Origin: a virus
Taxonomy: Duplodnaviria > Heunggongvirae > Uroviricota > Caudoviricetes
IMG/VR virus record: IMGVR_UViG_2654587772_000002
Strand: one strand, 5' to 3'
DNA length: 64,000 bases
Part shown: positions 1 through 64,000 of the stretch, piece after piece
How positions within the stretch are numbered: the first letter of the stretch is position 1
Layout of the letters: every line of letters begins with the position of its first letter
Notes under the pieces: generated by a model
Told to the model about the DNA's origin: nothing
The model's database searches: none
What the model saw: only the letters and a program-made list of their open reading frames with translations
Position numbers and translations under genes: made by a program

Positions 1-234
1 ATGAAATCAAAAGACACCCTAAAGTGGTTCCCTGCGCAGCTTCCTGAAGTAAGAATTATCCTAGGGGATGCTGTAGTGGAAGTAGCAAAACAGGGAAGAC
101 CTATCAATACCAGAACATTGCTTGATTACATTGAAGGAAACATAAAGAAAAAATCATGGCTGGATAACAAAGAATTATTACAAACAGCGATATCAGTTCT
201 TAAAGACAACCAAAATTTAAATGGTAAAATGTAA
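1..234 (+). CDS. hypothetical protein, 77 aa; ORF begins at the window edge and may be 5' truncated
   Basis: ORF only; AT-rich; no recognisable motif. Confidence 0.25.
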   Translation: MKSKDTLKWFPAQLPEVRIILGDAVVEVAKQGRPINTRTLLDYIEGNIKKKSWLDNKELLQTAISVLKDNQNLNGKM

Positions 235-550
235 TATAATAAACTTACTTTTTTATCATTTTTCCACTTTAACAACATTTTGCTCCACTTTTCCACGACC
301 AAACAACTTGAAATCTGGTTAAAATAACACGCAACACTATTCTTCTTCCTTGAGTCCGCCCGGAACTCGAAAAACAAACCGAGTTAAAGCTATTTTTCAC
401 AAAATCGATTTTGGGTCTCACCAAAATTACGGGGTTGCATACGCATTCGTTTATTTTCGAACGTGTACATACAAACATGCACAAAAATAATCAAAATTAT
501 TTTCTGAGATGCATTATGATATGAACACCAATTTCGTATAGAGTCTCACT

Positions 551-1141
551 ATGTCTCGAATTTTTGCTTACTGTCGGATATCAACGCTGGATCAGACCAC
601 CGAAAATCAACGCCGGGAAATCGAAAGTGTAGGTTTTAAAATCAAACCTCAGCAAATAATCGAAGAACACATTAGCGGCTCAGCAGCAACCAGTGAGCGT
701 CCTGGTTTTAACCGGTTGCTTGCTCGCCTGAAATGTGGTGATCAATTGATTGTGACAAAACTGGATCGCCTTGGTTGTAATGCAATGGATATCAGGAAAA
801 CAGTGGAACAACTGACCGAAACAGGTATCAGAGTGCATTGCTTAGCATTGGGGGGCATTGACCTGACCAGTCCAACAGGAAAAATGATGATGCAAGTAAT
901 TTCAGCAGTCGCTGAATTTGAACGAGACCTTTTACTTGAACGCACTCATTCCGGGATAGTAAGAGCCCGGGGCGCAGGGAAACGTTTTGGTCGACCACCT
1001 GTGTTAAATGAAGAACAGAAACAGGTGGTATTCGAACGGATTAAGTCAGGTGTAAGTATAAGTGCCATTGCCCGGGAATTCAAAACCTCGCGGCAAACCA
1101 TTTTAAGAGCCAAAGCAAAACTTCAGACACCTGACATATAA
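551..1141 (+). CDS. serine recombinase (resolvase / DNA-invertase family)
   Basis: 196 aa; N-terminal catalytic-Ser block [15 protein letters not shown] motif, GRPP, C-terminal HTH. Confidence 0.8.
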
Positions 1142-1368
1142 AAAATAATCTCGGTGTGAGATGCCTTACGTCTTCCAAGCCCCCTTCCTTGCCGTAAATG
1201 GAAAGATACATCTAATTATAGAATTTATATGTTTTACCCTACGGCAGTGCTGGCCATTCAATATCCTGTGCAGTTGACGTATCAACACGGTTCAGCAACA
1301 CCCGATACTTCTTCCAGGCTTCCCGCAACGAGGTTTCTTCCTCCGTTGCATATACAGCTCACCTTTTT

Positions 1369-1677
1369 TCACCCACGATTAACCAACAGCCAGACCAGCA
1401 GACACGCCACCACCGGCACAGCAAAATCCATCAGGCTTGCCACATCCCACGCGCGCGGATCAAAACCGCCCCACCACGGCATATTCATTCGCTTGCCATG
1501 CCCGAACATTTCAATCCAGCGATATTCTGCCTGGGTGTGTTCACGCGCAATGAAGAACGTACAACCGGCTATCGCCCCGTAAGCCCAGTTCCCGGTAAAA
1601 AGACCAATCAGTAGCTGCGCAGCCACAGCACAAAGCGCATGAAGGAAAGGTGTTATATCCATTTTCATCCTACCCAA
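1369..1677 (-). CDS. hypothetical small hydrophobic protein
   Basis: 102-aa ORF with hydrophobic segments; no motif recognised. Confidence 0.3.
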   Translation of the reverse strand: MGRMKMDITPFLHALCAVAAQLLIGLFTGNWAYGAIAGCTFFIAREHTQAEYRWIEMFGHGKRMNMPWWGGFDPRAWDVASLMDFAVPVVACLLVWLLVNRG

Positions 1678-1704
1678 TAAAACGGGGCGCTCGGCCCCTT
1701 AATA

Positions 1705-2745
1705 TTATTTAGACGCAAGCGCCGCCTCAATTGCAGATAATCTTTGTCTTAATTCTGCGTTTTCTTCTTCCAGTGCTGTTATTCTGTCGTCTGACTCTCT
1801 GGCTACCTGAACAAGCAAGCCAGTAACACCAGAATAATCTACTGTGTAATAACGTTCACCTTCTTCACCTTCCGATCCGCTTGCACCGTCCTGATATTTC
1901 ATTGCGGAACCTACAACTTCTGGGATTGCTTCCAGAGCTTCCTGTGCAATGACACCAGCATAGGGCATACCGTTTTCTTTAAGCGTGTATGTATAGCCGT
2001 TCATTTTACGGATGCGGTCGGTTGCATTATCGATCACCTGAATGTTGTCTTTCAGATCCCGGTCGGAATGCTGGTTAAATGCGGTGGCATGACATGCACC
2101 ATTAACGCTTAACATATAGGTGTTATCGGTATTTTTCTGCGCATAGAACATATAAGCGCCACCATCAACACCGACTTCATAAACAACAGGACGGCTGGTG
2201 TTGCCCCACAATTGAGCAGTAACACCAGCATAAGCGGTTCCCTGTGTGTTTAATGTCATGGTTGACCCATGATTGGCATATTTGATCTGTAATGTGTCGG
2301 TGTAATCAAATTTAATAAGCGCGCTACTTCCACGCTTGCTGTATGACATAAGGCAGTTACCCATTTTGAGGTATCCGCTGTCACCGGGAAAAATCATCGT
2401 ACCGCCATAAAGGTTGGTAAAGTCCCAGCAAATGTTTGTCCCGTTATCGTTCAGGTTAAGGCGCGCCATTGCGTTACCTGGACTGTCTATCCATTTTTTG
2501 AGGTATAGTTCGCAATACGCATCCTCAACACCTGCCGTCCTGTGAGTTGAGCGGAGTTTTCTCCCAAATATAGCTCCGCTAGTTGGCAATACCTGCTGAT
2601 ACCATGAAGCAGACCAGTCACCAACGATTTCATCTTTGCTGTCTACATATAATTTTGTTGCGTAGCTTCCTTGATCGTTTTTTAATTTGCTAACGTCGGA
2701 TTTTAGCGTTTTGATGTCATCAGGAATTACTGTCGATGTAGCCAT
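1705..2745 (-). CDS. tail fibre protein with C-terminal intramolecular-chaperone-like domain
   Basis: 346 aa; C-terminus (...YTVDYSGVTGLLVQVARESDDRITALEEENAELRQRL) resembles the autoproteolytic chaperone domain of tail spikes/fibres; co-oriented with stf. Confidence 0.45.
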   Translation of the reverse strand: MATSTVIPDDIKTLKSDVSKLKNDQGSYATKLYVDSKDEIVGDWSASWYQQVLPTSGAIFGRKLRSTHRTAGVEDAYCELYLKKWIDSPGNAMARLNLNDNGTNICWDFTNLYGGTMIFPGDSGYLKMGNCLMSYSKRGSSALIKFDYTDTLQIKYANHGSTMTLNTQGTAYAGVTAQLWGNTSRPVVYEVGVDGGAYMFYAQKNTDNTYMLSVNGACHATAFNQHSDRDLKDNIQVIDNATDRIRKMNGYTYTLKENGMPYAGVIAQEALEAIPEVVGSAMKYQDGASGSEGEEGERYYTVDYSGVTGLLVQVARESDDRITALEEENAELRQRLSAIEAALASK

Positions 2746-2754
2746 TTTTCTTCC

Positions 2755-3036
2755 TCACATCCAGCCACGAAGTTGATGCTCAACAGCAACCACGTATTCA
2801 TCGAATAATGACGATATTTGCGAATCATTAATGATGCGCACGTTTACAAAATATCCGTCTTCCTTAACACATACCGGTTCGCCATCTTCAGTCAGTTCTC
2901 CGGTTTCTTTGTACACGTTACCTATCACGTCAATAAGAATATCATCCTGCATCGACTCGTCATCATAATAGCCAGTGCTATCCATAAAGGCCGAAAAGTC
3001 GGCCCTGTCGGCAAATTTGAGTGTTAAATCTTTCAT
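2755..3036 (-). CDS. hypothetical acidic protein (possible tail-fibre accessory)
   Basis: 93-aa ORF directly downstream of stf, 1-nt overlap. Confidence 0.3.
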   Translation of the reverse strand: MKDLTLKFADRADFSAFMDSTGYYDDESMQDDILIDVIGNVYKETGELTEDGEPVCVKEDGYFVNVRIINDSQISSLFDEYVVAVEHQLRGWM

Positions 3037-5411
3037 TAGATTGACTCCCCCACCTGAGCATCAGTCAATGCCTTGTGCCATATTCTGAAATTCCTGACAT
3101 GACCAAATAAATGACGTAACCCGGCTGTAGTCTGGCCTCCAATACGGATAATTGCGGTGTTCTGAATACAGGACCATGTGGTTTTTGTTTCGCTGGATAT
3201 ATGCCCGTTACTTACTGAGCACGTAGACTGCTCTGACTTTACACGCATCCCCATAACCATTTTTTCAAGCGATGCGTTTTCGTTTACCCGTCTGTTAGCT
3301 CCTCCAATATCGCAATAAGGAAATCCGTCGTAATCTGTTGAACGACCGAAGCCAAGAATAATAGCCGCTCCGGTTTGATGACCGCCGGTATCAAAAACAC
3401 GTGGCGCTGCATTTGGCGTTTTATACCAGTTCTTATGTACCTCACAAAGAACCGTAAAAGGAAGATTATAAAGATTATTCTTAATTGGAACTGTAACTAT
3501 ATCGCTTGCGCGGGTCGCCGCCGTCGCTCCTGATATAATAAAAGATGATACACAAGGCCCATCTTCTACTTGTGGGGTGGCCAGATAAATATAGTCACCA
3601 GATACGGTTGCCCCGCTCTGCTTAGGAGAATACTGTATCTGAGAGCCTATTTTTAGCTCCCCATCAATTGCCTGAATTGTTGCCTCTGCAAAAATCCATC
3701 CGGTAGCTTCGTCCTTTCTGACTCTCGCTGTAATCCTTGAGGCAGCACCGCCTGTCATATTAATTTCAAGCGTTTGTGTATCAATATACGCATCACCAAG
3801 AAAAGTTGTTGCGCTACCGTCATATTTATCAAACCGGATACGCAACCTTACCTGCAGTTCTGTTTTAAAACGACATGAGGTTGTCACGTGTTTATTATCG
3901 CCTGAGACATCAACTGACTTTGTTGCAGCAATTGATGCCATATTAATGGCTGAGGTTTGCCCAATCAGAGAATCGTTGCAGACAAACTTTCCATAGGTAA
4001 AACCAAAATTATCCGTCCCTGTTTCGGGCACATCCATATTTGAAGATCGCCCCCAACTGGCAGGGCTTTCCGAATTGAGCATGTAGTTTGTTCTTTGCCC
4101 CTCAATAAGCAGGCCATCACGTTCAAATCGTGGCTCGTCAATGGCAGCCTCTGTCAGCACACCAGATTTGTTAATATAGGTTGCTTTCGATGCACGTTTA
4201 AACTTAACAATCTTGTCGCCAGGCATCGTTATTTCATCGTCACCAATAACAATTTTTTTATATGACGGCGAAAAGCCCGTAATCATATCCAGCGAATCGT
4301 TAAATGGTATCCACACATCAGGCAGCGGCTGTAAGACATATTTATACGGCTCCGCAGCCTGGCTTGCGTACTCTCTGGCTGCATCTTCGCTTGCTTTAGC
4401 TGCCGTCTGGCTTGCTGCCGATGCTTTCGCTGAGTTCGCAGCCGCTGTTTCGCTCACCTTTGCGTTGGTTTCACTGGTTTTTGCTGCTTTTTGACTGTTA
4501 GCTGATGCAGTGGCAGAAGCAGCCGCCGCGCTTGCAGAACTGGCTGCGGCACTCTCGCTTTGAGCCGCTGCATCCTGACTGCTTTTCGCCGCAGTTTCAC
4601 TGGCTTTGGCATTCGTTTCACTGGTCTTCGCTGCCGTCTGGCTGGACTTTGCGTTAGTTTCACTCGTCTTCGCAGCTTTCTGGCTGTTAGCCGTAGCAGT
4701 TGCTGATCCAGCTGCTGAAGTCGCAGAACCGGCTGCCGCGCTCTCGCTTTGGGCTGCTGCAACCTGGCTGTTTTTTGCCGCAGTTTCACTGGCTTTGGCA
4801 TTCGTTTCGCTGGTCTTCGCTGCCGTCTGGCTGGACTTTGCGTTGGTTTCGCTCGTCTTTGCGGCTGTCTCGCTATTTTTCGCGTTGGTTTCTGATTTTT
4901 TAGCTGCTGTTGCGGAGTTTGCCGATGCAGTCTGCGAGGCCGCTGCCGCCTGTGCGCTGTTAGCTGCATTCGTTTCTGAGGTTTTCGCCGCGTTCTTCGA
5001 TGATGCCGCTGCAGTTTCGGATTTCTTTGCCGCCGCTGCGCTCTGAGAGGCGGCTTCAGCGTTGCGTGCCGCTTCTTCCACCATTTCCTCAAAACGACGC
5101 AATGCCTCCGGCATGACATCATCTTCCGTCATGGCACCGAGAAAATCATTCAGCGTACCTGGTCTGGAACCTTCATAGACGGTAATGGTCCCGGCATGTG
5201 AAGGCGGAAAACCTTCAACCAGCAGGGTGACGCTGTACTGACCATACTCAACATCCATGCTGTAACGCCCGGCTTCATCCGGATTTTCAGAGGCCACCGT
5301 GTTCACCAGTACCGTGGTGCTGTTACGCTTTGCCTTCAGTTGAATAGTGCAGTTCTGTATTGGTTTTCCCGCACCATCTTTCAGCACACCTGAGATTTTT
5401 ACTGCTGCCAT
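3036..5411 (-). CDS. stf: side tail fibre protein (lambda Stf-like)
   Basis: N-terminus MAAVKISGVLKDGAGKPIQNCTIQLKA matches lambda Stf; long Ala/Ser/Thr repeat region; follows lom as in lambda; ATG at 5411 preferred over GTG at 5417. Confidence 0.8.
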   Translation of the reverse strand: MAAVKISGVLKDGAGKPIQNCTIQLKAKRNSTTVLVNTVASENPDEAGRYSMDVEYGQYSVTLLVEGFPPSHAGTITVYEGSRPGTLNDFLGAMTEDDVMPEALRRFEEMVEEAARNAEAASQSAAAAKKSETAAASSKNAAKTSETNAANSAQAAAASQTASANSATAAKKSETNAKNSETAAKTSETNAKSSQTAAKTSETNAKASETAAKNSQVAAAQSESAAAGSATSAAGSATATANSQKAAKTSETNAKSSQTAAKTSETNAKASETAAKSSQDAAAQSESAAASSASAAAASATASANSQKAAKTSETNAKVSETAAANSAKASAASQTAAKASEDAAREYASQAAEPYKYVLQPLPDVWIPFNDSLDMITGFSPSYKKIVIGDDEITMPGDKIVKFKRASKATYINKSGVLTEAAIDEPRFERDGLLIEGQRTNYMLNSESPASWGRSSNMDVPETGTDNFGFTYGKFVCNDSLIGQTSAINMASIAATKSVDVSGDNKHVTTSCRFKTELQVRLRIRFDKYDGSATTFLGDAYIDTQTLEINMTGGAASRITARVRKDEATGWIFAEATIQAIDGELKIGSQIQYSPKQSGATVSGDYIYLATPQVEDGPCVSSFIISGATAATRASDIVTVPIKNNLYNLPFTVLCEVHKNWYKTPNAAPRVFDTGGHQTGAAIILGFGRSTDYDGFPYCDIGGANRRVNENASLEKMVMGMRVKSEQSTCSVSNGHISSETKTTWSCIQNTAIIRIGGQTTAGLRHLFGHVRNFRIWHKALTDAQVGESI
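4380..5060. repeat. in-frame tandem repeats inside stf encoding AAKTSETNAK-type units
   Basis: near-identical DNA blocks recur at about 4556-4700 and 4740-4890; protein shows repeated SETNAK motifs. Confidence 0.6.
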
Positions 5412-5422
5412 ATCCACTCCAC

Positions 5423-5448
5423 AAAAAAGCCCGCCTGAACCGGCGGGC
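5423..5448 (-). terminator. rho-independent terminator downstream of lom
   Basis: GC hairpin GCCCGCC..GGCGGGC followed by a T-run on the minus strand. Confidence 0.55.
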
Positions 5449-5475
5449 TGTCATAACACTGTGTTACCTGGCTAA

Positions 5476-6075
5476 TCAGAACTTATAACCGACACCCACG
5501 ATGAAACCGTCAGTGCGCCAGTCGCCACTGCCGGAGCCTTCATAAGCAATATCAATGGCCACGGATTCGGTCGGGTTAAACTGCACGCCAGCTCCCCACG
5601 CCAGAGACGTGTTGCTGTGGCGATCGTCATCACTTCCGGTCAGCACATCGTGCGTTTTCCCCTTGTTGTCAGTTACGCGGAGATAATCCCCGGAGAACGT
5701 CGAAACACGGCTGTAAGCCACACCTGCCATCGCATAAGCACTGAACCATTCATTCACGCGTACAGATGGCCCCGCCATCATGCTGAACCAGCGGTTACGC
5801 ACTGAATCTTCATGCCAGCGGGTATCGCTGTAATGCGTTTTTTGCTCATCTTTGGCATTGGCATAACTGAATGACGTCACCAGCCCCAGCGTGTCCGTAA
5901 ATTCATAACGGTATTTCACGTTAATGCCCTTCAGGTCATCACTGCCTGGCATATCAGTATGGGCCTGAAGATACCCGGCGCTTAGTGTGGACTGATGCTC
6001 TGCTGCGCTCGCTGGCGTACCAGCGGCAACCAGCCAGACTACTGCGGACAGAATAACAGCACATAATTTACGCAT
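5476..6075 (-). CDS. lom: outer membrane protein Lom (Ail/Lom/OmpX family)
   Basis: 199 aa, signal peptide, C-terminal GYKF, strong match to lambda Lom; positioned J-lom-stf as in lambda. Confidence 0.85.
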   Translation of the reverse strand: MRKLCAVILSAVVWLVAAGTPASAAEHQSTLSAGYLQAHTDMPGSDDLKGINVKYRYEFTDTLGLVTSFSYANAKDEQKTHYSDTRWHEDSVRNRWFSMMAGPSVRVNEWFSAYAMAGVAYSRVSTFSGDYLRVTDNKGKTHDVLTGSDDDRHSNTSLAWGAGVQFNPTESVAIDIAYEGSGSGDWRTDGFIVGVGYKF

Positions 6076-6099
6076 AATTACCTCTCGCTTTTCTGCAAT

Positions 6100-6123
6100 A
6101 AAAAAGGCGTCATTTCTGACGCC
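6100..6123 (-). terminator. rho-independent terminator between J and lom
   Basis: hairpin GGCGTCA-TTTC-TGACGCC with T-run on the minus strand. Confidence 0.5.
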
Positions 6124-6142
6124 CGTATTGGGGTTATAAAAT

Positions 6143-9100
6143 TCAGCTGATACTGATGCCTGCGGTGGCTTTCTTCATCACCACAACCAGCAAATCGCTG
6201 ATACTTGCTGTGGGATACCAGCCATTTACCCACCATGCTGATACCGAAAACTCCAGTGTCATTACGCCACTGCCTGCAGGCATATCAATAACACCCGTGT
6301 AAATCAGAGTATTATCCAGAGCCGTTCGGTTATAAATTTCAGCCCCGTTTTTCTTCACTATCAGGCGGCATGACGAATAAGTATCGCTATTCTCCCGTTC
6401 ATGTCTGGCACCGCTGAAAGCCACCGCCGGGATAACAATTTGCCGGTCAAACGGCTGATCGTCATAAACCCTGACGGTAATGGTCCCTGATGGCCACCGT
6501 TCCGGTGCACGGGAGTCACGGGGGAAAGCTTTGCCCACTGTTTTAACGAGATCGCCTTCAATCTGGTTCGCGGACAGTTTTCCCAGAACCCGGCAGTTCT
6601 CGTTAATCGTGACGTTGTTGAGCGTCCCGGAGTTCGCATTCACGTTACCGCTGATATCGGCATTTTTTGCCGTCAGCCGCCCGTCCGGTGTCAGGGAAAA
6701 TGCCGGAGGATTACCGCCGCTGGTAATGGTGGGAGCCGTCAGATATTTCAGGAACACTTCATTCATAAATATCTGATCGCCCTGACCAACAAACATCGGC
6801 TTTGTGTTGCCATTCGCAGGATTAATCATCGCAATCCTGTCCGCCGCCAGCAGCACCTGACTCTGCATACCGTCAGGGGTATTCTCAATACCGGCACCAA
6901 TACCCGCGATATAAAGGCGTCCGTCCTGCATCTGCTGCAGCTTCACAGCCCACATGCTGTTCAGGTTATTATTTGTATCAACCTGAACCTTCTGTATCTG
7001 CTGAATTGCCGCACTCTGGTCTTCCAGTTTCTTATTGACGGTCTGCGTGATTTCATTGCTGACATCCGTAATGGACGTCCTGATTTCAGCCAGGTCAGGC
7101 GCAAGCTGACCGTTATCAATCTGCGTCCACAGCTCCTGAGCCAGATGGCTTTTCCCTATCTCTCCTTTGAAAAAATCCAGATAGCCGGATGCATCATCAC
7201 TCGGCTGGCCAACAGCCTCCACAAATGCCGATTTGCCAACGGTGTTCACACTGCGGATGTAAAAATAATAATCATGGCCCGGTTTGATATTGATACTGGC
7301 GGCTATCCAGTACAGCGCCGTGCCAAGATAGCGGGCTGTGGTTTCAACCTGCCTGATATCGGTAATCCGCTTTTCCGAGAACCAGAACTCAAACTGTACC
7401 GTCGGGTCATAAATGGCAAGATGCGGCGTGGCGGTTATCTGAAAATAGCCCGGCGTCAGCTCAATCCTCGACGGTGCTGCCGGTGCGGCAATCCGGAACG
7501 ATACCGACGCCGCATCGCCCTGCTGCCCCCACGCATTTACCGCCCGGACTGTCAGCCTGTAGTTCCCCAGCGCCAGTTGCGTGAAGCGGTATGTGGTTTC
7601 CGTCGTCCGGGCCGTGCTGACCAGCCGCTCACTGCCGTCGTCCGCTGTTACGGTCAGACGGAGCAGGAAGCTCACGCCCTTCACCACCTTCGGTGTGTCC
7701 CATCGCGCCAGCACCTGATATTCCCCGCTGTCTGCAGTGACTTCTGCGGTCAGGTGCTGCACCGCTGGCGGCGTGACACCATTCACCGTGCCACTCTGTT
7801 CGCCGTCAAAGTGCGCCCCGTTATCCACGATGGCCTCTTTTTCCGGCACATGCTGCACGGCGGTGATGGCATACGTGCCGTCGTCGTTCTCACGGATACT
7901 CACGCAGCGGAACAGGCGCTGGCGCAGCGTCGGCAGCTTCAGCCCCCATACGCTGTATTCAGCAACACCCTCAGGAACACGGCTCACTTTTACCTTCACG
8001 CCGTCGTTGACGGACTGAACCTCCACGCTGACCGGATTGCCACTTCCGTCAACCAGGCTTATCAGCGTGGTACCGGAGGATGGCAGCGTGATTTCACGGT
8101 CGAGCGTCAGCGTCCGGGTCTGGCTGTTCACCGCCAGCACACGACCACCGGTGCTGATACCGGCATAGTCATCATCGCAGATTTCAATAACATCGCCCGG
8201 TACATGGCGAAGCCCTTCTGCGCCGACGCTGAAATCCACGGTCTGCGTCTCCAGCAGCTCCGTTTTAATCAGCCACAGCCCGGCGCGGTGTGCCTGCCCC
8301 CGGCTGGTACAGCCAAAGGCATCCATCTTCGTAACATTACGACCGTAACGGGCAATGGCCTGCGTATCTTCAACAAGCTCTGTCGCCGTCTCCCAGCCGT
8401 TGTCCGGGTCAATCCAGTTCACCTCAACGGCATTATGGCGGTCTTTCAGGGCGCTGAAGCTGTAGCGGAACGGCGCGCCATCATCCGGCATCACCACATT
8501 ACTGCGGTTATAGGTCCACGCCTTATCCGACGGTCGGTCCTGCACGAACGTCAGCGTCTGCCCGTTCCATACCGGCATACAGCGCATCGCCGAGCAGAAA
8601 TCACTGAGAACGTCCCACGCCTTGCGCTGTGTGGTCAGGTACGCATTACAGGTGATGCGCGGCTCCGTGCCGCCAAAGCCGTCCGGCACTGACTGGTCGC
8701 AGTACTGGCCGATGACATACAGCGCCCATTTGTCCACATCCGCCGCACCAAGACGTTTCCCCATGCCGTAGCGCGGATGGGTCAGCATATCCCACAGACA
8801 CCAGGCCATGTTGTTGCTGTATGCTGGCTTAAACGTTCCGTCCCAGATACCGCTGTATTGTCGCGTCTGCGGGTTATAGTTCGACGGCACCTGCAGAATG
8901 CGCCCGCGAAGATGATAATTACGACTCACCTGCTGGCTGCCGAACTGCTCCGAGTCCACCTGTACGCCGACCAGTGCCGTGTTCGGGTAGCACTGTTTCA
9001 CATCGATGATTTCGGTGTATGACGACCAGAGCGTTTTGTTCTGCAGCTGGTCTGTGGTGCTGTCCGGCGTCATCCTGCGCATCCGGATATTAAACGGGCG

Positions 9101-9622
9101 CGGCGGCAGGTTATCCACCACCACCGAGGCCAGATACTGCGAGGTGGTTTTGCCTTTAATGGTGATGTCTTTTTCCGTCACCCAGCCACCGTTACGCTGT
9201 ATCTGAACCAGCAGGCGGACTTCCGACGGATTCCGGTCCCCCTTTGAGGTGGTTTCCACCAGTGCCTGCACACCGAAGGTAAAGCGCAGACGGTCGATGT
9301 TTGCAGACGTGATGGTCCGGGTAATCGGCGTGTCGTACTTCACTTCCGTACCCAGCACCGTCTCGGAGCCGGAGGATTCAAACCCCTCCGGCGGTGTCTG
9401 CTCCTGCTCACCGGCACGGAACACCACCGTGACACCGGAGATGTTGGTATTCCCCTCAGTGTCCAGCACCGGCGTACTGTTCAGCAGCACGCTTTTTAAT
9501 CCATCCACCGGACCTTCAACCGGCCCTTCGCTGATGGCATCGATCACACTCAGCAACTGCGTGGACTTCAGGTTGTCCTTCGCTTCGCGCGGGGTATGCC
9601 CCTTACTGCTTCCTTTACTCAT
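6143..9622 (-). CDS. J: host specificity protein J (central tail fibre / tip attachment protein)
   Basis: 1159 aa; N-terminus [31 protein letters not shown] as in lambda J; followed by lom. Confidence 0.9.
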
Positions 9623-9682
9623 TCCTCACGCTCCATAAATGACAAAACCGCCCGCAGGCGGTTTCACATAAAACATTTTGCA

Positions 9683-10354
9683 TCAGCGACCAATCACCAC
9701 AACCTGACCACCGTCCCCTTCGTCTGCCGTGCTGATCTCCTGAGAAACCACGCGTGACCCCACGCGCATTTCCCCGTACAGAACAGGCAGAACATTGCCC
9801 TGGGCAACCATGTTATCCAGTGAGGAGAAATAGGTGTTCTGCTTACCGTTATCCGTTGTCTGTGTACGGGGAGTTCTGGCTTTCGGTGCCAGCATCTGCG
9901 CCACACCACCGAGGACCATACTGGCACCGAGAGAAAACAGGATGCCGGTCATACCACCGCCCCAATGGCTGCCCCCCCATGCTGCAAGGGTGGCTCCGGC
10001 GGTAAAGAATGATCCGGCAATGGCGGCAGCCCCCCAGGACAATCTGGAATACGCCACCTGACTTGGCCCCGGCGACTCTGGAACAATATGAATCACAGCG
10101 CCATCAGGCAGAGTCTCATGTAACTGCGCCGTTAACCCGGACGTGCTGACGTCCCGCCCGGCAATCCGTACCTGATACCAGCCGTCGCTCAGTTTCTGAC
10201 GAAACGCCGGGAGCTGTGTGGCCAGTGCCCGGATGGCTTCAGCCCCCGTTTTCACACGAAGGTCGATGCGGCGACCAAATCGTTGTAAATCCCCGTAAAG
10301 GCAGATGCGCGCCATGCCCGGTGACGCCAGAGGGAGTGTGTGCGTCGCTGCCAT
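9683..10354 (-). CDS. I: tail assembly protein I
   Basis: 223 aa, start MAATHTLPLASPGMARICLYGDLQRFG as lambda gpI; immediately upstream of J. Confidence 0.8.
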   Translation of the reverse strand: MAATHTLPLASPGMARICLYGDLQRFGRRIDLRVKTGAEAIRALATQLPAFRQKLSDGWYQVRIAGRDVSTSGLTAQLHETLPDGAVIHIVPESPGPSQVAYSRLSWGAAAIAGSFFTAGATLAAWGGSHWGGGMTGILFSLGASMVLGGVAQMLAPKARTPRTQTTDNGKQNTYFSSLDNMVAQGNVLPVLYGEMRVGSRVVSQEISTADEGDGGQVVVIGR

Positions 10355-10991
10355 TTGTCGGTGTACCTCTCTCGTTTGCTCAGTTGTTCAGGAATATGGT
10401 GCAGCAGCTCACCGTCACCACAGTAAATGGCGGCATGATTCGGCACCGATGAACCAAAACAGCACAGCAGCACATCGCCCGGCTGCGCCGCTGACAACGC
10501 ACCTGATACAGCCCTGTGGCCTCCAGATTATCCAGATAGAGATTCTGACCGTGACGCCACCAGTCATCCCCGCGATGAAAATCCGGCATCTCAATCCCCG
10601 CCAGATGATAAGCATCCCGGAACAGCGTGTAACAGTCCGTCACCCCGTGCTCAAAGCGCCGCCGGTGAGATGCGGCACACAGCGGAACTTATGAATCGCC
10701 CCCCGGCAGACCAGCCACCACGGCAAATCACTCTGCACCTGCAGCCGCCGGTCAGTCTCACTCAGCCAGGGCAGACCACCGGGGTGGCTGTGGACCAGCG
10801 CCACAATCTCACCCTGCATTTCTGCCTGCAGCCAGTCCTCCGGAGCCATCCGGAAATAATCCTCCGGCTCACCGGAAATATTCACGCGGGAAATATCTTT
10901 CCCCCTCCGGCGTGCTTACCACGAAGCCGCACGACTCCGCTGGCGCACATCGCCGGGCGTGCGCCAGAATCGCTGATTCTGTCTGTGTCAT
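10252..10991 (-). pseudogene. K: tail protein K (MPN/JAMM plus NlpC/P60), disrupted by frameshifts
   Basis: start MTQTESAILAHARRCAPAESCGFVVSTPEGERYFP then frame breaks; reading frame resumes in three separate ORFs (10640-10885, 10380-10643, 10252-10497) carrying HSHPGG and the NlpC-like C-terminus. Confidence 0.7.
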
Positions 10992-10996
10992 GGGAT

Positions 10997-11195
10997 TTAC
11001 TGCGAAAGTTTGTTAATGGAAAGGAAGCCGCCAAAGTTGCCGACGTTATTGCGAAACTTACAGCCACTCAGGCATTTGCTGCATTTATCCTTCGTGATAT
11101 CGGACGTCGGCTGGTCATATTCATCCGCGACCGCCGGACCGCTATAACCGCACTCATCGCCGCGATAGGTCCAGGTGCAGGTGTTGTTTGTTGAC
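10997..11195 (-). pseudogene. L: 3' fragment of tail protein L
   Basis: only C-terminal ...TCTWTYRGDECGYSGPAVADEYDQPTSDITKDKCSKCLSGCKFRNNVGNFGGFLSINKLSQ is present; homology ends abruptly near 11195. Confidence 0.6.
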
Positions 11196-11199
11196 TAGC

Positions 11200-13100
11200 T
11201 TTGATGCAACCCAGGCCACAGGGGTGCTCTGAACAGCGGCATCGGCAACCTTACCAGGAAGCTCTTTTGCGGCATTCCATAGATTACTACCAGCCTCTTT
11301 AATGTATTTTCCCGGGTTCTTAATGAAATCAATTGCACTATCAATTGCATCACTGAAAACCTTTTTCAGGTTATCGACAGTAAAGAAGTCTTTGATGGCG
11401 TCTAATTTTTCGTTCAGACTCTTGGTTGTGTCACTGAACCAGGCTGAAATAGCATCGCCAATCTTGGCTGTGTAATCGTTGAATGTTGTGGATATGGTGT
11501 CACCAAGGTTAGAAATATATGTTTTCTAAATTGGTAATCCCACTATCAATGGCCTGGGCAATACTTTCCGTCGAAAATGATTGCAACATATTGCCGATAT
11601 CCTCAAATCCAAGTGATTTGAGAACGCCACCAATGGCATTGCTAATACCAGATACCAGTCCTCCCATATCGAGAACGTTAGCCAGTGTATAAGCCGCTTT
11701 TTGCTGAAAAGATGGATCTTCCCCATCCTTTAAGCCCAAAGGTCCGACGTTGTGCTTCTGTATCATTCCAACCGGTTTACCGCATCATAGATACCTCCAG
11801 CCACCGTGCCGACTAGCGGAATTGCGCGTAAAAGCCCCCTTTGCAAAAGCCTTAACACCTAGTTTCTCCAATCCCTTAGTTGCAAGTTTTCCGGCACCGC
11901 GAGTAGCCAATTCGCCAGCTTCTTTGGCAGCAGCTTTTTTCCCACCAAAGCCCAATAAGCTTGCAACTTTTTTTATACCTAAAGCGCCTAGTGCCATCGA
12001 GCCAACTTTCTTTAGTGCCCCACGGCAAAAAATAAGGGAAGCAATACCACCGGCCCCCTTCCCTAACAGGGCTAAATAATTTGGACAGCAAGCCGCCCTT
12101 CTTTTTCCCGGTGTTTTTGGCTATCTGATCAAGGCGCTGAGAATCTTGTCATTGCCCTCTTTAATTTCGCTGGGTCTGATCCTGAAGTTCCTGAACCGTC
12201 CGTTTTTGGGTGTTAACCTGAACGACATCGGGCACTACTTTGCGATTTACGCCTAAAAAAACCTTTTTCTACGGCTGTTATCGTCATTGCCACGAATCAC
12301 ATCGGCAATTGACTTTCTGGCACCATTAAGCGAACCGCCAACTTCTTTTGATATTCCGCCAAGCTCTTTCCTGCTGCCCACAATGGACCAGCAACGGCAT
12401 AACCTAAAGCATCGACGGCACGAGTCTCTGAAGGGTTACCTATGCCTTCAGCTTACTTTTGACAGTTTTTTTAATAAACCCGATTCAGCATTTAGACGCT
12501 CATCATCCTCTTTGCGCTAGCTTTTTCAGCACGTTCAGCACGGGGCATCTTCCGCTGCGGCCTTACTCCCTGACTTCCCAATAAAACGACCACGCGCATC
12601 GCGTTGGTTTTGGCTTTTTTGCGCCACCGCCTTTTTGACCGAACATTTCGCGAGCGTGTTCGGCTGCTTCGGTCCGTTGTGCCTTTACATCCTCTGGTAT
12701 AGCCTTCCTGCGTCGTTTTTTACCCTTTTGGTGTGGTTGATTTGGCCCGCTGTTTCCTGTTGAGCAACATCTTCCTGAACTACACGAGAAACGTCCCCTA
12801 AGTTAAGCCGTTTCATTGCCTCAACAAATAGGGTCCACTGATGGCGCATTGGCCACAAAGTCTGGCCGTGAATTTTCGATTGTGCGATTTAATGCCGACA
12901 CACTGCGAGAGACAGGATCAAACAGTTGCAACGCGCCCCCCTTTCAAAATCTTCAACAGCTTCCCGGATACCTGCAAGCTCTTCCAGCTCTTTTGCGCTG
13001 GCGGTTTCAACTGTCCTTATAACATCGTCAATGTTGGCGTTTTTTCGTTCCATGATCTTATCGCCTACCGTTTCGGTTTAAGTTTTTCTTCCAGTTTCTC
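11200..13100 (-). pseudogene. fragmented tape-measure-like gene remnant
   Basis: several short minus-strand ORFs in different frames with Gly/Ala-rich segments (GLVSGISNAIGGVLKSLG; GAGKLATKGLEKLGVKAFAKG); no intact long ORF. Confidence 0.35.
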
Positions 13101-13135
13101 CAACAGGAAAAACGCATAGGATTTCAGTAAGCCTT

Positions 13136-13621
13136 TCAGCGTCCTGAATCGGTATACCCCCATACAAAACCAGGTTGGACACTAAGGTCTGATAGCTTTT
13201 CAATCCCCACCTGTGGAATGAAGTCGGTAGCCCGAAAGGGCACCCACAGACGGGTATATGCACCCTCTGTGGACTCCTTTTTATCCTGATTTGGGCATTT
13301 ATGCGGCGGGAGACGAAGACGCATTTCACCTTTATCGATGTAGCACGGCAAACCATGTTCGAGCTTTTCATGAGCCAGTCGGATGTGTGCCGCCAGCTTC
13401 ATAAATTCAGTATCAATGGCCATCCGTTTAATCGTTTCATAACGACGCTCAGCCTGATCTTCACGAGTACCGCTAACATCGTTATAAAGCTCACACTGAT
13501 AAGCGAATTCCCAAAAAACGCAAATCAACGATCGCTTCTTTGAATTCCGCGTCGTCTTCAGGTGGCAATGCTGCACGGCGCATCTCCAGCATTTCCATTG
13601 GCCCCAACCATCAAGCGGCAC
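13136..13621 (-). CDS. hypothetical protein (overlaps the 3' end of the upstream ORF)
   Basis: 161-aa ORF with non-ATG start; uncertain. Confidence 0.25.
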   Translation of the reverse strand: MPLDGWGQWKCWRCAVQHCHLKTTRNSKKRSLICVFWEFAYQCELYNDVSGTREDQAERRYETIKRMAIDTEFMKLAAHIRLAHEKLEHGLPCYIDKGEMRLRLPPHKCPNQDKKESTEGAYTRLWVPFRATDFIPQVGIEKLSDLSVQPGFVWGYTDSGR

Positions 13622-14021
13622 GATACCGCCATTGATAAGGCACTCCCTCTACAGACACCTCAATATCGTCAATGAACGGTTCCGCTTCCAGGACCTGGAT
13701 ATCTTCAGCCAGGGCATTCATATCGCAATCGTAATAATGCTCTTTACCGCAATGTTTACAGGTGTAGGTGAATGTCTCGACCGGTGTTTCACGGGAGCCG
13801 GTAAATATCCACCATAACGCGGTAATCCGGTCCTGCGCCGTCCATGTCAGGGGATCATGTTTCGCGGGTTCAGCCAGCAAGGCTTTTAAATACGCCGTTG
13901 TCTGTTGTTCTTGTTCCTCCGGTGTTATCGAGTTGAAACGCATCGCATCAGCAATATTTGGCTGACGGAACTGGATCAATTCAGTTGGCCGCGATGGTAG
14001 CGGGAAAAGAGGTAAAAGCAT
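13611..14021 (-). CDS. hypothetical protein (position suggests tail assembly chaperone)
   Basis: 136 aa, located just upstream of the tape-measure remnant. Confidence 0.3.
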   Translation of the reverse strand: MLLPLFPLPSRPTELIQFRQPNIADAMRFNSITPEEQEQQTTAYLKALLAEPAKHDPLTWTAQDRITALWWIFTGSRETPVETFTYTCKHCGKEHYYDCDMNALAEDIQVLEAEPFIDDIEVSVEGVPYQWRYRAA

Positions 14022-14192
14022 CCTTGCTCCTTAATTCAAAGAGAAAAGCTAAAGCCCAGAAGGGAAGCCAAAGAACTTGAGGATTGGTTAAACGTGCTGT
14101 GCAATGCGAAGGTCATTGGGAATGACTTAAATTCCGTAACCTGATCCCGCGCATAGGTGACATCTCCGGTAGTGACCGGGAATACCGTCATC

Positions 14193-14648
14193 TCATTTTC
14201 CAGGTTTGGTTAAACCGGAGGACAGCAACCGATAAATACGCACATTGAGCAAATATTTAGATGGTATGTTCCCGGTGCCGTCAGGATTGATCACCCGACT
14301 TTTTGCCGTCTTAAACCAGTCCAAAACGAGGCCATCAACGGTATCCCTGACCATCATTGTTATCTGCCCTGGCGAACGCTCCGTTGGCTGAAGGATATTC
14401 CCTCCGCCGATTTTAATCGTTTCATATTCGATGCTGTAATCGTGGTAGGTAATGTCTTTAGCAAAGAAGTCTGCCCCCTCCAGACCATCAACTTCGACAG
14501 AGAACTGCCATCCTTGCGCGAACAGCATTTTGTTCATGATGATTGACGTCAGCTTACCAACTTCCCGTTCACCAACGCCGGAGCCAAATAATGTCGTCGT
14601 TAATGCCGAAGATACATAAGACTTTACTGAAGCAACATTAAGCCCCAT
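14193..14648 (-). CDS. putative virion / tail protein
   Basis: 151-aa ORF in the tail gene block; no confident motif. Confidence 0.3.
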   Translation of the reverse strand: MGLNVASVKSYVSSALTTTLFGSGVGEREVGKLTSIIMNKMLFAQGWQFSVEVDGLEGADFFAKDITYHDYSIEYETIKIGGGNILQPTERSPGQITMMVRDTVDGLVLDWFKTAKSRVINPDGTGNIPSKYLLNVRIYRLLSSGLTKPGK

Positions 14649-14658
14649 ATCAGCCCCC

Positions 14659-15249
<591 letters not shown>

Positions 15250-15369
15250 TTAACCGATTCTACGAGTAGTCATTTGTTCATCGTGTAACAATATTGCCAT
15301 TGGATAAAATAACTACAGCGCCCACAAACGGGCGCATTCTGTACATGACTTGAGATATATTATGTTGCA

Positions 15370-16152
15370 TTAAAGCTTTTCAAGATAATCAGCCAAGCCT
15401 TTCGCATTATCGGCATAGTATTTTGTTGCATTTACTATTATTGACTCATAATACGATTTGCATTCTTTCTTCCATGGAGTGCACGAATTTATTTTTTCCA
15501 TATCGTTTTTATTTTTAGAAATACCAACAAGCATAATGTACCCGATAAATCTTGTTGTCAACGCGCCAATCGGTAGCGTTCTATTCTCGGCTACTGTCTT
15601 TATTAAATTATCTTTATATTGAGGAATGAAATAGTTACCAACATATTCCAGATTTGCTTCAATAGGATTAAGATAGAATGAGCAATACTGAAAAGTGGGA
15701 ATTTGTCTAAATTTAACACCAGAACATAATGAATAAATTTCTTGTTCTTTTGTTAGTTCTTTTACTATGTGACTGTTGTCAGTCGTATCTTCTAATCTTA
15801 TATAGTTCAAAGACGATTTTGCTTGTCCTGGGCTTACAAGCTCAATAACAGGATGCCCATTAGACAATGTTATTCTTTCGATCTTACCCCGAATTCTAGA
15901 AGTTTGACTCCATTCATCTAAGGCTGCTATTTCATTTTTCTTGAATGAATCAACAATATCTGATGGCAAGCTAAAAACAGTAGCTTTCGTATTCATAGTA
16001 TATGCAAGCGAAGCAGATACCATATAGTTTCTGACTAAATTATAGTCCTTCTCGGAAACAGAATACTCATTAGGAATAGCTATTGAATTTGCAAATGAAT
16101 AGCTGCTAACAAAAGCAAACGGCAACAATAGTTTAAACATTAATTTTTTCAC
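15370..16152 (-). CDS. secreted hypothetical protein (moron)
   Basis: 260 aa; signal peptide MKKLMFKLLLPFAFVSSYSFA; AT-rich coding sequence unlike its neighbours. Confidence 0.55.
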   Translation of the reverse strand: MKKLMFKLLLPFAFVSSYSFANSIAIPNEYSVSEKDYNLVRNYMVSASLAYTMNTKATVFSLPSDIVDSFKKNEIAALDEWSQTSRIRGKIERITLSNGHPVIELVSPGQAKSSLNYIRLEDTTDNSHIVKELTKEQEIYSLCSGVKFRQIPTFQYCSFYLNPIEANLEYVGNYFIPQYKDNLIKTVAENRTLPIGALTTRFIGYIMLVGISKNKNDMEKINSCTPWKKECKSYYESIIVNATKYYADNAKGLADYLEKL

Positions 16153-16181
16153 TTATCACTATCCTTCGAATATCTTTACAT

Positions 16182-16818
16182 TTAAAGCCCGTCTTTGCAG
16201 AGACTAGTTGCTGTAGCGGTAAGTTGTGAAACAGGAATGTTAGGGCTGTCCCGTTTCATTAGAGCTAACTTAGTTTCAACACATTTTTTTATTCCTGGGG
16301 TCAAATTATCAGTATCATTTGCATCAGCACTCCCTAAAGCCCTCCGCTCAAGCGCACCTTGAGTATTTTGAGTGCGCATGCCACGCGCATTCAGAAATTG
16401 TTCGCTATTTATATAGCTACTTAAAGATTTTCCCTGATCTTCTTTGCGAATTTTTCCATTAGCCACTAATACAGCCCAACTAGGAATCATCATATCTGGT
16501 GCAGTTTCACAATACGCTACCATCTGATTAAAAGCCGAACGGTTATATTCATTAAGATTAGGATTAAGAAATTTCGAATAATACATTTTTGCAGCATCAT
16601 CTGTCGCAACCTTATACATTTCTTGCTGAACCATTGCTTCAGACAAACTTAAGCGCGTCATATCATTCTGGAGAGCTTTTTTCATCTTGCCGTCTTGACT
16701 GACAGTGAAACCGTAAACGTGCCCAAGGTATTTCGTGTAGTCGGTACAAATCTCCTTTACACTTGATGCTGCATTAACAGTCCCAGTCATAAATAATAAC
16801 GGTAGTAATAGTTTTCTC
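16182..16818 (-). CDS. secreted hypothetical protein (moron)
   Basis: signal peptide MRKLLLPLLFMTGTVNA from the internal ATG; AT-rich; Cys-containing. Confidence 0.55.
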
Positions 16819-16915
16819 ATTATAACCTCACCTGCCTTATAACTCATTTAGGGTACATATTTTCGCCTTTAAAAAAAGAGGTTATTAGATCCAATTGTGC
16901 ATTCATTAAACAAGC

Positions 16916-16932
16916 AATGCTCTAATAAATTT
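16916..16932 (+). promoter_or_regulatory. C1-repressor-operator-like site (AATGCTCTAATAAATTT)
   Basis: matches the 17-bp P1 C1 operator consensus ATTGCTCTAATAAATTT with one mismatch; lies upstream of the antirepressor region. Confidence 0.45.
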
Positions 16933-17246
16933 GTATTTTTAAGTCACGAATGCTATCTTTGCGCATCATATTGACCTTTTAATCGTTCAGGCTTATATTT
17001 CCGCTGTCGTAGCAAATTCTGCGACCGGGTTTAGCAGCCTGAATGATTGTGCGGACAGCCGCAGATATCCGATATTGCGGTATTTTTGTGTCCGTAAAAC
17101 CGCGTTACGCCCAAATTATGGTGGGGCGTGATGGGGAGGCTTCGGCCTGCTGGTTTCACAATCGCCAGTCTGCTAACCCCGTCACGTCCTGCCACCTGTT
17201 TAGCAGCGGGTAGCAGGTTGTTAAACCTGATTGTGAGGCCGTAACT

Positions 17247-17468
17247 ATGGTTAATGCCAATCCTTGCGCACGCCCAGAATTCATCTGGCGTTTCTATTCC
17301 TGTAAAAAACACCACTATCACTTCGTTATCGCAGCAACTGAAGACGAAGCACGCTCTCAATTGCCTGATGGCCCCTGCATTTTTACTGCCCGTTTTTCAA
17401 CTAACTCGCGCAATTCACTTAGTTACTGGAACCTCCCCTTCTCTGCCGACGTTCAGGGGGGTTTATGA
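17247..17468 (+). CDS. small protein overlapping the antirepressor start (icd-like position)
   Basis: 73-aa ORF ending in a 4-nt overlap with the ant start; assignment is by position only. Confidence 0.3.
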   Translation: MVNANPCARPEFIWRFYSCKKHHYHFVIAATEDEARSQLPDGPCIFTARFSTNSRNSLSYWNLPFSADVQGGL

Positions 17469-18856
17469 AAAAACCTCTCGTCACCCGTAATGAAATAGCC
17501 GAAGCGATCGCCCTGCATACAACCTGTATGCCGACACGGGAGATCCCCGGCGCAATTGCCAACTATTTCATGATAACCAGGCGTTTTTATACCCGAACAG
17601 ATAAGGCTGTGATCAACAAGCTACTGATAGCCGAGATCAGGGATTATTTGATTGAACAAGGACGTCTACGTTACGCAACAGTGGCAGCAGAAATGAGAAA
17701 GGAGGCACATAGAATGACCGGTAATAATTTAAATGTTGAAAAAACAGTACCTGTTACGTCAGCTACGCCAGCACCAGCCGTGAATGTCATCCCCAACACC
17801 GGAGACACAATCGACAGCCAAACATTGTTGAAGATGGTCAATGAGGCACGTAAGTTATGTGGAGAACCAGAGGTTAGAAACAATAAATTCATCGAAAAAA
17901 TACTCGATGAACTTGAAGGTGAATTTTACACAAAAAGTGCAAAATCCCATGGCACAAGGGCCGGGCGCTCTTTTGAGGTCATAACCATGACCTATAAACA
18001 AGCCCTGCGAGTCGCCGCACGCGAATCAAAAGCGGTCCGCCGTTCGCTACATACCATGATTCAGTCATTGGAACCTATAAATGTAGAAAATCAGCCTGAT
18101 GAAATTCCCGTTCTGGAATGGCAGGGAGTACGCGTCGTGACAACCGAGACTCTTGCTAGAGGGTATGGCACTACACCTATTCGTATTCAGCAGAACTACA
18201 ATCGCAATGAAGAACGATTTGTAGAGGGTAAACACTTCTTTAAAATCAAAGGAGATGAGATAAAAAGTTTGCGACTATCTTTTAGCGAGTTGCAAATTTC
18301 CCCCAAGACCAGATCCTTAATACTCTGGACCGAACGCGGAGCGGCACGCATGTCTAAGATCGTAGACACAGAGCAAGCGTGGGCATTCTTTGAAAAACTG
18401 GAAGACAGCTACTTCCGGCAAAAAGAACAGCAACCGGTCACAATCCCCCAAACATTACCAGAAGCTCTACGCCTGGCTGCCGAGTTGGCAGAGCAGAAAA
18501 TGCAGTTGGAACAACAGCTGGTGGCCGCAGCCCCTAAAGTAGATTTTGCCGACCGGGTATCAGTGGCTAATGGAATCCTGATCGGGAACTTTGCAAAGGT
18601 CGTTGGACTTAAGCAAAACGCCCTTTTCTCATGGTTGCGCCAGAACGGCATTCTCATGGCTTTTGGTGCGCGCAAAAACGTACCGCGCCAGCAGTACATT
18701 AACGCCGGGTATTTCACGGTGAAAGAAGTGGTGCTGGATGATGAAAATGGCTACCAGATACGGCTGACGCCCCAATTAACGGGTAAAGGCCAGCAGTGGT
18801 TAACTCGCAAGCTACTTGATGCTGGTTTGTTAAAACCAGTGGCGTCCTTGTCTTAA
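17465..18856 (+). CDS. ant: phage antirepressor (ORF6N-type N domain plus KilAC C-terminal domain)
   Basis: 463 aa; C-terminal APKVDFADRVSVANGILIGNFAKVVGL...GYFTVKEV block typical of KilAC antirepressors. Confidence 0.75.
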   Translation: MKKPLVTRNEIAEAIALHTTCMPTREIPGAIANYFMITRRFYTRTDKAVINKLLIAEIRDYLIEQGRLRYATVAAEMRKEAHRMTGNNLNVEKTVPVTSATPAPAVNVIPNTGDTIDSQTLLKMVNEARKLCGEPEVRNNKFIEKILDELEGEFYTKSAKSHGTRAGRSFEVITMTYKQALRVAARESKAVRRSLHTMIQSLEPINVENQPDEIPVLEWQGVRVVTTETLARGYGTTPIRIQQNYNRNEERFVEGKHFFKIKGDEIKSLRLSFSELQISPKTRSLILWTERGAARMSKIVDTEQAWAFFEKLEDSYFRQKEQQPVTIPQTLPEALRLAAELAEQKMQLEQQLVAAAPKVDFADRVSVANGILIGNFAKVVGLKQNALFSWLRQNGILMAFGARKNVPRQQYINAGYFTVKEVVLDDENGYQIRLTPQLTGKGQQWLTRKLLDAGLLKPVASLS

Positions 18857-19094
18857 CGTATTCAGACCAGGATTTGCCATAAATTACAGGCATGTGTACG
18901 ATATGCCCAACCCTGTTTTTCAGGGGAGGCGCAACGTTATGCGGGGGTTATGAACTCCTGGATGCGTAGCCTCCAGACAGAAAAAACCCTCGCTACAACG
19001 TTGCATGGAGGCAACCAGCGAGGGCATTCCTTATGTCTGAACAACAAGAGGATAGCCGCAAGCAGTTGCTGTTGCAAGTATGCGGAGCTTCGTA

Positions 19095-19211
19095 ATGACT
19101 CTTCAAAAAGCTTGCAAGTGGATTGTGACCAACATCATTGTTCCTGTCATCATCGGAGCTTCAAGTTCTGTGTTGGCATCAGTGATTGCCTCACTTCTCC
19201 ACATTGCATAA
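19095..19211 (+). CDS. candidate small hydrophobic peptide (38 aa)
   Basis: MTLQKACKWIVTNIIVPVIIGASSSVLASVIASLLHIA; terminator about 55 nt downstream; speculative. Confidence 0.2.
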   Translation: MTLQKACKWIVTNIIVPVIIGASSSVLASVIASLLHIA

Positions 19212-19265
19212 CAACATTGAAGGGCGTTAGTTCGCAGTATAACAGCAGCGCGTTGCGCCCGAACA

Positions 19266-19300
19266 GGCCACAGGGTAAAACCTGTGGCCTTTTTCGTTTT
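19266..19300 (+). terminator. rho-independent terminator
   Basis: hairpin GGCCACAGG-GTAAAA-CCTGTGGCC followed by TTTTT. Confidence 0.5.
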
Positions 19301-19409
19301 ATCCAGCCACAAATCCACATTGAAAAACGCCTTATACAAAAAAACCTGCCAGCAAACTGGCAGGTTTCTGAGCAGATCGTCCAACCCGATCTGGATCGAG
19401 TCAGAAAAA

Positions 19410-19426
19410 TTTGCTCTAATAAATTT
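19410..19426 (+). promoter_or_regulatory. C1-repressor-operator-like site (TTTGCTCTAATAAATTT)
   Basis: consensus-like motif 70 nt upstream of the KilA-N gene. Confidence 0.45.
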
Positions 19427-19495
19427 CGTTTTCTAAGTGCAAAAAATCACCATTTCGAGCTGGTGATTGAAGGTTGATGCAAATTTGGAGAAAAA

Positions 19496-20344
19496 ATGCA
19501 ACAAACATTCAATGCGGATATGAATATATCAAACCTTCATCAAAATGTCGATCCTTCAACCACCCTGCCTGTTATTTGTGGTGTTGAAATTACGACCGAC
19601 CGCGCTGGCCGTTATAACCTTAATGCTCTACACAGAGCGAGCGGACTCGGTGCCCATAAAGCGCCAGCTCAATGGCTAAGAACGCTCTCAGCTAAACAGC
19701 TCATCGAAGAGCTTGAAAAAGAAACTATGCAGAATTGCATAGTTTCGTTCGAAGGCCGTGGCGGCGGCACTTTTGCCCATGAATTGCTCGCAGTGGAGTA
19801 CGCTGGTTGGATTTCTCCCGCGTTTCGGCTGAAGGTAAACCAGACATTTATCGACTATCGAGCTGGAAGATTACAACCTGCTATTCCGAAGAGCCTCCCA
19901 GAAGCTCTCCGTTTGGCTGCCGACCTGGCAGAGCAAAAGCAACGGCTGGAGCAAAAAATGCTGATGGATGCACCTAAAGTCGAATTCGCCGAACGCGTTG
20001 CTACCGCCAGCGGGGTTCTAATCGGCAACTATGCCAAAGTGCTCGGCCTGGGCCAAAACTATCTCTTCACCTGGTTGCGTGATAACGGAATTCTGATCGC
20101 AACCGGTGAACGCAGGAACGTCCCCAAACAAGAATACATATCCCGTGGGTATTTCACCCTTAAAGAAACCGTGATCGATACAAGCAATGGAAGCAGGATT
20201 TCTTTCACGACTCGTATAACCGGCAAAGGTCAGCAGTGGCTGATGAAGCGATTGCTTGATGCTGGTGTGCTGGTGTGCTGGTACCTGTCGCGGCAACGCG
20301 CTAACAGACGTAGTAAGAACCACCAGCATTGTAATGCTGGCTAA
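19496..20344 (+). CDS. kilA: KilA-N domain protein with KilAC C-terminal domain
   Basis: 282 aa; N-terminal KilA-N-like region; C-terminal block paralogous to the C-terminus of the 463-aa antirepressor. Confidence 0.65.
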   Translation: MQQTFNADMNISNLHQNVDPSTTLPVICGVEITTDRAGRYNLNALHRASGLGAHKAPAQWLRTLSAKQLIEELEKETMQNCIVSFEGRGGGTFAHELLAVEYAGWISPAFRLKVNQTFIDYRAGRLQPAIPKSLPEALRLAADLAEQKQRLEQKMLMDAPKVEFAERVATASGVLIGNYAKVLGLGQNYLFTWLRDNGILIATGERRNVPKQEYISRGYFTLKETVIDTSNGSRISFTTRITGKGQQWLMKRLLDAGVLVCWYLSRQRANRRSKNHQHCNAG

Positions 20345-20369
20345 AGTCACTTTCCTGAGCTGTATAACG

Positions 20370-21176
20370 ATGAGCGATTTTACTTTTTCTGGCTATGAAT
20401 TGGCCTGCTTTGTAACACACTCTGGTCTATCCCGTAGCGCCGGGCATATCCTGTCGCAATGTGCAAATCTCGCGGCAACAACCAGTGAATACTTCATTCA
20501 TAAGCCTCACCGCCTGATCGCGGCAGAAACTGGTTATAGCCAATCAACCGTCGTTCGTGCATTCCGTGAAGCAGTAAACAAAGGAATCCTGTCAGTAGAG
20601 ATTGTTATCGGCGATCACCGTGAACGTCGCGCTAACCTGTACCGGTTTACCCCATCCTTTTTGGCCTTCGCACAACAAGCCAAAAATGCGCTGATTGAAA
20701 GCAAATTAAAGATCTCTTCAGCCGCAACCAAGGTTAAAGCTGTTCTCGCTAAGACATTGGCTTTATTTGATTTTTTATCCACACCCCCATGTCAAAATGA
20801 TACCCCCTCCCCCTGTCAGGATGACGTGGCAATAAAGAATAAGAAGTCACAAGTTAAAAAAACAAAAAGATCAGTTTCCGGCGCTGCCGGAACGACCAAA
20901 CTCAAAAAATTGACTTCATGGATCGCTGGTGCAAAAGCAAAGGCCGACAATCTGCGGTTATCCAAAAAACGCGCTCAAAAACATGAGTTCCAGCAGAAAG
21001 TTGAGGCAGCGGCCCGGAAATATGCTTACCTGAAGAGCAAGCGTTCTCCTGATATTGGCGGGATATCAAACTTCGATAATCTGCCGCATTGCATGACGAT
21101 AAACGAAGCTCTGGATATGGTCCTATCTACAAGAAAAGAAAAGGAATTTTATATTCCAACTGGTTTTCGCGGATGA
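20370..21176 (+). CDS. HTH-domain protein, possible RepL-like lytic replication protein
   Basis: 268 aa from internal ATG; follows kilA as repL does in P1; Lys-rich C-terminus. Confidence 0.4.
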   Translation: MSDFTFSGYELACFVTHSGLSRSAGHILSQCANLAATTSEYFIHKPHRLIAAETGYSQSTVVRAFREAVNKGILSVEIVIGDHRERRANLYRFTPSFLAFAQQAKNALIESKLKISSAATKVKAVLAKTLALFDFLSTPPCQNDTPSPCQDDVAIKNKKSQVKKTKRSVSGAAGTTKLKKLTSWIAGAKAKADNLRLSKKRAQKHEFQQKVEAAARKYAYLKSKRSPDIGGISNFDNLPHCMTINEALDMVLSTRKEKEFYIPTGFRG

Positions 21177-21271
21177 TCGCGAATGATAGAATCTTTACGT
21201 GTATTTAACGCTCAATACACACTATTTTGTCACCAGTATTATTTTTAACGTTTTTATAGGTAACTTTTTCC

Positions 21272-21787
21272 ATGAAAAAAGTAGTTTTAACGGCCCTTCT
21301 GGCATGTGCCTTGGGGGTTGCTGGGACTGCCTCCGCATATCAGCACACACTCTCCTTAGACTTTGCCCAAGGAAGCGCAACGGTTAAAGGCGGAGATATA
21401 AAAGATCCAAAAGGCGTGAATATTAAATATCGCTACGAAATGGATTCTACGTGGGGTGGATTAGCTTCGGTCACTTACGAAAAGTCAAACACAAACCTAT
21501 GGAATGCCGCCAAAGCCAAGGTTGAGTATGCCTCATTTACTTTTGGTCCGTCATACAGATTCAATGAATTAATGAGTGCATACGGCTTGGTGGGTTTAAG
21601 CCATGCGGATGCAACAGCAAAACTGAATGGACAGTCATATGCTGGCTTTGGAACCGATTTTGCTTATGGACTTGGGCTTCAATTTAACCCATCTCCGCAG
21701 TTTGCAGTTGATCTCTCGTATGAACGTTCTAAACCAGGTGATCTAAGCAATAGCATTTGGATGCTTGGTGTCGGTTACCGATTTTAA
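21272..21787 (+). CDS. Ail/Lom/OmpX (PagC-like) outer membrane protein
   Basis: 171 aa; signal peptide; beta-barrel signature and C-terminal GVGYRF shared with Lom. Confidence 0.8.
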   Translation: MKKVVLTALLACALGVAGTASAYQHTLSLDFAQGSATVKGGDIKDPKGVNIKYRYEMDSTWGGLASVTYEKSNTNLWNAAKAKVEYASFTFGPSYRFNELMSAYGLVGLSHADATAKLNGQSYAGFGTDFAYGLGLQFNPSPQFAVDLSYERSKPGDLSNSIWMLGVGYRF

Positions 21788-21834
21788 CTATTTAGTCCCT
21801 CTGCCCTACGCAGAGGGATTTATACTTTGCTCTG

Positions 21835-22098
21835 GTGATATTCGTTATGTTCATTGAGACTAACGCTATGACTATCCTGGTATCTATTCCCATCTATATA
21901 CTAATTGGTGGACTGATATACGCATTAAGTCGATATATTTTGCGAGCTAATGCAGAAATGGCCTGGTGGGATCGTTTTTGGATAATGATTTTTTTTGGCA
22001 TATTCTGGCCATTAGGGCTCATGTTTGTTGCAACATTTCTTCTGATGTGGATATTCACCCTTCCAGGTGATTTCTATAGAAAAAAAACCAGACATTGA
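21835..22098 (+). CDS. small integral membrane protein
   Basis: 87 aa with two to three hydrophobic helices. Confidence 0.4.
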   Translation: MIFVMFIETNAMTILVSIPIYILIGGLIYALSRYILRANAEMAWWDRFWIMIFFGIFWPLGLMFVATFLLMWIFTLPGDFYRKKTRH

Positions 22099-22280
22099 TA
22101 CACCCGCTGCGGTGTGCTTGGGGCTATCAGCTTCAGGTATTACCCGAAAAGCAGATAGAAGAAAGCCCCAGTAAACATTATGCGTCCCGCACAACGCTTA
22201 ACATTAACCGGGGCCATACCTATGCTTAGCGTACTTAGATTAATCCTCTCCTCTGTCAAGGAGCAAGGAATTTTTTACTG

Positions 22281-22878
22281 CTATGCCGCCTTTCCAGTTA
22301 TGGATTCTGCGACAAGAACAACCCCATGCTTACTTCGATCCGGATGTTCACTCCATATCTCGGATTCAGGAATACTTTCCCCGTCATAGCAAACACGTTC
22401 GCCATCAAATGGGTAATACTGAGCAGTATCGGTGTCCAGGATAAAAACTTTTAGTTCGGAAGAACGACGAGCGATGTGCTGCCAAAGAGCTTTTCCACCT
22501 TCGTATTGCTCATTATCACTGAGCAAAACAACACCAGCTTTTGAGGCTACGGTTTCGTAAACAAAAGTGGCTAAACCGACATCCCGGACGATTCCATCAA
22601 CCACGATACCTTCAATCTGGGCAACATCGCTATCCTCCCAGAACTTCCTTACCAGTACGCCTTCAAGCTGCGGGCGACGTTGAAGTTCAAGAGTAGCGAC
22701 AACCTTATGCCGCATATCACCATCGATAACAGAAGGCGCAGCCTCTATTACAGCTGCAAATGGGGTTTTGGAATCCCATATAACCTGGTAAAGCACACCC
22801 TGGATGGTAACGCCGTCCAGGATCGAAAATCGACGAGCGACAGTACCCGGGGAGTACGACATTGGAATCACAGCCATT
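22281..22878 (-). CDS. hypothetical protein
   Basis: about 199 aa from the internal ATG (MAVIPMSY...); no confident domain. Confidence 0.4.
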
Positions 22879-23048
22879 TTAGAGTCCCCCTTTAACAGTA
22901 CAGGCACAAACATCTACCTCAATAATTGTAGTTTATTAGAACATTAATAATCTAACATAAAACTCCAGACAATGTTATCGATGCATTTTTATATAAAAAG
23001 GTTATAAAAAAAGCTCCCGAAGGAGCTTTAAAATACAAGGGATGACTC

Positions 23049-23558
23049 TTAATCCCACTCAATCCAGTTGTAGACGATACGAAGTGACGGGCGCACAGCG
23101 GCAGTCACATCTTCGGTACTAAAGTCGATTGCATCACTGTAGATTTTGCAGTCCAACATTTCAATTGTTGTAGCAGCTTTTGTCACAGCGTTAACCCCGG
23201 AAGATTTGGATTCAGGGGTAGCAGCCATCGTGATATCAACATAGTCCTTCGCCGCAATGCGATCCTTAATGAACTGAAGAATATCGCCTTCGATAGTCTC
23301 CACGCACTGGACCTGGATTTCCCCAGAGTTTCGAATTGGTCCGTGCTGGTTGAACTTCACACCATTCGGACCATAGTCCTCCACATCCTCGCGAGTCATT
23401 TCAGGGATTTGCGACGTACGAACCAGTACACTGATATCTTCATAGCCTGCAAAAGTGAGCTGGAATTCAGAAGATACCAGTCGTTCGCCTTTGGCCGCGT
23501 TGGCAGTATAGCGGCCCTTAATAAATTTACGGTTTCCCTTAGTGTTATTGTGCCCCAT
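23049..23558 (-). CDS. putative tail tube protein
   Basis: 169 aa; overall pattern and C-terminal YNWIEWD reminiscent of myovirus tube proteins. Confidence 0.4.
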   Translation of the reverse strand: MGHNNTKGNRKFIKGRYTANAAKGERLVSSEFQLTFAGYEDISVLVRTSQIPEMTREDVEDYGPNGVKFNQHGPIRNSGEIQVQCVETIEGDILQFIKDRIAAKDYVDITMAATPESKSSGVNAVTKAATTIEMLDCKIYSDAIDFSTEDVTAAVRPSLRIVYNWIEWD

Positions 23559-23569
23559 ATAAAATCCTT

Positions 23570-24151
23570 TTACTGGAACGCCCGAACAATATCGGAGCTG
23601 TTATATATCGAAGAACCGGTCAACTGGAGGTTGACGGTGTTTTTCAGGAAATATCCATTACTGTCCCTTGGCGCATCGAGATCAAAACTTAAGTCCTGGA
23701 TAGCGACATCGGTGATGTTGATCCGGCGACCAATGTTTAGCGTCACACGCTCCGGGATTCGACCACCAACATTGGCCGCTTTTAGTTCCGGGCTAATCAT
23801 GGCTGTCAACGCGGCGATAGCGCCTGAAACTTCAATGAATGGATTGTTCAAAGCAATGAAAGTTACGGGCAGCGTGAACGTCGGCGGTGTCCCCCCTTCC
23901 CAAACCATTAAGCTATTCCAACGGGCAACCGACGTTGTTTCAGTACCTACTTGCACAAAACCACCCAGAGCACCAGAAACAGCCCCCATGGACATACCGG
24001 TAAACGGCGCTTCCCAATTCTGGGCCATGTTCATTGCTGCCCCCTGGCTGATATATCCGGTAACCTGGTACTGAGAGTTCGTTAAAGTAACTTTCAGATA
24101 TGGCGATACACCGTCAGCCTGGCTGTAAACCCCATAAGCTATAGGAGCCAT
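23570..24151 (-). CDS. putative virion structural protein
   Basis: 193-aa ORF in the structural gene block. Confidence 0.35.
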   Translation of the reverse strand: MAPIAYGVYSQADGVSPYLKVTLTNSQYQVTGYISQGAAMNMAQNWEAPFTGMSMGAVSGALGGFVQVGTETTSVARWNSLMVWEGGTPPTFTLPVTFIALNNPFIEVSGAIAALTAMISPELKAANVGGRIPERVTLNIGRRINITDVAIQDLSFDLDAPRDSNGYFLKNTVNLQLTGSSIYNSSDIVRAFQ

Positions 24152-24186
24152 TCAAGTTAAAGGCCGGAGTTCTCCGGCCTCCTCCT

Positions 24187-25002
24187 TTAGCCAAGGCGCT
24201 TACGGCGCAGTTTCATTGACTTTTTGCGGGCAAGTTTTGCCGCGCCGGTCTGGGCTTTTCGACGCGCTTTTTTCAGCGCCGATTTTTGAGCCGCAGTCAG
24301 ACGTTTTTTACGCAGGCGCTTACGGATGAGTTTGATCTCACCGTTACGAACAACCTTCTTAAATGCTTCAGTCAGCATTTCATCAGAAGTGCCAGCAACA
24401 ACAAACGCCGCTTCCAGTTCGTCGCGGTCGTCGCTATCTAAACCAGCGATAGAGGCACCAACATCAGCAGCTGCGTCGTCGTCTTCATCGTCAGCCAGTG
24501 CTTCGATCAGATCATCATCTACACCGCATGCTGCGAGGAAGTCAGCAACATTTGCCCATGCTTCGTTATAGGCATCGTCCTGTTCTTCTGTAACTTCGGA
24601 GTCGTCGTCATCAGAGATACCAGCGATAGCCTGAACGAAACCATCAAGGGAGTCGAAAGTCAGATCACCGCTATCAGCCCAGGCGAAAACGGCGTCGGCC
24701 GCATCACTCAACGCATTCTGCATAGCACTTCGATTTGCAGCTTCCAGAATCATCTGGTGCGCCTGTTCGACGGTCCATTCTTTACCGTCTTTCCCTTCCA
24801 GGATTTGCTCAGGAGCCGGGGCAGATGGAACGTTATCGTTAGTCTGTGCCGCCGGTTCCGGATTATTATTAATAACCGGATCTGTTGGCGGTTCGGCGCT
24901 TGCTCGGGCAGACTCCATCAGCTGCACAGGATCAGAGTTCAAAGCGAAACGGGACAGTCCATTCCCCAAAAATGCCCCGGATTGAAAAAAGTTTTTGCTC
25001 AT
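24187..25002 (-). CDS. acidic protein with basic C-terminal tail
   Basis: 271 aa; Asp/Glu-rich core, K/R-rich C-terminus. Confidence 0.4.
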   Translation of the reverse strand: MSKNFFQSGAFLGNGLSRFALNSDPVQLMESARASAEPPTDPVINNNPEPAAQTNDNVPSAPAPEQILEGKDGKEWTVEQAHQMILEAANRSAMQNALSDAADAVFAWADSGDLTFDSLDGFVQAIAGISDDDDSEVTEEQDDAYNEAWANVADFLAACGVDDDLIEALADDEDDDAAADVGASIAGLDSDDRDELEAAFVVAGTSDEMLTEAFKKVVRNGEIKLIRKRLRKKRLTAAQKSALKKARRKAQTGAAKLARKKSMKLRRKRLG

Positions 25003-25011
25003 TGTATTCCC

Positions 25012-26601
25012 TTACTTAATAAGCAGCGGTACGCCCTGGATACGACGGGCTACGCCAGTCGGGCAGCAGGCCCAGACTACTTCCCATTTATCGAATTCCG
25101 CCTGCGTAACTTTCAGCACATACGGTTCTGTACCGTCAGCATCAGGATCACGAGGAGCCACCAGAGCGCCGGAGGCGACAAAGCGATCTAAAAGTTTGGT
25201 CATCCCTTTAGTCAGGCCAGCCGCAGTAATACCGTCCGGGCTATGCTTCATCTGGCGGGCTAACTGGACAAAGAAACGGCTGATTGCATTCATCAGGGAT
25301 GGGACGTGCTGGAAGTGCAGATAGTTATCCTGCGTGCAGCAAGTTAAAGCATCGTCGATGATCATCTGGCCAGAGGTGCCAACAGATACTTTATTGAGAC
25401 GGCCCTTGACCATTGCTTCTTCGTCCGGGGTATCTTCCGGATACAGCGGTTGAATTGACGCACGAGCAATGACGGCACGTTCTTCACCAGCCGGTGAGTA
25501 ATGCCAACCGCCGACATCAGAGTTTTTCTTGACGCCACGAGCTTTCGCCGCATACGCCACGCCAGACAGACCAAAGACCACACGGGATTGGGTCCATTTG
25601 TCTTTGCAGGAGAACGGGTAGTGATAGACAGAACAGCTTACATAATCGGTACCAAGTAAACCGGTATCCTCAACAGCTGGTAGTGCTTCTGCGTACGTTA
25701 ATGTCGGTTTGACATCAAAGAAGCCATCAATCAGGCGATCAGAACAGATATTACCTAACGCGGTGATCGCCGCATTGTCATAGCAACCCAGGCCGAGAAC
25801 AGCGGTGTACATGTACGGCGCATTGTTCAGCACCTTAACCGCACGCAGGTAGGCTTCGGTGGAGATTTTCGACTGATCGCCGTTGGTACCGCCAGTGAAC
25901 GCCAGTGATTTTTTATTTGTTACTTTCGCGGTCGAAATCAGCTCTTCATTTACAACCGCGCGCAGATATTTAGAACGGGCTTCCAGAGCCGTAGGCAGAT
26001 AACACAAGCGGCCCATGTCATCTTTCGCTTCTTCCGCCAAAGACACAGTGTGTGTCTCCAGGGTCGTTACCACACCGAGCGAAGTCGTCTGGGTCAGTTT
26101 TAAGAGGAAGCGTTCATTACCTGCGCTGTCCGCTGTTGCCGTTTCGATGGTTAACTCACGGGTAGGTGAAATACACGGATCACCATCATCAACGTAGATA
26201 GCAAAGGCTTCGCCGCTATCAAGTTCAATTTCAGAACCGTATGGCAACGCACTGTAAGCTGGTTCGCCTGATTCATCGAACATAATAATCGGGAACTTCG
26301 CATCATCCGGAACAGCACGAACAACATAACCAGACGTTTGCTGAATAGCTTCGTACACATGACGAATTGGTTCGAACTGTGAGCCGGAAGACGGCTTCAG
26401 CGGTTCGCCGAGAACATCTTCGTAATTGGACTCAGTAACCGCCAGAACAGTAAACGGCTTGCCACGCGCAAATACGCCAATACCAGCCCACAAGCTGCTA
26501 TTTAATGCAACACCGGTAGATAACGTCGCATCGGCATTGATCGGGCTAACCGCGACGCCGGATGCATTACCTAATGACTGTTGAATTGAATATTGAGACA
26601 T
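25012..26601 (-). CDS. putative tail sheath protein
   Basis: 529 aa; size and position upstream of the tube-like gene. Confidence 0.35.
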   Translation of the reverse strand: MSQYSIQQSLGNASGVAVSPINADATLSTGVALNSSLWAGIGVFARGKPFTVLAVTESNYEDVLGEPLKPSSGSQFEPIRHVYEAIQQTSGYVVRAVPDDAKFPIIMFDESGEPAYSALPYGSEIELDSGEAFAIYVDDGDPCISPTRELTIETATADSAGNERFLLKLTQTTSLGVVTTLETHTVSLAEEAKDDMGRLCYLPTALEARSKYLRAVVNEELISTAKVTNKKSLAFTGGTNGDQSKISTEAYLRAVKVLNNAPYMYTAVLGLGCYDNAAITALGNICSDRLIDGFFDVKPTLTYAEALPAVEDTGLLGTDYVSCSVYHYPFSCKDKWTQSRVVFGLSGVAYAAKARGVKKNSDVGGWHYSPAGEERAVIARASIQPLYPEDTPDEEAMVKGRLNKVSVGTSGQMIIDDALTCCTQDNYLHFQHVPSLMNAISRFFVQLARQMKHSPDGITAAGLTKGMTKLLDRFVASGALVAPRDPDADGTEPYVLKVTQAEFDKWEVVWACCPTGVARRIQGVPLLIK

Positions 26602-26661
26602 AACTTTCCCTGTTATGCGCCCCGCACGGGGGCGCTATGTTAAACGGAGAACTTCCCCTGA

Positions 26662-28389
26662 TTACTCAGAGTCACCGGCATCAATCGTGTCGCCGCTTAT
26701 GAAGTTAAGCCCGCCTTTTTTGGCCATTGTCAGCGTTACACGAGTGAAGTAATCAGCGCCGTTGCGTGGGTGCATATCGTTGATAGCCGAACCCCACAGC
26801 GTGGTACGGTTGACCAGCGCCGGAGTGGTCGGATGCTGGAACGGGATAGCCGGGACTGCATCACCAGTTACGAAGCCCGCTTTGCCCGGATTTTCATCAC
26901 GGACGTAGCACAGCACATCCATTGGGCTGAACTGGATACCATCGGCGGTCAGGTTCGTACAAATACCTTCTGGTACTTCGAACACTTTGACGTTGCCGAA
27001 CAGAGTGCCAATGTAGTGGACGTATGGGGTCTGGATGTAATCTTCTGCTGGCTGGAAGAAATCCTTCGGCAATTGTTTGAAGAAAGATGCCGCATCAGCA
27101 CCGGCATACATCCCCATCGCACCAGAAGATTTAACACGCTCAATAATACCGCGATATACCGTCTGGAATTTGCCTCGAACGATAGTTGCCCATACATCAA
27201 AGGACTGGTTAGCTGGCAGAGCAATATCAAAGGTGTCGGTCGCAAGAGTGCGCCAGATCATGATGCGAAGACGCAGCATATCCTGTTCATGAGACAGGTA
27301 TTCCTTCAGGGTGCGGAACTGTAGGGAACCCAGGTCCAGACCAAATTCACGCTGTGCTTCATACGCCGCCTGTACCGTGTGCTCAGCCGCGATAACGAAC
27401 TGACTTGGGAACAGGGTGTATTTCTTCATTTCGTGGTTGATCAGCGGGATCAGCTCAGGAGCGGCTTCAATATTGATTTCCGTCTCAATCGCGATCTCAG
27501 TGCCTTTATCCGGCGCTTTGGAGAACGACAGGGCAATCTGACCAATGTTGTAGTTCAGAGAGCAGGTAACAGTGATTTGCTCACCAGCAGCATTAGTAAA
27601 CGAGTGAAGTAGGCTGCCGGAACCGTTATCAACAACAGACTTAATACGGTTAACGTAGATGTTAGTGCGACCTTTTCGGATTGGTACATTCTGGCCTTCG
27701 AAGTCTTCCATCTTGAAGGTTGCGGTTTTGCTGGTGCCATCGGAGCTTGCCACCAGCACATAGCGGCGGCGTAACTGGCTGTACACACCGACGGATTGCA
27801 TGTCCAGAACATCACCAGCAGCATAAGAACCAAAAGAGGAACCTGCCACGTTAAAGACTTCATAGATGTCGGACTGGTCACGCGTAACCGGAATGAAGGT
27901 ACACGCATCAGCGGTAGCTGCCCCCAACTGAACAGGCAGGATCATCGCGAGGAATAAAGGCAGACGCATAACACCGTCAGAAACGCTCATCATCTCTGCT
28001 GCGACGGATTCCAGCATCGCTTTATTAGTGGCATCCATGCTGTTGCGGGTGGACTCAATCAGGCAGTTTTCCAGCGTCTGGTGGCAGGAGGCCAGAATTT
28101 CCGGACGCGGCATAGATTTATGTGCTGCGGCGTAGTCAGCCAGTGCACTTGCCCACGCTGTAGCGATTTGAGCGGTGGCATTATCAGAGATACCCGCAAA
28201 AACCGGGTCTTTACGTGCAGCTTCAAGGATAGATGCGGCACGCGCGGCATCATCTTTAATGAATTGGTTATCAGTACCGAACTGCGCAGTGCTTGCCCAG
28301 CCAAGCACAGCTTTAGAGCGTTTTGCGATATCTGCAATACGATTCTGGTATTCGCGTAAGTTACTCAATTTACTCTTCCTTAAACACAA
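26662..28389 (-). CDS. putative major virion structural protein (capsid-like)
   Basis: 575-aa ORF adjacent to the sheath-like gene and parB. Confidence 0.3.
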   Translation of the reverse strand: MCLRKSKLSNLREYQNRIADIAKRSKAVLGWASTAQFGTDNQFIKDDAARAASILEAARKDPVFAGISDNATAQIATAWASALADYAAAHKSMPRPEILASCHQTLENCLIESTRNSMDATNKAMLESVAAEMMSVSDGVMRLPLFLAMILPVQLGAATADACTFIPVTRDQSDIYEVFNVAGSSFGSYAAGDVLDMQSVGVYSQLRRRYVLVASSDGTSKTATFKMEDFEGQNVPIRKGRTNIYVNRIKSVVDNGSGSLLHSFTNAAGEQITVTCSLNYNIGQIALSFSKAPDKGTEIAIETEINIEAAPELIPLINHEMKKYTLFPSQFVIAAEHTVQAAYEAQREFGLDLGSLQFRTLKEYLSHEQDMLRLRIMIWRTLATDTFDIALPANQSFDVWATIVRGKFQTVYRGIIERVKSSGAMGMYAGADAASFFKQLPKDFFQPAEDYIQTPYVHYIGTLFGNVKVFEVPEGICTNLTADGIQFSPMDVLCYVRDENPGKAGFVTGDAVPAIPFQHPTTPALVNRTTLWGSAINDMHPRNGADYFTRVTLTMAKKGGLNFISGDTIDAGDSE

Positions 28390-28506
28390 GGCACTTGTGT
28401 GAATCCCTTTTCGGAAGAGATTTTATTGAAAGTCACTTGTTGACTTTCTCGTGACAAGCAATTTTTTTATTTTTTTCGGGAGTAGGGGCGGAAGGTAAAA
28501 TCCAAG

Positions 28507-28590
28507 GTGAAATCGTGGCGATTTCACCTTGAAATTTTAGATGGATTTACTTTAAAAACAGTAGGTTAATAGTGAAATTTGAATGGCGAA
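28507..28590. other. parS: P1-type parS centromere
   Basis: heptamer GTGAAAT/ATTTCAC and hexamer TGGCGA boxes flanking an AT-rich spacer; reverse complement is nearly identical to the P1 parS sequence as recalled. Confidence 0.75.
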
Positions 28591-28593
28591 AGT

Positions 28594-29595
28594 TTAAGGC
28601 TTCGGCTTTTTATCGAGGCTCTTTCTAAGGATATGCCCAATCATCCTGTCGAGTTCTTCCTGTAGCTCTTTTGAAAGTCGATTAAACTCATAAGAAAATG
28701 CCCGGCCTTTCACGCGCTTCCTTGCAAAGCGATCCTTGTCCTCAAATTTCCATAATTCAGTAACTACGGACTTATCTTTAGAACCTTTATCCGTGAGTAG
28801 TGAGGCTTCCTTTGTTATCAAGCGCAGGATTTTATTTTTAACTTCATCTTCGGCCATTTCTTCAATGGATAAGATGTCGTTTATTTCCGGGGATATGTTT
28901 TGAATAAGCTGATCAAACTCTAAATTCTTGTTCCCCATTTCGTCGCCAACAGCACAAAGCGTTTTGTAGTCCGAAAAGGTTAATTCCGACTGCACAGGGA
29001 AAAGGGCGACTAATTCTTCCGGAGCACTCGCTGCCTGGAGAGCACGCGTGACCTTCGCCTGAGACAGCCCTTCTTTGGCTGCAATATCCTTCTGACTCAT
29101 CCCATCATTTTTCATTCGCATCAAACGCAGACCTATTTCTCGAATGCTGTGCTGCAATGCTGTCTGAACGTCTTTCGCTAAATTTTGCGCTTCCTGAACG
29201 CTGATCTCCTGGTCCGTGACTAAAACCCGCAACCCTACGTTCTCTAAGATGGCAGAAGCTCGACGCCGGGAACCATCCAAAATTTCAATTTTCCCTGTAG
29301 CCCGTCTAACACCTATTGCAGGGTAAAATTGCTGATGCTTAATAGTGCTTCGGATACTTTTTAATGATTTTGGCGTAAGAGATGCCTGGTCACGCCCGTT
29401 GTTATGCTGATCAACAAAGGTATCGCTTTCTACCTGGTTCGGAGGTATTACCTCTTCAATAAATGTGGCCTGGCGACCAGTTGATAACTTGAATACCTGC
29501 TCGACTCGATCGCCAGAGGCTGAAGAACTATCAAATCCGCTTAATATTGAAGGATTAAGGGTTCGCCCAATTGTTGGTCTGTTTTTCTTTGACAT
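28594..29595 (-). CDS. parB: partition protein ParB
   Basis: 333 aa; ParB-type HTH; directly adjacent to parS and parA. Confidence 0.85.
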   Translation of the reverse strand: MSKKNRPTIGRTLNPSILSGFDSSSASGDRVEQVFKLSTGRQATFIEEVIPPNQVESDTFVDQHNNGRDQASLTPKSLKSIRSTIKHQQFYPAIGVRRATGKIEILDGSRRRASAILENVGLRVLVTDQEISVQEAQNLAKDVQTALQHSIREIGLRLMRMKNDGMSQKDIAAKEGLSQAKVTRALQAASAPEELVALFPVQSELTFSDYKTLCAVGDEMGNKNLEFDQLIQNISPEINDILSIEEMAEDEVKNKILRLITKEASLLTDKGSKDKSVVTELWKFEDKDRFARKRVKGRAFSYEFNRLSKELQEELDRMIGHILRKSLDKKPKP

Positions 29596-29611
29596 GGGGG
29601 TTTCTTACTCC

Positions 29612-30808
29612 TCAGTTAGATCTGATAAATTCAATACGGTCAAAAACTGCTTTAGCAAAATCTTCCGCGGCAATTCGCGCGTTCTTCAATGCATCAGCAC
29701 TACCAACATACGTTGCCGGGTTAGCTGAAATAACAGTGTCAAAAGACTCGCCGCAACGTTCAAAACCGTCAAGGCGAGGGAGGACGACATCGAGCATATC
29801 TCCACCGAACACTTCTTTAGCCAGGCTATGGCAATACTTATGATCTGCCTTGTTACTCAACTTGGACATAAAACCAATGTTAGTCGCAAGCTGGCACTCG
29901 CAGCCTTCATCCGAAATGAGTTTTACCAACTCAGGAAGGCGGGCAACGTATTTAAGCGATGAGTGGAAATCGACAGTTGCTGGCGGCAGAGGTGTAAACA
30001 GTATATTGGCCGAGGCCAAAGCATTTTTCAGGAAGGCGTCAAGGTGAGGACCACTATCAACGAGGATAAAGTCATAATCGCTCTTCAGCTTATCAATCAC
30101 ATTTTCTTTCAGGACAGCATGGATGTTCTGACCCGGTAGATGCTCATTGCACAGCTCTCTCCAATCGGATGCAATAAAGGCATCGTCAATCGACGCAGGC
30201 ATAACGTCAACCCCAGGTACAACAGAAGGAACAATAAACTCCTCTAACAGCTCTTCACGGCTTACATTCTGCAACATAGCCTGTGCAGATGTTGCGTTTA
30301 CGATACCAATAGAGTGTTTATGGCTTAAAAACATCGTTGCTGAAGATTGCGGATCAAGGTCAATAACCAGAATTCTTAAATCTTCCATCAGAAGATGAGG
30401 GTGGGCACGCATTGCATGCGCCAGAGAAACCGTCGATACAGTTTTTGACACACCGCCTTTAAGATTGGAGATGAAAATCACATACGCTTCGCTGTAGCGA
30501 TCCCGGTATTTTGGCACTCCGCGATGTTCATATATGTCAATGATGTTCTGAATTGACATCGCATATTTCATTGAAGAGCCAGCAGGGCGTTTATCGAAAA
30601 CATAACCCTTTTCTTCCATTTCACTTACGGCATAGTCAACGTTCGCTCGAGTCAGTAGAGGCAATTTTGCCAGTGCCGCTTTCGCATAGACCTGGTAAAA
30701 CTCGTTCGCGTGTAGCTCATCCTTTTGCAACTGTACTTGTTCAGTCAGAACATTGAGCATTCTGTTTGCTCTTTGAGCAACCTTGTGAAGCTGGCTGGAA
30801 TCACTCAT
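29612..30808 (-). CDS. parA: partition ATPase ParA (type Ia)
   Basis: 398 aa; deviant Walker A KGGVSKT; N-terminal extension. Confidence 0.85.
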   Translation of the reverse strand: MSDSSQLHKVAQRANRMLNVLTEQVQLQKDELHANEFYQVYAKAALAKLPLLTRANVDYAVSEMEEKGYVFDKRPAGSSMKYAMSIQNIIDIYEHRGVPKYRDRYSEAYVIFISNLKGGVSKTVSTVSLAHAMRAHPHLLMEDLRILVIDLDPQSSATMFLSHKHSIGIVNATSAQAMLQNVSREELLEEFIVPSVVPGVDVMPASIDDAFIASDWRELCNEHLPGQNIHAVLKENVIDKLKSDYDFILVDSGPHLDAFLKNALASANILFTPLPPATVDFHSSLKYVARLPELVKLISDEGCECQLATNIGFMSKLSNKADHKYCHSLAKEVFGGDMLDVVLPRLDGFERCGESFDTVISANPATYVGSADALKNARIAAEDFAKAVFDRIEFIRSN

Positions 30809-30976
30809 CGAAAGTCATCCTTTATGCTGTATTTTTGAATTTAATTAAAAATGCTGCATAAAATAATAATGTATGCGTAGATGCTTGTACATAGCATTCT
30901 CTGCATGTTTGGTTCATTTTGCACGATTGAGAGTTACAAGGAGGGAACAAAAAAGCCCCGTTCAGGGGCATCAGTG

Positions 30977-31786
30977 TTATTTGCTAAGAGCAGCGAATAA
31001 TCGTTCGAAATCGATAGTATCTATAGCACGCGTAAGCGCCGGAAGTTCAGCCTCAAAGTACCCGTGTCGATCGTAAAAGAAGGGACCGAAGAGCGAGGCA
31101 TGTTGGATTCTACTTCGCCCCAGCCCGGACACACAGTTAAGCCCATTACCGGCTAAAAGGCTAAAAAACTTCTCTGGATTATCGTGGTAAAGCTGGGAAT
31201 CAATGGTGGCGGTTAACTCTTCCATAGGGAAGCACACCCGCCCTGTATCCCAGGGATATTTAGTCCGAAGCATAAACATTGCTTTCAGCAATTCACATTG
31301 AGCGCGGATCGCGTCCGGTTCATAGCCAGATATGGAGACATAAGCCACGTCCCTCATTCCTGCGTCATCTTTGAAAGTCACGATAGAAGTAACATCCAGC
31401 TCTTTTTCGAAAGAGCAAGCAGCATCTACTGGACGCTGAAGTAAATCATTCGACTTAATGCGCTCGAGAATCCCTCCCCACATATCATTTAGATATTCGA
31501 TATGAGCCAAAACCTTATCAAGACACTCTCGTGTAAACCATTCAGTATGCCCGCCACCGACGCTTTTCTCCCACGGCGCATTCCAGGGGAAAAAGGTTGC
31601 GTGTAAAGCCCGCTCAAGATTAACCATTGCCAAACGCGTACCACGATAGACCCGTGAAAGCGCAAAATCGGGACTCACTTGTAGCCCTTTAAACCGTGCC
31701 AATGGACCACATGAAATGCCGATTTTAAAAGTATCTCCGTTCTCTGGCACCAGAACGTAGAGGTAGTGTTGTTTCTCTTCTTGCAT
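30977..31786 (-). CDS. GIY-YIG / T5orf172-like domain protein
   Basis: N-terminal YLYVLV...FKIGIS...GHTEWF motif set; about 170-aa C-terminal region of unknown function. Confidence 0.5.
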   Translation of the reverse strand: MQEEKQHYLYVLVPENGDTFKIGISCGPLARFKGLQVSPDFALSRVYRGTRLAMVNLERALHATFFPWNAPWEKSVGGGHTEWFTRECLDKVLAHIEYLNDMWGGILERIKSNDLLQRPVDAACSFEKELDVTSIVTFKDDAGMRDVAYVSISGYEPDAIRAQCELLKAMFMLRTKYPWDTGRVCFPMEELTATIDSQLYHDNPEKFFSLLAGNGLNCVSGLGRSRIQHASLFGPFFYDRHGYFEAELPALTRAIDTIDFERLFAALSK

Positions 31787-31820
31787 ATCAATACCACTGC
31801 TTGATGAGAACCGCGCAAAT

Positions 31821-32078
31821 GTTGACTATGCGCGAAGGTTAATGTGAATAGTTGACTATGCGCGATGTGACTACAGTCAAAAGTTGACTGTAGTCGATTT
31901 AACTCCACCAAAGATCGACTATGTAAGATATTGTCGGGAGAAACGTTGACTATACGCGATGAAATGCCCCTAAAAGCCATCTCAATAGCGACTTGCAGAA
32001 TATTGACGCCAGCAAAAATCCACCAGCGTCAACGAATGTCGCCTATAGTCAACTTCTCGCTATCGCATATAGTCAATA
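31821..32078. repeat. iteron array downstream of repA (incA-like)
   Basis: repeated GTTGACTATGCGCGA-like units at about 31821, 31851, 31883, 31945 and inverted copies 32029-32078. Confidence 0.65.
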
Positions 32079-32999
32079 TTATGGATTGCGCTTATGGATC
32101 TGGAAGCCGATTTTCCTGCCGTTTTTTATCTCTGAAAATTTAAGATATTCAATAGCTTCCAAATCTTTCATGGCTTTTCTGATAACGCTATTTTGCACGC
32201 TAACGGATGATTTGAGATTAAGCCTCGCTCTAAGGCGCTCAATGCTGACAGGTGCCGGGTTGGCGGGTAGAGCCTCAAAGAATGTATACAGTACCTTGGC
32301 CGTCTCTTTGCGCCCTAGTTTATCCAGCATCTTCAGCTTCAGGATTCGCTTATAGTCAACATAGTAAAGTTCAGATAGCTGTTTCTGCGGCTGGATCTCG
32401 ATAACATCAAGCTCGGTATTCAGGCTGCTATATGCCAACAAGTTGACGTTAATGTTATTGAGATGACCTTTTGCCGCCGGGAAGCGGAATTTGACAACTG
32501 TCTGCTGAATGCGTGTCAGAGAGTCATCAATACTTTTACGGAACGCCTTTGAAAGGCGCTTACGTGGATAGCCGCATCGATCGGCAAACTCGGAGAATGG
32601 CAGGGTGATTATGCCGTCATCATCAGGTGCGTAGTCAAACAACGCGGAAGTTATGCCCACCCACACCTTAAAATCAGTATCCATATCCAGGCGTGGACCA
32701 TGAATTTCAATTCCCTCATAGCCTTCCTGCTCAACAATTTTGAGGCTTGATAGTTCTTCAGTTGCGTTCGTTGTGTTTGTTGTAACTGACGATCCGCGAC
32801 GTAGCGCCACATTGGTAGATTTTAAGGTTGGCACAAACACACCTAAGCGCAACAAAGCGATGGGTTGTATAGTGCTGTTGTTATTGGGCTTCAGGCTGTG
32901 GATTTCTCCTGTATTTCCTGCAACTTCTTCAACGCTAAGGAAGCCTTTACTTTCTTCCGGCATCACGGTTTCTCCATGTGTGGCGCGGCCTGACGTCAA
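32079..32999 (-). CDS. repA: plasmid replication initiator RepA
   Basis: 306 aa; blocks QPIALLRLGVFVP, GPRLDMDTDFKVW and C-terminal HKRNP resemble P1-type RepA; flanked by iterons. Confidence 0.8.
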   Translation of the reverse strand: MTSGRATHGETVMPEESKGFLSVEEVAGNTGEIHSLKPNNNSTIQPIALLRLGVFVPTLKSTNVALRRGSSVTTNTTNATEELSSLKIVEQEGYEGIEIHGPRLDMDTDFKVWVGITSALFDYAPDDDGIITLPFSEFADRCGYPRKRLSKAFRKSIDDSLTRIQQTVVKFRFPAAKGHLNNINVNLLAYSSLNTELDVIEIQPQKQLSELYYVDYKRILKLKMLDKLGRKETAKVLYTFFEALPANPAPVSIERLRARLNLKSSVSVQNSVIRKAMKDLEAIEYLKFSEIKNGRKIGFQIHKRNP

Positions 33000-56022: not shown

Positions 56023-59000
56023 CTATATTTTTCCGCCTACGCCTTTAAACTTCTCAATAAACGAGACGATTTTCTGGAAAACTGCCTGTTTTTTCGTTTT
56101 ATATTGCGGATTTAACGGACTAAGTTTTGGTAATGTTTCGTTTAATTCTGTGCCATTTTCGGTGGCGTATTCGCGTTTTAAAGACGTGCGAATATAGCGT
56201 TTTGCTGCATCTTCATTGAGATTTTCTTCTTTTATCAATGCTTCTGCTTCACGTTGCTGTTCGCGTTGAGCAAACGTAAAGAATGCGTCAATGATGCTGG
56301 CTTTGTCCGGTAAATCATCCAGGTTCGTTTGCTGAATAAAATCGACCACCAGGCCCTCTTTAGCACGGTTCCCTAGGCTTGAACGAATTAAGCGTTTGAC
56401 CTCTTCGATCATTTCGCCCTTGCCTTTATTTTGTCTGTTGTGTTCGAAAATAAGTCCAAGGATATAATCCAGGTTTATTTCCTGAGACTTCAGCAAATCG
56501 ACCTCAAAAACTACGTCATCCCAGTCAGTGGTTGATTTCTCTTTTTTCTCAGCTTCTTTCTCACGGCGCTGCCAGTCGCGAATATCGTTATAGGCAGAAC
56601 GATAATCCTGAATCTTGCGATCAGCAGGGAGACGAATTGTTTGCAATTCAGCGAACTTTTCATCATCCACATAATGTTCTGCTTTGAATTTTTCTACCGC
56701 AACAGGATCGCTAAGATCGATTTGTTGCAGGGCTTTTAGCGTGGCAAATTCATCATAGTTTTGCAGGATGTTCTCGGCACGCAGGTATTCGCCAAACAGT
56801 TTAACGAAGTCTTTCTTCTCTTTTTCACTTTCAATACTGGTAGGGTCAGGGAACCGTTGTTCCAGTTCTGAAACTACTGTCATGAAGCCGCGTTTAGCTT
56901 CACCTGTAGCAGCATCAGTAAAGCCTTCCATATACTCTGTATAACTCTTTTCTAACACCACATTTTTGGTGTTTTTGTCACCAAACAGCGTTATGGCATC
57001 AATAGTTGAGCGTTCCAGATCCCGGAAAGTGACGATATTACCGAAGGTTTTAGTTGCATCATAAATACGGTTGGTGCGGGAAAATGCCTGCATCAGGCCG
57101 TGAAAACGCAAGTTTTTATCGACGAATAGCGTGTTCAATGTTGGAGCATCGAAGCCGGTTAAAAACATCCCCACGACAATTAGCAGATCGATATCCTGAT
57201 TTTTAACCCGCTGGGCTAAATCACGATAGTAGTTCTGAAAACCGTTACTGTCGGTGCTAAAGTTAGTTTTAAAATGGCTGTTATATTCACGAATTGCAGC
57301 GTCCAGAAACTCTTTAGCACTGCTGTCCATTGCGCTGGTATCAAAAGTTTCATCGGAAATTTCACCAATGGCATTTTGTTCTTCATTGGCGGCAAAGGAG
57401 AAGATTGTCGCAATACGCAGCGGTTTATAGGTAGCCGATTTATTAGCGGCTTCTTCTTGTAACCGTTTAAACGTCGCATAATAGGCTTTCGCGGCATCCA
57501 CGCTGCTCACTGCCAACATAGCATTAAAACCTTTTGAGCCAGGGAAGGTACGGTGAGTTTTCTGGCGGAAATTATTCAGAATATATTGCGTGATTTCCTG
57601 AATACGCATAGGATGAAGAAACGCCTGCTGATTTTCAGCCGCACTTAGTTTTTTCTCGTCAGTTTCTGTCTCTAAAGACTTAAACTGTGGCCGCACATCG
57701 TTGTAGTCCACCTTGAATTTGAGCACTTTTTCGTCACGAATCGCATCGGTAATTACATACGAATGCAATTCACGACCAAATACGCTGGCGGTTGTTTCTG
57801 AGCCTAAGGCGTTTTCCGGGAAAATAGGGGTGCCGGTAAAACCAAACTGATAATAGCGTTTGAATTTCTTCTTCAGGTTTTTCTGCGCTTCTCCAAACTG
57901 GCTGCGGTGGCATTCATCAAATATGAACACTACTTGCTGATTATATACAGGCAGGTCGCTTTCTGCTTTCATCAGGTTATTGAGTTTCTGAATAGTAGTG
58001 ACGATAATTTTGTTATCGTCCTTATCCAGATTTCGTTTAAGGCCTGCGGTATTTTCCGAGCCGTTGACGCTGTCTGGCGAAAAACGCTGATATTCCTTCA
58101 TGGTCTGGTAATCGAGGTCTTTTCTGTCGACCACAAAGAAGACTTTATCAATAAAGTCCAGCTCTGTTGCCAGACGCGCGGCTTTAAAGCTGGTAAGGGT
58201 TTTACCAGAACCGGTAGTGTGCCAGATAAAGCCACCGCTTTCGGGGTTAGACCAGTTTTTCGCTTTATAGGAGCTGTTGATTTTCCATAAGATTCGTTCG
58301 GTGGCGGCAATCTGGTACGGTCGCATCACCAGTAGCGTCTGACTACTGTCAAAAACGCTGTAGTTCACCAGAACATTCAGCAGAGTATGTTTCTGGAAAA
58401 AGGTAGCGGTAAAGTCTTTGAGGTCTTTAATCAGCGTGTTGTCTGATTTCGCCCAGTTCATGGTGAAGTCAAAACTGTTTTTATCGCGCTTTGTCGTGTT
58501 GGCAAAATAACGGGTATCGGTGCCGTTAGAAATGACAAACAGTTGCAGATACTTAAACAGGGAATTTTCGCTGTTAAAACTCTCTTTACTGTAACGATGT
58601 ATCTGGTTGAAAGCCTCACGAATCGCCACCCCGCGTTTTTTTAGTTCGATTTGCACCAGCGGTAAACCATTAACCAGGATCGTGACGTCATAACGGTTAG
58701 CATGAGAACCCGTCTGTTCAAACTGCTGGATAATCTGCACCTTATTGCGCATGAGATTCTTTTTATCTATCAAATAGATGTTCTCAAGACGCTCGTCATC
58801 AAAAATAAAGTCGCAAATATAGTCGATATGGATTTTACGGGTCTTATCCAGAATGCCATCACTCGGGTTGTCCAGATACTGCTCCGTGAAACGCCGCCAT
58901 TCGCTGTCATTAAACACCACACCATTGAGGTTCTGAAGCTGTTCCCGAACGTTGGCCAGCATCGCCGACTGTGATTTTACGGGTATAAATTCATAGCCCT

Positions 59001-59139
59001 GATTTCGCAGGTCCTGAATCAGTTCCCGTTCCAGGTCCGATTCACTCTGATAGCTGTCGCCTGTTTGCTCAGCTTTGATGTACTTATCAAGAACGATAAA
59101 GTTATTGGATTCAGCAATGGTGTGTGTCTGATGAGTCAT
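56023..59139 (-). CDS. hsdR: type I restriction enzyme R subunit
   Basis: 1038 aa; helicase motifs (TGSGKT, DECH), N-terminal nuclease region. Confidence 0.9.
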
Positions 59140-59261
59140 AGCGCATCCTTTGTGCCGTCTGGCAAGGGCCGGAAGGGGGTTAAGGGTGACTTCCAGCGTG
59201 TAAAAAAATAGCCTATATACTGACCGGGTGTTAAGGTGGCCCGGTCGGTAGCAATGGTCAA

Positions 59262-60473
59262 TTAATTACTGACAGTTTCAGGTTTCGGGAAACTGAACAG
59301 TAAATCACGGTAGTACTCGTATTGTTTCTGGCGCAACTCGATTTCACGCGGGAGACCTTCGGTGATGGAGTTGGTCAGGGTGTCGAACTTATCGAGGATA
59401 AAGGCAATTTTTTGTTGCTCATCAATCGATGGTAAAGGAATAGATAAACCATCAATGTTATTTGCTTTAAGATAACCTTGCCCTGAATTGTTTTTTACTG
59501 ACTTAAAGTAAAATTTCATTCTTGGTGAGTCGAAGAAATGCAGAAAATATCTAGGGTGAAGTAATTCCTCATTCAACCTGATTAGGTACATGTTTTGACC
59601 GTAAAAATCAGGATCGAGACATTTTACTCGAGCAATCTCACCAATAGTACCAATCATGCTTATAAGAAAGTCACCTTTCAAGATCGGTCTATTTTTGGAG
59701 ATGCTCAAAAAATCGTCCCGGGAAATATGCTTAACTCTTTCAAAATCGATGTTCCCACCACTAATATTCTTTGAAGTGACATATGGAATTTCACCATTAT
59801 CATCAAACTTCGGAGTTGCGGGCATAATCCAAAATTTATCTACTAGCACCTCCTCCAAAGTCTTCCACTCAACCTCACCCTCTTTAAAACTCAACAACTG
59901 GTCGCGATAATAGTTGTACTGTTTTTTACGCATGTTAAGCTCAGCGGTAAGCTCAGCGGTAAGTGCAGTAAATTTATCCAGAATCCGAACGATTTCAGAC
60001 TGGATGGCAAGGGATTTTTCCGGATTATCCGGGCAGGGGATTGGGATTTTTTTTTGAGAATAATTACTAATCCATTGGCGTTTATGGTCTCCCTCTGCGA
60101 ATTCACTTGGTAATGTATTGAGCCAATAGTAAACATATTTCAGTAAGGTTTTATTATTATCACATGATGTAACCATTTTCATGGCCGATGATTTTGCCTT
60201 AAAGTCAAAATCCACCCATTTATTAGCGGTGGTGAAATCATCAAAAATTATTACAGGTGCCTTTGATGCCTGGTAAATACCATGAGTCTCATTTGTGTAT
60301 CCAAGAATAAATGTTTTTCCGGCAGTAAGAACCGGTATGGTATATGTGTCGTGATAATCTTTTGCTTTTACCAAATACTTTGTTGGCTGTTCATATTTGG
60401 TTATTTCCCCCAATGGCAACCACTCAACTTCAACCCCATCCAGCAATTTTTCCAGATAACTCAACTCGCTCAT
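59262..60473 (-). CDS. hsdS: type I restriction-modification specificity subunit
   Basis: 403 aa; two target-recognition domains separated by conserved repeats; overlaps the hsdM stop. Confidence 0.85.
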
Positions 60474-62032
60474 TTCTGCACCTCGCAGCCTTCAATTTCA
60501 GCCACAATCGCATCAATATCTTTACGCAACTGGTCGATTTTGCTGACCGTGGTTTTCAGCTCAGCATTTAGCTCAGCAATATCGATAGTTTCGCGGTTAT
60601 CTTTCACTTCTACATAGCTGCTCACTGACAGGTTATAGTCATTCGCGACAACGGCCTCAAACGCGACAGATTTTGCCAGATGGGCAACATCTTCCTTGCT
60701 GGAAAATACCTGCATAATTTTTTCGATATGGGCATCGGTCAGGATGTTGTTGTTAGTCTCTTTTTTGAACAGTTCGCTGGCGTCAATAAACTGAACTTTG
60801 GTATCCGTTTTATGTTTAGACAGCACCAGAATATTTACGGCAATGGTGGTGCCAAAGAACAGGTTCGGTGCCAGTGAAATCACGGTTTCGACATAGTTAT
60901 TGTCAACCAGATACTGACGGATTTTCTGCTCCGCTCCGCCACGGTAAAAAATGCCCGGGAAGCAGACAATCGCAGCACGACCTTTGGCAGAAAGATAGTT
61001 CAGCGCATGTAATACAAACGCAAAGTCAGCTTTGGATTTGGGGGCCAGAACGCCAGCCGGGGCAAAACGTTCATCGTTAATCAGCGTCGGGTCATCGCTG
61101 CCAATCCATTTCACCGAATACGGCGGGTTAGAAACGATGGCATCAAACGGTTTTTCATCTCTGAAGTGCGGCTCAGTCAGTGTATTACCCAGCTTGATAT
61201 CAAACTTGTCGTAGTTGATGTTGTGCAAAAACATGTTCATACGCGCCAGGTTATAGGTCGTATGGTTGATCTCCTGACCAAAAAAGCCTTCTTCGATGAT
61301 ATGGTCATCAAACTGTTTTTTAGCCTGCAACAACAGCGAACCGGAACCTGCTGCCGGGTCGTAGATTTTGTTAACGTGGGTCTGGCCGTGCATTGCCAGT
61401 TGTGCAATCAGCTTAGAGACGTGCTGCGGTGTAAAGAACTCGCCGCCGGACTTACCGGCATTCGCCGCATAGTTAGAAATCAGGAACTCATAGGCATCAC
61501 CGAACAGGTCAATCTGATGTTCGTTGAAGTCACCAAGGTTTAACCCTTCAACCCCTTTCAGAACCGCAGCCAGGCGGGCATTTTTATCCTTAACGGTGTT
61601 ACCCAGGCGGTTACTGGTGGTATCGAAATCAGCAAACAAACCTTTGATGTCAGCTTCTGAAGGATAACCGTAAGCAGAACTTTCGATAGCAACGAAGATG
61701 CTGTTTAAATCTGCATTCAGTCTGTCATTGGTATTTGCTTTCGCCGCTACGTTGCAGAAAAGCTGACTTGGGTAGATGAAGTAGCCTTTGGTTTTGATGG
61801 CATCGTCTTTAATGTCATCAGTAATTACGCTGTCATCCAGTTTCGCATAACAGATACTGCCATCACCGGCTTCAATATAGCTGGAAAAATTTTCGCTGAT
61901 AAAACGGTAGAAAAGTGCGCCCAGAACGTATTGCTTAAAATCCCATCCATCGACCGAACCCCTGACATCGTTAGCAATTTGCCAGATTTGACGATGAAGC
62001 TCTGCACGTTGTTGAATACTTGTCATTTTCAT
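60470..62032 (-). CDS. hsdM: type I restriction-modification methyltransferase subunit
   Basis: 520 aa; AdoMet motif [10 protein letters not shown] and catalytic NPPY. Confidence 0.9.
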
Positions 62033-62177
62033 CCACTTATTTCAGGCTTATGTAATTGGATGTGATTCTACAACAACTTGGTGGCTTTAACAGTTCGGAC
62101 ATTAGGCTATGAATGACCTGCCTAGAGTTTTGTTAAGCCGCAAAGTGCTGGCGCTTTATGCCTGTGAAGTTTATAAT

Positions 62178-62199
62178 TGTGTACACATAACGAGTACAC
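62178..62199 (+). promoter_or_regulatory. phd-doc operator-like palindromes
   Basis: TGTGTACACA and GAGTACAC immediately upstream of phd. Confidence 0.45.
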
Positions 62200-62208
62200 G
62201 AGGTGTTT

Positions 62209-62430
62209 ATGCAATCCATTAACTTCCGTACCGCGCGCGGCAACCTTTCTGAAGTGCTCAACAATGTTGAGGCCGGGGAAGAGGTTGAAATCACCCGCAG
62301 AGGCCGTGAGCCAGCAGTAATTGTCAGCAAGGCTACTTTCGAAGCCTACAAAAAAGCGGCGCTGGATGCTGAATTTGCATCCCTGTTTGACACCCTGGAC
62401 TCCACCAACAAGGAACTGGTTAACCGATAA
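62209..62430 (+). CDS. phd: antitoxin Phd
   Basis: 73 aa from ATG; [32 protein letters not shown] matches P1 Phd. Confidence 0.9.
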
Positions 62431-62810
62431 TGAGGCATATATCACCGGAAGAACTTATTGCGCTTCATGATGCGAATATAAGCCGCTACGGCGGCCTGCC
62501 TGGCATGTCAGATCCGGGCAGGGCAGAGGCCATTATCGGGAGAGTTCAGGCCAGAGTTGCCTACGAAGAGATCACCGACCTTTTCGAAGTCTCCGCCACC
62601 TACCTGGTGGCTACAGCGAGAGGGCATATATTCAATGATGCCAATAAGCGTACCGCGCTAAACAGTGCGCTGCTATTTCTACGCCGTAACGGGGTGCAGG
62701 TATTTGATTCACCTGAACTGGCAGACCTTACCGTAGGCGCTGCGACTGGCGAGATATCTGTATCTTCTGTCGCCGACTCGTTACGTAGATTGTATGGTTC
62801 TGCGGAGTAG
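62430..62810 (+). CDS. doc: toxin Doc (Fic-fold)
   Basis: 126 aa; overlaps the phd stop; HIFNDANKR Fic-like motif. Confidence 0.9.
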
Positions 62811-62814
62811 ATTA

Positions 62815-62994
62815 ATGGCACGCAAATACGACAAATTGTCCCGTGAAGCGTTAAAGATGCTTCTTGATGGCGTGAGTCGCCGCAAGGTAAAGCAATACCT
62901 GGTTGGTAAGCAAATTGGAGTCAGGACCGCTATTGCTGTGTTATGCCGTCAGGAAATGGTTGTGCTTAAACAGAGAATGCCGGGCAGCAGATAA
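62815..62994 (+). CDS. small hypothetical protein
   Basis: 59 aa from ATG 62815. Confidence 0.3.
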   Translation: MARKYDKLSREALKMLLDGVSRRKVKQYLVGKQIGVRTAIAVLCRQEMVVLKQRMPGSR

Positions 62995-63021
62995 AGCCCA
63001 ATCAGTGATTAAAGGTGTGAT

Positions 63022-64000
63022 GTGAAAGCCATAATTACTCCCTTTGTACAGAAAGAGCTTGGCCTCGCCACGTTCAAAGTGGATCAGGAGGTCAGAAAGC
63101 TGGTGGAGGCTGGCCGTAAATTTATTATGGAGCCGGTGCCGCGTGAGTTAATCGAGCACATGGAAGACGGCCTCGTTGTTACTGAGCAAACCATGGCAAC
63201 AAATGAGGCGTTGCAGCCGTTTTTTAACAGCGATGAACTGTTTCGCCGTATTGGTGGAATTGACGCGCTGGTTGCGTGGTTGCGTAGGAAAGAGGGTCAA
63301 TGCCAGGCCGCAGATCGTAGTTGGTGTGACAACCATATTGTCCACGCTGAACGAGACAATAGCGCGGTGTTGTTGTGCTGGCATCACGATAACCATTACC
63401 GGATGCGTGGTTTTAATGAGCTGAAAGAAACGCTGCACAATAATCGCGTTAACTGGATACTGGATGTCGCCCGTCAGGAAATGGGCCTTTCAAATAGCCA
63501 TGATTTAAGTATTCAGGAGCTGTGCTGGTGGGCTTTCATGCGCAACATGATGCACCTGATGCCGGAAGAAGTCTGCCGCATATCAATAAATAAGATGAAG
63601 GCTACTCCGCAGGATAGTGGACCTCTGAAAGAGGCGGATATTCGCCCGTATGACGATCGCGCTACAGCATATGTTCAGATGATGGAAGAACGCGCCGCGC
63701 CGATGCGTGCAAAAGTATGCCCTGTGGATGTTGACTCCGACCCTAGCATGGCGCATTTCAAAATACCAAAACTTCAATCGCTAAAATTGCCTGAGTACAT
63801 GGATTTTGTGGCTTCCCGTCCATGCTGTGGCTGTGGAGCTGCGGGAGCTGGCGCTCACATTACGCCTTATATCGTTCGTCATAGTCGATTATGCGCGCAT
63901 GACATTTATGCTATTCCTCTGTGCCAGTCATGCCAGCGTGATATTGAGCGTGACCGCGATAATTGGGAGAAGACGCACGGTAGGCTGGCGATGCATCAAC
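63022..64000 (+). CDS. hypothetical Cys-rich protein, 3' end beyond the window
   Basis: open frame from GTG 63022 with RBS AAAGG; C-terminal CCGCG...CQSCQ cluster; not in the supplied track because no stop falls inside the window. Confidence 0.4.

Follow-up and report, generated by a model that had tools for sequence, protein, structure and literature searches.

The two AT-rich genes on the minus strand at 15370-16847 of the DNA analysed here (a stretch of 64,000 nucleotides, referred to as the window) probably constitute a rare allele of the sim superinfection-exclusion operon of a P1-like phage-plasmid, in which a SimA-type and a SimC-type protein would both be exported and the SimC-type protein would exclude the DNA of P1-type phages. 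Both genes are intact, lie at the sim locus, are homologous to sim genes of P1, start with export signals and are under purifying selection. By analogy with P1, periplasmic exclusion of superinfecting P1-like phages is the most likely function of the pair, and the exclusion specificity of the window allele is possibly altered. The novelty is the rare and deeply diverged allele; the type of locus and its variable region were already known.

Genomic location and operon layout

From approximately 11.2 kb onwards, the window is a P1-like phage-plasmid (genus Punavirus) with 96-99% identity to P1 over most of its length, the blastn alignment being broken by a handful of replaced segments. Seven matches to the C1 repressor operator were found in the window, compared with 0.02 expected by chance. 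The two genes occupy the sim (superimmunity) locus of P1, that is the simA-simB-simC site between pmgC and Oc4/c4-icd-ant (immI), and the flanks on both sides of simABC (14000-15296 and 16712-18048) are 96-97.5% identical to P1. On one side, pmgC (14659-15225) is located on the same strand as the sim-type genes and is followed by tub, pmgB and sit. On the other side are icd (17247-17468) and ant1 (from 17465) of the immI region, away from which the sim-type genes are transcribed, as in P1.

The simC-type gene (15370-16152, minus strand) encodes 260 aa from a GTG start with AAGGA on its 5' side. The simA-type gene upstream of it is an intact reading frame over 16182-16847 on the minus strand, which corresponds to 221 aa from ATG 16847, while the internal ATG 16820 yields a protein of 212 aa (16182-16820). 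This internal ATG is preceded by a GGTGAGG Shine-Dalgarno sequence, and in relatives both PGAP and the gene calls of the collection take the 212-aa start. When the whole 64 kb was scanned for GC content in segments of 1478 bp, 15370-16847 proved to be the lowest-GC stretch of about 1.5 kb, at 0.357 where the mean of the window is 0.477 (sd 0.041), and the 2353 segments of equal size outside the region all had higher values. The GC3 values of the two genes were 0.28 and 0.32, versus 0.46-0.48 for the flanking pmgC and ant1. A preliminary description of this DNA had listed two adjacent minus-strand genes of 260 and about 212 aa, far more AT-rich than their neighbours and situated between structural genes and an immunity-like region. 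All of this was borne out: the reading frames are intact, tail-tube genes and immI lie on the two sides, and the profile of GC and codon usage that it had proposed confirmed the deviant composition.

The leader and promoter region of the operon (16821-16915, minus strand) is about 96% identical to P1 and nearly invariant in four elements. In the P1 record a predicted sigma-70 promoter, PsimA, is annotated in the equivalent region; a consensus scan called no sigma-70 promoter in 16821-16915 of the window. A C1 operator (16916-16932, plus strand; AATGCTCTAATAAATTT, with one mismatch to the consensus), which equals Oc4/Op51 of P1, lies between the sim and c4-icd-ant units, which are transcribed divergently, and is 96 nt upstream from the simA-type start codon; an alignment of the window with P1 and two plasmids shows it to be conserved. 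At the other end of the cassette, the consensus scan found a terminator-like GC-rich hairpin with a T-rich tail (15318-15335, minus strand), 35 nt past the simC-type stop codon. Transcription probably starts in the conserved leader beside Oc4 and ends at this hairpin, and C1 may partially repress the cassette from the operator 96 nt upstream. Relative to P1, the segment 15297-16711 has been replaced, as judged by blastn against P1, P7 and three plasmids, and blastn gave no nucleotide similarity between this segment and simB-simC of P1.

The sequence beside the window copy shows signs of assembly or sequencing problems; both sim-type genes are intact. The idea of a decaying prophage that selectively keeps sim alongside broken sit, pmgB and tub genes was rejected as unsupported, because all of the 21 indels in 12071-14204 are single-base homopolymer-type changes that resemble sequencing error.

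The SimC-type protein

The 260-aa protein is homologous to P1 SimC along its full length (BLASTP, 33% identity over 248 aa, E 5e-46) and matches PHROG 14355 over aa 21-237 (E 1.3e-39). In a phmmer search of 1.84e9 representatives, the P1-type SimC and the SimC of a Salmonella-type element (L011) were matched at E 6e-34 to 6e-39. An alignment of the family contains 53 invariant columns, including C143, C157, C224-T-P-W and C231, and the family motifs NE.AA..W and CTPW are present in the window protein. The four cysteines that are invariant across the family (C143, C157, C224 and C231) fit what would be expected of a disulfide-bonded periplasmic protein. The window protein also resembles P1 SimC (P1_gp041) in length (260 vs 264 aa), signal peptide, number of cysteines, position and orientation between pmgC and immI, and GC content of the gene (0.33 vs 0.34), but it is only 33% identical and its gene is not preceded by simB. 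Three SimC lineages can be compared: the P1 type, the L011 type (40% identical to P1 and 36% to the window protein) and the window type, which is the most divergent. At 33% identity to P1 SimC, the activity or the target of the window allele may well differ.

The AF2 model of the SimC-type protein, built from an alignment of five sequences, was poor (mean pLDDT 48) and contained, at low confidence, five beta strands at aa 87-160 with helices on both sides. In P1 SimC, aa 67-159 align with positions 52-144 of PF12869 (tRNA_anti-like) at E 0.0011 and 19 bits, below the cut-off of 23.5, and two further P1-type members match in the same register, the P1-type proteins scoring 15-19 bits (E 0.001-0.014). 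The threshold of PF12869, an OB-fold family, was not reached by these P1-type proteins, and the window protein had no Pfam match at all; its stretch at about aa 64-157 (15682-15963, minus strand) aligns with the region of P1-type SimC that weakly matches tRNA_anti-like. An OB-fold core in SimC may be regarded as a lead, not a result, the match being below threshold and limited to P1-type members.

The SimA-type protein

The first 50 aa of the SimA-type protein, signal peptide included, are 90% identical to P1 SimA (P1_gp043, 52 aa), and the protein matches PHROG 3933 with E 1.4e-86. Like P1 SimA it is encoded at the head of the operon, adjacent to the C1 operator Oc4; unlike P1 SimA it is full length with 212 aa. 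Relatives have lengths of 163-246 aa, variable C-termini and a signal-peptide sequence that is conserved in all of them. Homologues were found in 28 clusters from E. coli, Salmonella and Klebsiella. Some of these clusters are named 'simA domain protein', a name that also stands in some NCBI records, so the similarity had already been noticed at the annotation level. The 212-aa protein showed no similarity to SimB or SimC.

An AF2 model based on a 17-sequence alignment reached a mean pLDDT of 80.5 and consists of an all-helical N-domain (approximately aa 20-130, pLDDT > 90), a disordered and variable linker, and a C-terminal helical hairpin that contains cysteines. Two invariant cysteines are located in the N-domain and two more in the hairpin, which is duplicated in some Salmonella relatives. 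A search for fold or sequence relatives of the N-domain with an established function returned nothing informative.

Nucleotide homology to P1 resumes at 16712, inside the simA-type gene; this is where simA of P1 stops and simB begins. The L011 element, a 96-kb contig reached via the third SimC lineage, encodes a long SimA, SimB and SimC in a row, its SimA having 179 aa and 67% identity to the window protein and its SimB 61% identity to P1 SimB. Since L011 carries all three together, the 52-aa simA of P1 is, on the evidence of these sequences, a 5' remnant of a longer gene that is intact in the window. The SimA-type protein is not required for exclusion in P1, where simA is truncated. SimB of P1 (P1_gp042, 111 aa), which is found at the same locus in P1 and L011 and has a signal peptide, is missing from the window and resembles neither of the two sim-type proteins.

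Export, selection and domain searches

A heuristic script for n-, h- and c-regions identified a positively charged n-region, a hydrophobic core and an AXA-type site in both proteins. The SimA-type N-terminus consists of MRK and LLLPLLFMTGTVNA followed by ASS, with cleavage predicted after residue 17, so that the predicted Sec signal peptide covers aa 1-17 (MRKLLLPLLFMTGTVNA; 16770-16820, minus strand). The SimC-type N-terminus consists of MKKLMFK and LLLPFAFVSSYSFA followed by NSI, with cleavage predicted after residue 21 between SFA and N, the predicted Sec signal peptide covering aa 1-21 (MKKLMFKLLLPFAFVSSYSFA; 16090-16152, minus strand). The same script found neither a lipobox nor a further TM-like segment in either protein. 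Because each has a signal peptide without a lipobox or a later hydrophobic segment, both proteins are predicted to be soluble and exported. The title of Maillou & Dreiseikelmann 1990 describes P1 Sim as purified in a processed form.

With the closest relative, p24AR0070B (97.5% DNA identity), as the reference, dN/dS was 0.14 for the simC-type and 0.06 for the simA-type gene, similar to the 0.08 of pmgC and indicative of purifying selection, the ratios being based on small counts of 14-16 differences per gene.

Scans of both proteins against Pfam and NCBIfam gave nothing above threshold, the PADLOC defence-system models gave no match at E <= 0.1 for either protein, and profile searches of the PDB with both families gave no match. 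The preliminary description had reported signal peptides on both genes but no recognisable domain. The signal peptides were recovered by the heuristic analysis; the absence of domains holds at the thresholds of Pfam, NCBIfam and PADLOC but not with respect to homology, as both proteins have clear relatives (P1 SimC and SimA, PHROGs 14355 and 3933). The structure prediction that it had suggested succeeded in part, with a confident N-domain for the SimA-type protein and a poor model for the SimC-type protein.

The sim site as a variable cassette locus

The simABC genes are one of eight highly variable, low-GC regions of P1-like phage-plasmids (PMC9603915). We found that the left breakpoint of all cassettes at this site falls at 15277-15296, a short way upstream of LPsit (a late promoter of P1) and pmgC, while the right breakpoint differs between cassettes (in window coordinates, 16712 for P1, 16918 for P7, 16164 for L004 and 16603 for L005). 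A shared left breakpoint combined with varying right breakpoints is the pattern that would be expected from repeated recombination in a hot spot. The term moron, as first applied to the region, suits its deviant GC content, its own terminator-like hairpin and its replaceability as a cassette, but the locus is a long-known, published variable region rather than an unrecognised insertion.

In the six architectures examined, most products of the site are directed to the envelope. Signal peptides are present on the long SimA, SimB, SimC, the 158-aa family and Upf50.0, and Upf50.5 of P7 carries a lipobox and weakly resembles TraT (E 7e-5, which falls short of the cut-off). The L004 cassette encodes a 116-aa protein with a membrane segment and a 344-aa SH3-domain protein without a signal peptide. 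The partners of the long SimA vary, being either a SimC of the window kind (SimC'), the 158-aa family, or the set of 116-aa, 158-aa and SH3 proteins. The P7 pair (Upf50.5 and Upf50.0, the latter with DUF5384) and the pair of long SimA and 158-aa protein (PHROG 3429) resemble the window pair in being exported, in occupying the same site and in their below-average GC content; they differ in that their effectors are unrelated in sequence to SimC, and in being far more frequent in PLSDB (about 168-200 records for P7 and about 194 for the 158-aa cassette, versus 1 for the window type). SimC and the 158-aa family were considered as remote homologues and rejected as such, hhalign having aligned their signal peptides only.

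Distribution of the allele

SimC relatives are scarce. Six proteins were retrieved when 1.84 billion cluster representatives were searched exhaustively with phmmer, and these include two broken copies, one fragment of the window type and one weak, repetitive match; a profile search over 5.8 billion sequences yielded five clusters. The SimC family is almost confined to P1-like elements. In PLSDB, 141 plasmids encode a SimC relative (140 of the P1 type, 1 of the window type) and 267 contain a SimA-related sequence, with about half long forms and about half 49-aa remnants among the evenly spaced records listed. About 506 PLSDB plasmids have a pmgC that is at least 90% identical to that of the window; with this number as an approximate denominator of close P1 relatives, the window allele occurs in 1 of about 506 P1-like plasmids. 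It was also detected in 2 of 5426 complete E. coli genomes, and the cluster of window-type proteins has 116 member sequences, mostly from raw-read assemblies. The 158-aa family, encoded downstream of the long SimA in other plasmids, was found in 194 PLSDB records, and Upf50.0 of the P7 type in 200, of which 168 are nearly identical. These numbers indicate three cassette classes of comparable frequency at the sim site, with class counts that can overlap. In every contig recovered for the allele, the same pair of 212 and 260 aa lies between icd/ant and pmgC/tub/pmgB/sit with intact neighbours, an arrangement that is repeated in four other contigs.

Discussion

The sim genes of P1 confer superinfection exclusion and may prevent the injection of DNA into the cytoplasm, as stated in PMC8546580 and PMC9177967. 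Judged by its homology to P1 SimC, the site of its gene and its predicted export, the SimC-type protein most likely works in the periplasm as P1 Sim does. The operon would comprise a full-length simA-type gene and then a deeply diverged simC-type gene, without simB. Both products would pass through Sec, lose their signal peptides to signal peptidase I and acquire disulfide bonds while folding in the periplasm. For the SimC-type protein, an OB-fold core is probable, together with a helical C-terminal part stabilised by cysteines; by analogy with P1 Sim, this protein would act after adsorption and block superinfecting P1-type DNA from reaching the cytoplasm. The SimA-type protein would be another conserved factor in the periplasm that either assists exclusion or is an exclusion factor in its own right. 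Since SimC proteins of only 33-40% identity are found inside backbones that are more than 95% identical, the SimC lineages suggest different specificity types, which would most simply be aimed at a variable injection component of the phage. In the primary Sim papers the phenotype of P1 Sim was reportedly obtained with multicopy clones, which makes the strength of exclusion from a single-copy prophage uncertain.

T4 Imm/Sp, P22 SieA and the plasmid protein TraT are other prophage- or plasmid-encoded envelope proteins that block incoming DNA after adsorption, and they are mostly membrane proteins or lipoproteins. The window proteins differ from most of them in being predicted to be soluble in the periplasm, and we know of no sequence relationship between them and these systems; at the sim site, a weak match to TraT is seen for the P7-type lipoprotein only.

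Exclusion proteins were one of the kinds of lysogenic-conversion cargo that the preliminary description had proposed, and sequence homology bears this option out, the downstream gene encoding a SimC homologue and the upstream gene being a full-length simA. It is nevertheless conceivable, though we consider it unlikely, that the SimA-type protein is the main actor, or that the pair is a general envelope defence or a conserved leader gene with a swappable effector, and is not specific for exclusion of P1. The full-length SimA-type protein is about as common as SimC (about half of the 267 SimA-positive PLSDB records versus 141), is paired with different downstream genes, and has a strongly conserved and confidently folded N-domain together with the low dN/dS of its gene. 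Against a leading role of SimA stand P1 itself, in which sim exclusion was defined and which keeps only the 52-aa remnant, the P7-type elements without simA, and the lack of any function or fold match for the protein. The long SimA as a more important or more general factor is the one rival worth keeping. A place among the late-expressed virion or tail-assembly proteins of the adjacent tail-tube module could be argued from the shared strand and the location directly upstream of pmgC-tub-pmgB-sit, but is extremely improbable. The terminator-like hairpin and the late promoter LPsit annotated in P1 separate the cassette from pmgC, unrelated genes replace it in elements with tail genes that are more than 95% identical, and tail proteins are not expected to have signal peptides; both window proteins do have them, and neither has homologues among virion proteins. 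Moreover, simA, simB and simC are dispensable for lytic growth of P1, while the neighbouring tail genes are all essential (PMC10695390).

The two remaining options of the preliminary description, virulence factors and a toxin/immunity pair, found no support. Virulence cargo that alters serum resistance, adhesion or host interaction would suit a temperate element that carries a low-GC cassette for exported proteins, the weak match of the P7-type lipoprotein to TraT (which is also a complement-resistance protein) and the many carriers that are clinical E. coli. We nonetheless judge it very unlikely: neither protein is similar to any virulence family, the family has been found only in P1-like elements, whose sources are of all kinds, and just one homologue has a known phenotype, which is phage exclusion. 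As small neighbouring genes of deviant composition that both carry export signals, the two might also specify a secreted toxin with its immunity protein, in a bacteriocin-like or contact-independent antagonism pair. This has hardly any probability, as no toxin, nuclease, pore-forming or immunity domain was found in either protein, and both are exported, whereas immunity proteins to toxins that act in the periplasm are usually membrane-anchored or lipoproteins. The two genes also assort independently, the SimA-type gene occurring with other partners and SimC without a full-length SimA.

An extension of the sim-exclusion reading, to which we give rather less than even credence, is that the sim site is a modular periplasmic exclusion locus with a conserved exported SimA and interchangeable exported effectors, whose combinations would set exclusion-specificity groups. 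The window allele would then be a distinct type, and the full-length SimA an uncharacterised exclusion component with a new helical fold. The effectors would be the three SimC lineages (33-40% identity), SimB or the 158-aa family, and P7-type elements would have swapped the whole unit, simA included, for a pair of their own. Among near-identical phage-plasmids, such specificity groups would be comparable to immunity and incompatibility groups.

E. coli and Salmonella of clinical and animal origin often harbour P1-like phage-plasmids, which carry resistance genes and whose entry into an occupied cell is governed by immunity, incompatibility and exclusion. To our knowledge, little work has been devoted to the mechanism of Sim since about 1990, and neither a structure nor a target of Sim is known. 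The comparison presented here offers several handles: three deeply separated SimC lineages, whose core is probably an OB fold and whose conserved cysteines may form disulfides; a P1 simA that is the remnant of a conserved, predicted periplasmic protein of 180-250 aa; and at least three cassette classes of similar frequency at one site. If the alleles do exclude different phages, this would explain the diversity of the site and would be relevant where P1 serves as a delivery vector. A possible linkage between the sim allele and the length of Sit was also considered, but no simple link emerged, since the length of Sit (1098 and 1124 aa) varies among carriers of one and the same allele.

The sim site in P7 and in a P1-like contig

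The sim site of P7-type elements holds a lipoprotein gene, Upf50.5, which in phage P7 lies at 3650-4171. Both RefSeq and PHROGs label P7 Upf50.5 as a 'DNA methyltransferase'. The protein carries a lipobox and weakly matches TraT, a surface-exclusion lipoprotein (E 7e-5, under the Pfam cut-off), and the methyltransferase label looks like a mis-annotation. On a P1-like contig (GCA_005690115.1, AADOKG010000015.1), positions 3059-4795 encode a long SimA of 179 aa, a SimB of 108 aa and a SimC of a third lineage (264 aa). This set appears to be the P1 simABC arrangement in its undeleted form.

Integrity of the tail-tube genes and of the left end

Compared with the closest intact plasmid, the stretch 12071-14204 of the window contains 18 single-base insertions and 3 deletions, which break sit, pmgB (pieces of 136 and 161 aa) and tub (pieces of 51 and 151 aa), while the coding sequence at 14205-16847 shows no indels in the same comparison. 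These changes are of the homopolymer type, in that a neighbouring base is repeated or dropped, and both tub and pmgB are intact in other carriers of the window's sim allele. The pattern has the look of homopolymer sequencing error, not of gene decay.

The first 11186 nucleotides of the window are not P1-like and represent a lambdoid prophage tail region, which encodes gpI (9683-10354), gpJ (6143-9622), Lom (5476-6075), tail fibres (3036-5417 and 1705-2745) and a resolvase/invertase (551-1141). These first 11.2 kb are 99.9% identical to a chromosome of E. coli ST2747. At ∼11186/11187 the lambdoid segment abruptly meets the middle part of a P1-like sit gene. This junction may reflect either a misassembly or a genuine integration. 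None of the complete E. coli genomes spans it, and in CP007393, which is designated a 'chromosome', P1-like and lambdoid pieces are similarly interleaved, with many partial pseudogenes.

Further differences from P1

The antirepressor Ant1 (17465-18856) is 463 aa long in the window, compared with 347 aa in P1. It carries an insert of ∼394 bp (18049-18442) that P1 and P7 lack, as do three related plasmids, and that contributes an ORF6N domain (aa 216-299) placed before the KilAC/ANT domain. In place of the P1 rlfA/rlfB region, the window has a replacement (21147-23006) whose contents include a gene for an Ail/Lom-family outer-membrane beta-barrel protein on the plus strand (21272-21787) and, on the minus strand at 22281-22913, an ORF of 210 aa that matches nothing in Pfam. 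In the par/rep region (28547-33160), similarity to P1 is either weak (64.5% along 950 bp) or absent. An alternative plasmid replicon type is known among P1-like phage-plasmids (PMC9603915), and the sequence divergence seen here is consistent with that type. Finally, the variable region upstream of phd/doc contains a 6.2 kb segment without P1 counterpart (55948-62132). A complete type I restriction-modification system is encoded there, with hsdR (56023-59139), hsdS (59262-60473) and hsdM (60470-62032) all on the minus strand.

Follow-up and report, generated by a model that had tools for sequence, protein, structure and literature searches.

A very probable P7-type immI region, with C4 antisense RNA, icd and ant1, in a phage-plasmid of the P1 family

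The stretch of DNA analysed here, 64,000 nucleotides long and hereafter called the window, carries within and on either side of positions 16933–17468 a C1 operator, two promoters, a structured leader, the gene for an antisense RNA with its target sites, the icd gene and the start of ant1, all on the plus strand. The sequence-only reading of this segment had likened it to the c4–icd–ant layout of P1 immI, and the likeness extends to the DNA itself. Alignment of the window with the annotated records of P1 (NC_005856) and P7 (NC_050152 / AF503408), by which features were transferred, has shown that every annotated P1 immI feature maps onto the window without gaps, and that 16933–17468 is identical to P7 at 530 of 536 positions (98.9%) and to P1 at 511 of 536 (95.3%). 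In a BLASTN search of phage genomes with 16850–17500, P1 matches along the whole query at 95.2% identity and P7 matches from 16918 on at 98.8%, and both matches land on the annotated c4–icd–ant1 region.

The C1 operator Op51 (Oc4), AATGCTCTAATAAATTT, occupies 16916–16932 (+), directly before 16933, where an operator-like site had been claimed; it matches the operator consensus with one mismatch and is identical to the annotated P1 operator. The promoter P51a (P2c4), placed at 16930–16959 (+) by transfer of the P1 annotation, has its −35 element TTTGTAT at 16930–16936 and its −10 element TATCTT at 16954–16959, both of which are the same in P1, P7 and the window. Since P51a overlaps Op51, it is expected to be repressible by C1. 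The second promoter, P51b (P1c4), lies at 16971–16999 (+), with TTGACC (16971–16976) and TATATT (16994–16999) separated by a 17-nt spacer. It is the sole sigma-70-like site that a promoter scan detects in 16800–17800, with agreement at 10 of 12 positions, and it coincides with the P1 annotation. According to the P1 record and literature, P51b is the operator-independent promoter of P1 immI that supplies the C4 precursor.

Matches to the C1-operator consensus number nine in the window, against 0.23 expected by chance. One of them, TTTGCTCTAATAAATTT at 19410–19426, lies upstream of a 282-aa ORF with KilA-N and KilAC domains (19496–20344), and the counterparts of this operator and ORF in the lytic replicon region of P1 are Op53 and kilA. 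Seven further matches, at 35494, 40039/40050, 49993, 53617/53666 and 55758, include two close inverted pairs. Taken together, the nine matches confirm the presence of a predicted P1-type C1 regulon in the window.

Between the operator and the small ORF lie 314 nt (16933–17246), in line with the earlier figure of about 300 nt. The description of this spacer as GC-rich does not hold for the spacer overall, which has 49.4% GC against 47.6% for the window, but it holds locally, with 53.8% in the leader and C4 together (17000–17246) and 64.9% in C4 (17120–17196). An Rfam scan of the whole window at curated gathering thresholds, the kind of search that had been put forward as a check on the idea of an antisense RNA, places the C4 antisense RNA (RF01695) at 17114–17199 (+) with 69.6 bits, where the gathering score is 45, full-length over model positions 1–87, and the c4-a1b1 motif (RF03163, "a1, b1 targets of C4") at 16993–17045 (+) with 53.4 bits against 46.7, so that both the antisense RNA proposed for this stretch and its upstream target motif are recognised. 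The mature C4 RNA, 77 nt long, corresponds to 17120–17196 (+) and is identical to the annotated P7 c4 RNA. In P1 and P7, C4 is known as a 77-nt RNA that RNase P cleavage yields from a longer precursor, and the title of Hartmann et al. (1995, cited in PMC4919922) presents the C4 precursor as an RNase P substrate. C4 is the ant repressor and the basis of the heteroimmunity of P1 and P7 (PMC12197685; PMC8198154).

The expectation that the spacer would be prone to structure is borne out by C4, for which the minimum free energy structure and the centroid structure coincide at −44.9 kcal/mol (z = −5.7), with none of 200 shuffled sequences folding as stably. The fold consists of a long closing stem and two inner hairpins, and leaves unpaired a loop and a junction, namely the b′ loop, UUCACAAUC, at 17155–17163 (+) and the a′ segment, CUGCUAA, at 17170–17176 (+). 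One more Rfam match on C4, to mir-1231 with 20.6 bits and E = 0.43, was put down to chance.

Each of the two unpaired segments of C4 has one perfectly complementary site upstream and one downstream of the RNA. The a′ segment is complementary to TTAGCAG at a1 (17031–17037) and again at a2 (17200–17206) in the icd–ant mRNA, and the complement of the b′ loop, GATTGTG(A), recurs at b1, GATTGTGC (17045–17052), seven bases of which (17045–17051) pair perfectly, and at b2, GATTGTGA (17229–17236), all of these sites being on the plus strand. Thus, the search for complementarity between the candidate RNA and the ant leader, which had been suggested as a second check, yields perfect matches of 7–8 nt at a2 and b2 as well as at a1 and b1. 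The b2 site overlaps the icd Shine–Dalgarno sequence GAGG (17234–17237), the end of which is 9 nt before the ATG. The arrangement of one upstream and one downstream site for each unpaired C4 segment is found in the window, P1, P7, D6 and the lambdoid element Stx2a_1447, with four different site sequences among them; in Stx2a_1447 the site sequences are others, and yet both C4 segments are still complementary to sites up- and downstream. In the lambdoid element ECO95, a′ has matches on both sides, and the b′ loop has a match of at least 7 nt downstream only. These concerted changes of the sites across relatives provide direct evidence for pairing between C4 and its targets.

The leader that precedes C4 is itself structured. 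Folding of 17006–17087 yields, in order, a hairpin (17006–17025, +), a second hairpin that presents a1 in its loop (17026–17041, +), the single-stranded b1 site, a terminator-like hairpin and a U-run. The pairing of the first hairpin is kept by two-sided changes at three of its seven pairs in lambdoid homologues. The terminator-like hairpin (CCGCAG...UUGCGG, followed by UAUUUUUG; 17058–17088, +) has a stem (CCGC/GCGG) and a T-run that are conserved in P1, D6 and the lambdoid homologues, with loops that vary; a simple terminator scan missed it because its stem is bulged. The same scan reported a lone weak site inside icd, at 17274–17288, a number of sites that corresponds to chance frequency.

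The small ORF at 17247–17468 (+) encodes 73 amino acids and overlaps the start of the antirepressor gene by 4 nt at an ATGA (17465–17468), exactly as had been described. The proposal that it is division-inhibitor-like is supported by identity and by family, since its product differs by one residue from P1 Icd and by one residue from P7 Icd, and matches NCBIfam NF033153 ("host cell division inhibitor Icd-like") with 52.7 bits against a cut-off of 25 (E = 3.3e-14) over residues 12–51; a Pfam search of the protein gave no match. A 2025 study has shown that P1 Icd targets FtsZ and inhibits FtsZ-ring formation, with residues 12–51 as the active core (PMC11897509), and the span of the NF033153 match equals this FtsZ-targeting core. 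The product is therefore identified as Icd, a predicted inhibitor of cell division. The Icd of phage D6 is 56% identical, the 3′ half of D6 icd having diverged. A note in the P1 record states that icd is "apparently required for expression of ant".

The antirepressor gene ant1 extends from 17465 to 18856 (+) and encodes 463 amino acids, assigned by a KilAC domain and by similarity to P1 Ant1. Mapping of the P1 annotation places the in-frame internal start of ant2 at 17714 (+), an ATG preceded by AAGGAGG. Residues 1–195 share 92% identity with P1 Ant1, the C-terminal part with the KilAC domain shares 85%, and between the two lies an extra in-frame ORF6N domain of about 115 aa (PF10543, residues 216–299; DNA about 18050–18420). 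P1 Ant1, in contrast, has 347 aa and no ORF6N domain, and the ant1 annotated in the P7 record is 1047 nt long. The insertion is absent from all 22 phage records that match ant1, P7 included. Ant1 with the ORF6N domain occurs in about 200 P1-like plasmids and so is not novel; the insertion means that the stoichiometry or the partners of the antirepressor could differ from those in P1 and P7.

Among the ORFs between the operator and ant, the longest is on the opposite strand (17031–17360, −; 109 aa, TTG start), and it stays open in the window, in P7 and in Ro157c2. It had been called probably spurious, and comparison of P1, P7, D6 and Ro157c2 justifies that judgement. In D6 the frame is interrupted by internal stops and a frameshift, and in P1 a 1-nt deletion at 17096, a difference from the window, shifts its C-terminal third, whereas C4 and icd are conserved where the minus-strand frame breaks. 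The ORF has no Pfam or NCBIfam match, and because it is fully antisense to a structured RNA of 65% GC, chance open frames are favoured. The notion that it is a real protein-coding gene is thus so improbable that the ORF was rejected as a gene; it is a frame left open by chance opposite a structured, GC-rich RNA, and it forms no part of the system.

The a′ and b′ segments and their targets determine which of the known immunity types the window resembles. C4, a1, b1, a2 and b2 show zero differences from P7. From P1 the segment differs at 25 positions, 12 of which are dinucleotide swaps in the six sites a′, b′, a1, b1, a2 and b2, with complementarity kept throughout; in P1, a′ reads CTGTCAA and b′ reads CACTAAC, and the targets match them, but this P1-type specificity is not found in the window, where a′ is CTGCTAA and b′ is CACAATC, again with targets to match. 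D6 resembles the window, at 85% DNA identity, in its leader, in the scaffold of C4 and in icd, but its a-specificity is that of P1 and its b-specificity is a third one (b′ CGTAAGT; b1 and b2 ACTTACG), altered at all three sites together; its antirepressor also differs, being described as similar to the Roi protein of HK97. Hence, the element carries P7-type immI specificity, and since a′, b′ and the four targets are those of P7, immI immunity to P7-type phages and heteroimmunity towards P1 are to be expected.

In its non-coding part, the region differs from P7 by only three substitutions, at 16961 between the promoters, at 16998 in the −10 element of P51b (TATATT against TATAGT in P1 and P7) and at 17005 beside the predicted transcription start. 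Changes of this kind in the promoters and at the leader start could mark a decayed immI remnant, or one of the virulent, de-repressed type in which ant is no longer regulated, all the more as P1vir has been reported with substitutions in the P2c4 promoter and near a C4 binding site (PMC8198154; the text of that paper does not give the positions of the P1vir immI mutations). Such a remnant is nevertheless very unlikely. The antisense RNA and its four target sites match P7 throughout, icd and ant are intact ORFs, the operator is that of P1, the TATATT variant is present in D6 as well, and the same arrangement is widespread among P1-like plasmids.

These comparisons leave little doubt that 16933–17468 is the immI region (C4 antisense RNA, icd and ant) of a phage-plasmid of the P1/P7 family (Punavirus) with the specificity of P7. 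The window is a P1-family phage-plasmid, and its immI is a system already known, a near-identical copy of that of P7 and thus a textbook antisense-RNA immunity circuit. Beyond mere resemblance, it is an orthologue of immI, and its specificity is that of P7 and not that of P1. The immI region of P1 (Op51–P51a/b–c4–icd–ant1/2) agrees with it in architecture feature for feature. The P7 region shares operator position, promoters and the ATGA overlap, but differs from the window upstream of 16918, at the three promoter and leader-start bases, in Ant1 and in the upstream cargo genes.

Upstream of 16918, the first two bases of the operator included, the DNA agrees with P1 and not with P7. P1 homology sets in again in the intergenic DNA beside the operator and reaches at least to 16850, and homology to P7 begins at 16918, so the region is mosaic. 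Farther upstream, at 15370–16847 (−), two genes with 35.7% GC and signal-peptide-like N-termini stand in place of P1 simABC. One encodes a 260-aa protein with 33% identity to P1 SimC, and the other a secreted-looking protein of 221 aa with 64% identity to a hypothetical protein of phage Ro157c2YLVW; this cargo is unlike that of both P1 (simABC) and P7.

Other RNA genes of the window lie farther away. With 62.3 bits against 59, an Rfam match to the sok antitoxin RNA at 22112–22285 suggests a hok/sok-type module, and the approximately 600 bp around it are common to the P1-like phages SJ46 and RCS47, the reference P1 record being absent among the matches listed (8 of 11). The Rfam scan also detects three tRNA genes, at 40725–40797, 40803–40875 and 42403–42475, all on the plus strand. 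P1-family phages carry tRNA genes.

A C1 operator on P51a, an operator-free P51b, the complementarity of C4 to its targets, a b2 site over the icd ribosome-binding site and ATGA coupling of icd to ant1 are read directly from the sequence of the region. On the basis of work on P1 and P7, these elements would act together as follows. In the lysogen, C1 would shut off P51a through Op51, and P51b would go on supplying the C4 precursor, from which C4 would be released by RNase P and 3′ trimming. C4 would then pair with a2 and b2, and thereby the translation of icd would be blocked. Because expression of ant depends on translation of icd (P1 record note; PMC8198154), no Ant1 or Ant2 would be made and C1 would stay active. 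The dependence of ant on icd would involve both translational coupling and Rho-dependent termination in untranslated icd. A Rho-dependent polarity step in untranslated icd is said to have been described by Biere, Citron and Schuster in 1992. When C4 is outrun or mismatched, as with an incoming heteroimmune genome, Icd would block FtsZ-ring formation and Ant would inactivate C1.

The position of the terminator-like hairpin, conserved with its T-run directly 3′ of a1 and b1, raises the question of whether C4 acts mainly by terminating transcription in its own leader, as N15 CA or P4 CI would. Pairing of C4 with a1 and b1 would then cause termination at 17058–17088, so that the operon would be switched off, and C4 autoregulated, upstream of c4 and not through icd translation. 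Several comparisons agree with this idea. The P1 record labels a1 and b1 merely as "putative" targets. The leader resembles the terminated, Hfq-binding Salmonella sRNA IsrK: the match of 17006–17087 to isrK (RF01394) begins at the predicted P51b transcription start (17006) and scores 43.7 bits in a local search (E = 6.8e-8), below the threshold of 50. In the lambdoid homologues, isrK and C4 occur side by side. In Stx2a_1447 an isrK match of 67 bits, above the threshold, is followed after 25 nt by a C4 match of 83.6 bits (the pair being at L005 1437–1625), with an antirepressor region downstream, and in ECO95 isrK likewise precedes C4, about 30 nt separating the two.

The immA region of N15 and phiKO2 (cA RNA–icd–antA–antB) is like immI in that a small processed RNA precedes icd and the antirepressor genes. 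Its DNA resembles that of the C4 module, at about 70–73% identity, over part of the module only, and its antirepressor genes differ from those of immI. The putative leader terminator annotated in phiKO2 is estimated to lie at the position equivalent to 17058–17088 and is a further point in favour of termination in the leader; the estimate comes from projecting the phiKO2 BLAST match proportionally onto Stx2a_1447, not from aligning the sequences directly. Ravin et al. reportedly found in 1999 that the CA RNA of N15 acts through transcription termination.

Other features of the region weigh against leader termination as the principal mode of C4 action. The b2 site sits exactly on the Shine–Dalgarno sequence of icd, and a2 and b2 co-vary with C4 as strictly as a1 and b1 do. 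Since C4 lies downstream of the 17058–17088 hairpin, read-through must be frequent. In addition, the P1 literature credits a2 and b2 with repression (P1 record; PMC12197685). That C4 works mainly by terminating its leader is accordingly improbable, and termination driven by C4 is more likely to be an additional layer than the main mechanism, which would remain the block of icd translation through a2 and b2.

The resemblance to IsrK extends beyond the score. At the isrK–orf45–anrP locus of Gifsy-1 and lambdoid Stx phages, IsrK has the order hairpin, hairpin, single strand and terminator, as in the leader of the window. For this locus a processed RNA, about 80 nt long and with complementarity to IsrK, has been described, and the small ORF is coupled to the antirepressor gene through an AUGA overlap (PMC4825925). 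The relationship between the leader and isrK is one of architecture and evolution, not of curated membership. IsrK itself is described not as a target of C4 but as an activator that works in trans on its own read-through mRNA. The 2016 IsrK paper draws its comparison with P4 CI rather than with P1 C4 (PMC4825925), and in a 2025 review IsrK and c4 are separate entries (PMC12197685), so that the link between IsrK and C4 is explicit in neither of the two. No short leader transcript of P1-type elements was found in the literature.

Taken as a whole, the comparison suggests that the IsrK locus resembles a C4-type module, a lead rather than a result. A more far-reaching proposal can be put forward, although it is rather unlikely to be correct. 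Some P51b transcripts may stop at 17058–17088 and give rise to an IsrK-like RNA of about 80 nt, running from 17006 to about 17087, that contains a1 and b1; this RNA might serve as a decoy titrating C4, or pairing of C4 with a1 and b1 might modulate termination. In the same proposal, IsrK–orf45–AnrP of Gifsy-1 and the lambdoid phages and immI of P1 and P7 would be one module family, in which the orf45/STnc1160 RNA would be a homologue of C4 and not a peptide gene.

The practical value of the present analysis lies in annotation, because the non-coding C4 gene and the C4 target sites now have fixed coordinates in a place where automatic annotation tends to put a spurious minus-strand ORF instead of the C4 gene. 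The leader architecture shared with IsrK may help to unify two literatures. For the element itself, immI allows the type of superinfection immunity to be predicted, and this type would be P7-like and heteroimmune to P1.

Follow-up and report, generated by a model that had tools for sequence, protein, structure and literature searches.

A probable, divergent ldr/rdl-like type I toxin-antitoxin module in the ant-kilA interval of a P1-like element

Introduction

Why does a gene for a small hydrophobic peptide, followed by a terminator of its own, stand between ant and kilA of a P1-like element? The locus lies in a 64,000-nt stretch of Caudoviricetes DNA (IMG/VR record IMGVR_UViG_2654587772_000002; this whole stretch is referred to below as the window). 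The original prediction, made from the sequence, compared the layout with type I toxin-antitoxin systems and with the kil-type small membrane peptides of phages.

The long direct repeat (LDR) units of Escherichia coli K-12, among them ldrD/rdlD, are type I toxin-antitoxin units reportedly described by Kawano and colleagues in 2002. The toxicity of ldr/rdl, its repression by Rdl, the proposal of a leader ORF (ldrX) and a hok-like organization have all been published (PMC4147584, PMC8594479); the ldrX leader ORF of ldrD was proposed by Gerdes and Wagner by analogy with mok (PMC4147584, PMC8594479). Peptides of the Fst/Ldr superfamily carry a conserved Trp after the transmembrane helix, and then a charged C-terminus (Fozo 2010, Weaver 2020; PMC2887945, PMC7472228). 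In the literature, ldr/rdl systems are chromosomal and vertically inherited, without plasmid homologues or horizontal spread (PMC2887945, PMC5367252).

Results

An insertion relative to P1

Over the stretch compared, the window and E. coli ST2747 CP007393.1 are 100% identical. The first part of the window, from position 1 to ~17,000, consists of chromosomal DNA and lambdoid tail genes, the last of which is a truncated gpJ. The P1-like genome starts at ~17,004 and contains c4 RNA (17114-17199; Rfam, 69.6 bits), icd, ant, kilA, repL, parAB, repA, dam, tRNAs, ban, hsdMSR and phd/doc. The location of the peptide gene between ant and kilA was borne out, with ant ending at 18856 and kilA beginning at 19496. 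In P1, sequence matching 19338 onward begins 6 nt after the ant stop codon. Compared with P1, the window thus has 481 bp inserted at 18857-19337 (Table 1). From 19338 the window continues as in P1, with the ant terminator hairpin (plus strand, 19344-19366) and then PkilA/Op53. Judged by this comparison, the cassette was inserted after the ant stop codon and ahead of the ant terminator/PkilA region.

The cassette was present in none of 22 P1-type phage records, P1 itself included. In PLSDB it was found at 98-100% identity on 21 plasmids of E. coli, E. albertii and Salmonella, i.e. on 21 of the 510 P1-like plasmids of that database, counted as those with the adjacent PkilA/kilA segment.

At the junction of the two parts of the window (~17004-17006, region 13749-17120), the truncated lambdoid gpJ abuts the P1-like immI region; either the chromosome is joined here to a P1-like prophage, or the join arose in the assembly of CP007393.1. 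Only model positions 12-53 are covered by the Rfam c4-a1b1 match, which an isrK-like match (43.7 bits, below GA 50) overlaps; the c4 promoters and operator of P1 thus seem to be absent. Ant of the window has 463 aa, compared to 347 aa for P1 Ant1, and over the last ~130 residues it is closely similar to the C-terminus of the adjoining KilA; both proteins are annotated as KilAC-domain antirepressors. The tRNA cluster (40725-42478) comprises four genes: Asn, Thr, Ser (41353-41439) and a CAT-anticodon tRNA annotated as Ile. P1 has three tRNA genes, and tRNA-Ser may be an addition relative to P1. A type I restriction-modification operon, hsdM, hsdS and hsdR (56026-62813), adjoins phd/doc of the P1-like element.

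Table 1. Coordinates of the cassette, its predicted elements and the neighbouring genes within the window.
Feature	Position	Strand	Basis or detail
ant	17465-18856		P1-like part
Cassette, 481 bp, missing from P1, P7 and SJ46	18857-19337	.	Sequence comparison
Predicted sigma-70 promoter of toxin mRNA	18874-18902	+	TTGCCA-17-TACGAT; inferred TSS near 18909
Predicted toxin mRNA, ~390 nt	18909-19300	+	MFE -160.9 kcal/mol, z=-7.1
5′ block GGCGCAACG	18928-18936	+	Closing (fold-back) helix with 3′ block; fold prediction
Predicted Rdl-like antisense RNA, ~64 nt	18979-19042	-	17-nt 5′ tail, hairpin 19025-18987, U6 18986-18981
Candidate leader ORF, ldrX/mok-like, MSEQQEDSRKQLLLQVCGAS followed by stop	19033-19095	+	SD-like GAGGG 19020-19024, 8 nt upstream
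Predicted antisense-RNA promoter	19049-19077	-	TTGCAA 19077-19072, 17-nt spacer, TATCCT 19054-19049; TSS near 19042
Putative toxin ORF, 38 aa, MTLQKACKWIVTNIIVPVIIGASSSVLASVIASLLHIA	19095-19211	+	SD GGAG 19084-19087, 7-nt spacing
93-aa antisense ORF, TTG start	19103-19384	-	Judged spurious, outside the system
3′ block CGTTGCGCC	19251-19259	+	Partner of 5′ block; fold prediction
Intrinsic terminator of toxin mRNA	19265-19300	+	Stem-loop 19265-19290 + TTTTCGTTTT
kilA	19496-20344		P1-like part

Homology to LDR units

The first divergent copies of the cassette were obtained in a blastn 'distant' search. A 4.5-kb ColE1-type plasmid of Pantoea agglomerans carries a 37-aa ORF (MMFVNACKWIGNIILQIAIGVAGSVLASVILAHFHLA) in the same flanks, and in plasmids of Lelliottia and K. 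aerogenes these flanks enclose a different ORF of 30 aa. In a MAFFT alignment with LDR-D (ldrD/rdlD) of E. coli K-12, the leader, the rdl hairpin, the block ATAGCCGC..GTTG..TTGCAA, the 3′ block TGCGCCCG and the terminator all align. The block ATAGCCGC..GTTG..TTGCAA is common to LDR-D and to the Pantoea, Lelliottia and L169 copies, which were found independently of it. A genome-wide scan with this block collected >80 LDR-type units, whose peptides fall into three classes: (i) the canonical 35-aa Ldr, (ii) a 30-aa peptide of the pattern MTF+EAL..GP.VVAL.+HFF.F, and (iii) the 'ACKW' class, to which the peptide of the window belongs.

An nhmmer profile was built from 62 LDR units of enterobacterial chromosomes, comprising the canonical Ldr and 30-aa classes and no member of the ACKW class. 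Over the whole window it gave a single match, 18884-19303 (E=1.1e-36). Without the collecting motif, matches were obtained to 18882-19050 (E=6.9e-16) and to 19210-19302 (E=1e-13). With the collecting block deleted or not, these matches therefore establish, at the DNA level, that 18884-19303 is homologous to an LDR unit, and this end-to-end homology supports the type I toxin-antitoxin alternative of the original prediction. Because a blastn 'distant' search started from LDR-D failed to find the P1-type cassette, a profile was required. The cassette UTRs are 61-69% identical to those of classes 1 and 2, with the ORF at background (~55%). The 30-aa class bridges canonical ldr/rdl and the cassette, because its antisense RNAs score 47-73 bits against Rfam rdlD.

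The 30-aa class (in fuller form, MTF+EAL..VVTS..GP.VVAL.+HFF.F) forms LDR-like tandem repeats in Kluyvera, Atlantibacter, Lelliottia and Scandinavium (L044 1033/1485, L070, L046, L006 2184-2276, L007 2083-2175 and others) and occurs on the Lelliottia and K. aerogenes plasmids as well; the rdlD scores given above come from antisense RNAs checked at four loci of this class. The one class-2 peptide tested had no match to Pfam Ldr_toxin. Canonical Ldr loci, ~80% identical to LDR-D and annotated 'toxin Ldr family protein', occur in PLSDB on a few E. coli plasmids (28-385 kb), so the published chromosome-only view does not strictly hold.

The ACKW class contains four peptide lineages, namely the P1 type, P0002, Pantoea p33.1_4 and a metagenome type (L164/L165). 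The P0002 peptide (MMLLKACKWIVTTVIVPTIVGVAGSMIASILLAHFHLA) comes from contigs that also encode a PriCT_2/DUF5906 primase and a resolvase. The four lineages are 30-40% apart in DNA, with the ORF, the SD, the promoter-like blocks, the terminators and the long-range helices intact in all of them. A metagenome scan with the peptide alignment retrieved only two lineages, both already known.

The putative toxin ORF and its peptide

The 38-aa ORF that had drawn attention to the locus is present at 19095-19211, where it starts at an internal ATG of the listed 43-aa ORF 19080-19211. The start at 19095 is likely because the upstream ATG, at 19080, is GTG in most relatives. Position 19081 is A in this copy and G in most relatives; this A creates the ATG at 19080, so the listed ORF has 43 aa. 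The peptide had been described as mostly one transmembrane helix, with which its Kyte-Doolittle hydropathy is consistent (GRAVY 1.44; best 19-aa window, 2.28).

Lack of conservation in relatives had been named as a point against the gene. Four lineages, 53-54% identical, retain an unbroken ORF in which a single codon indel keeps the frame; its dN/dS was 0.29, 0.40 and 0.20 in three comparisons. The variants among P1-type copies comprise three synonymous changes and one I->V replacement.

The peptide gave no match to Pfam Ldr_toxin (PF13940) at E<=10, compared to 93.7 bits for the LdrD control, and scored only 7-10 bits against home-made Ldr profiles. In an ungapped hhalign alignment, P17 and G21 fell on the Ldr PxxxG motif (P~1e-3, probability 22%). 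Neither the peptide nor the 93-aa antisense ORF matched Pfam, NCBIfam or PADLOC, and the PHROGs hit (E=0.12) was insignificant; with P1 itself devoid of the cassette, the suggested likeness to phage kil-type peptides found no support. A word-indexed protein search with the peptide returned one near-identical match, and an exhaustive phmmer search of 1.84 billion representatives returned two matches, one of which was P0002. By tblastn, there was no match among phages, and only near-identical copies were found among plasmids.

The Trp after the helix and the charged C-terminus of the Fst/Ldr superfamily are absent from the peptide. Its C-terminus reads SLLHIA, the net charge of the last 10 residues is 0, and K5, K8 and W9 are all N-terminal. 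Membrane orientation can be judged from charges by the positive-inside rule, and the N-terminal charges, read by this rule, suggest an orientation opposite to that of LdrA/LdrD. The transmembrane helix contains a P/D/S/TxxxG motif, which reads P17-V-I-I-G21 in the P1-type peptide and P17-T-I-V-G21 in that of P0002; in the Pantoea types QxxxG stands in its place. The ORF may have originated either by divergence from Ldr or by replacement.

A predicted antisense RNA opposite the leader

The hairpin with an A-run reported at 18983-19027 was confirmed as A6 (18981-18986) and a stem at 18987-19024, with an energy of -26.9 kcal/mol (z=-4.4). On the minus strand it reads as a hairpin followed by U6, which in our model is the terminator of a predicted sRNA. 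The predicted antitoxin is not antisense to the ORF itself: the sRNA is placed opposite the 5′ leader (19042 to ~18979), like rdlD. The minus strand at 19042-18981 matches Rfam rdlD (RF01813) over the full length of the model (1-66) with 21.1 bits, below GA 50, and the predicted antisense TSS at ~19042 is the first base of this alignment. The candidate sRNA lies 53-114 nt upstream of the toxin ATG, compared to 49-112 nt upstream of the ldrD ATG for rdlD. It is clear of the toxin SD and ATG, and is predicted to have a promoter and a terminator of its own. The promoter agrees with the consensus at 8/12 positions, below the scan cut-off.

The covariation count refers to the outer stem of the sRNA only: the cross-class alignment of the inner stem is out of register, so the outer stem alone was counted. 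One of its pairs is CG in 29, UA in 6 and UG in 3 of 38 sequences, and cells with both sides changed numbered 8, compared to 2.0±1.2 in shuffles. The L169 hairpin contains a C·A mismatch on the mRNA strand, where the antisense strand has a U·G pair, which suggests that selection acts on the antisense transcript.

An assignment to the Hok family was considered and rejected: there was no Pfam match, and Rfam RF01794 ('sok antitoxin') scored 16.8 bits against a GA of 59 on the sense (plus) strand of the cassette, at 18943-19082. Sub-threshold sense-strand matches to RF01794, ending at the AUG, occur in ldr-type leaders, with 24-35 bits in canonical and 30-aa units (L046, L070, L044, L006, L004). 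They hint that hok and ldr leaders are related or that the Rfam seed is mixed.

An orphan Rdl-like hairpin, 82% identical to 18974-19039 of the window, was observed in Salmonella Newport plasmids (L008 2001-2062). No toxin ORF accompanies this hairpin, which is located immediately downstream of a convergent gene, with a KilAC antirepressor gene and a RelE/ParE pair nearby. It could represent a remnant, or else a locus with an antitoxin alone.

The predicted toxin mRNA and the candidate leader ORF

The predicted toxin promoter (9/12 consensus) aligned with the TAGAAT -10 region of LDR-D. Both promoters (9/12 and 8/12) are weak matches, and in generic scans one terminator was found compared to 1.3 by chance, so that promoter and terminator scans alone are not above chance; the layout exceeds chance because of the homology and the conservation in divergent copies. 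Judged from the alignments, promoter-like and terminator elements are present on both strands at the ldrD/rdlD positions. The ORF had been said to be followed by its own terminator after ~55 nt, and the stem-loop indeed begins 53 nt past the stop codon. The lengths of the leader, ORF and 3′ UTR are 186, 117 and 91 nt, compared to 183, 108 and 86 nt in ldrD (LDR-D).

In the predicted fold of the 391-nt mRNA, GGCGCAACG (18928-18936) is paired with CGUUGCGCC (19251-19259), just ahead of the terminator. The energy of the 5′-3′ duplex is -24.5 kcal/mol, compared to -9.7±2.7 with shuffled partners. This closure is also predicted for LDR-D and most other LDR units and is kept in the four class-3 lineages, where the closing helix is the first helix of the RNAalifold consensus. 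The same consensus includes a 13-bp helix of a leader block with the 3′ UTR, containing two compensatory pairs, and a helix joining the ACKW codons with the H-x-A codons; peptide conservation at these codons could in part reflect the RNA helix. Compensatory changes were also found in the terminator stem of class-3 copies. Sequestration of the SD by the 3′ UTR was seen in the single-sequence and 4-sequence folds and was absent from the 5-sequence consensus. A test of cognate versus non-cognate 5′-3′ pairing gave a mixed result: class-3 5′ ends combined with class 1/2 3′ ends gave -17 vs -22 kcal/mol, while the reverse non-cognate combination paired no worse.

The candidate leader ORF comprises 20 codons, and its TAA stop overlaps the toxin ATG (TAATG). 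Its SD-like GAGGG, located in the 3′ arm of the hairpin, and its start codon both lie within the predicted target of the antisense RNA. Of 81 units, 76 have a start codon at this position, which is conserved across all three peptide classes, and from it the frame remains open at least as far as the toxin ATG. Classes 1 and 2 have TTG here; every class-3 copy seen has ATG or GTG. The leader ORF of the Pantoea-type and L169 copies runs into the toxin ORF in a different reading frame. Neither the leader frame nor its peptide is conserved between classes, and the probability of an open 20-codon frame by chance is ~0.4. On the sequence comparison, the candidate ORF at 19033 corresponds to the proposed ldrX.

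Disrupted copies

In several plasmids and viral contigs, IS1 is inserted at 18886/18887, between the -35 and -10 of the predicted toxin promoter. Four plasmids carry a second IS at 19076/19077, between the leader/antitoxin and the toxin SD; it is annotated with an integrase-core-domain protein and sits between the antisense promoter and the toxin SD. The two insertions are independent (L009, L010, L003), with both present in L003. In one copy the SD is changed from GGAG to GGAT. The IS insertions fit either counter-selection of toxin expression or simple dispensability. Several copies are broken by IS elements, so the cassette is dispensable, which counts against its reading as an ldr/rdl module.

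Discussion

We estimate at about three in four the probability that 18884-19303 is a divergent ldr/rdl (LDR) type I toxin-antitoxin module, carried as a mobile cassette of ~450-480 bp and working by the mechanism proposed here. This mechanism is based on homology with ldr/rdl and analogy with hok/mok/sok, and it is by such analogy that we infer expression, toxicity and function of the cassette. A stable mRNA of ~390 nt would be transcribed from the promoter at 18874-18902 and closed by pairing of the 5′ and 3′ blocks. In some predicted folds the toxin SD and AUG are paired with downstream sequence, and the closed mRNA would be poorly translatable. A short-lived antisense RNA of ~64 nt would pair exactly over the SD and AUG of the 20-codon leader ORF. 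As the leader stop overlaps the toxin ATG, toxin translation would depend on, and be coupled to, translation of the leader ORF, and through this coupling the antisense RNA would keep the toxin off. If the element were lost or transcription stopped, the antisense RNA would decay first and the peptide would be made; it would enter the inner membrane as a single helix, and the cell would be arrested or killed. On P1-like and small plasmids the role of the module would likely be post-segregational killing or plasmid competition, and possibly abortive infection or phage exclusion. Post-segregational killing has been reported to be absent for chromosomal ldrD/rdlD (PMC5367252), and this is a point against the module reading.

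The cassette resembles ldrD/rdlD in the homologous DNA of its leader, antisense region, 3′ UTR and terminator, in unit size and UTR lengths, in the placing of the predicted sRNA, which faces the 5′ leader equally far from the ATG, in the leader-ORF start codon within the sRNA target, and in 5′-3′ complementarity. Its peptide, like Ldr, begins with MTL and has P17/G21 (PxxxG) at the Ldr positions of an ungapped alignment. However, this peptide has 38 rather than 35 aa and no Pfam match, and it lacks the C-terminal Trp and basic cluster, K5, K8 and W9 being N-terminal; the sRNA hairpin has no apical extension (21 bits), and the cassette is single-copy on phage-plasmids and small plasmids instead of a tandem chromosomal repeat. 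With hok/mok/sok of plasmid R1 it shares, by prediction, a stable folded mRNA, 5′-3′ closure, a leader-ORF TIR that is the antisense target, and coupling, as well as a plasmid carrier for which post-segregational killing is plausible; in the Pantoea type, as with mok, the overlap of the leader ORF with the toxin ORF is out of frame. The peptide, in contrast, is unrelated to Hok in sequence. The 30-aa class (Kluyvera, Atlantibacter, Lelliottia, K. aerogenes plasmid) has the same RNA scaffold, UTRs 63-69% identical to those of the cassette, and a peptide likewise outside Pfam Ldr_toxin, but this peptide is a different one with C-terminal charges, and its loci are mostly chromosomal tandem repeats.

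The same homology would be seen if the cassette were a decaying, non-functional LDR remnant riding on P1-like plasmids, in which toxin and antitoxin are no longer made. Such decay would agree with IS1 in the toxin promoter of several copies, the second IS between leader and ORF in others, the altered SD, the failure of the peptide and sRNA to reach Pfam/Rfam thresholds, and the occurrence in only 21 of 510 P1-like plasmids. Nevertheless, we regard a remnant as improbable, for divergence of this extent would not leave one intact, and the ORF, SD, promoter-like blocks, terminators and long-range helices are all preserved in four lineages 30-40% apart in DNA, with dN/dS <1 and compensatory changes in stems. 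It is less probable still that the peptide is a phage moron product of the immI (c4-icd-ant) operon, serving superinfection exclusion or a kil-like function without antisense control. The ant-kilA interval is a regulatory hot spot, and read-through from ant into the cassette is possible because no terminator separates them; yet the same cassette with its flanking RNA elements occurs on the 4.5-kb ColE1-type Pantoea plasmid and on non-P1 contigs, the homology to ldr/rdl units runs from end to end, and the family databases returned nothing significant for the peptide.

We attach equally little weight to a transcriptional insulator made of back-to-back terminators between the ant operon and PkilA, with the ORF incidental to it. 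Tandem plus-strand terminators (19265-19300 and the P1 ant terminator) and one on the minus strand are indeed found, but P1 has the ant terminator without the cassette, and the conserved ORF, the leader ORF, the promoters and the occurrence on unrelated plasmids would be left unexplained. The least credible proposal, to which we give hardly any probability, is that the real gene is the 93-aa (or a longer) ORF on the minus strand. The antisense ORF pointed out originally does exist (19103-19384, TTG start), the site bears a minus-strand 'hypothetical protein' in the PGAP annotation of some plasmids, and the frame is open in the Pantoea copy as well. Against this, the matching RefSeq record leaves it unannotated, its start lies in P1 sequence outside the cassette, the frame has a stop in L164, its protein sequence is not conserved, and it has no family match. 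Open antisense frames are common opposite hydrophobic ORFs, and the 93-aa ORF is probably spurious and not a gene.

Returning to the ldr/rdl module, a wider view can be put forward as speculation that we think rather unlikely to hold: the ldr/rdl RNA scaffold would be a portable chassis with interchangeable toxins, moved horizontally on plasmids and phage-plasmids; the ACKW peptide would be a new toxin class, with charges and topology inverted relative to Ldr; and the module would give P1-like elements post-segregational killing or phage exclusion, unlike chromosomal ldrD/rdlD.

The ldr/rdl RNA scaffold is found here on P1-like phage-plasmids, on a ColE1-type Pantoea plasmid and on other small elements, with a peptide that escapes family models and was missed wholly by genome annotation; DNA and RNA profile searches can find type I loci that peptide searches miss. 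If functional, the cassette would be a natural test of whether the leader-ORF/antisense mechanism of ldr-type units works as in hok/mok/sok, and would mean that type I modules are in fact moved by mobile elements. Some P1-like plasmids, a group that often carries resistance genes, would then also gain a function in addiction or exclusion.

Follow-up and report, generated by a model that had tools for sequence, protein, structure and literature searches.

The characterized T5orf172 proteins that our literature search recovered fall into three classes, namely homing endonucleases, the origin-directed nuclease Odn, which acts against a satellite, and CapR, a repressor that arose by domestication (PMC8263062, PMC10448857). 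Homing endonucleases of this class sit at the boundaries of recombination modules, and Odn (gp88 of the vibriophage ICP1, with Odn-like proteins in the coliphages Inny, Muut and Mt1B1_P17) cuts the origin iterons of its rival (PMC8263062, PMC10448857). Odn loses its activity, in vitro as well as in vivo, through the E180A substitution (PMC8263062). Of the T5orf172 homing endonucleases, 87% bind DNA with Zn-finger modules (CapR, DUF723 or DUF4397; PMC10448857).

Here we analyze a T5orf172 gene that is part of the replicon of a P1-like phage-plasmid. Existing annotations list its product as a GIY-YIG nuclease family protein and as phrog_2876, and it goes by the names 'unknown protein' (gp57 in JL22) or 'GIY-YIG nuclease' in publications; our literature search recovered no functional study of it. 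Given the existing annotation and the passing mention in the literature, its presence is not new. What we consider new are: 1) its two-domain architecture with a predicted Rep-WH1-like tail; 2) its status as a third module, conserved yet dispensable, that separates rep from par in four cassette types, one of them with P1-type iterons; 3) its bearing the evolutionary signature of a conflict gene.

The window, i.e. the whole stretch of 64,000 nucleotides that was analyzed, is by sequence comparison a P1-like phage-plasmid: its ParA and ParB proteins are 100% identical to those of P1, its major head protein is 98% identical, and the region is 98.7-99.8% identical to SJ46, JL22, phi456, RCS47 and several records named 'phage P1'. 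This identity is also backed by a C4 antisense RNA (RF01695) with a1/b1 target elements (RF03163) at 16993-17199 on the plus strand, a combination that we would expect of the P1 immI immunity region. The RepA protein, at 42% identity to that of P1, departs from this pattern. Alignment with reference P1 (NC_005856) shows ~98% homology up to position 30910, just past the -35 element of Ppar, and again from 33161, just past the origin iterons; the intervening 2,250 bp of the window replace 1,491 bp of P1, with the nuclease ORF at the par-proximal edge. This swapped cassette is the known p0111-type replicon, carried among others by pO111_2 (NC_013370), the plasmid after which the type was presumably named. 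In the orientation of the ORF the order is origin iterons, repA, incA-like iterons, ORF, terminator, Ppar, parA and parB, and the features are as follows:

28594-29595, minus strand: parB (ORF list, Pfam)
29612-30808, minus strand: parA (ORF list, Pfam)
30863..30891, minus strand: Ppar promoter, common to P1 and outside the cassette (P1 annotation via alignment, promoter scan)
30911..33160, no strand assigned: swapped replicon cassette, comprising origin iterons, repA, incA-like iterons, ORF and terminator (blastn breakpoints against P1)
30945..30969, minus strand: strong intrinsic terminator (30969-30955, GCCCCTGAACGGGGC and then a T run), directly 3' of the ORF stop (terminator scan and sequence)
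30977..31786, minus strand: nuclease ORF, 269 aa, ATG start (ORF list, Pfam PF10544, phrog_2876, AF2 model)
30980..31408, minus strand: C-domain, predicted winged helix, aa ~127-269, with no sequence family and preceded by a disordered linker (aa ~106-126)
31472..31786, minus strand: N-domain, GIY-YIG/T5orf172 catalytic domain by sequence, aa 1-105 (conserved Y8, Y10, K21, G23, R31, E58, H62 and E82)
31821..32077, no strand assigned: incA-like control iterons, between the repA stop and the ORF start (repeat finder, pattern search, sequence)
32079..32999, minus strand: repA, p0111-type Rep_3 initiator (Pfam Rep3_N and Rep3_C, RCS47 annotation)
33045..33144, plus strand: origin iterons, five copies with 21-bp spacing (repeat finder, pattern search)

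An earlier note, made from the letters of this DNA, had described a 269-aa ORF with the motifs YLYVLV, KIGIS and GHTEWF at 30977-31786, lying between the downstream iterons and the parA promoter. Both the ORF, which is on the minus strand, and its placement are confirmed, the latter by the sequence and by repeat and promoter scans. The iteron core TCGCGYATAGTCAAC has 16 matches in the window against 2.5 expected, a number reached in 0 of 100 shuffles. The incA-like array holds four copies in one orientation (31821, 31851, 31883 and 31945) and two in the opposite one (32039 and 32063), and 34 nt separate its last iteron from the ATG of the nuclease ORF. One more copy, with a single mismatch (TCGCTTATAGTCAAC), falls within the coding region of repA (32346-32360, plus strand), and a copy with three mismatches falls within parA (30626-30640). 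Read mechanically from the TTG at 32999 repA would encode 306 aa; the annotation of RCS47 gives 294 aa, i.e. a start at the ATG at 32963 (MPEESKGF...), and this shorter form is likely the true one. The GC content of the nuclease ORF (0.474) is close to that of the window (0.476), so that base composition in this comparison gives no foreign mark on it.

In none of the four variants described below did the promoter scan detect a convincing sigma-70 site in the interval that separates repA from the ORF, and the same interval contains no terminator in the four variants, bar an iteron-derived hairpin in one of them (L049); a terminator does follow the ORF in the window and in L051. Given that neither a promoter nor a terminator was detected between the two genes, the simplest reading would be that the ORF is co-transcribed with the autoregulated repA, through the RepA-bound iterons.

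The N-terminal domain had been called nuclease-like, and this is borne out at several levels. The window protein matches Pfam T5orf172 (PF10544) with 26.9 bits, above the cutoff of 20, its three diverged variants do so with 25.1-27.8 bits, and a match to phrog_2876 spans the full length of the window protein (E 1e-194). The model of the domain has the GIY-YIG alpha/beta fold and was matched structurally to SLX1; the likeness to SLX1 and the GIY-YIG structure-specific nucleases is at the fold level only (identity 11-19%), and SLX1, with its RING/PHD C-domain, its SLX4 partner and its role in eukaryotic DNA repair, is otherwise unlike the ORF product. Across 36 diverse relatives Y10, K21, G23, R31, E58, E82 and F84 are invariant, and S44, H62, G79 and W83 almost so. 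In a profile-profile comparison with hhalign the domain matched ICP1 Odn with a probability of 91.5% (E 8.8e-7), and R31 pairs with R148 and E58 with E180 of Odn (positions counted by hand in the hhalign output). Given the invariant residues and the alignment of this arginine-glutamate pair to that of Odn, we take the catalytic core to be intact and assign the N-terminal region as a T5orf172/GIY-YIG nuclease domain. In the full-length AF2 model (pLDDT 71.6) a linker of ~20 residues (aa ~106-126) between the two domains is predicted to be disordered.

The C-terminal domain, which the same note had termed uncharacterized, indeed has no Pfam match even at E<=10 and no sequence match in the PDB; structure prediction gives it a winged-helix fold when modelled alone (pTM 0.73). 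In three structural searches the top matches to it were WH1 domains of Rep initiators of iteron plasmids, i.e. those of the Rep_3 type, including RepE, pPS10 RepA, MSBI1.176 Rep and P1 RepA, with 98-104 of ~125 residues aligned, and a search with the full-length model returned the same ranking. Against viral structures the top Foldseek match is a COG5527 'initiation of plasmid replication' protein (probability 0.92, E 0.037). The scores are modest and shade into those of generic winged helices, and comparison of the domain with five RepA proteins (its own and those of P1, L003, L049 and L051) by BLASTP and hhalign shows no similarity (probability 0.2%). Hence, we call this domain WH1-like rather than a homolog of Rep: it is probably a DNA-binding winged helix that is nearest in structure to Rep WH1. 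The absence of BLASTP and hhalign similarity to the five RepA proteins also rules out a recent chimera with the neighboring RepA. In Pfam searches at E<=10 we found in the C-domain neither Zn-finger modules (CapR, DUF723, DUF4397) nor I-TevI-type binding modules, which sets the ORF product apart from the T5orf172/GIY-YIG homing endonucleases.

Distant variants were collected by an exhaustive HMMER search along with contig look-ups. The search covered 1.84 billion cluster representatives and yielded 154 matching proteins at E<=1e-3. Almost all of these matches are limited to the N-domain, and the C-domain recurs only in three full-length relatives (P0004, P0009 and P0011) and some fragments. 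All three full-length relatives occupy the same slot, repA - iterons - ORF - parA, of P1-like backbones: 1) P0004 (locus L003) accompanies a RepA 84% identical to that of the window and the same iterons as in the window, and the ORF is 44% identical to that of the window; 2) P0009 (L049/L050) accompanies a RepA 83% identical to that of P1 and P1-type iterons (ATGTGTGCTGGAGGG), with 27% identity between the ORFs of these loci and the window; 3) P0011 (L051) accompanies a RepA of a third type, 41-48% identical to the others, with iterons of a third type, and is 38% identical to P0009. The variants of these three other P1-like lineages have diverged to 25-44% identity with the catalytic residues invariant. 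These loci (Logan ERR2144811, SRR6505940 and SRR12532267; NCBI GCA_007478465.1) represent three diverged P1-like lineages whose gp23 is 80-81% identical to that of P1; their rep/ORF/par combinations were not found in PLSDB or the phage collection, nor were P0009-type variants found in PLSDB. A scan of genome contigs recovered one close locus only, and one of viral contigs close alleles only. P0004 is annotated as 311 aa, the first 41 residues of which read through the iterons (L003 8001-8123; an 'AYSQH' repeat), and the alignment begins at Met42; the true product is probably of 270 aa. Another protein, P0005 (197 aa; E. coli plasmid locus ABN773_26325), has an unrelated N-terminus of 78 residues in place of the T5orf172 domain, fused to C-domain residues ~105-223, and might reflect either a rearrangement or domain shuffling.

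Comparison of two of these lineages with each other reveals the same kind of exchange as that between the window and P1. L003 and L049 have nearly the same backbone (ParA 100%, ParB 98% and gp23 99% identical), whereas their cassettes differ (RepA 41%, ORF 28%), and the breakpoints are the same as those of the window against P1. In PLSDB, 404 records have the p0111 cassette and 401 records carry the ORF, all at >=90% identity. The view of the gene as cargo lodged in one element is not supported: it is near-constant in the p0111 cassette and recurs in four diverged cassette types. There are also elements of this kind that are devoid of it. In reference P1 the nine incA iterons are followed by an unrelated spacer of ~213 bp, in which tblastn found no remnant of the ORF (E>0.6). 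The IncY element pMCR-1-P3 has ~115 bp between incA and parA and a 401-aa ParA like that of L051, a ParA which we take to be of the P7 par type. In pHum4b, which combines a p0111-like replicon with another par type, homology to the window ends at 31798, between the last iteron and the ATG of the ORF. The statement that canonical P1-type replicons have only control repeats at this position accordingly holds for reference P1 and pMCR-1-P3; it fails for L049, which has a P1-type RepA and iterons and still carries a member of the family. The contrasts of L049 with P1 and pMCR-1-P3 (IncY type) and of the window with pHum4b (p0111 type) also involve 83-89% divergence or different par modules, and within p0111 cassettes the ORF is near-fixed. 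The elements that are without the gene suggest that the ORF is a separate unit, which can be present or absent, at the junction of the rep and par modules. Its presence correlates better with the rep type than with the par type, and its variants likewise follow the RepA type: identity is 44% between the ORFs of two p0111-type reps and 28% between those of two loci with a common par.

To assess selection on the gene, 46 close alleles could be evaluated for disruption of the ORF. Eight of these (~17%) are disrupted, by four independent events. Seven have premature stops, which fall at three codons (68, 112 and 228); the group with the stop at codon 112 includes pO111_2, and the allele with that at codon 228 is that of SJ46. 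The remaining one, in an IMG/VR relative (L045 6294-8058), is split by an insertion element with loss of codons ~99-174; the insertion encodes two ORFs, of 141 aa and 389 aa, the longer one with the motif CxxC...CxxC at its C-terminus, and is presumably of the IS200/IS605 type. Two-piece matches in other records suggest further frameshifts, in agreement with which the database has sizeable clusters of fragments, of 168 aa (229 members) and of 181 aa (205 members), next to the 1,241 members of the full-length cluster. repA, parA and parB show a single-base indel each, all in one locus (L009). Among intact alleles pN/pS is 0.33 for the ORF, 0.045 for repA, 0.002 for parA and 0.055 for parB, i.e. 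6- to 160-fold higher in the ORF, which diverges much faster than the neighboring genes. The two domains are similar in pN/pS, with 0.28 in the N-domain and 0.33 in the C-domain (30 alleles, those with premature stops included). The variable residues, many of them singletons, are evenly spread without ever hitting the catalytic positions, and we saw no cluster of amino-acid polymorphisms on the putative recognition surface. Synonymous diversity among the close alleles (L004-L048) is 0.028 for the ORF, 0.049 for repA, 0.039 for parA and 0.061 for parB; the difference is small, and the lower value of the ORF would fit a more recent spread than that of its flanks.

The Pfam match, the full-length phrog_2876 match, the conservation in three lineages and a pN/pS below 1 identify the ORF as a genuine gene at the level of sequence. 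Judging by the disrupted alleles and by a pN/pS of 0.33 against 0.002-0.055 it is coding, weakly constrained and dispensable for the element. An essential part of the replicon would not be expected to be absent from P1, pMCR-1-P3 and pHum4b, to be broken in 8 of 46 alleles and to evolve under so much less constraint than repA. The earlier note had allowed that the gene might turn out to be a conserved housekeeping partner in all relatives: the conservation of its position is real, but given the ~17% of pseudogenes and the relaxed selection it is not a housekeeping gene.

Several lines of evidence converge on the types of conflict nucleases described at the outset, namely a nuclease domain with its core intact and a Rep-like winged helix behind it, the location at the edge of a swapped cassette, the presence-absence pattern, the frequent pseudogenes and the fast divergence. 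On these grounds we tentatively favor, at somewhat short of an even chance, the proposal that the ORF codes for a conflict nuclease which resembles homing endonucleases or Odn and whose gene is linked to the replicon cassette. Like Odn, the product has a T5orf172 domain with the same arginine and glutamate, joined to a second domain that in Odn is a DNA-binding domain of the replication-initiator type and in the ORF product probably resembles one at the level of the predicted fold; both are encoded by phage-type elements for which they are dispensable, the related gp5 of ICP1 being often frameshifted too (PMC10448857), and both are tied to the modular swapping of replicon cassettes (PMC8263062). 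The two differ in domain order, the nuclease being N-terminal in the ORF product and C-terminal in Odn; in the binding domain, Odn having a RepA_N domain whose sequence is clearly homologous to the RepA of its target and the ORF product one that resembles Rep_3 WH1 in predicted fold only, with no sequence signal; and in setting, Odn being deployed by a lytic phage against a satellite, whereas the ORF is inside a plasmid replicon beside its own iterons. The T5orf172/GIY-YIG homing endonucleases (those of ICP1 and T5, and the T4 Seg and I-TevI types) display the same arrangement of head, linker and binding tail within ~250-300 aa. Those that are free-standing are, like the ORF, intergenic beside essential genes, with their own terminator, at the boundary of a recombination module, and they too show frequent pseudogenization, as well as presence-absence polymorphism, for which the comparisons above suggest a counterpart in the ORF (PMC10448857). 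The near-fixation of the ORF within one cassette type is unlike the sporadic occurrence of such genes. Its position at the cassette boundary is consistent with homing and co-conversion of the flanks, without being diagnostic of them.

From this combination we infer nuclease activity, a target and an outcome along the following lines. The gene would encode a dispensable sequence-specific DNA endonuclease that acts as a selfish or competitive passenger of the P1-like replicon cassette, with a T5orf172 (GIY-YIG) head, a flexible linker and a WH1-like DNA-binding tail. Its transcription would be weak and shared with repA, running across the incA iterons and ending at the terminator of the ORF. In a cell with two P1-like elements, the enzyme might cut a site in the rival, i.e. 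in an allele without the gene or with a different cassette. The cut rival could then either be lost, as in Odn-like elimination, or be repaired from the nuclease-carrying copy, in which case a homing-like conversion would drag along the adjacent repA-iteron cassette. A narrower version, in which the Rep-like winged helix recognizes the replication-control DNA of a rival P1-like element, so that cleavage results in elimination of the rival or conversion of its cassette, is one to which we give only a limited chance. The element's own iterons are an unlikely target, because the C-domains of two elements with the same iterons and 84%-identical RepA proteins are only 32% identical.

Most likely, then, the gene serves competition between rival elements, and not replication or general phage defense. 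A role in defense was the suggestion of the earlier note, which thought of a single-gene defense or exclusion function; exclusion or conflict indeed emerges as the most plausible functional class, whereas none of the 5,027 PADLOC models (PADLOC-DB v2) matches the protein at E<=1. In its general form this alternative holds that the protein acts against unrelated phages, by degrading or nicking incoming DNA or as an abortive-infection effector that protects the lysogen. The nuclease architecture would suit such a role, dispensability, relaxed selection and fast divergence are typical of defense genes as well, a distant relative of the N-domain (P0014) adjoins Mrr-like and WYL genes in a chromosomal island, and prophages and phage-plasmids are known to carry defense genes (PMC10879196). 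We nevertheless consider it improbable: in addition to the PADLOC result, there is no NCBIfam match, no sensor or partner gene is present, and among the 1.84 billion representatives the full-length members all belong to a single slot, that of P1-like replicons, rather than being broad and island-hopping in distribution, while the characterized T5orf172 proteins that we found in the literature act in conflicts between mobile elements and not in host defense (PMC8263062, PMC10448857).

It is equally improbable that the protein is a domesticated accessory of the replicon, which would bind the iterons or RepA by its Rep-like winged helix and modulate copy number or handcuffing, shield Ppar from read-through out of repA, or repress in the manner of CapR, whether or not it also nicks DNA. 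Such a function would account for the fixed position next to incA in four cassette types, the tracking of RepA type rather than par type, the probable co-transcription with repA and the Rep-WH1-like fold, and CapR, the PLE repressor related to the T5orf172 homing endonucleases, is a precedent for the domestication of such proteins as sequence-specific DNA binders and regulators in a mobile element (PMC10448857). However, CapR is related to these enzymes via its Zn-finger DNA-binding domain, whereas in the ORF product the binder is a predicted winged helix and the nuclease core is strictly conserved, with catalytic residues that a pure DNA binder would not need. Moreover, P1, pMCR-1-P3 and pHum4b replicate without the gene, its pseudogenes, including those of SJ46 and pO111_2, occur in otherwise intact elements, its pN/pS far exceeds that of all three neighbors, and the C-domain has diverged between elements that have the same iterons and similar RepA proteins. 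That the gene is a functionless remnant of a once-active homing endonuclease or accessory gene, decaying and kept through its linkage to repA, would be in keeping with the recurrent nonsense mutations and IS disruption, the many evenly spread singleton variants and the lack of any consequence of its absence in P1, but is very unlikely given that pN/pS is still well below 1 in both domains, ~83% of the alleles remain intact, no catalytic residue varies across four lineages and 36 distant relatives with identities as low as 25%, and the reading frame has been held through divergence to 25-44% identity.

Whether the gene is a conflict nuclease matters beyond this locus, as P1-like phage-plasmids occur commonly in E. 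coli and Salmonella, and ESBL, mcr and further resistance genes are often part of their cargo. The p0111 replicon is found in about half of them (63 of 119, PMC10879196; 24 of 55, PMC9603915), and virtually every p0111 replicon brings the nuclease ORF along. If it codes for an active nuclease against rival replicons, this would amount to a new mechanism of plasmid competition or incompatibility, effected by a nuclease instead of Rep/Par titration, and would provide a mechanistic explanation for modular replicon replacement in phage-plasmids. It might then drive the IncY/p0111 dimorphism and the swapping of cassettes on near-identical, often resistance-carrying P1 backbones, and would represent a second, independently evolved case of the Odn principle outside the ICP1-PLE system, with an Odn-type weapon inside a plasmid replicon. 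If it is only a decaying homing endonuclease, it would be a useful marker and nothing more.

The RNA genes of the window include a tRNA cluster at 40725-42478 on the plus strand, with tRNA-Asn(GTT), tRNA-Thr(TGT) and a tRNA with a CAT anticodon called by both Rfam and ARAGORN, and a doubtful tRNA-Ser(TGA) at 41353-41439 called by ARAGORN alone. They also include a sok antitoxin RNA at 22112-22285 on the plus strand (Rfam RF01794; score 62.3 bits, gathering score 59), and hence imply a toxin-antitoxin locus of the hok/sok type; as to our knowledge reference P1 has phd/doc and not hok/sok, this locus may be accessory cargo.

Follow-up and report, generated by a model that had tools for sequence, protein, structure and literature searches.

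Type I restriction-modification (R-M) genes located directly beside an addiction module raise the question of whether they are intact cargo in a variable site, or a fixed or decayed part of the element that carries them. We analyzed such a locus in a 64,000-nucleotide stretch of the virus record IMGVR_UViG_2654587772_000002 (hereafter referred to as the window), for which a preliminary description had proposed that hsdM-hsdS and a separately promoted hsdR are cargo in a variable hotspot between a HAD phosphatase gene and phd-doc. The gene content and integrity of the block, its junctions, its polymorphism among relatives and its linkage to phd-doc are documented here, and we conclude with high confidence that the locus is an intact EcoR124I-family type IC R-M system that adjoins phd-doc and occupies a slot of a P1-like phage-plasmid already known to be variable.

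Gene content and order

In the P1-like phage-plasmid, the minus-strand genes hsdM, hsdS and hsdR are flanked by pap, encoding the HAD phosphatase, and by phd-doc:

55252–55758, plus strand: pap, HAD/PNKP-type phosphatase (Pfam HAD_PNKP, E 7e-12), collinear with P1 pap
56023–59139, minus strand: hsdR, full-length EcoR124I-type (type IC) motor-nuclease subunit, 1038 aa
59140–59261, minus strand: hsdS-hsdR intergenic gap of 122 bp, containing a stem-loop, a T-run after it and a weak sigma-70-like match; putative separate hsdR promoter
59262–60473, minus strand: hsdS, 403 aa, matching Pfam Methylase_S in two stretches
60470–62032, minus strand: hsdM, full-length EcoR124I-type N6-adenine methyltransferase subunit, 520 aa
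62203 or 62209 to 62430, plus strand: phd, antitoxin, 73 aa from 62209 (Pfam PhdYeFM_antitox), 73/73 identical to P1 Phd
62430–62810, plus strand: doc, toxin, 126 aa (Pfam Fic/DOC), 125/126 identical to P1 Doc

The ORF coordinates and Pfam matches agree with the initial view that the hsd genes fill the interval between the phosphatase gene and phd-doc. To the left of this variable interval, pap is the last conserved P1 gene. The locus has the composition of a type I R-M system, with a separate gene for each subunit: R combines an SF2 motor with a PD-(D/E)xK nuclease, M is of the gamma class, and S has two recognition domains with conserved helices between them. A 4-bp ATGA overlap joins hsdM and hsdS, and this direct overlap rules out an embedded prrC-like or other gene (EcoprrI type) between them. 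On the right, the overlapping genes phd (PhdYeFM) and doc (Fic/Doc) lie behind the Pphd region, which equals P1 from position 62133 onward except for two substitutions near the junction. The promoter Pphd is autoregulated. The GC content of the hsd block is 0.432 (hsdS 0.384) versus 0.47–0.50 in the flanks.

Integrity and family of the R-M subunits

HsdR and HsdM were about 98–99% identical to the EcoR124I subunits from end to end. HsdR residues 1–1038 align with residues 1–1038 of PDB 2w00/7bst (2289 bits), with about ten substitutions in the part of the alignment shown, and HsdM residues 1–520 align with residues 1–520 of 7bst_D with nine substitutions. The Pfam domains HSDR_N, SWI2_SNF2, T1R_D3-like and EcoR124_C (E 1.9e-71) were detected in HsdR, and N6_Mtase (E 2.4e-121) and HsdM_N in HsdM. 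All catalytic motifs are kept, namely D151/E165/K167, GSGKT310 and DECH408 in HsdR and NPPY302 in HsdM. The type IC family is defined by complementation and cross-hybridisation, and the present locus was assigned to it through the identity of HsdR and HsdM to the chains of EcoR124I, a biochemically active enzyme.

The source assembly was generated from low-coverage early PacBio data and contains several frameshifted genes, so that single-base errors in hsd are possible; the hsd reading frames are all undisrupted. Judging from the full-length ORFs, the near-identity to EcoR124I and the conserved catalytic motifs, the hsd genes look functional. The preliminary description had named non-functional hsd genes as a finding that would speak against its reading, and the intact ORFs and motifs, together with the absence of RefSeq pseudogene flags on hsdR, hsdS and hsdM, argue against such a loss.

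Junctions with P1 and the replaced genes

Using blastn and base-by-base alignment, we found that the identity to P1 ends at position 55947 and is regained at 62133. The following features delimit the block:

55857–55943, plus strand: small hydrophobic ORF of 28 aa (MNTAFKIIMAAIYFWLFSITFGGIVAHG) in P1-homologous DNA, read from the sequence
55947–55948: left junction, corresponding to P1 (NC_005856) 84482; 4 bp past the stop of the small ORF and just before the P1 pmgT start
62132–62133: right junction, corresponding to P1 87970, at the humD stop codon and just upstream of Pphd

The small ORF has no CDS in the P1 record; the annotations that overlap it are Orf75 in phi456 and gp98 in JL22.

Both junctions coincide with misc_features in the P1 GenBank record that denote homology to the DNA flanking the hsd loci of EcoDXXI and R124/3, and the misc_feature 87969..88647 is labelled as DNA upstream of the EcoDXXI hsd locus. 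The locus has the flanks of a P1-flanked type IC locus, with Op88-region DNA downstream of hsdR and phd-doc upstream of hsdM (P1 84482 and 87969/87970). Between these junctions, the 6.2-kb hsd block stands in place of a 3.5-kb P1 block comprising pmgT-pmgU-pmgV-upfMNO-hot-lxr-humD, and is thus a replacement of P1 genes rather than a simple insertion. Neither the window nor 150 kb of the source record contained any trace of pmgT-humD. This rules out that the displaced genes had moved elsewhere within that range and indicates true loss instead of relocation. The exchange would represent an allelic replacement at fixed junctions, in which, we infer, the hsd block took the place of pmgT-humD.

Polymorphism of the slot and mobility of the cassette

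Across 5,426 complete genomes of E. coli, we counted the junctions. The pap/hsdR junction (219 genomes) and the P1-type pap/pmgT junction (203 genomes) were about equally common, and the hsdM/phd and humD/phd junctions were found in 652 and 488 genomes, respectively. The hsd form of the slot is hence as common as P1's own form, and the occurrence of the hsdM/phd junction in ~12% of the complete E. coli genomes marks a highly successful module. A comparison of the interval among relatives, as suggested in the preliminary description, revealed that hsd is not universal: the genes are absent from the slot in P1, which has pmgT-humD, and in P7, SJ46, RCS47 and D6. In JL22, a third gene set adjoins the same pap junction. 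The element phi456, which carries the same replacement as the window, yields myovirus particles and plaques. The literature on P1-like phage-plasmids lists the pmgT-humD interval as "variable region 8" (PMC9603915), and pSvP1 contains type I restriction modification genes in place of pmg genes (PMC6906374). The near-equal genome counts, the third gene set of JL22 and variable region 8 support the proposal that the type I system is cargo in a variable hotspot, which was already known. The hsd/phd-doc arrangement is real but ordinary, because it was reportedly described in 1997 and is shared by hundreds of E. coli genome sequences. Given that publication, the P1 reference annotation and the published variable region, it carries little weight as a discovery.

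On IncF plasmids, the hsd-phd-doc cassette was found as a unit bounded by IS elements, for example in pA0086 in the order IS1, hsdRSM-phd-doc-pdcA, IS5. A class of IncF matches with 74% coverage starts at window position 55864, and this start of the IncF/R124-type cassette falls inside the 28-aa ORF. The same unit of hsd and phd-doc, with stubs of P1 DNA, has also been acquired by IncF plasmids of the R124/pDXX1 type, with IS elements on both sides. The idea that phd-doc stabilises its hsd neighbors can be retained only in part. The module acts on the whole replicon carrying it and would stabilise whichever replicon has the hsd and phd-doc pair; adjacency is not needed for this effect, and what adjacency provides is co-transfer, as seen for the IncF cassette.

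Target specificity

The alignment of HsdS to 7bst_A revealed an EcoR124I N-terminal recognition domain, a two-TAEL center, a C-terminal recognition domain (~aa 205–350) that is not of the EcoR124I type, and a conserved type IC C-terminus. The repeat TAELTAEL at aa 172–179 has two copies as in EcoR124I, in keeping with a type IC subunit. An N-terminal domain of this kind recognizes GAA, and the number of TAEL repeats sets the gap between the half-sites (PMC3874165). As a different C-terminal domain is combined with the EcoR124I N-terminal domain, a new specificity is predicted, with the target GAA-N6 followed by a different 3' half-site. Homologue searches with the C-terminal domain returned only unnamed fragments, none of which bears a specificity name; identity was 99% for those from a few E. 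coli and Klebsiella entries and ≤70% for those from diverse bacteria. The PDB relatives of HsdS (1yf2 and others) are too distant to give the C-terminal half-site. The exact allele is rare, with the full-length DNA of the C-terminal domain present in only 5 of 72,556 PLSDB plasmids.

At the pap-phd locus, neither the two recognition domains nor the number of TAEL repeats is constant among hsdS alleles. These data indicate how new type I specificities arise while the scaffold stays fixed, through swapping of recognition domains and changes in TAEL copy number. If the systems are active, as their sequences suggest, carrier strains would cut DNA entering the cell at target sites that need to be established for each allele.

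Expression of hsdR and the retained pmgT operator

The gene order hsdM-hsdS-hsdR, as in the type IC family, and a 122-bp gap before hsdR were confirmed. In E. coli, type I loci are generally organised with hsdR as a separate unit (PMC3510504). Within the gap, a structured element follows the hsdS stop (z = −2.8), and one sigma-70-like match was found (TTAACA-18-TATTTT, 59234 to 59205, 9/12). However, promoter-like sites in the region were at chance level (14 versus 12.9 ± 3.8 in shuffles), and the scan upstream of hsdM gave no match to a consensus promoter. The proposed "separately promoted hsdR" is therefore suggested, in part, by the gap, the structured element and the usual type I organisation, and the promoter scan is not counted as evidence for it. 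In the most plausible scheme, hsdM and hsdS would be co-transcribed and translationally coupled via the ATGA overlap, yielding an M2S methyltransferase, and HsdR, expressed from its own unit past the gap, would join it to form an R2M2S complex that translocates and cuts unmodified DNA.

Two further features lie near the 3' end of hsdR:

55758–55774, plus strand: C1 repressor operator OpmgT (Op88) with the P1 PpmgT promoters, ATTACTCTAATAAATCT versus ATTGCTCTAATAAATCT in P1 (1 mismatch)
55979–56007: perfect 11-bp hairpin between the left junction and the hsdR stop (z = −3.5), without a proper U-tract on either strand

Chance alone yields many terminator-like matches in this region (7.2 expected, 13 found). 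OpmgT/PpmgT has been kept although pmgT is gone, and it is now aimed at the hsdR 3' end. The operator has likewise persisted in the phages 673R5 and phi456, both hsd-bearing, and thus in every hsd-bearing P1-like element examined. Very speculatively, PpmgT, if active upon prophage induction, could fire over the 28-codon ORF head-on at hsdR and lower HsdR levels during lytic growth, a scenario to which we assign little credence. Such antisense or convergent transcription would tie restriction activity to the lysogenic state of the phage-plasmid carrier. A more modest possibility is that the HsdS allele recognises an as yet uncharacterised pairing of GAA-N6 with a new half-site.

Alternative explanations

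A decayed or silent hsd remnant, either restriction-negative or acting as methyltransferase only, could persist as a passenger through its linkage to phd-doc. Such decay would match the frameshift flags in RefSeq on several further genes of this P1-like element, the lack of a convincing hsdM promoter among scan matches at chance level, and the hsdS of phi456, which appears to be broken up by extra ORFs. The frameshifts elsewhere, however, fit the errors of 28x C2-chemistry PacBio data, and three full-length ORFs with all nuclease, ATPase and methyltransferase motifs, encoding HsdR and HsdM ~98–99% identical to those of an active enzyme, make decay very improbable. The exchange could also have run in the opposite direction, with the hsd arrangement as the ancestral state and the pmgT-humD block of P1 as the incoming one, in which case hsd would not be the cargo. 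This is compatible with the equal frequency of both states and with a terminator-like hairpin at 55826–55810 in the shared flank, which is oriented for minus-strand (hsdR-direction) transcripts and also occurs in P1, which has no minus-strand gene close by that would require a terminator. Matches of this kind are frequent by chance, as noted above, and the P1 backbone (0.477) and the alternative block (0.465) are both richer in GC than the hsd block. Moreover, close hsd relatives occur in unrelated contexts, such as Klebsiella phage-plasmids (~82% identity) and chromosomal prr-type loci, and an ancestral hsd state thus seems unlikely.

If the P1-like element with hsd and phd-doc were integrated in a chromosome, the addiction logic would be void for this copy. 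In sequence, the window matches the "chromosome" record of E. coli ST2747 (NZ_CP007393.1) at 100% identity; there, hslJ-nifJ-ompN is followed by lambdoid tail genes and these directly by P1-like DNA. According to the genome announcement, this "chromosome" is a concatenation of ~14 scaffolds, and the chromosomal location is therefore probably an artefact. The three ST2747 records disagree with one another by up to 90 kb, and the P1-like block is enclosed by duplicated gpJ-lom-tail-fibre segments, with genes truncated at each of the two joins. The block also contains a complete plasmid repA-parAB set; integration is accordingly improbable, to a degree similar to that of an ancestral hsd state. 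We thus favor an intact type IC system that occupies a variable slot of a P1-like phage-plasmid.

Comparison with known systems

Type IC hsd loci flanked by P1 DNA were reportedly described by Tyndall et al. in 1997. EcoDXXI of plasmid pDXX1 has the same flanks as the window locus, with P1 84263–84482 downstream of hsdR and P1 87969–88647 (phd-doc) upstream of hsdM, and these end at the same junction bases. Its target is TCA N7 RTTC and its HsdS has three TAEL repeats, whereas the window HsdS has two and other recognition domains. PMC12707154 cites this 1997 article by title. Chromosomal matches (~80–93% identity) were abundant. EcoprrI, a chromosomal type IC system with the prrC anticodon nuclease, belongs to the same family but differs from the window locus by the presence of prrC and by three instead of two TAEL repeats. 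The phages vB_EcoM-673R5 and phi456 share the hsd scaffold and the junctions of the window and are 96–98% identical to it outside hsdS, while both recognition domains of their HsdS differ from the window allele. EcoR124I and EcoR124II (type IC; IncFIV plasmids R124 and R124/3) have the same order hsdM-hsdS-gap-hsdR. EcoR124I has an HsdR of 1038 aa and an HsdM of 520 aa, ~98–99% identical to the window proteins, and its HsdS shares the N-terminal domain, the two TAEL repeats and the conserved C-terminal region. Its C-terminal recognition domain (RTCG) is unrelated to aa ~205–350 of the window HsdS, and the target sequences must therefore differ. In R124 and R124/3, P1-derived DNA (P1 84399–84482) lies downstream of hsdR as in the window, but the EcoR124 locus resides on an F-type plasmid, whereas the window locus is embedded in a complete P1-like backbone.

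Gene content and integrity of the hsd locus

ORF positions and Pfam assignments place hsdM-hsdS and hsdR between a HAD phosphatase gene (pap) and phd-doc, so the preliminary description had both gene content and coordinates right. Pfam scores were strong for all six genes from pap through doc.

Genes of the locus (window positions)
55252-55758, +, pap: Pfam HAD_PNKP
56023-59139, -, hsdR: 1038 aa; Pfam HSDR_N, SWI2_SNF2, T1R_D3-like, EcoR124_C
59262-60473, -, hsdS: 403 aa; two Pfam Methylase_S stretches
60470-62032, -, hsdM: 520 aa; Pfam N6_Mtase, HsdM_N
62209 (ATG)-62430, +, phd: Pfam PhdYeFM_antitox
62430-62810, +, doc: Pfam Fic/DOC

HsdR (residues 1-1038) aligned end to end with residues 1-1038 of EcoR124I HsdR (PDB 2w00/7bst; 2289 bits), with ~10 substitutions in the displayed part of the alignment, and HsdM 1-520 differed from the EcoR124I M subunit (1-520; PDB search) by nine substitutions. 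The nuclease residues D151, E165 and K167, Walker A GSGKT (310) and DECH (408) were found in HsdR, and NPPY (302) in HsdM. RefSeq flags several other genes of the P1-like element as pseudogenes, but none of the three hsd genes. Kept catalytic motifs and the lack of such flags thus argue against a non-functional locus, as far as sequence can tell.

Given the close identity to EcoR124I and what is known of type I enzymes, M2S would methylate a bipartite site and R2M2S would translocate and cleave unmodified DNA. On the same grounds, hsdM and hsdS, whose ends share ATGA, would be translationally coupled, and hsdR would form a separate unit, as stated for E. coli type I loci in general (PMC3510504). 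Between hsdS and hsdR (122 bp), a T-run follows a stem-loop and one sigma-70-like site scores 9/12, but the promoter scan was overall at chance level; the separate promotion of hsdR that had been proposed is thus weakly supported at this locus.

Junctions with P1 and intervening elements

By its sequence, the DNA around hsd is that of a P1-like phage-plasmid, the left flank (pmgP-ppp-pmgQ-pmgR-pmgS-pap) and the right flank (phd-doc-pdcA-pdcB) being 98-99% identical to phage P1 (Phd 73/73, Doc 125/126). Identity ends at 55947 (P1 84482), four bases past the stop of a 28-codon ORF and directly before the pmgT start position in P1, and restarts at 62133 (P1 87970), the humD stop codon, just upstream of Pphd. 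The 6.2-kb hsd block thus stands in place of the 3.5-kb pmgT-humD block of P1, and a search for the displaced genes through the window and 150 kb of the source record detected none of them. The G+C content of the hsd block (0.432; hsdS 0.384) is lower than that of its surroundings (P1-like backbone 0.477; the alternative block of P1 0.465).

The C1 operator OpmgT/Op88 (55758-55774) and the PpmgT promoters are kept although pmgT is replaced; they now precede only the 28-codon hydrophobic ORF (55857-55943; MNTAFKIIMAAIYFWLFSITFGGIVAHG) and point towards the hsdR 3' end. Phages 673R5 and phi456, which also bear hsd, retain the operator too, and transcription under C1 control might converge on hsdR. 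The 75 bp from the P1 junction to the hsdR stop include a perfect 11-bp hairpin at 55979-56007 (CTTGCGGGTTT / AAACCCGCAAG; fold z = -3.5), but for neither strand is its T-run on the side that a terminator would need. Between pap and the small ORF, a terminator-like hairpin with T-run (55810-55826, -) is oriented for minus-strand transcripts and would suit the ending of hsdR-direction transcription. It also occurs in P1, which has no minus-strand gene nearby, and could be due to chance because terminator-like matches are frequent in the region.

Variability of the slot and linkage to phd-doc

Among the phage records, vB_EcoM-673R5 and phi456 share the hsd scaffold and both junctions, whereas P1, P7, SJ46, RCS47 and D6 lack the scaffold at this slot. 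JL22 carries a third gene set straight after pap (gp99-gp101, adenine methyltransferase, ea22, eaA), followed by pmgV-humD. [quoted passage not shown]

Genomes matching 601-bp junction probes (at least 80% of probe covered) among 5,426 complete E. coli genomes
pap-hsdR: 219
pap-pmgT (P1 type): 203
hsdM-phd: 652
humD-phd (P1 type): 488

The hsdM-phd junction is the more frequent of the two hsd junctions because an hsd-phd-doc cassette, spanning window 55864 to about 63297, sits on conjugative IncF plasmids; in pA0086 its order is IS1, 84 bp of P1 DNA, hsdR-hsdS-hsdM, phd-doc-pdcA ... IS5. The counts and this cassette therefore show that hsd and phd-doc travel together and that the content of the slot varies between elements, in agreement with the view of hsd as cargo in a variable hotspot beside phd-doc. 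Many ~110-kb Klebsiella plasmids and the phage record vB_KpnS_p4727 have a type IC hsd locus that lacks the P1 flanks and shows ~82% identity across hsdR-hsdS-hsdM; some of these loci have an AAA-family ATPase gene annotated inside.

It had also been suggested that phd-doc would stabilise the hsd genes. This holds insofar as phd-doc would stabilise the replicon as a whole and adjacency would ensure co-transfer, but stabilisation itself would not require adjacency. The hsd genes are unlikely to be an addiction module themselves, since type IC systems enter naive hosts without killing (PMC12707154). Phage phi456, with the same replacement, produces myovirus particles and forms plaques on MC1061 (PMC10967188), and by this analogy phage function survives the loss of the P1 block.

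Source record

The window matches NZ_CP007393.1, a record labelled 'chromosome' of E. coli ST2747, at 100% identity. The first ~17 kb of the window (1-17245, record 2231000-2248238) carry chromosomal and lambdoid-prophage genes: hslJ-ydbJ-nifJ-ompN-uspF-pinR are followed by lambdoid tail genes, of which gpJ is truncated at ~17004, and P1-like DNA adjoins these directly. The P1-like phage-plasmid (~92 kb) has its own repA-parAB and is flanked by duplicated gpJ-lom-tail-fibre segments, with its other end at record ~2139050. About 14 HGAP scaffolds from 28x PacBio C2 data had been ordered on a reference map into "a complete gapless chromosome" (PMC3983296). This ordering and the duplicated flanks suggest that the chromosomal position is probably a scaffolding artefact, a plasmid scaffold having been spliced in, and not an integration; given such data, the scattered frameshifts are probably sequencing errors.

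Outside the window (43073-47580 of the 150-kb stretch of the source record; record 2165660-2170167), a 4.5-kb gene, flagged as frameshifted, whose product has a restriction-modification methylase domain of the Eco57I type, occupies the site where P1 has type III res-mod genes. Beside it lies a metabolic/regulatory insert (ester cyclase, GlxA-family regulator, MBL-fold hydrolase); a similar segment was reported in pJIE250-3 and in the ST2747 record (PMC6906374). An icd-like/antirepressor (KilAC) immunity-I-type module is present twice, between pacB and c1 (32593-34051 of the 150-kb stretch) and at the join with lambdoid DNA (window ~17245-19000), and C1-operator-like sites lie at window 16916 and 19410.

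HsdS specificity and relation to known type IC systems

Aligned to the PDB chain, HsdS is a mosaic relative to EcoR124I. Residues 1-204, covering the N-terminal recognition domain plus the TAELTAEL-bearing central helix, match EcoR124I with two substitutions, and the last ~50 are nearly identical (final ~40 identical), whereas residues ~205-350, the C-terminal recognition domain, show no relation to it. The EcoR124I N-terminal domain targets GAA, and gap length is determined by how many TAEL repeats are present: EcoR124I has two and a gap of N6, whereas EcoR124II, EcoDXXI and EcoprrI have three and a gap of N7 (PMC3874165). By these rules the predicted target is GAA-N6-(new 3' half-site); a homologue search with the C-terminal domain gave no match assigning that half-site.

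What the hsdS alleles of the window, 673R5, phi456 and pA0086 have in common is limited to residues 1 to ~20 and the central and C-terminal helices; both recognition domains differ, and TAEL repeats number 2 or 3. Of 72,556 PLSDB plasmids, only 5 contain the entire C-terminal-domain DNA of the window; among them are a Cronobacter plasmid and a type IC scaffold with otherwise only ~83% identity. Such scattered occurrence is the signature expected if domains are exchanged by recombination. In phi456 (8432-9699 of the phi456 sequence analysed), hsdM is separated from hsdS by two additional ORFs of 981 and 291 bp, one of them annotated 'baseplate hub protein', and hsdS is shortened to 356 aa without the usual N-terminus; its specificity gene therefore appears rearranged or interrupted.

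The hsd/phd-doc arrangement is already known and common. Type IC hsd loci flanked by P1 DNA were reportedly described by Tyndall et al. 1997 (reference 364 of PMC12707154), and the P1 record NC_005856 contains three misc_features ending exactly at the hsd junctions of the window.

P1 misc_features
84263..84482: EcoDXXI hsd flank, ends at left junction
84399..84482: "plasmid R124/3 sequence downstream of hsdR gene"
87969..88647: "conjugative plasmid sequence upstream of EcoDXXI hsd locus"

The hsd flanks of R124/3 and EcoDXXI are thus P1 DNA ending at the same bases as in the window, and R124/3 shares its left cassette end with pA0086 and the IncF cassette. The window HsdS has the N-terminal domain and two TAEL repeats of EcoR124I with a different C-terminal recognition domain, and differs from EcoR124II, EcoDXXI and EcoprrI in having two repeats instead of three.
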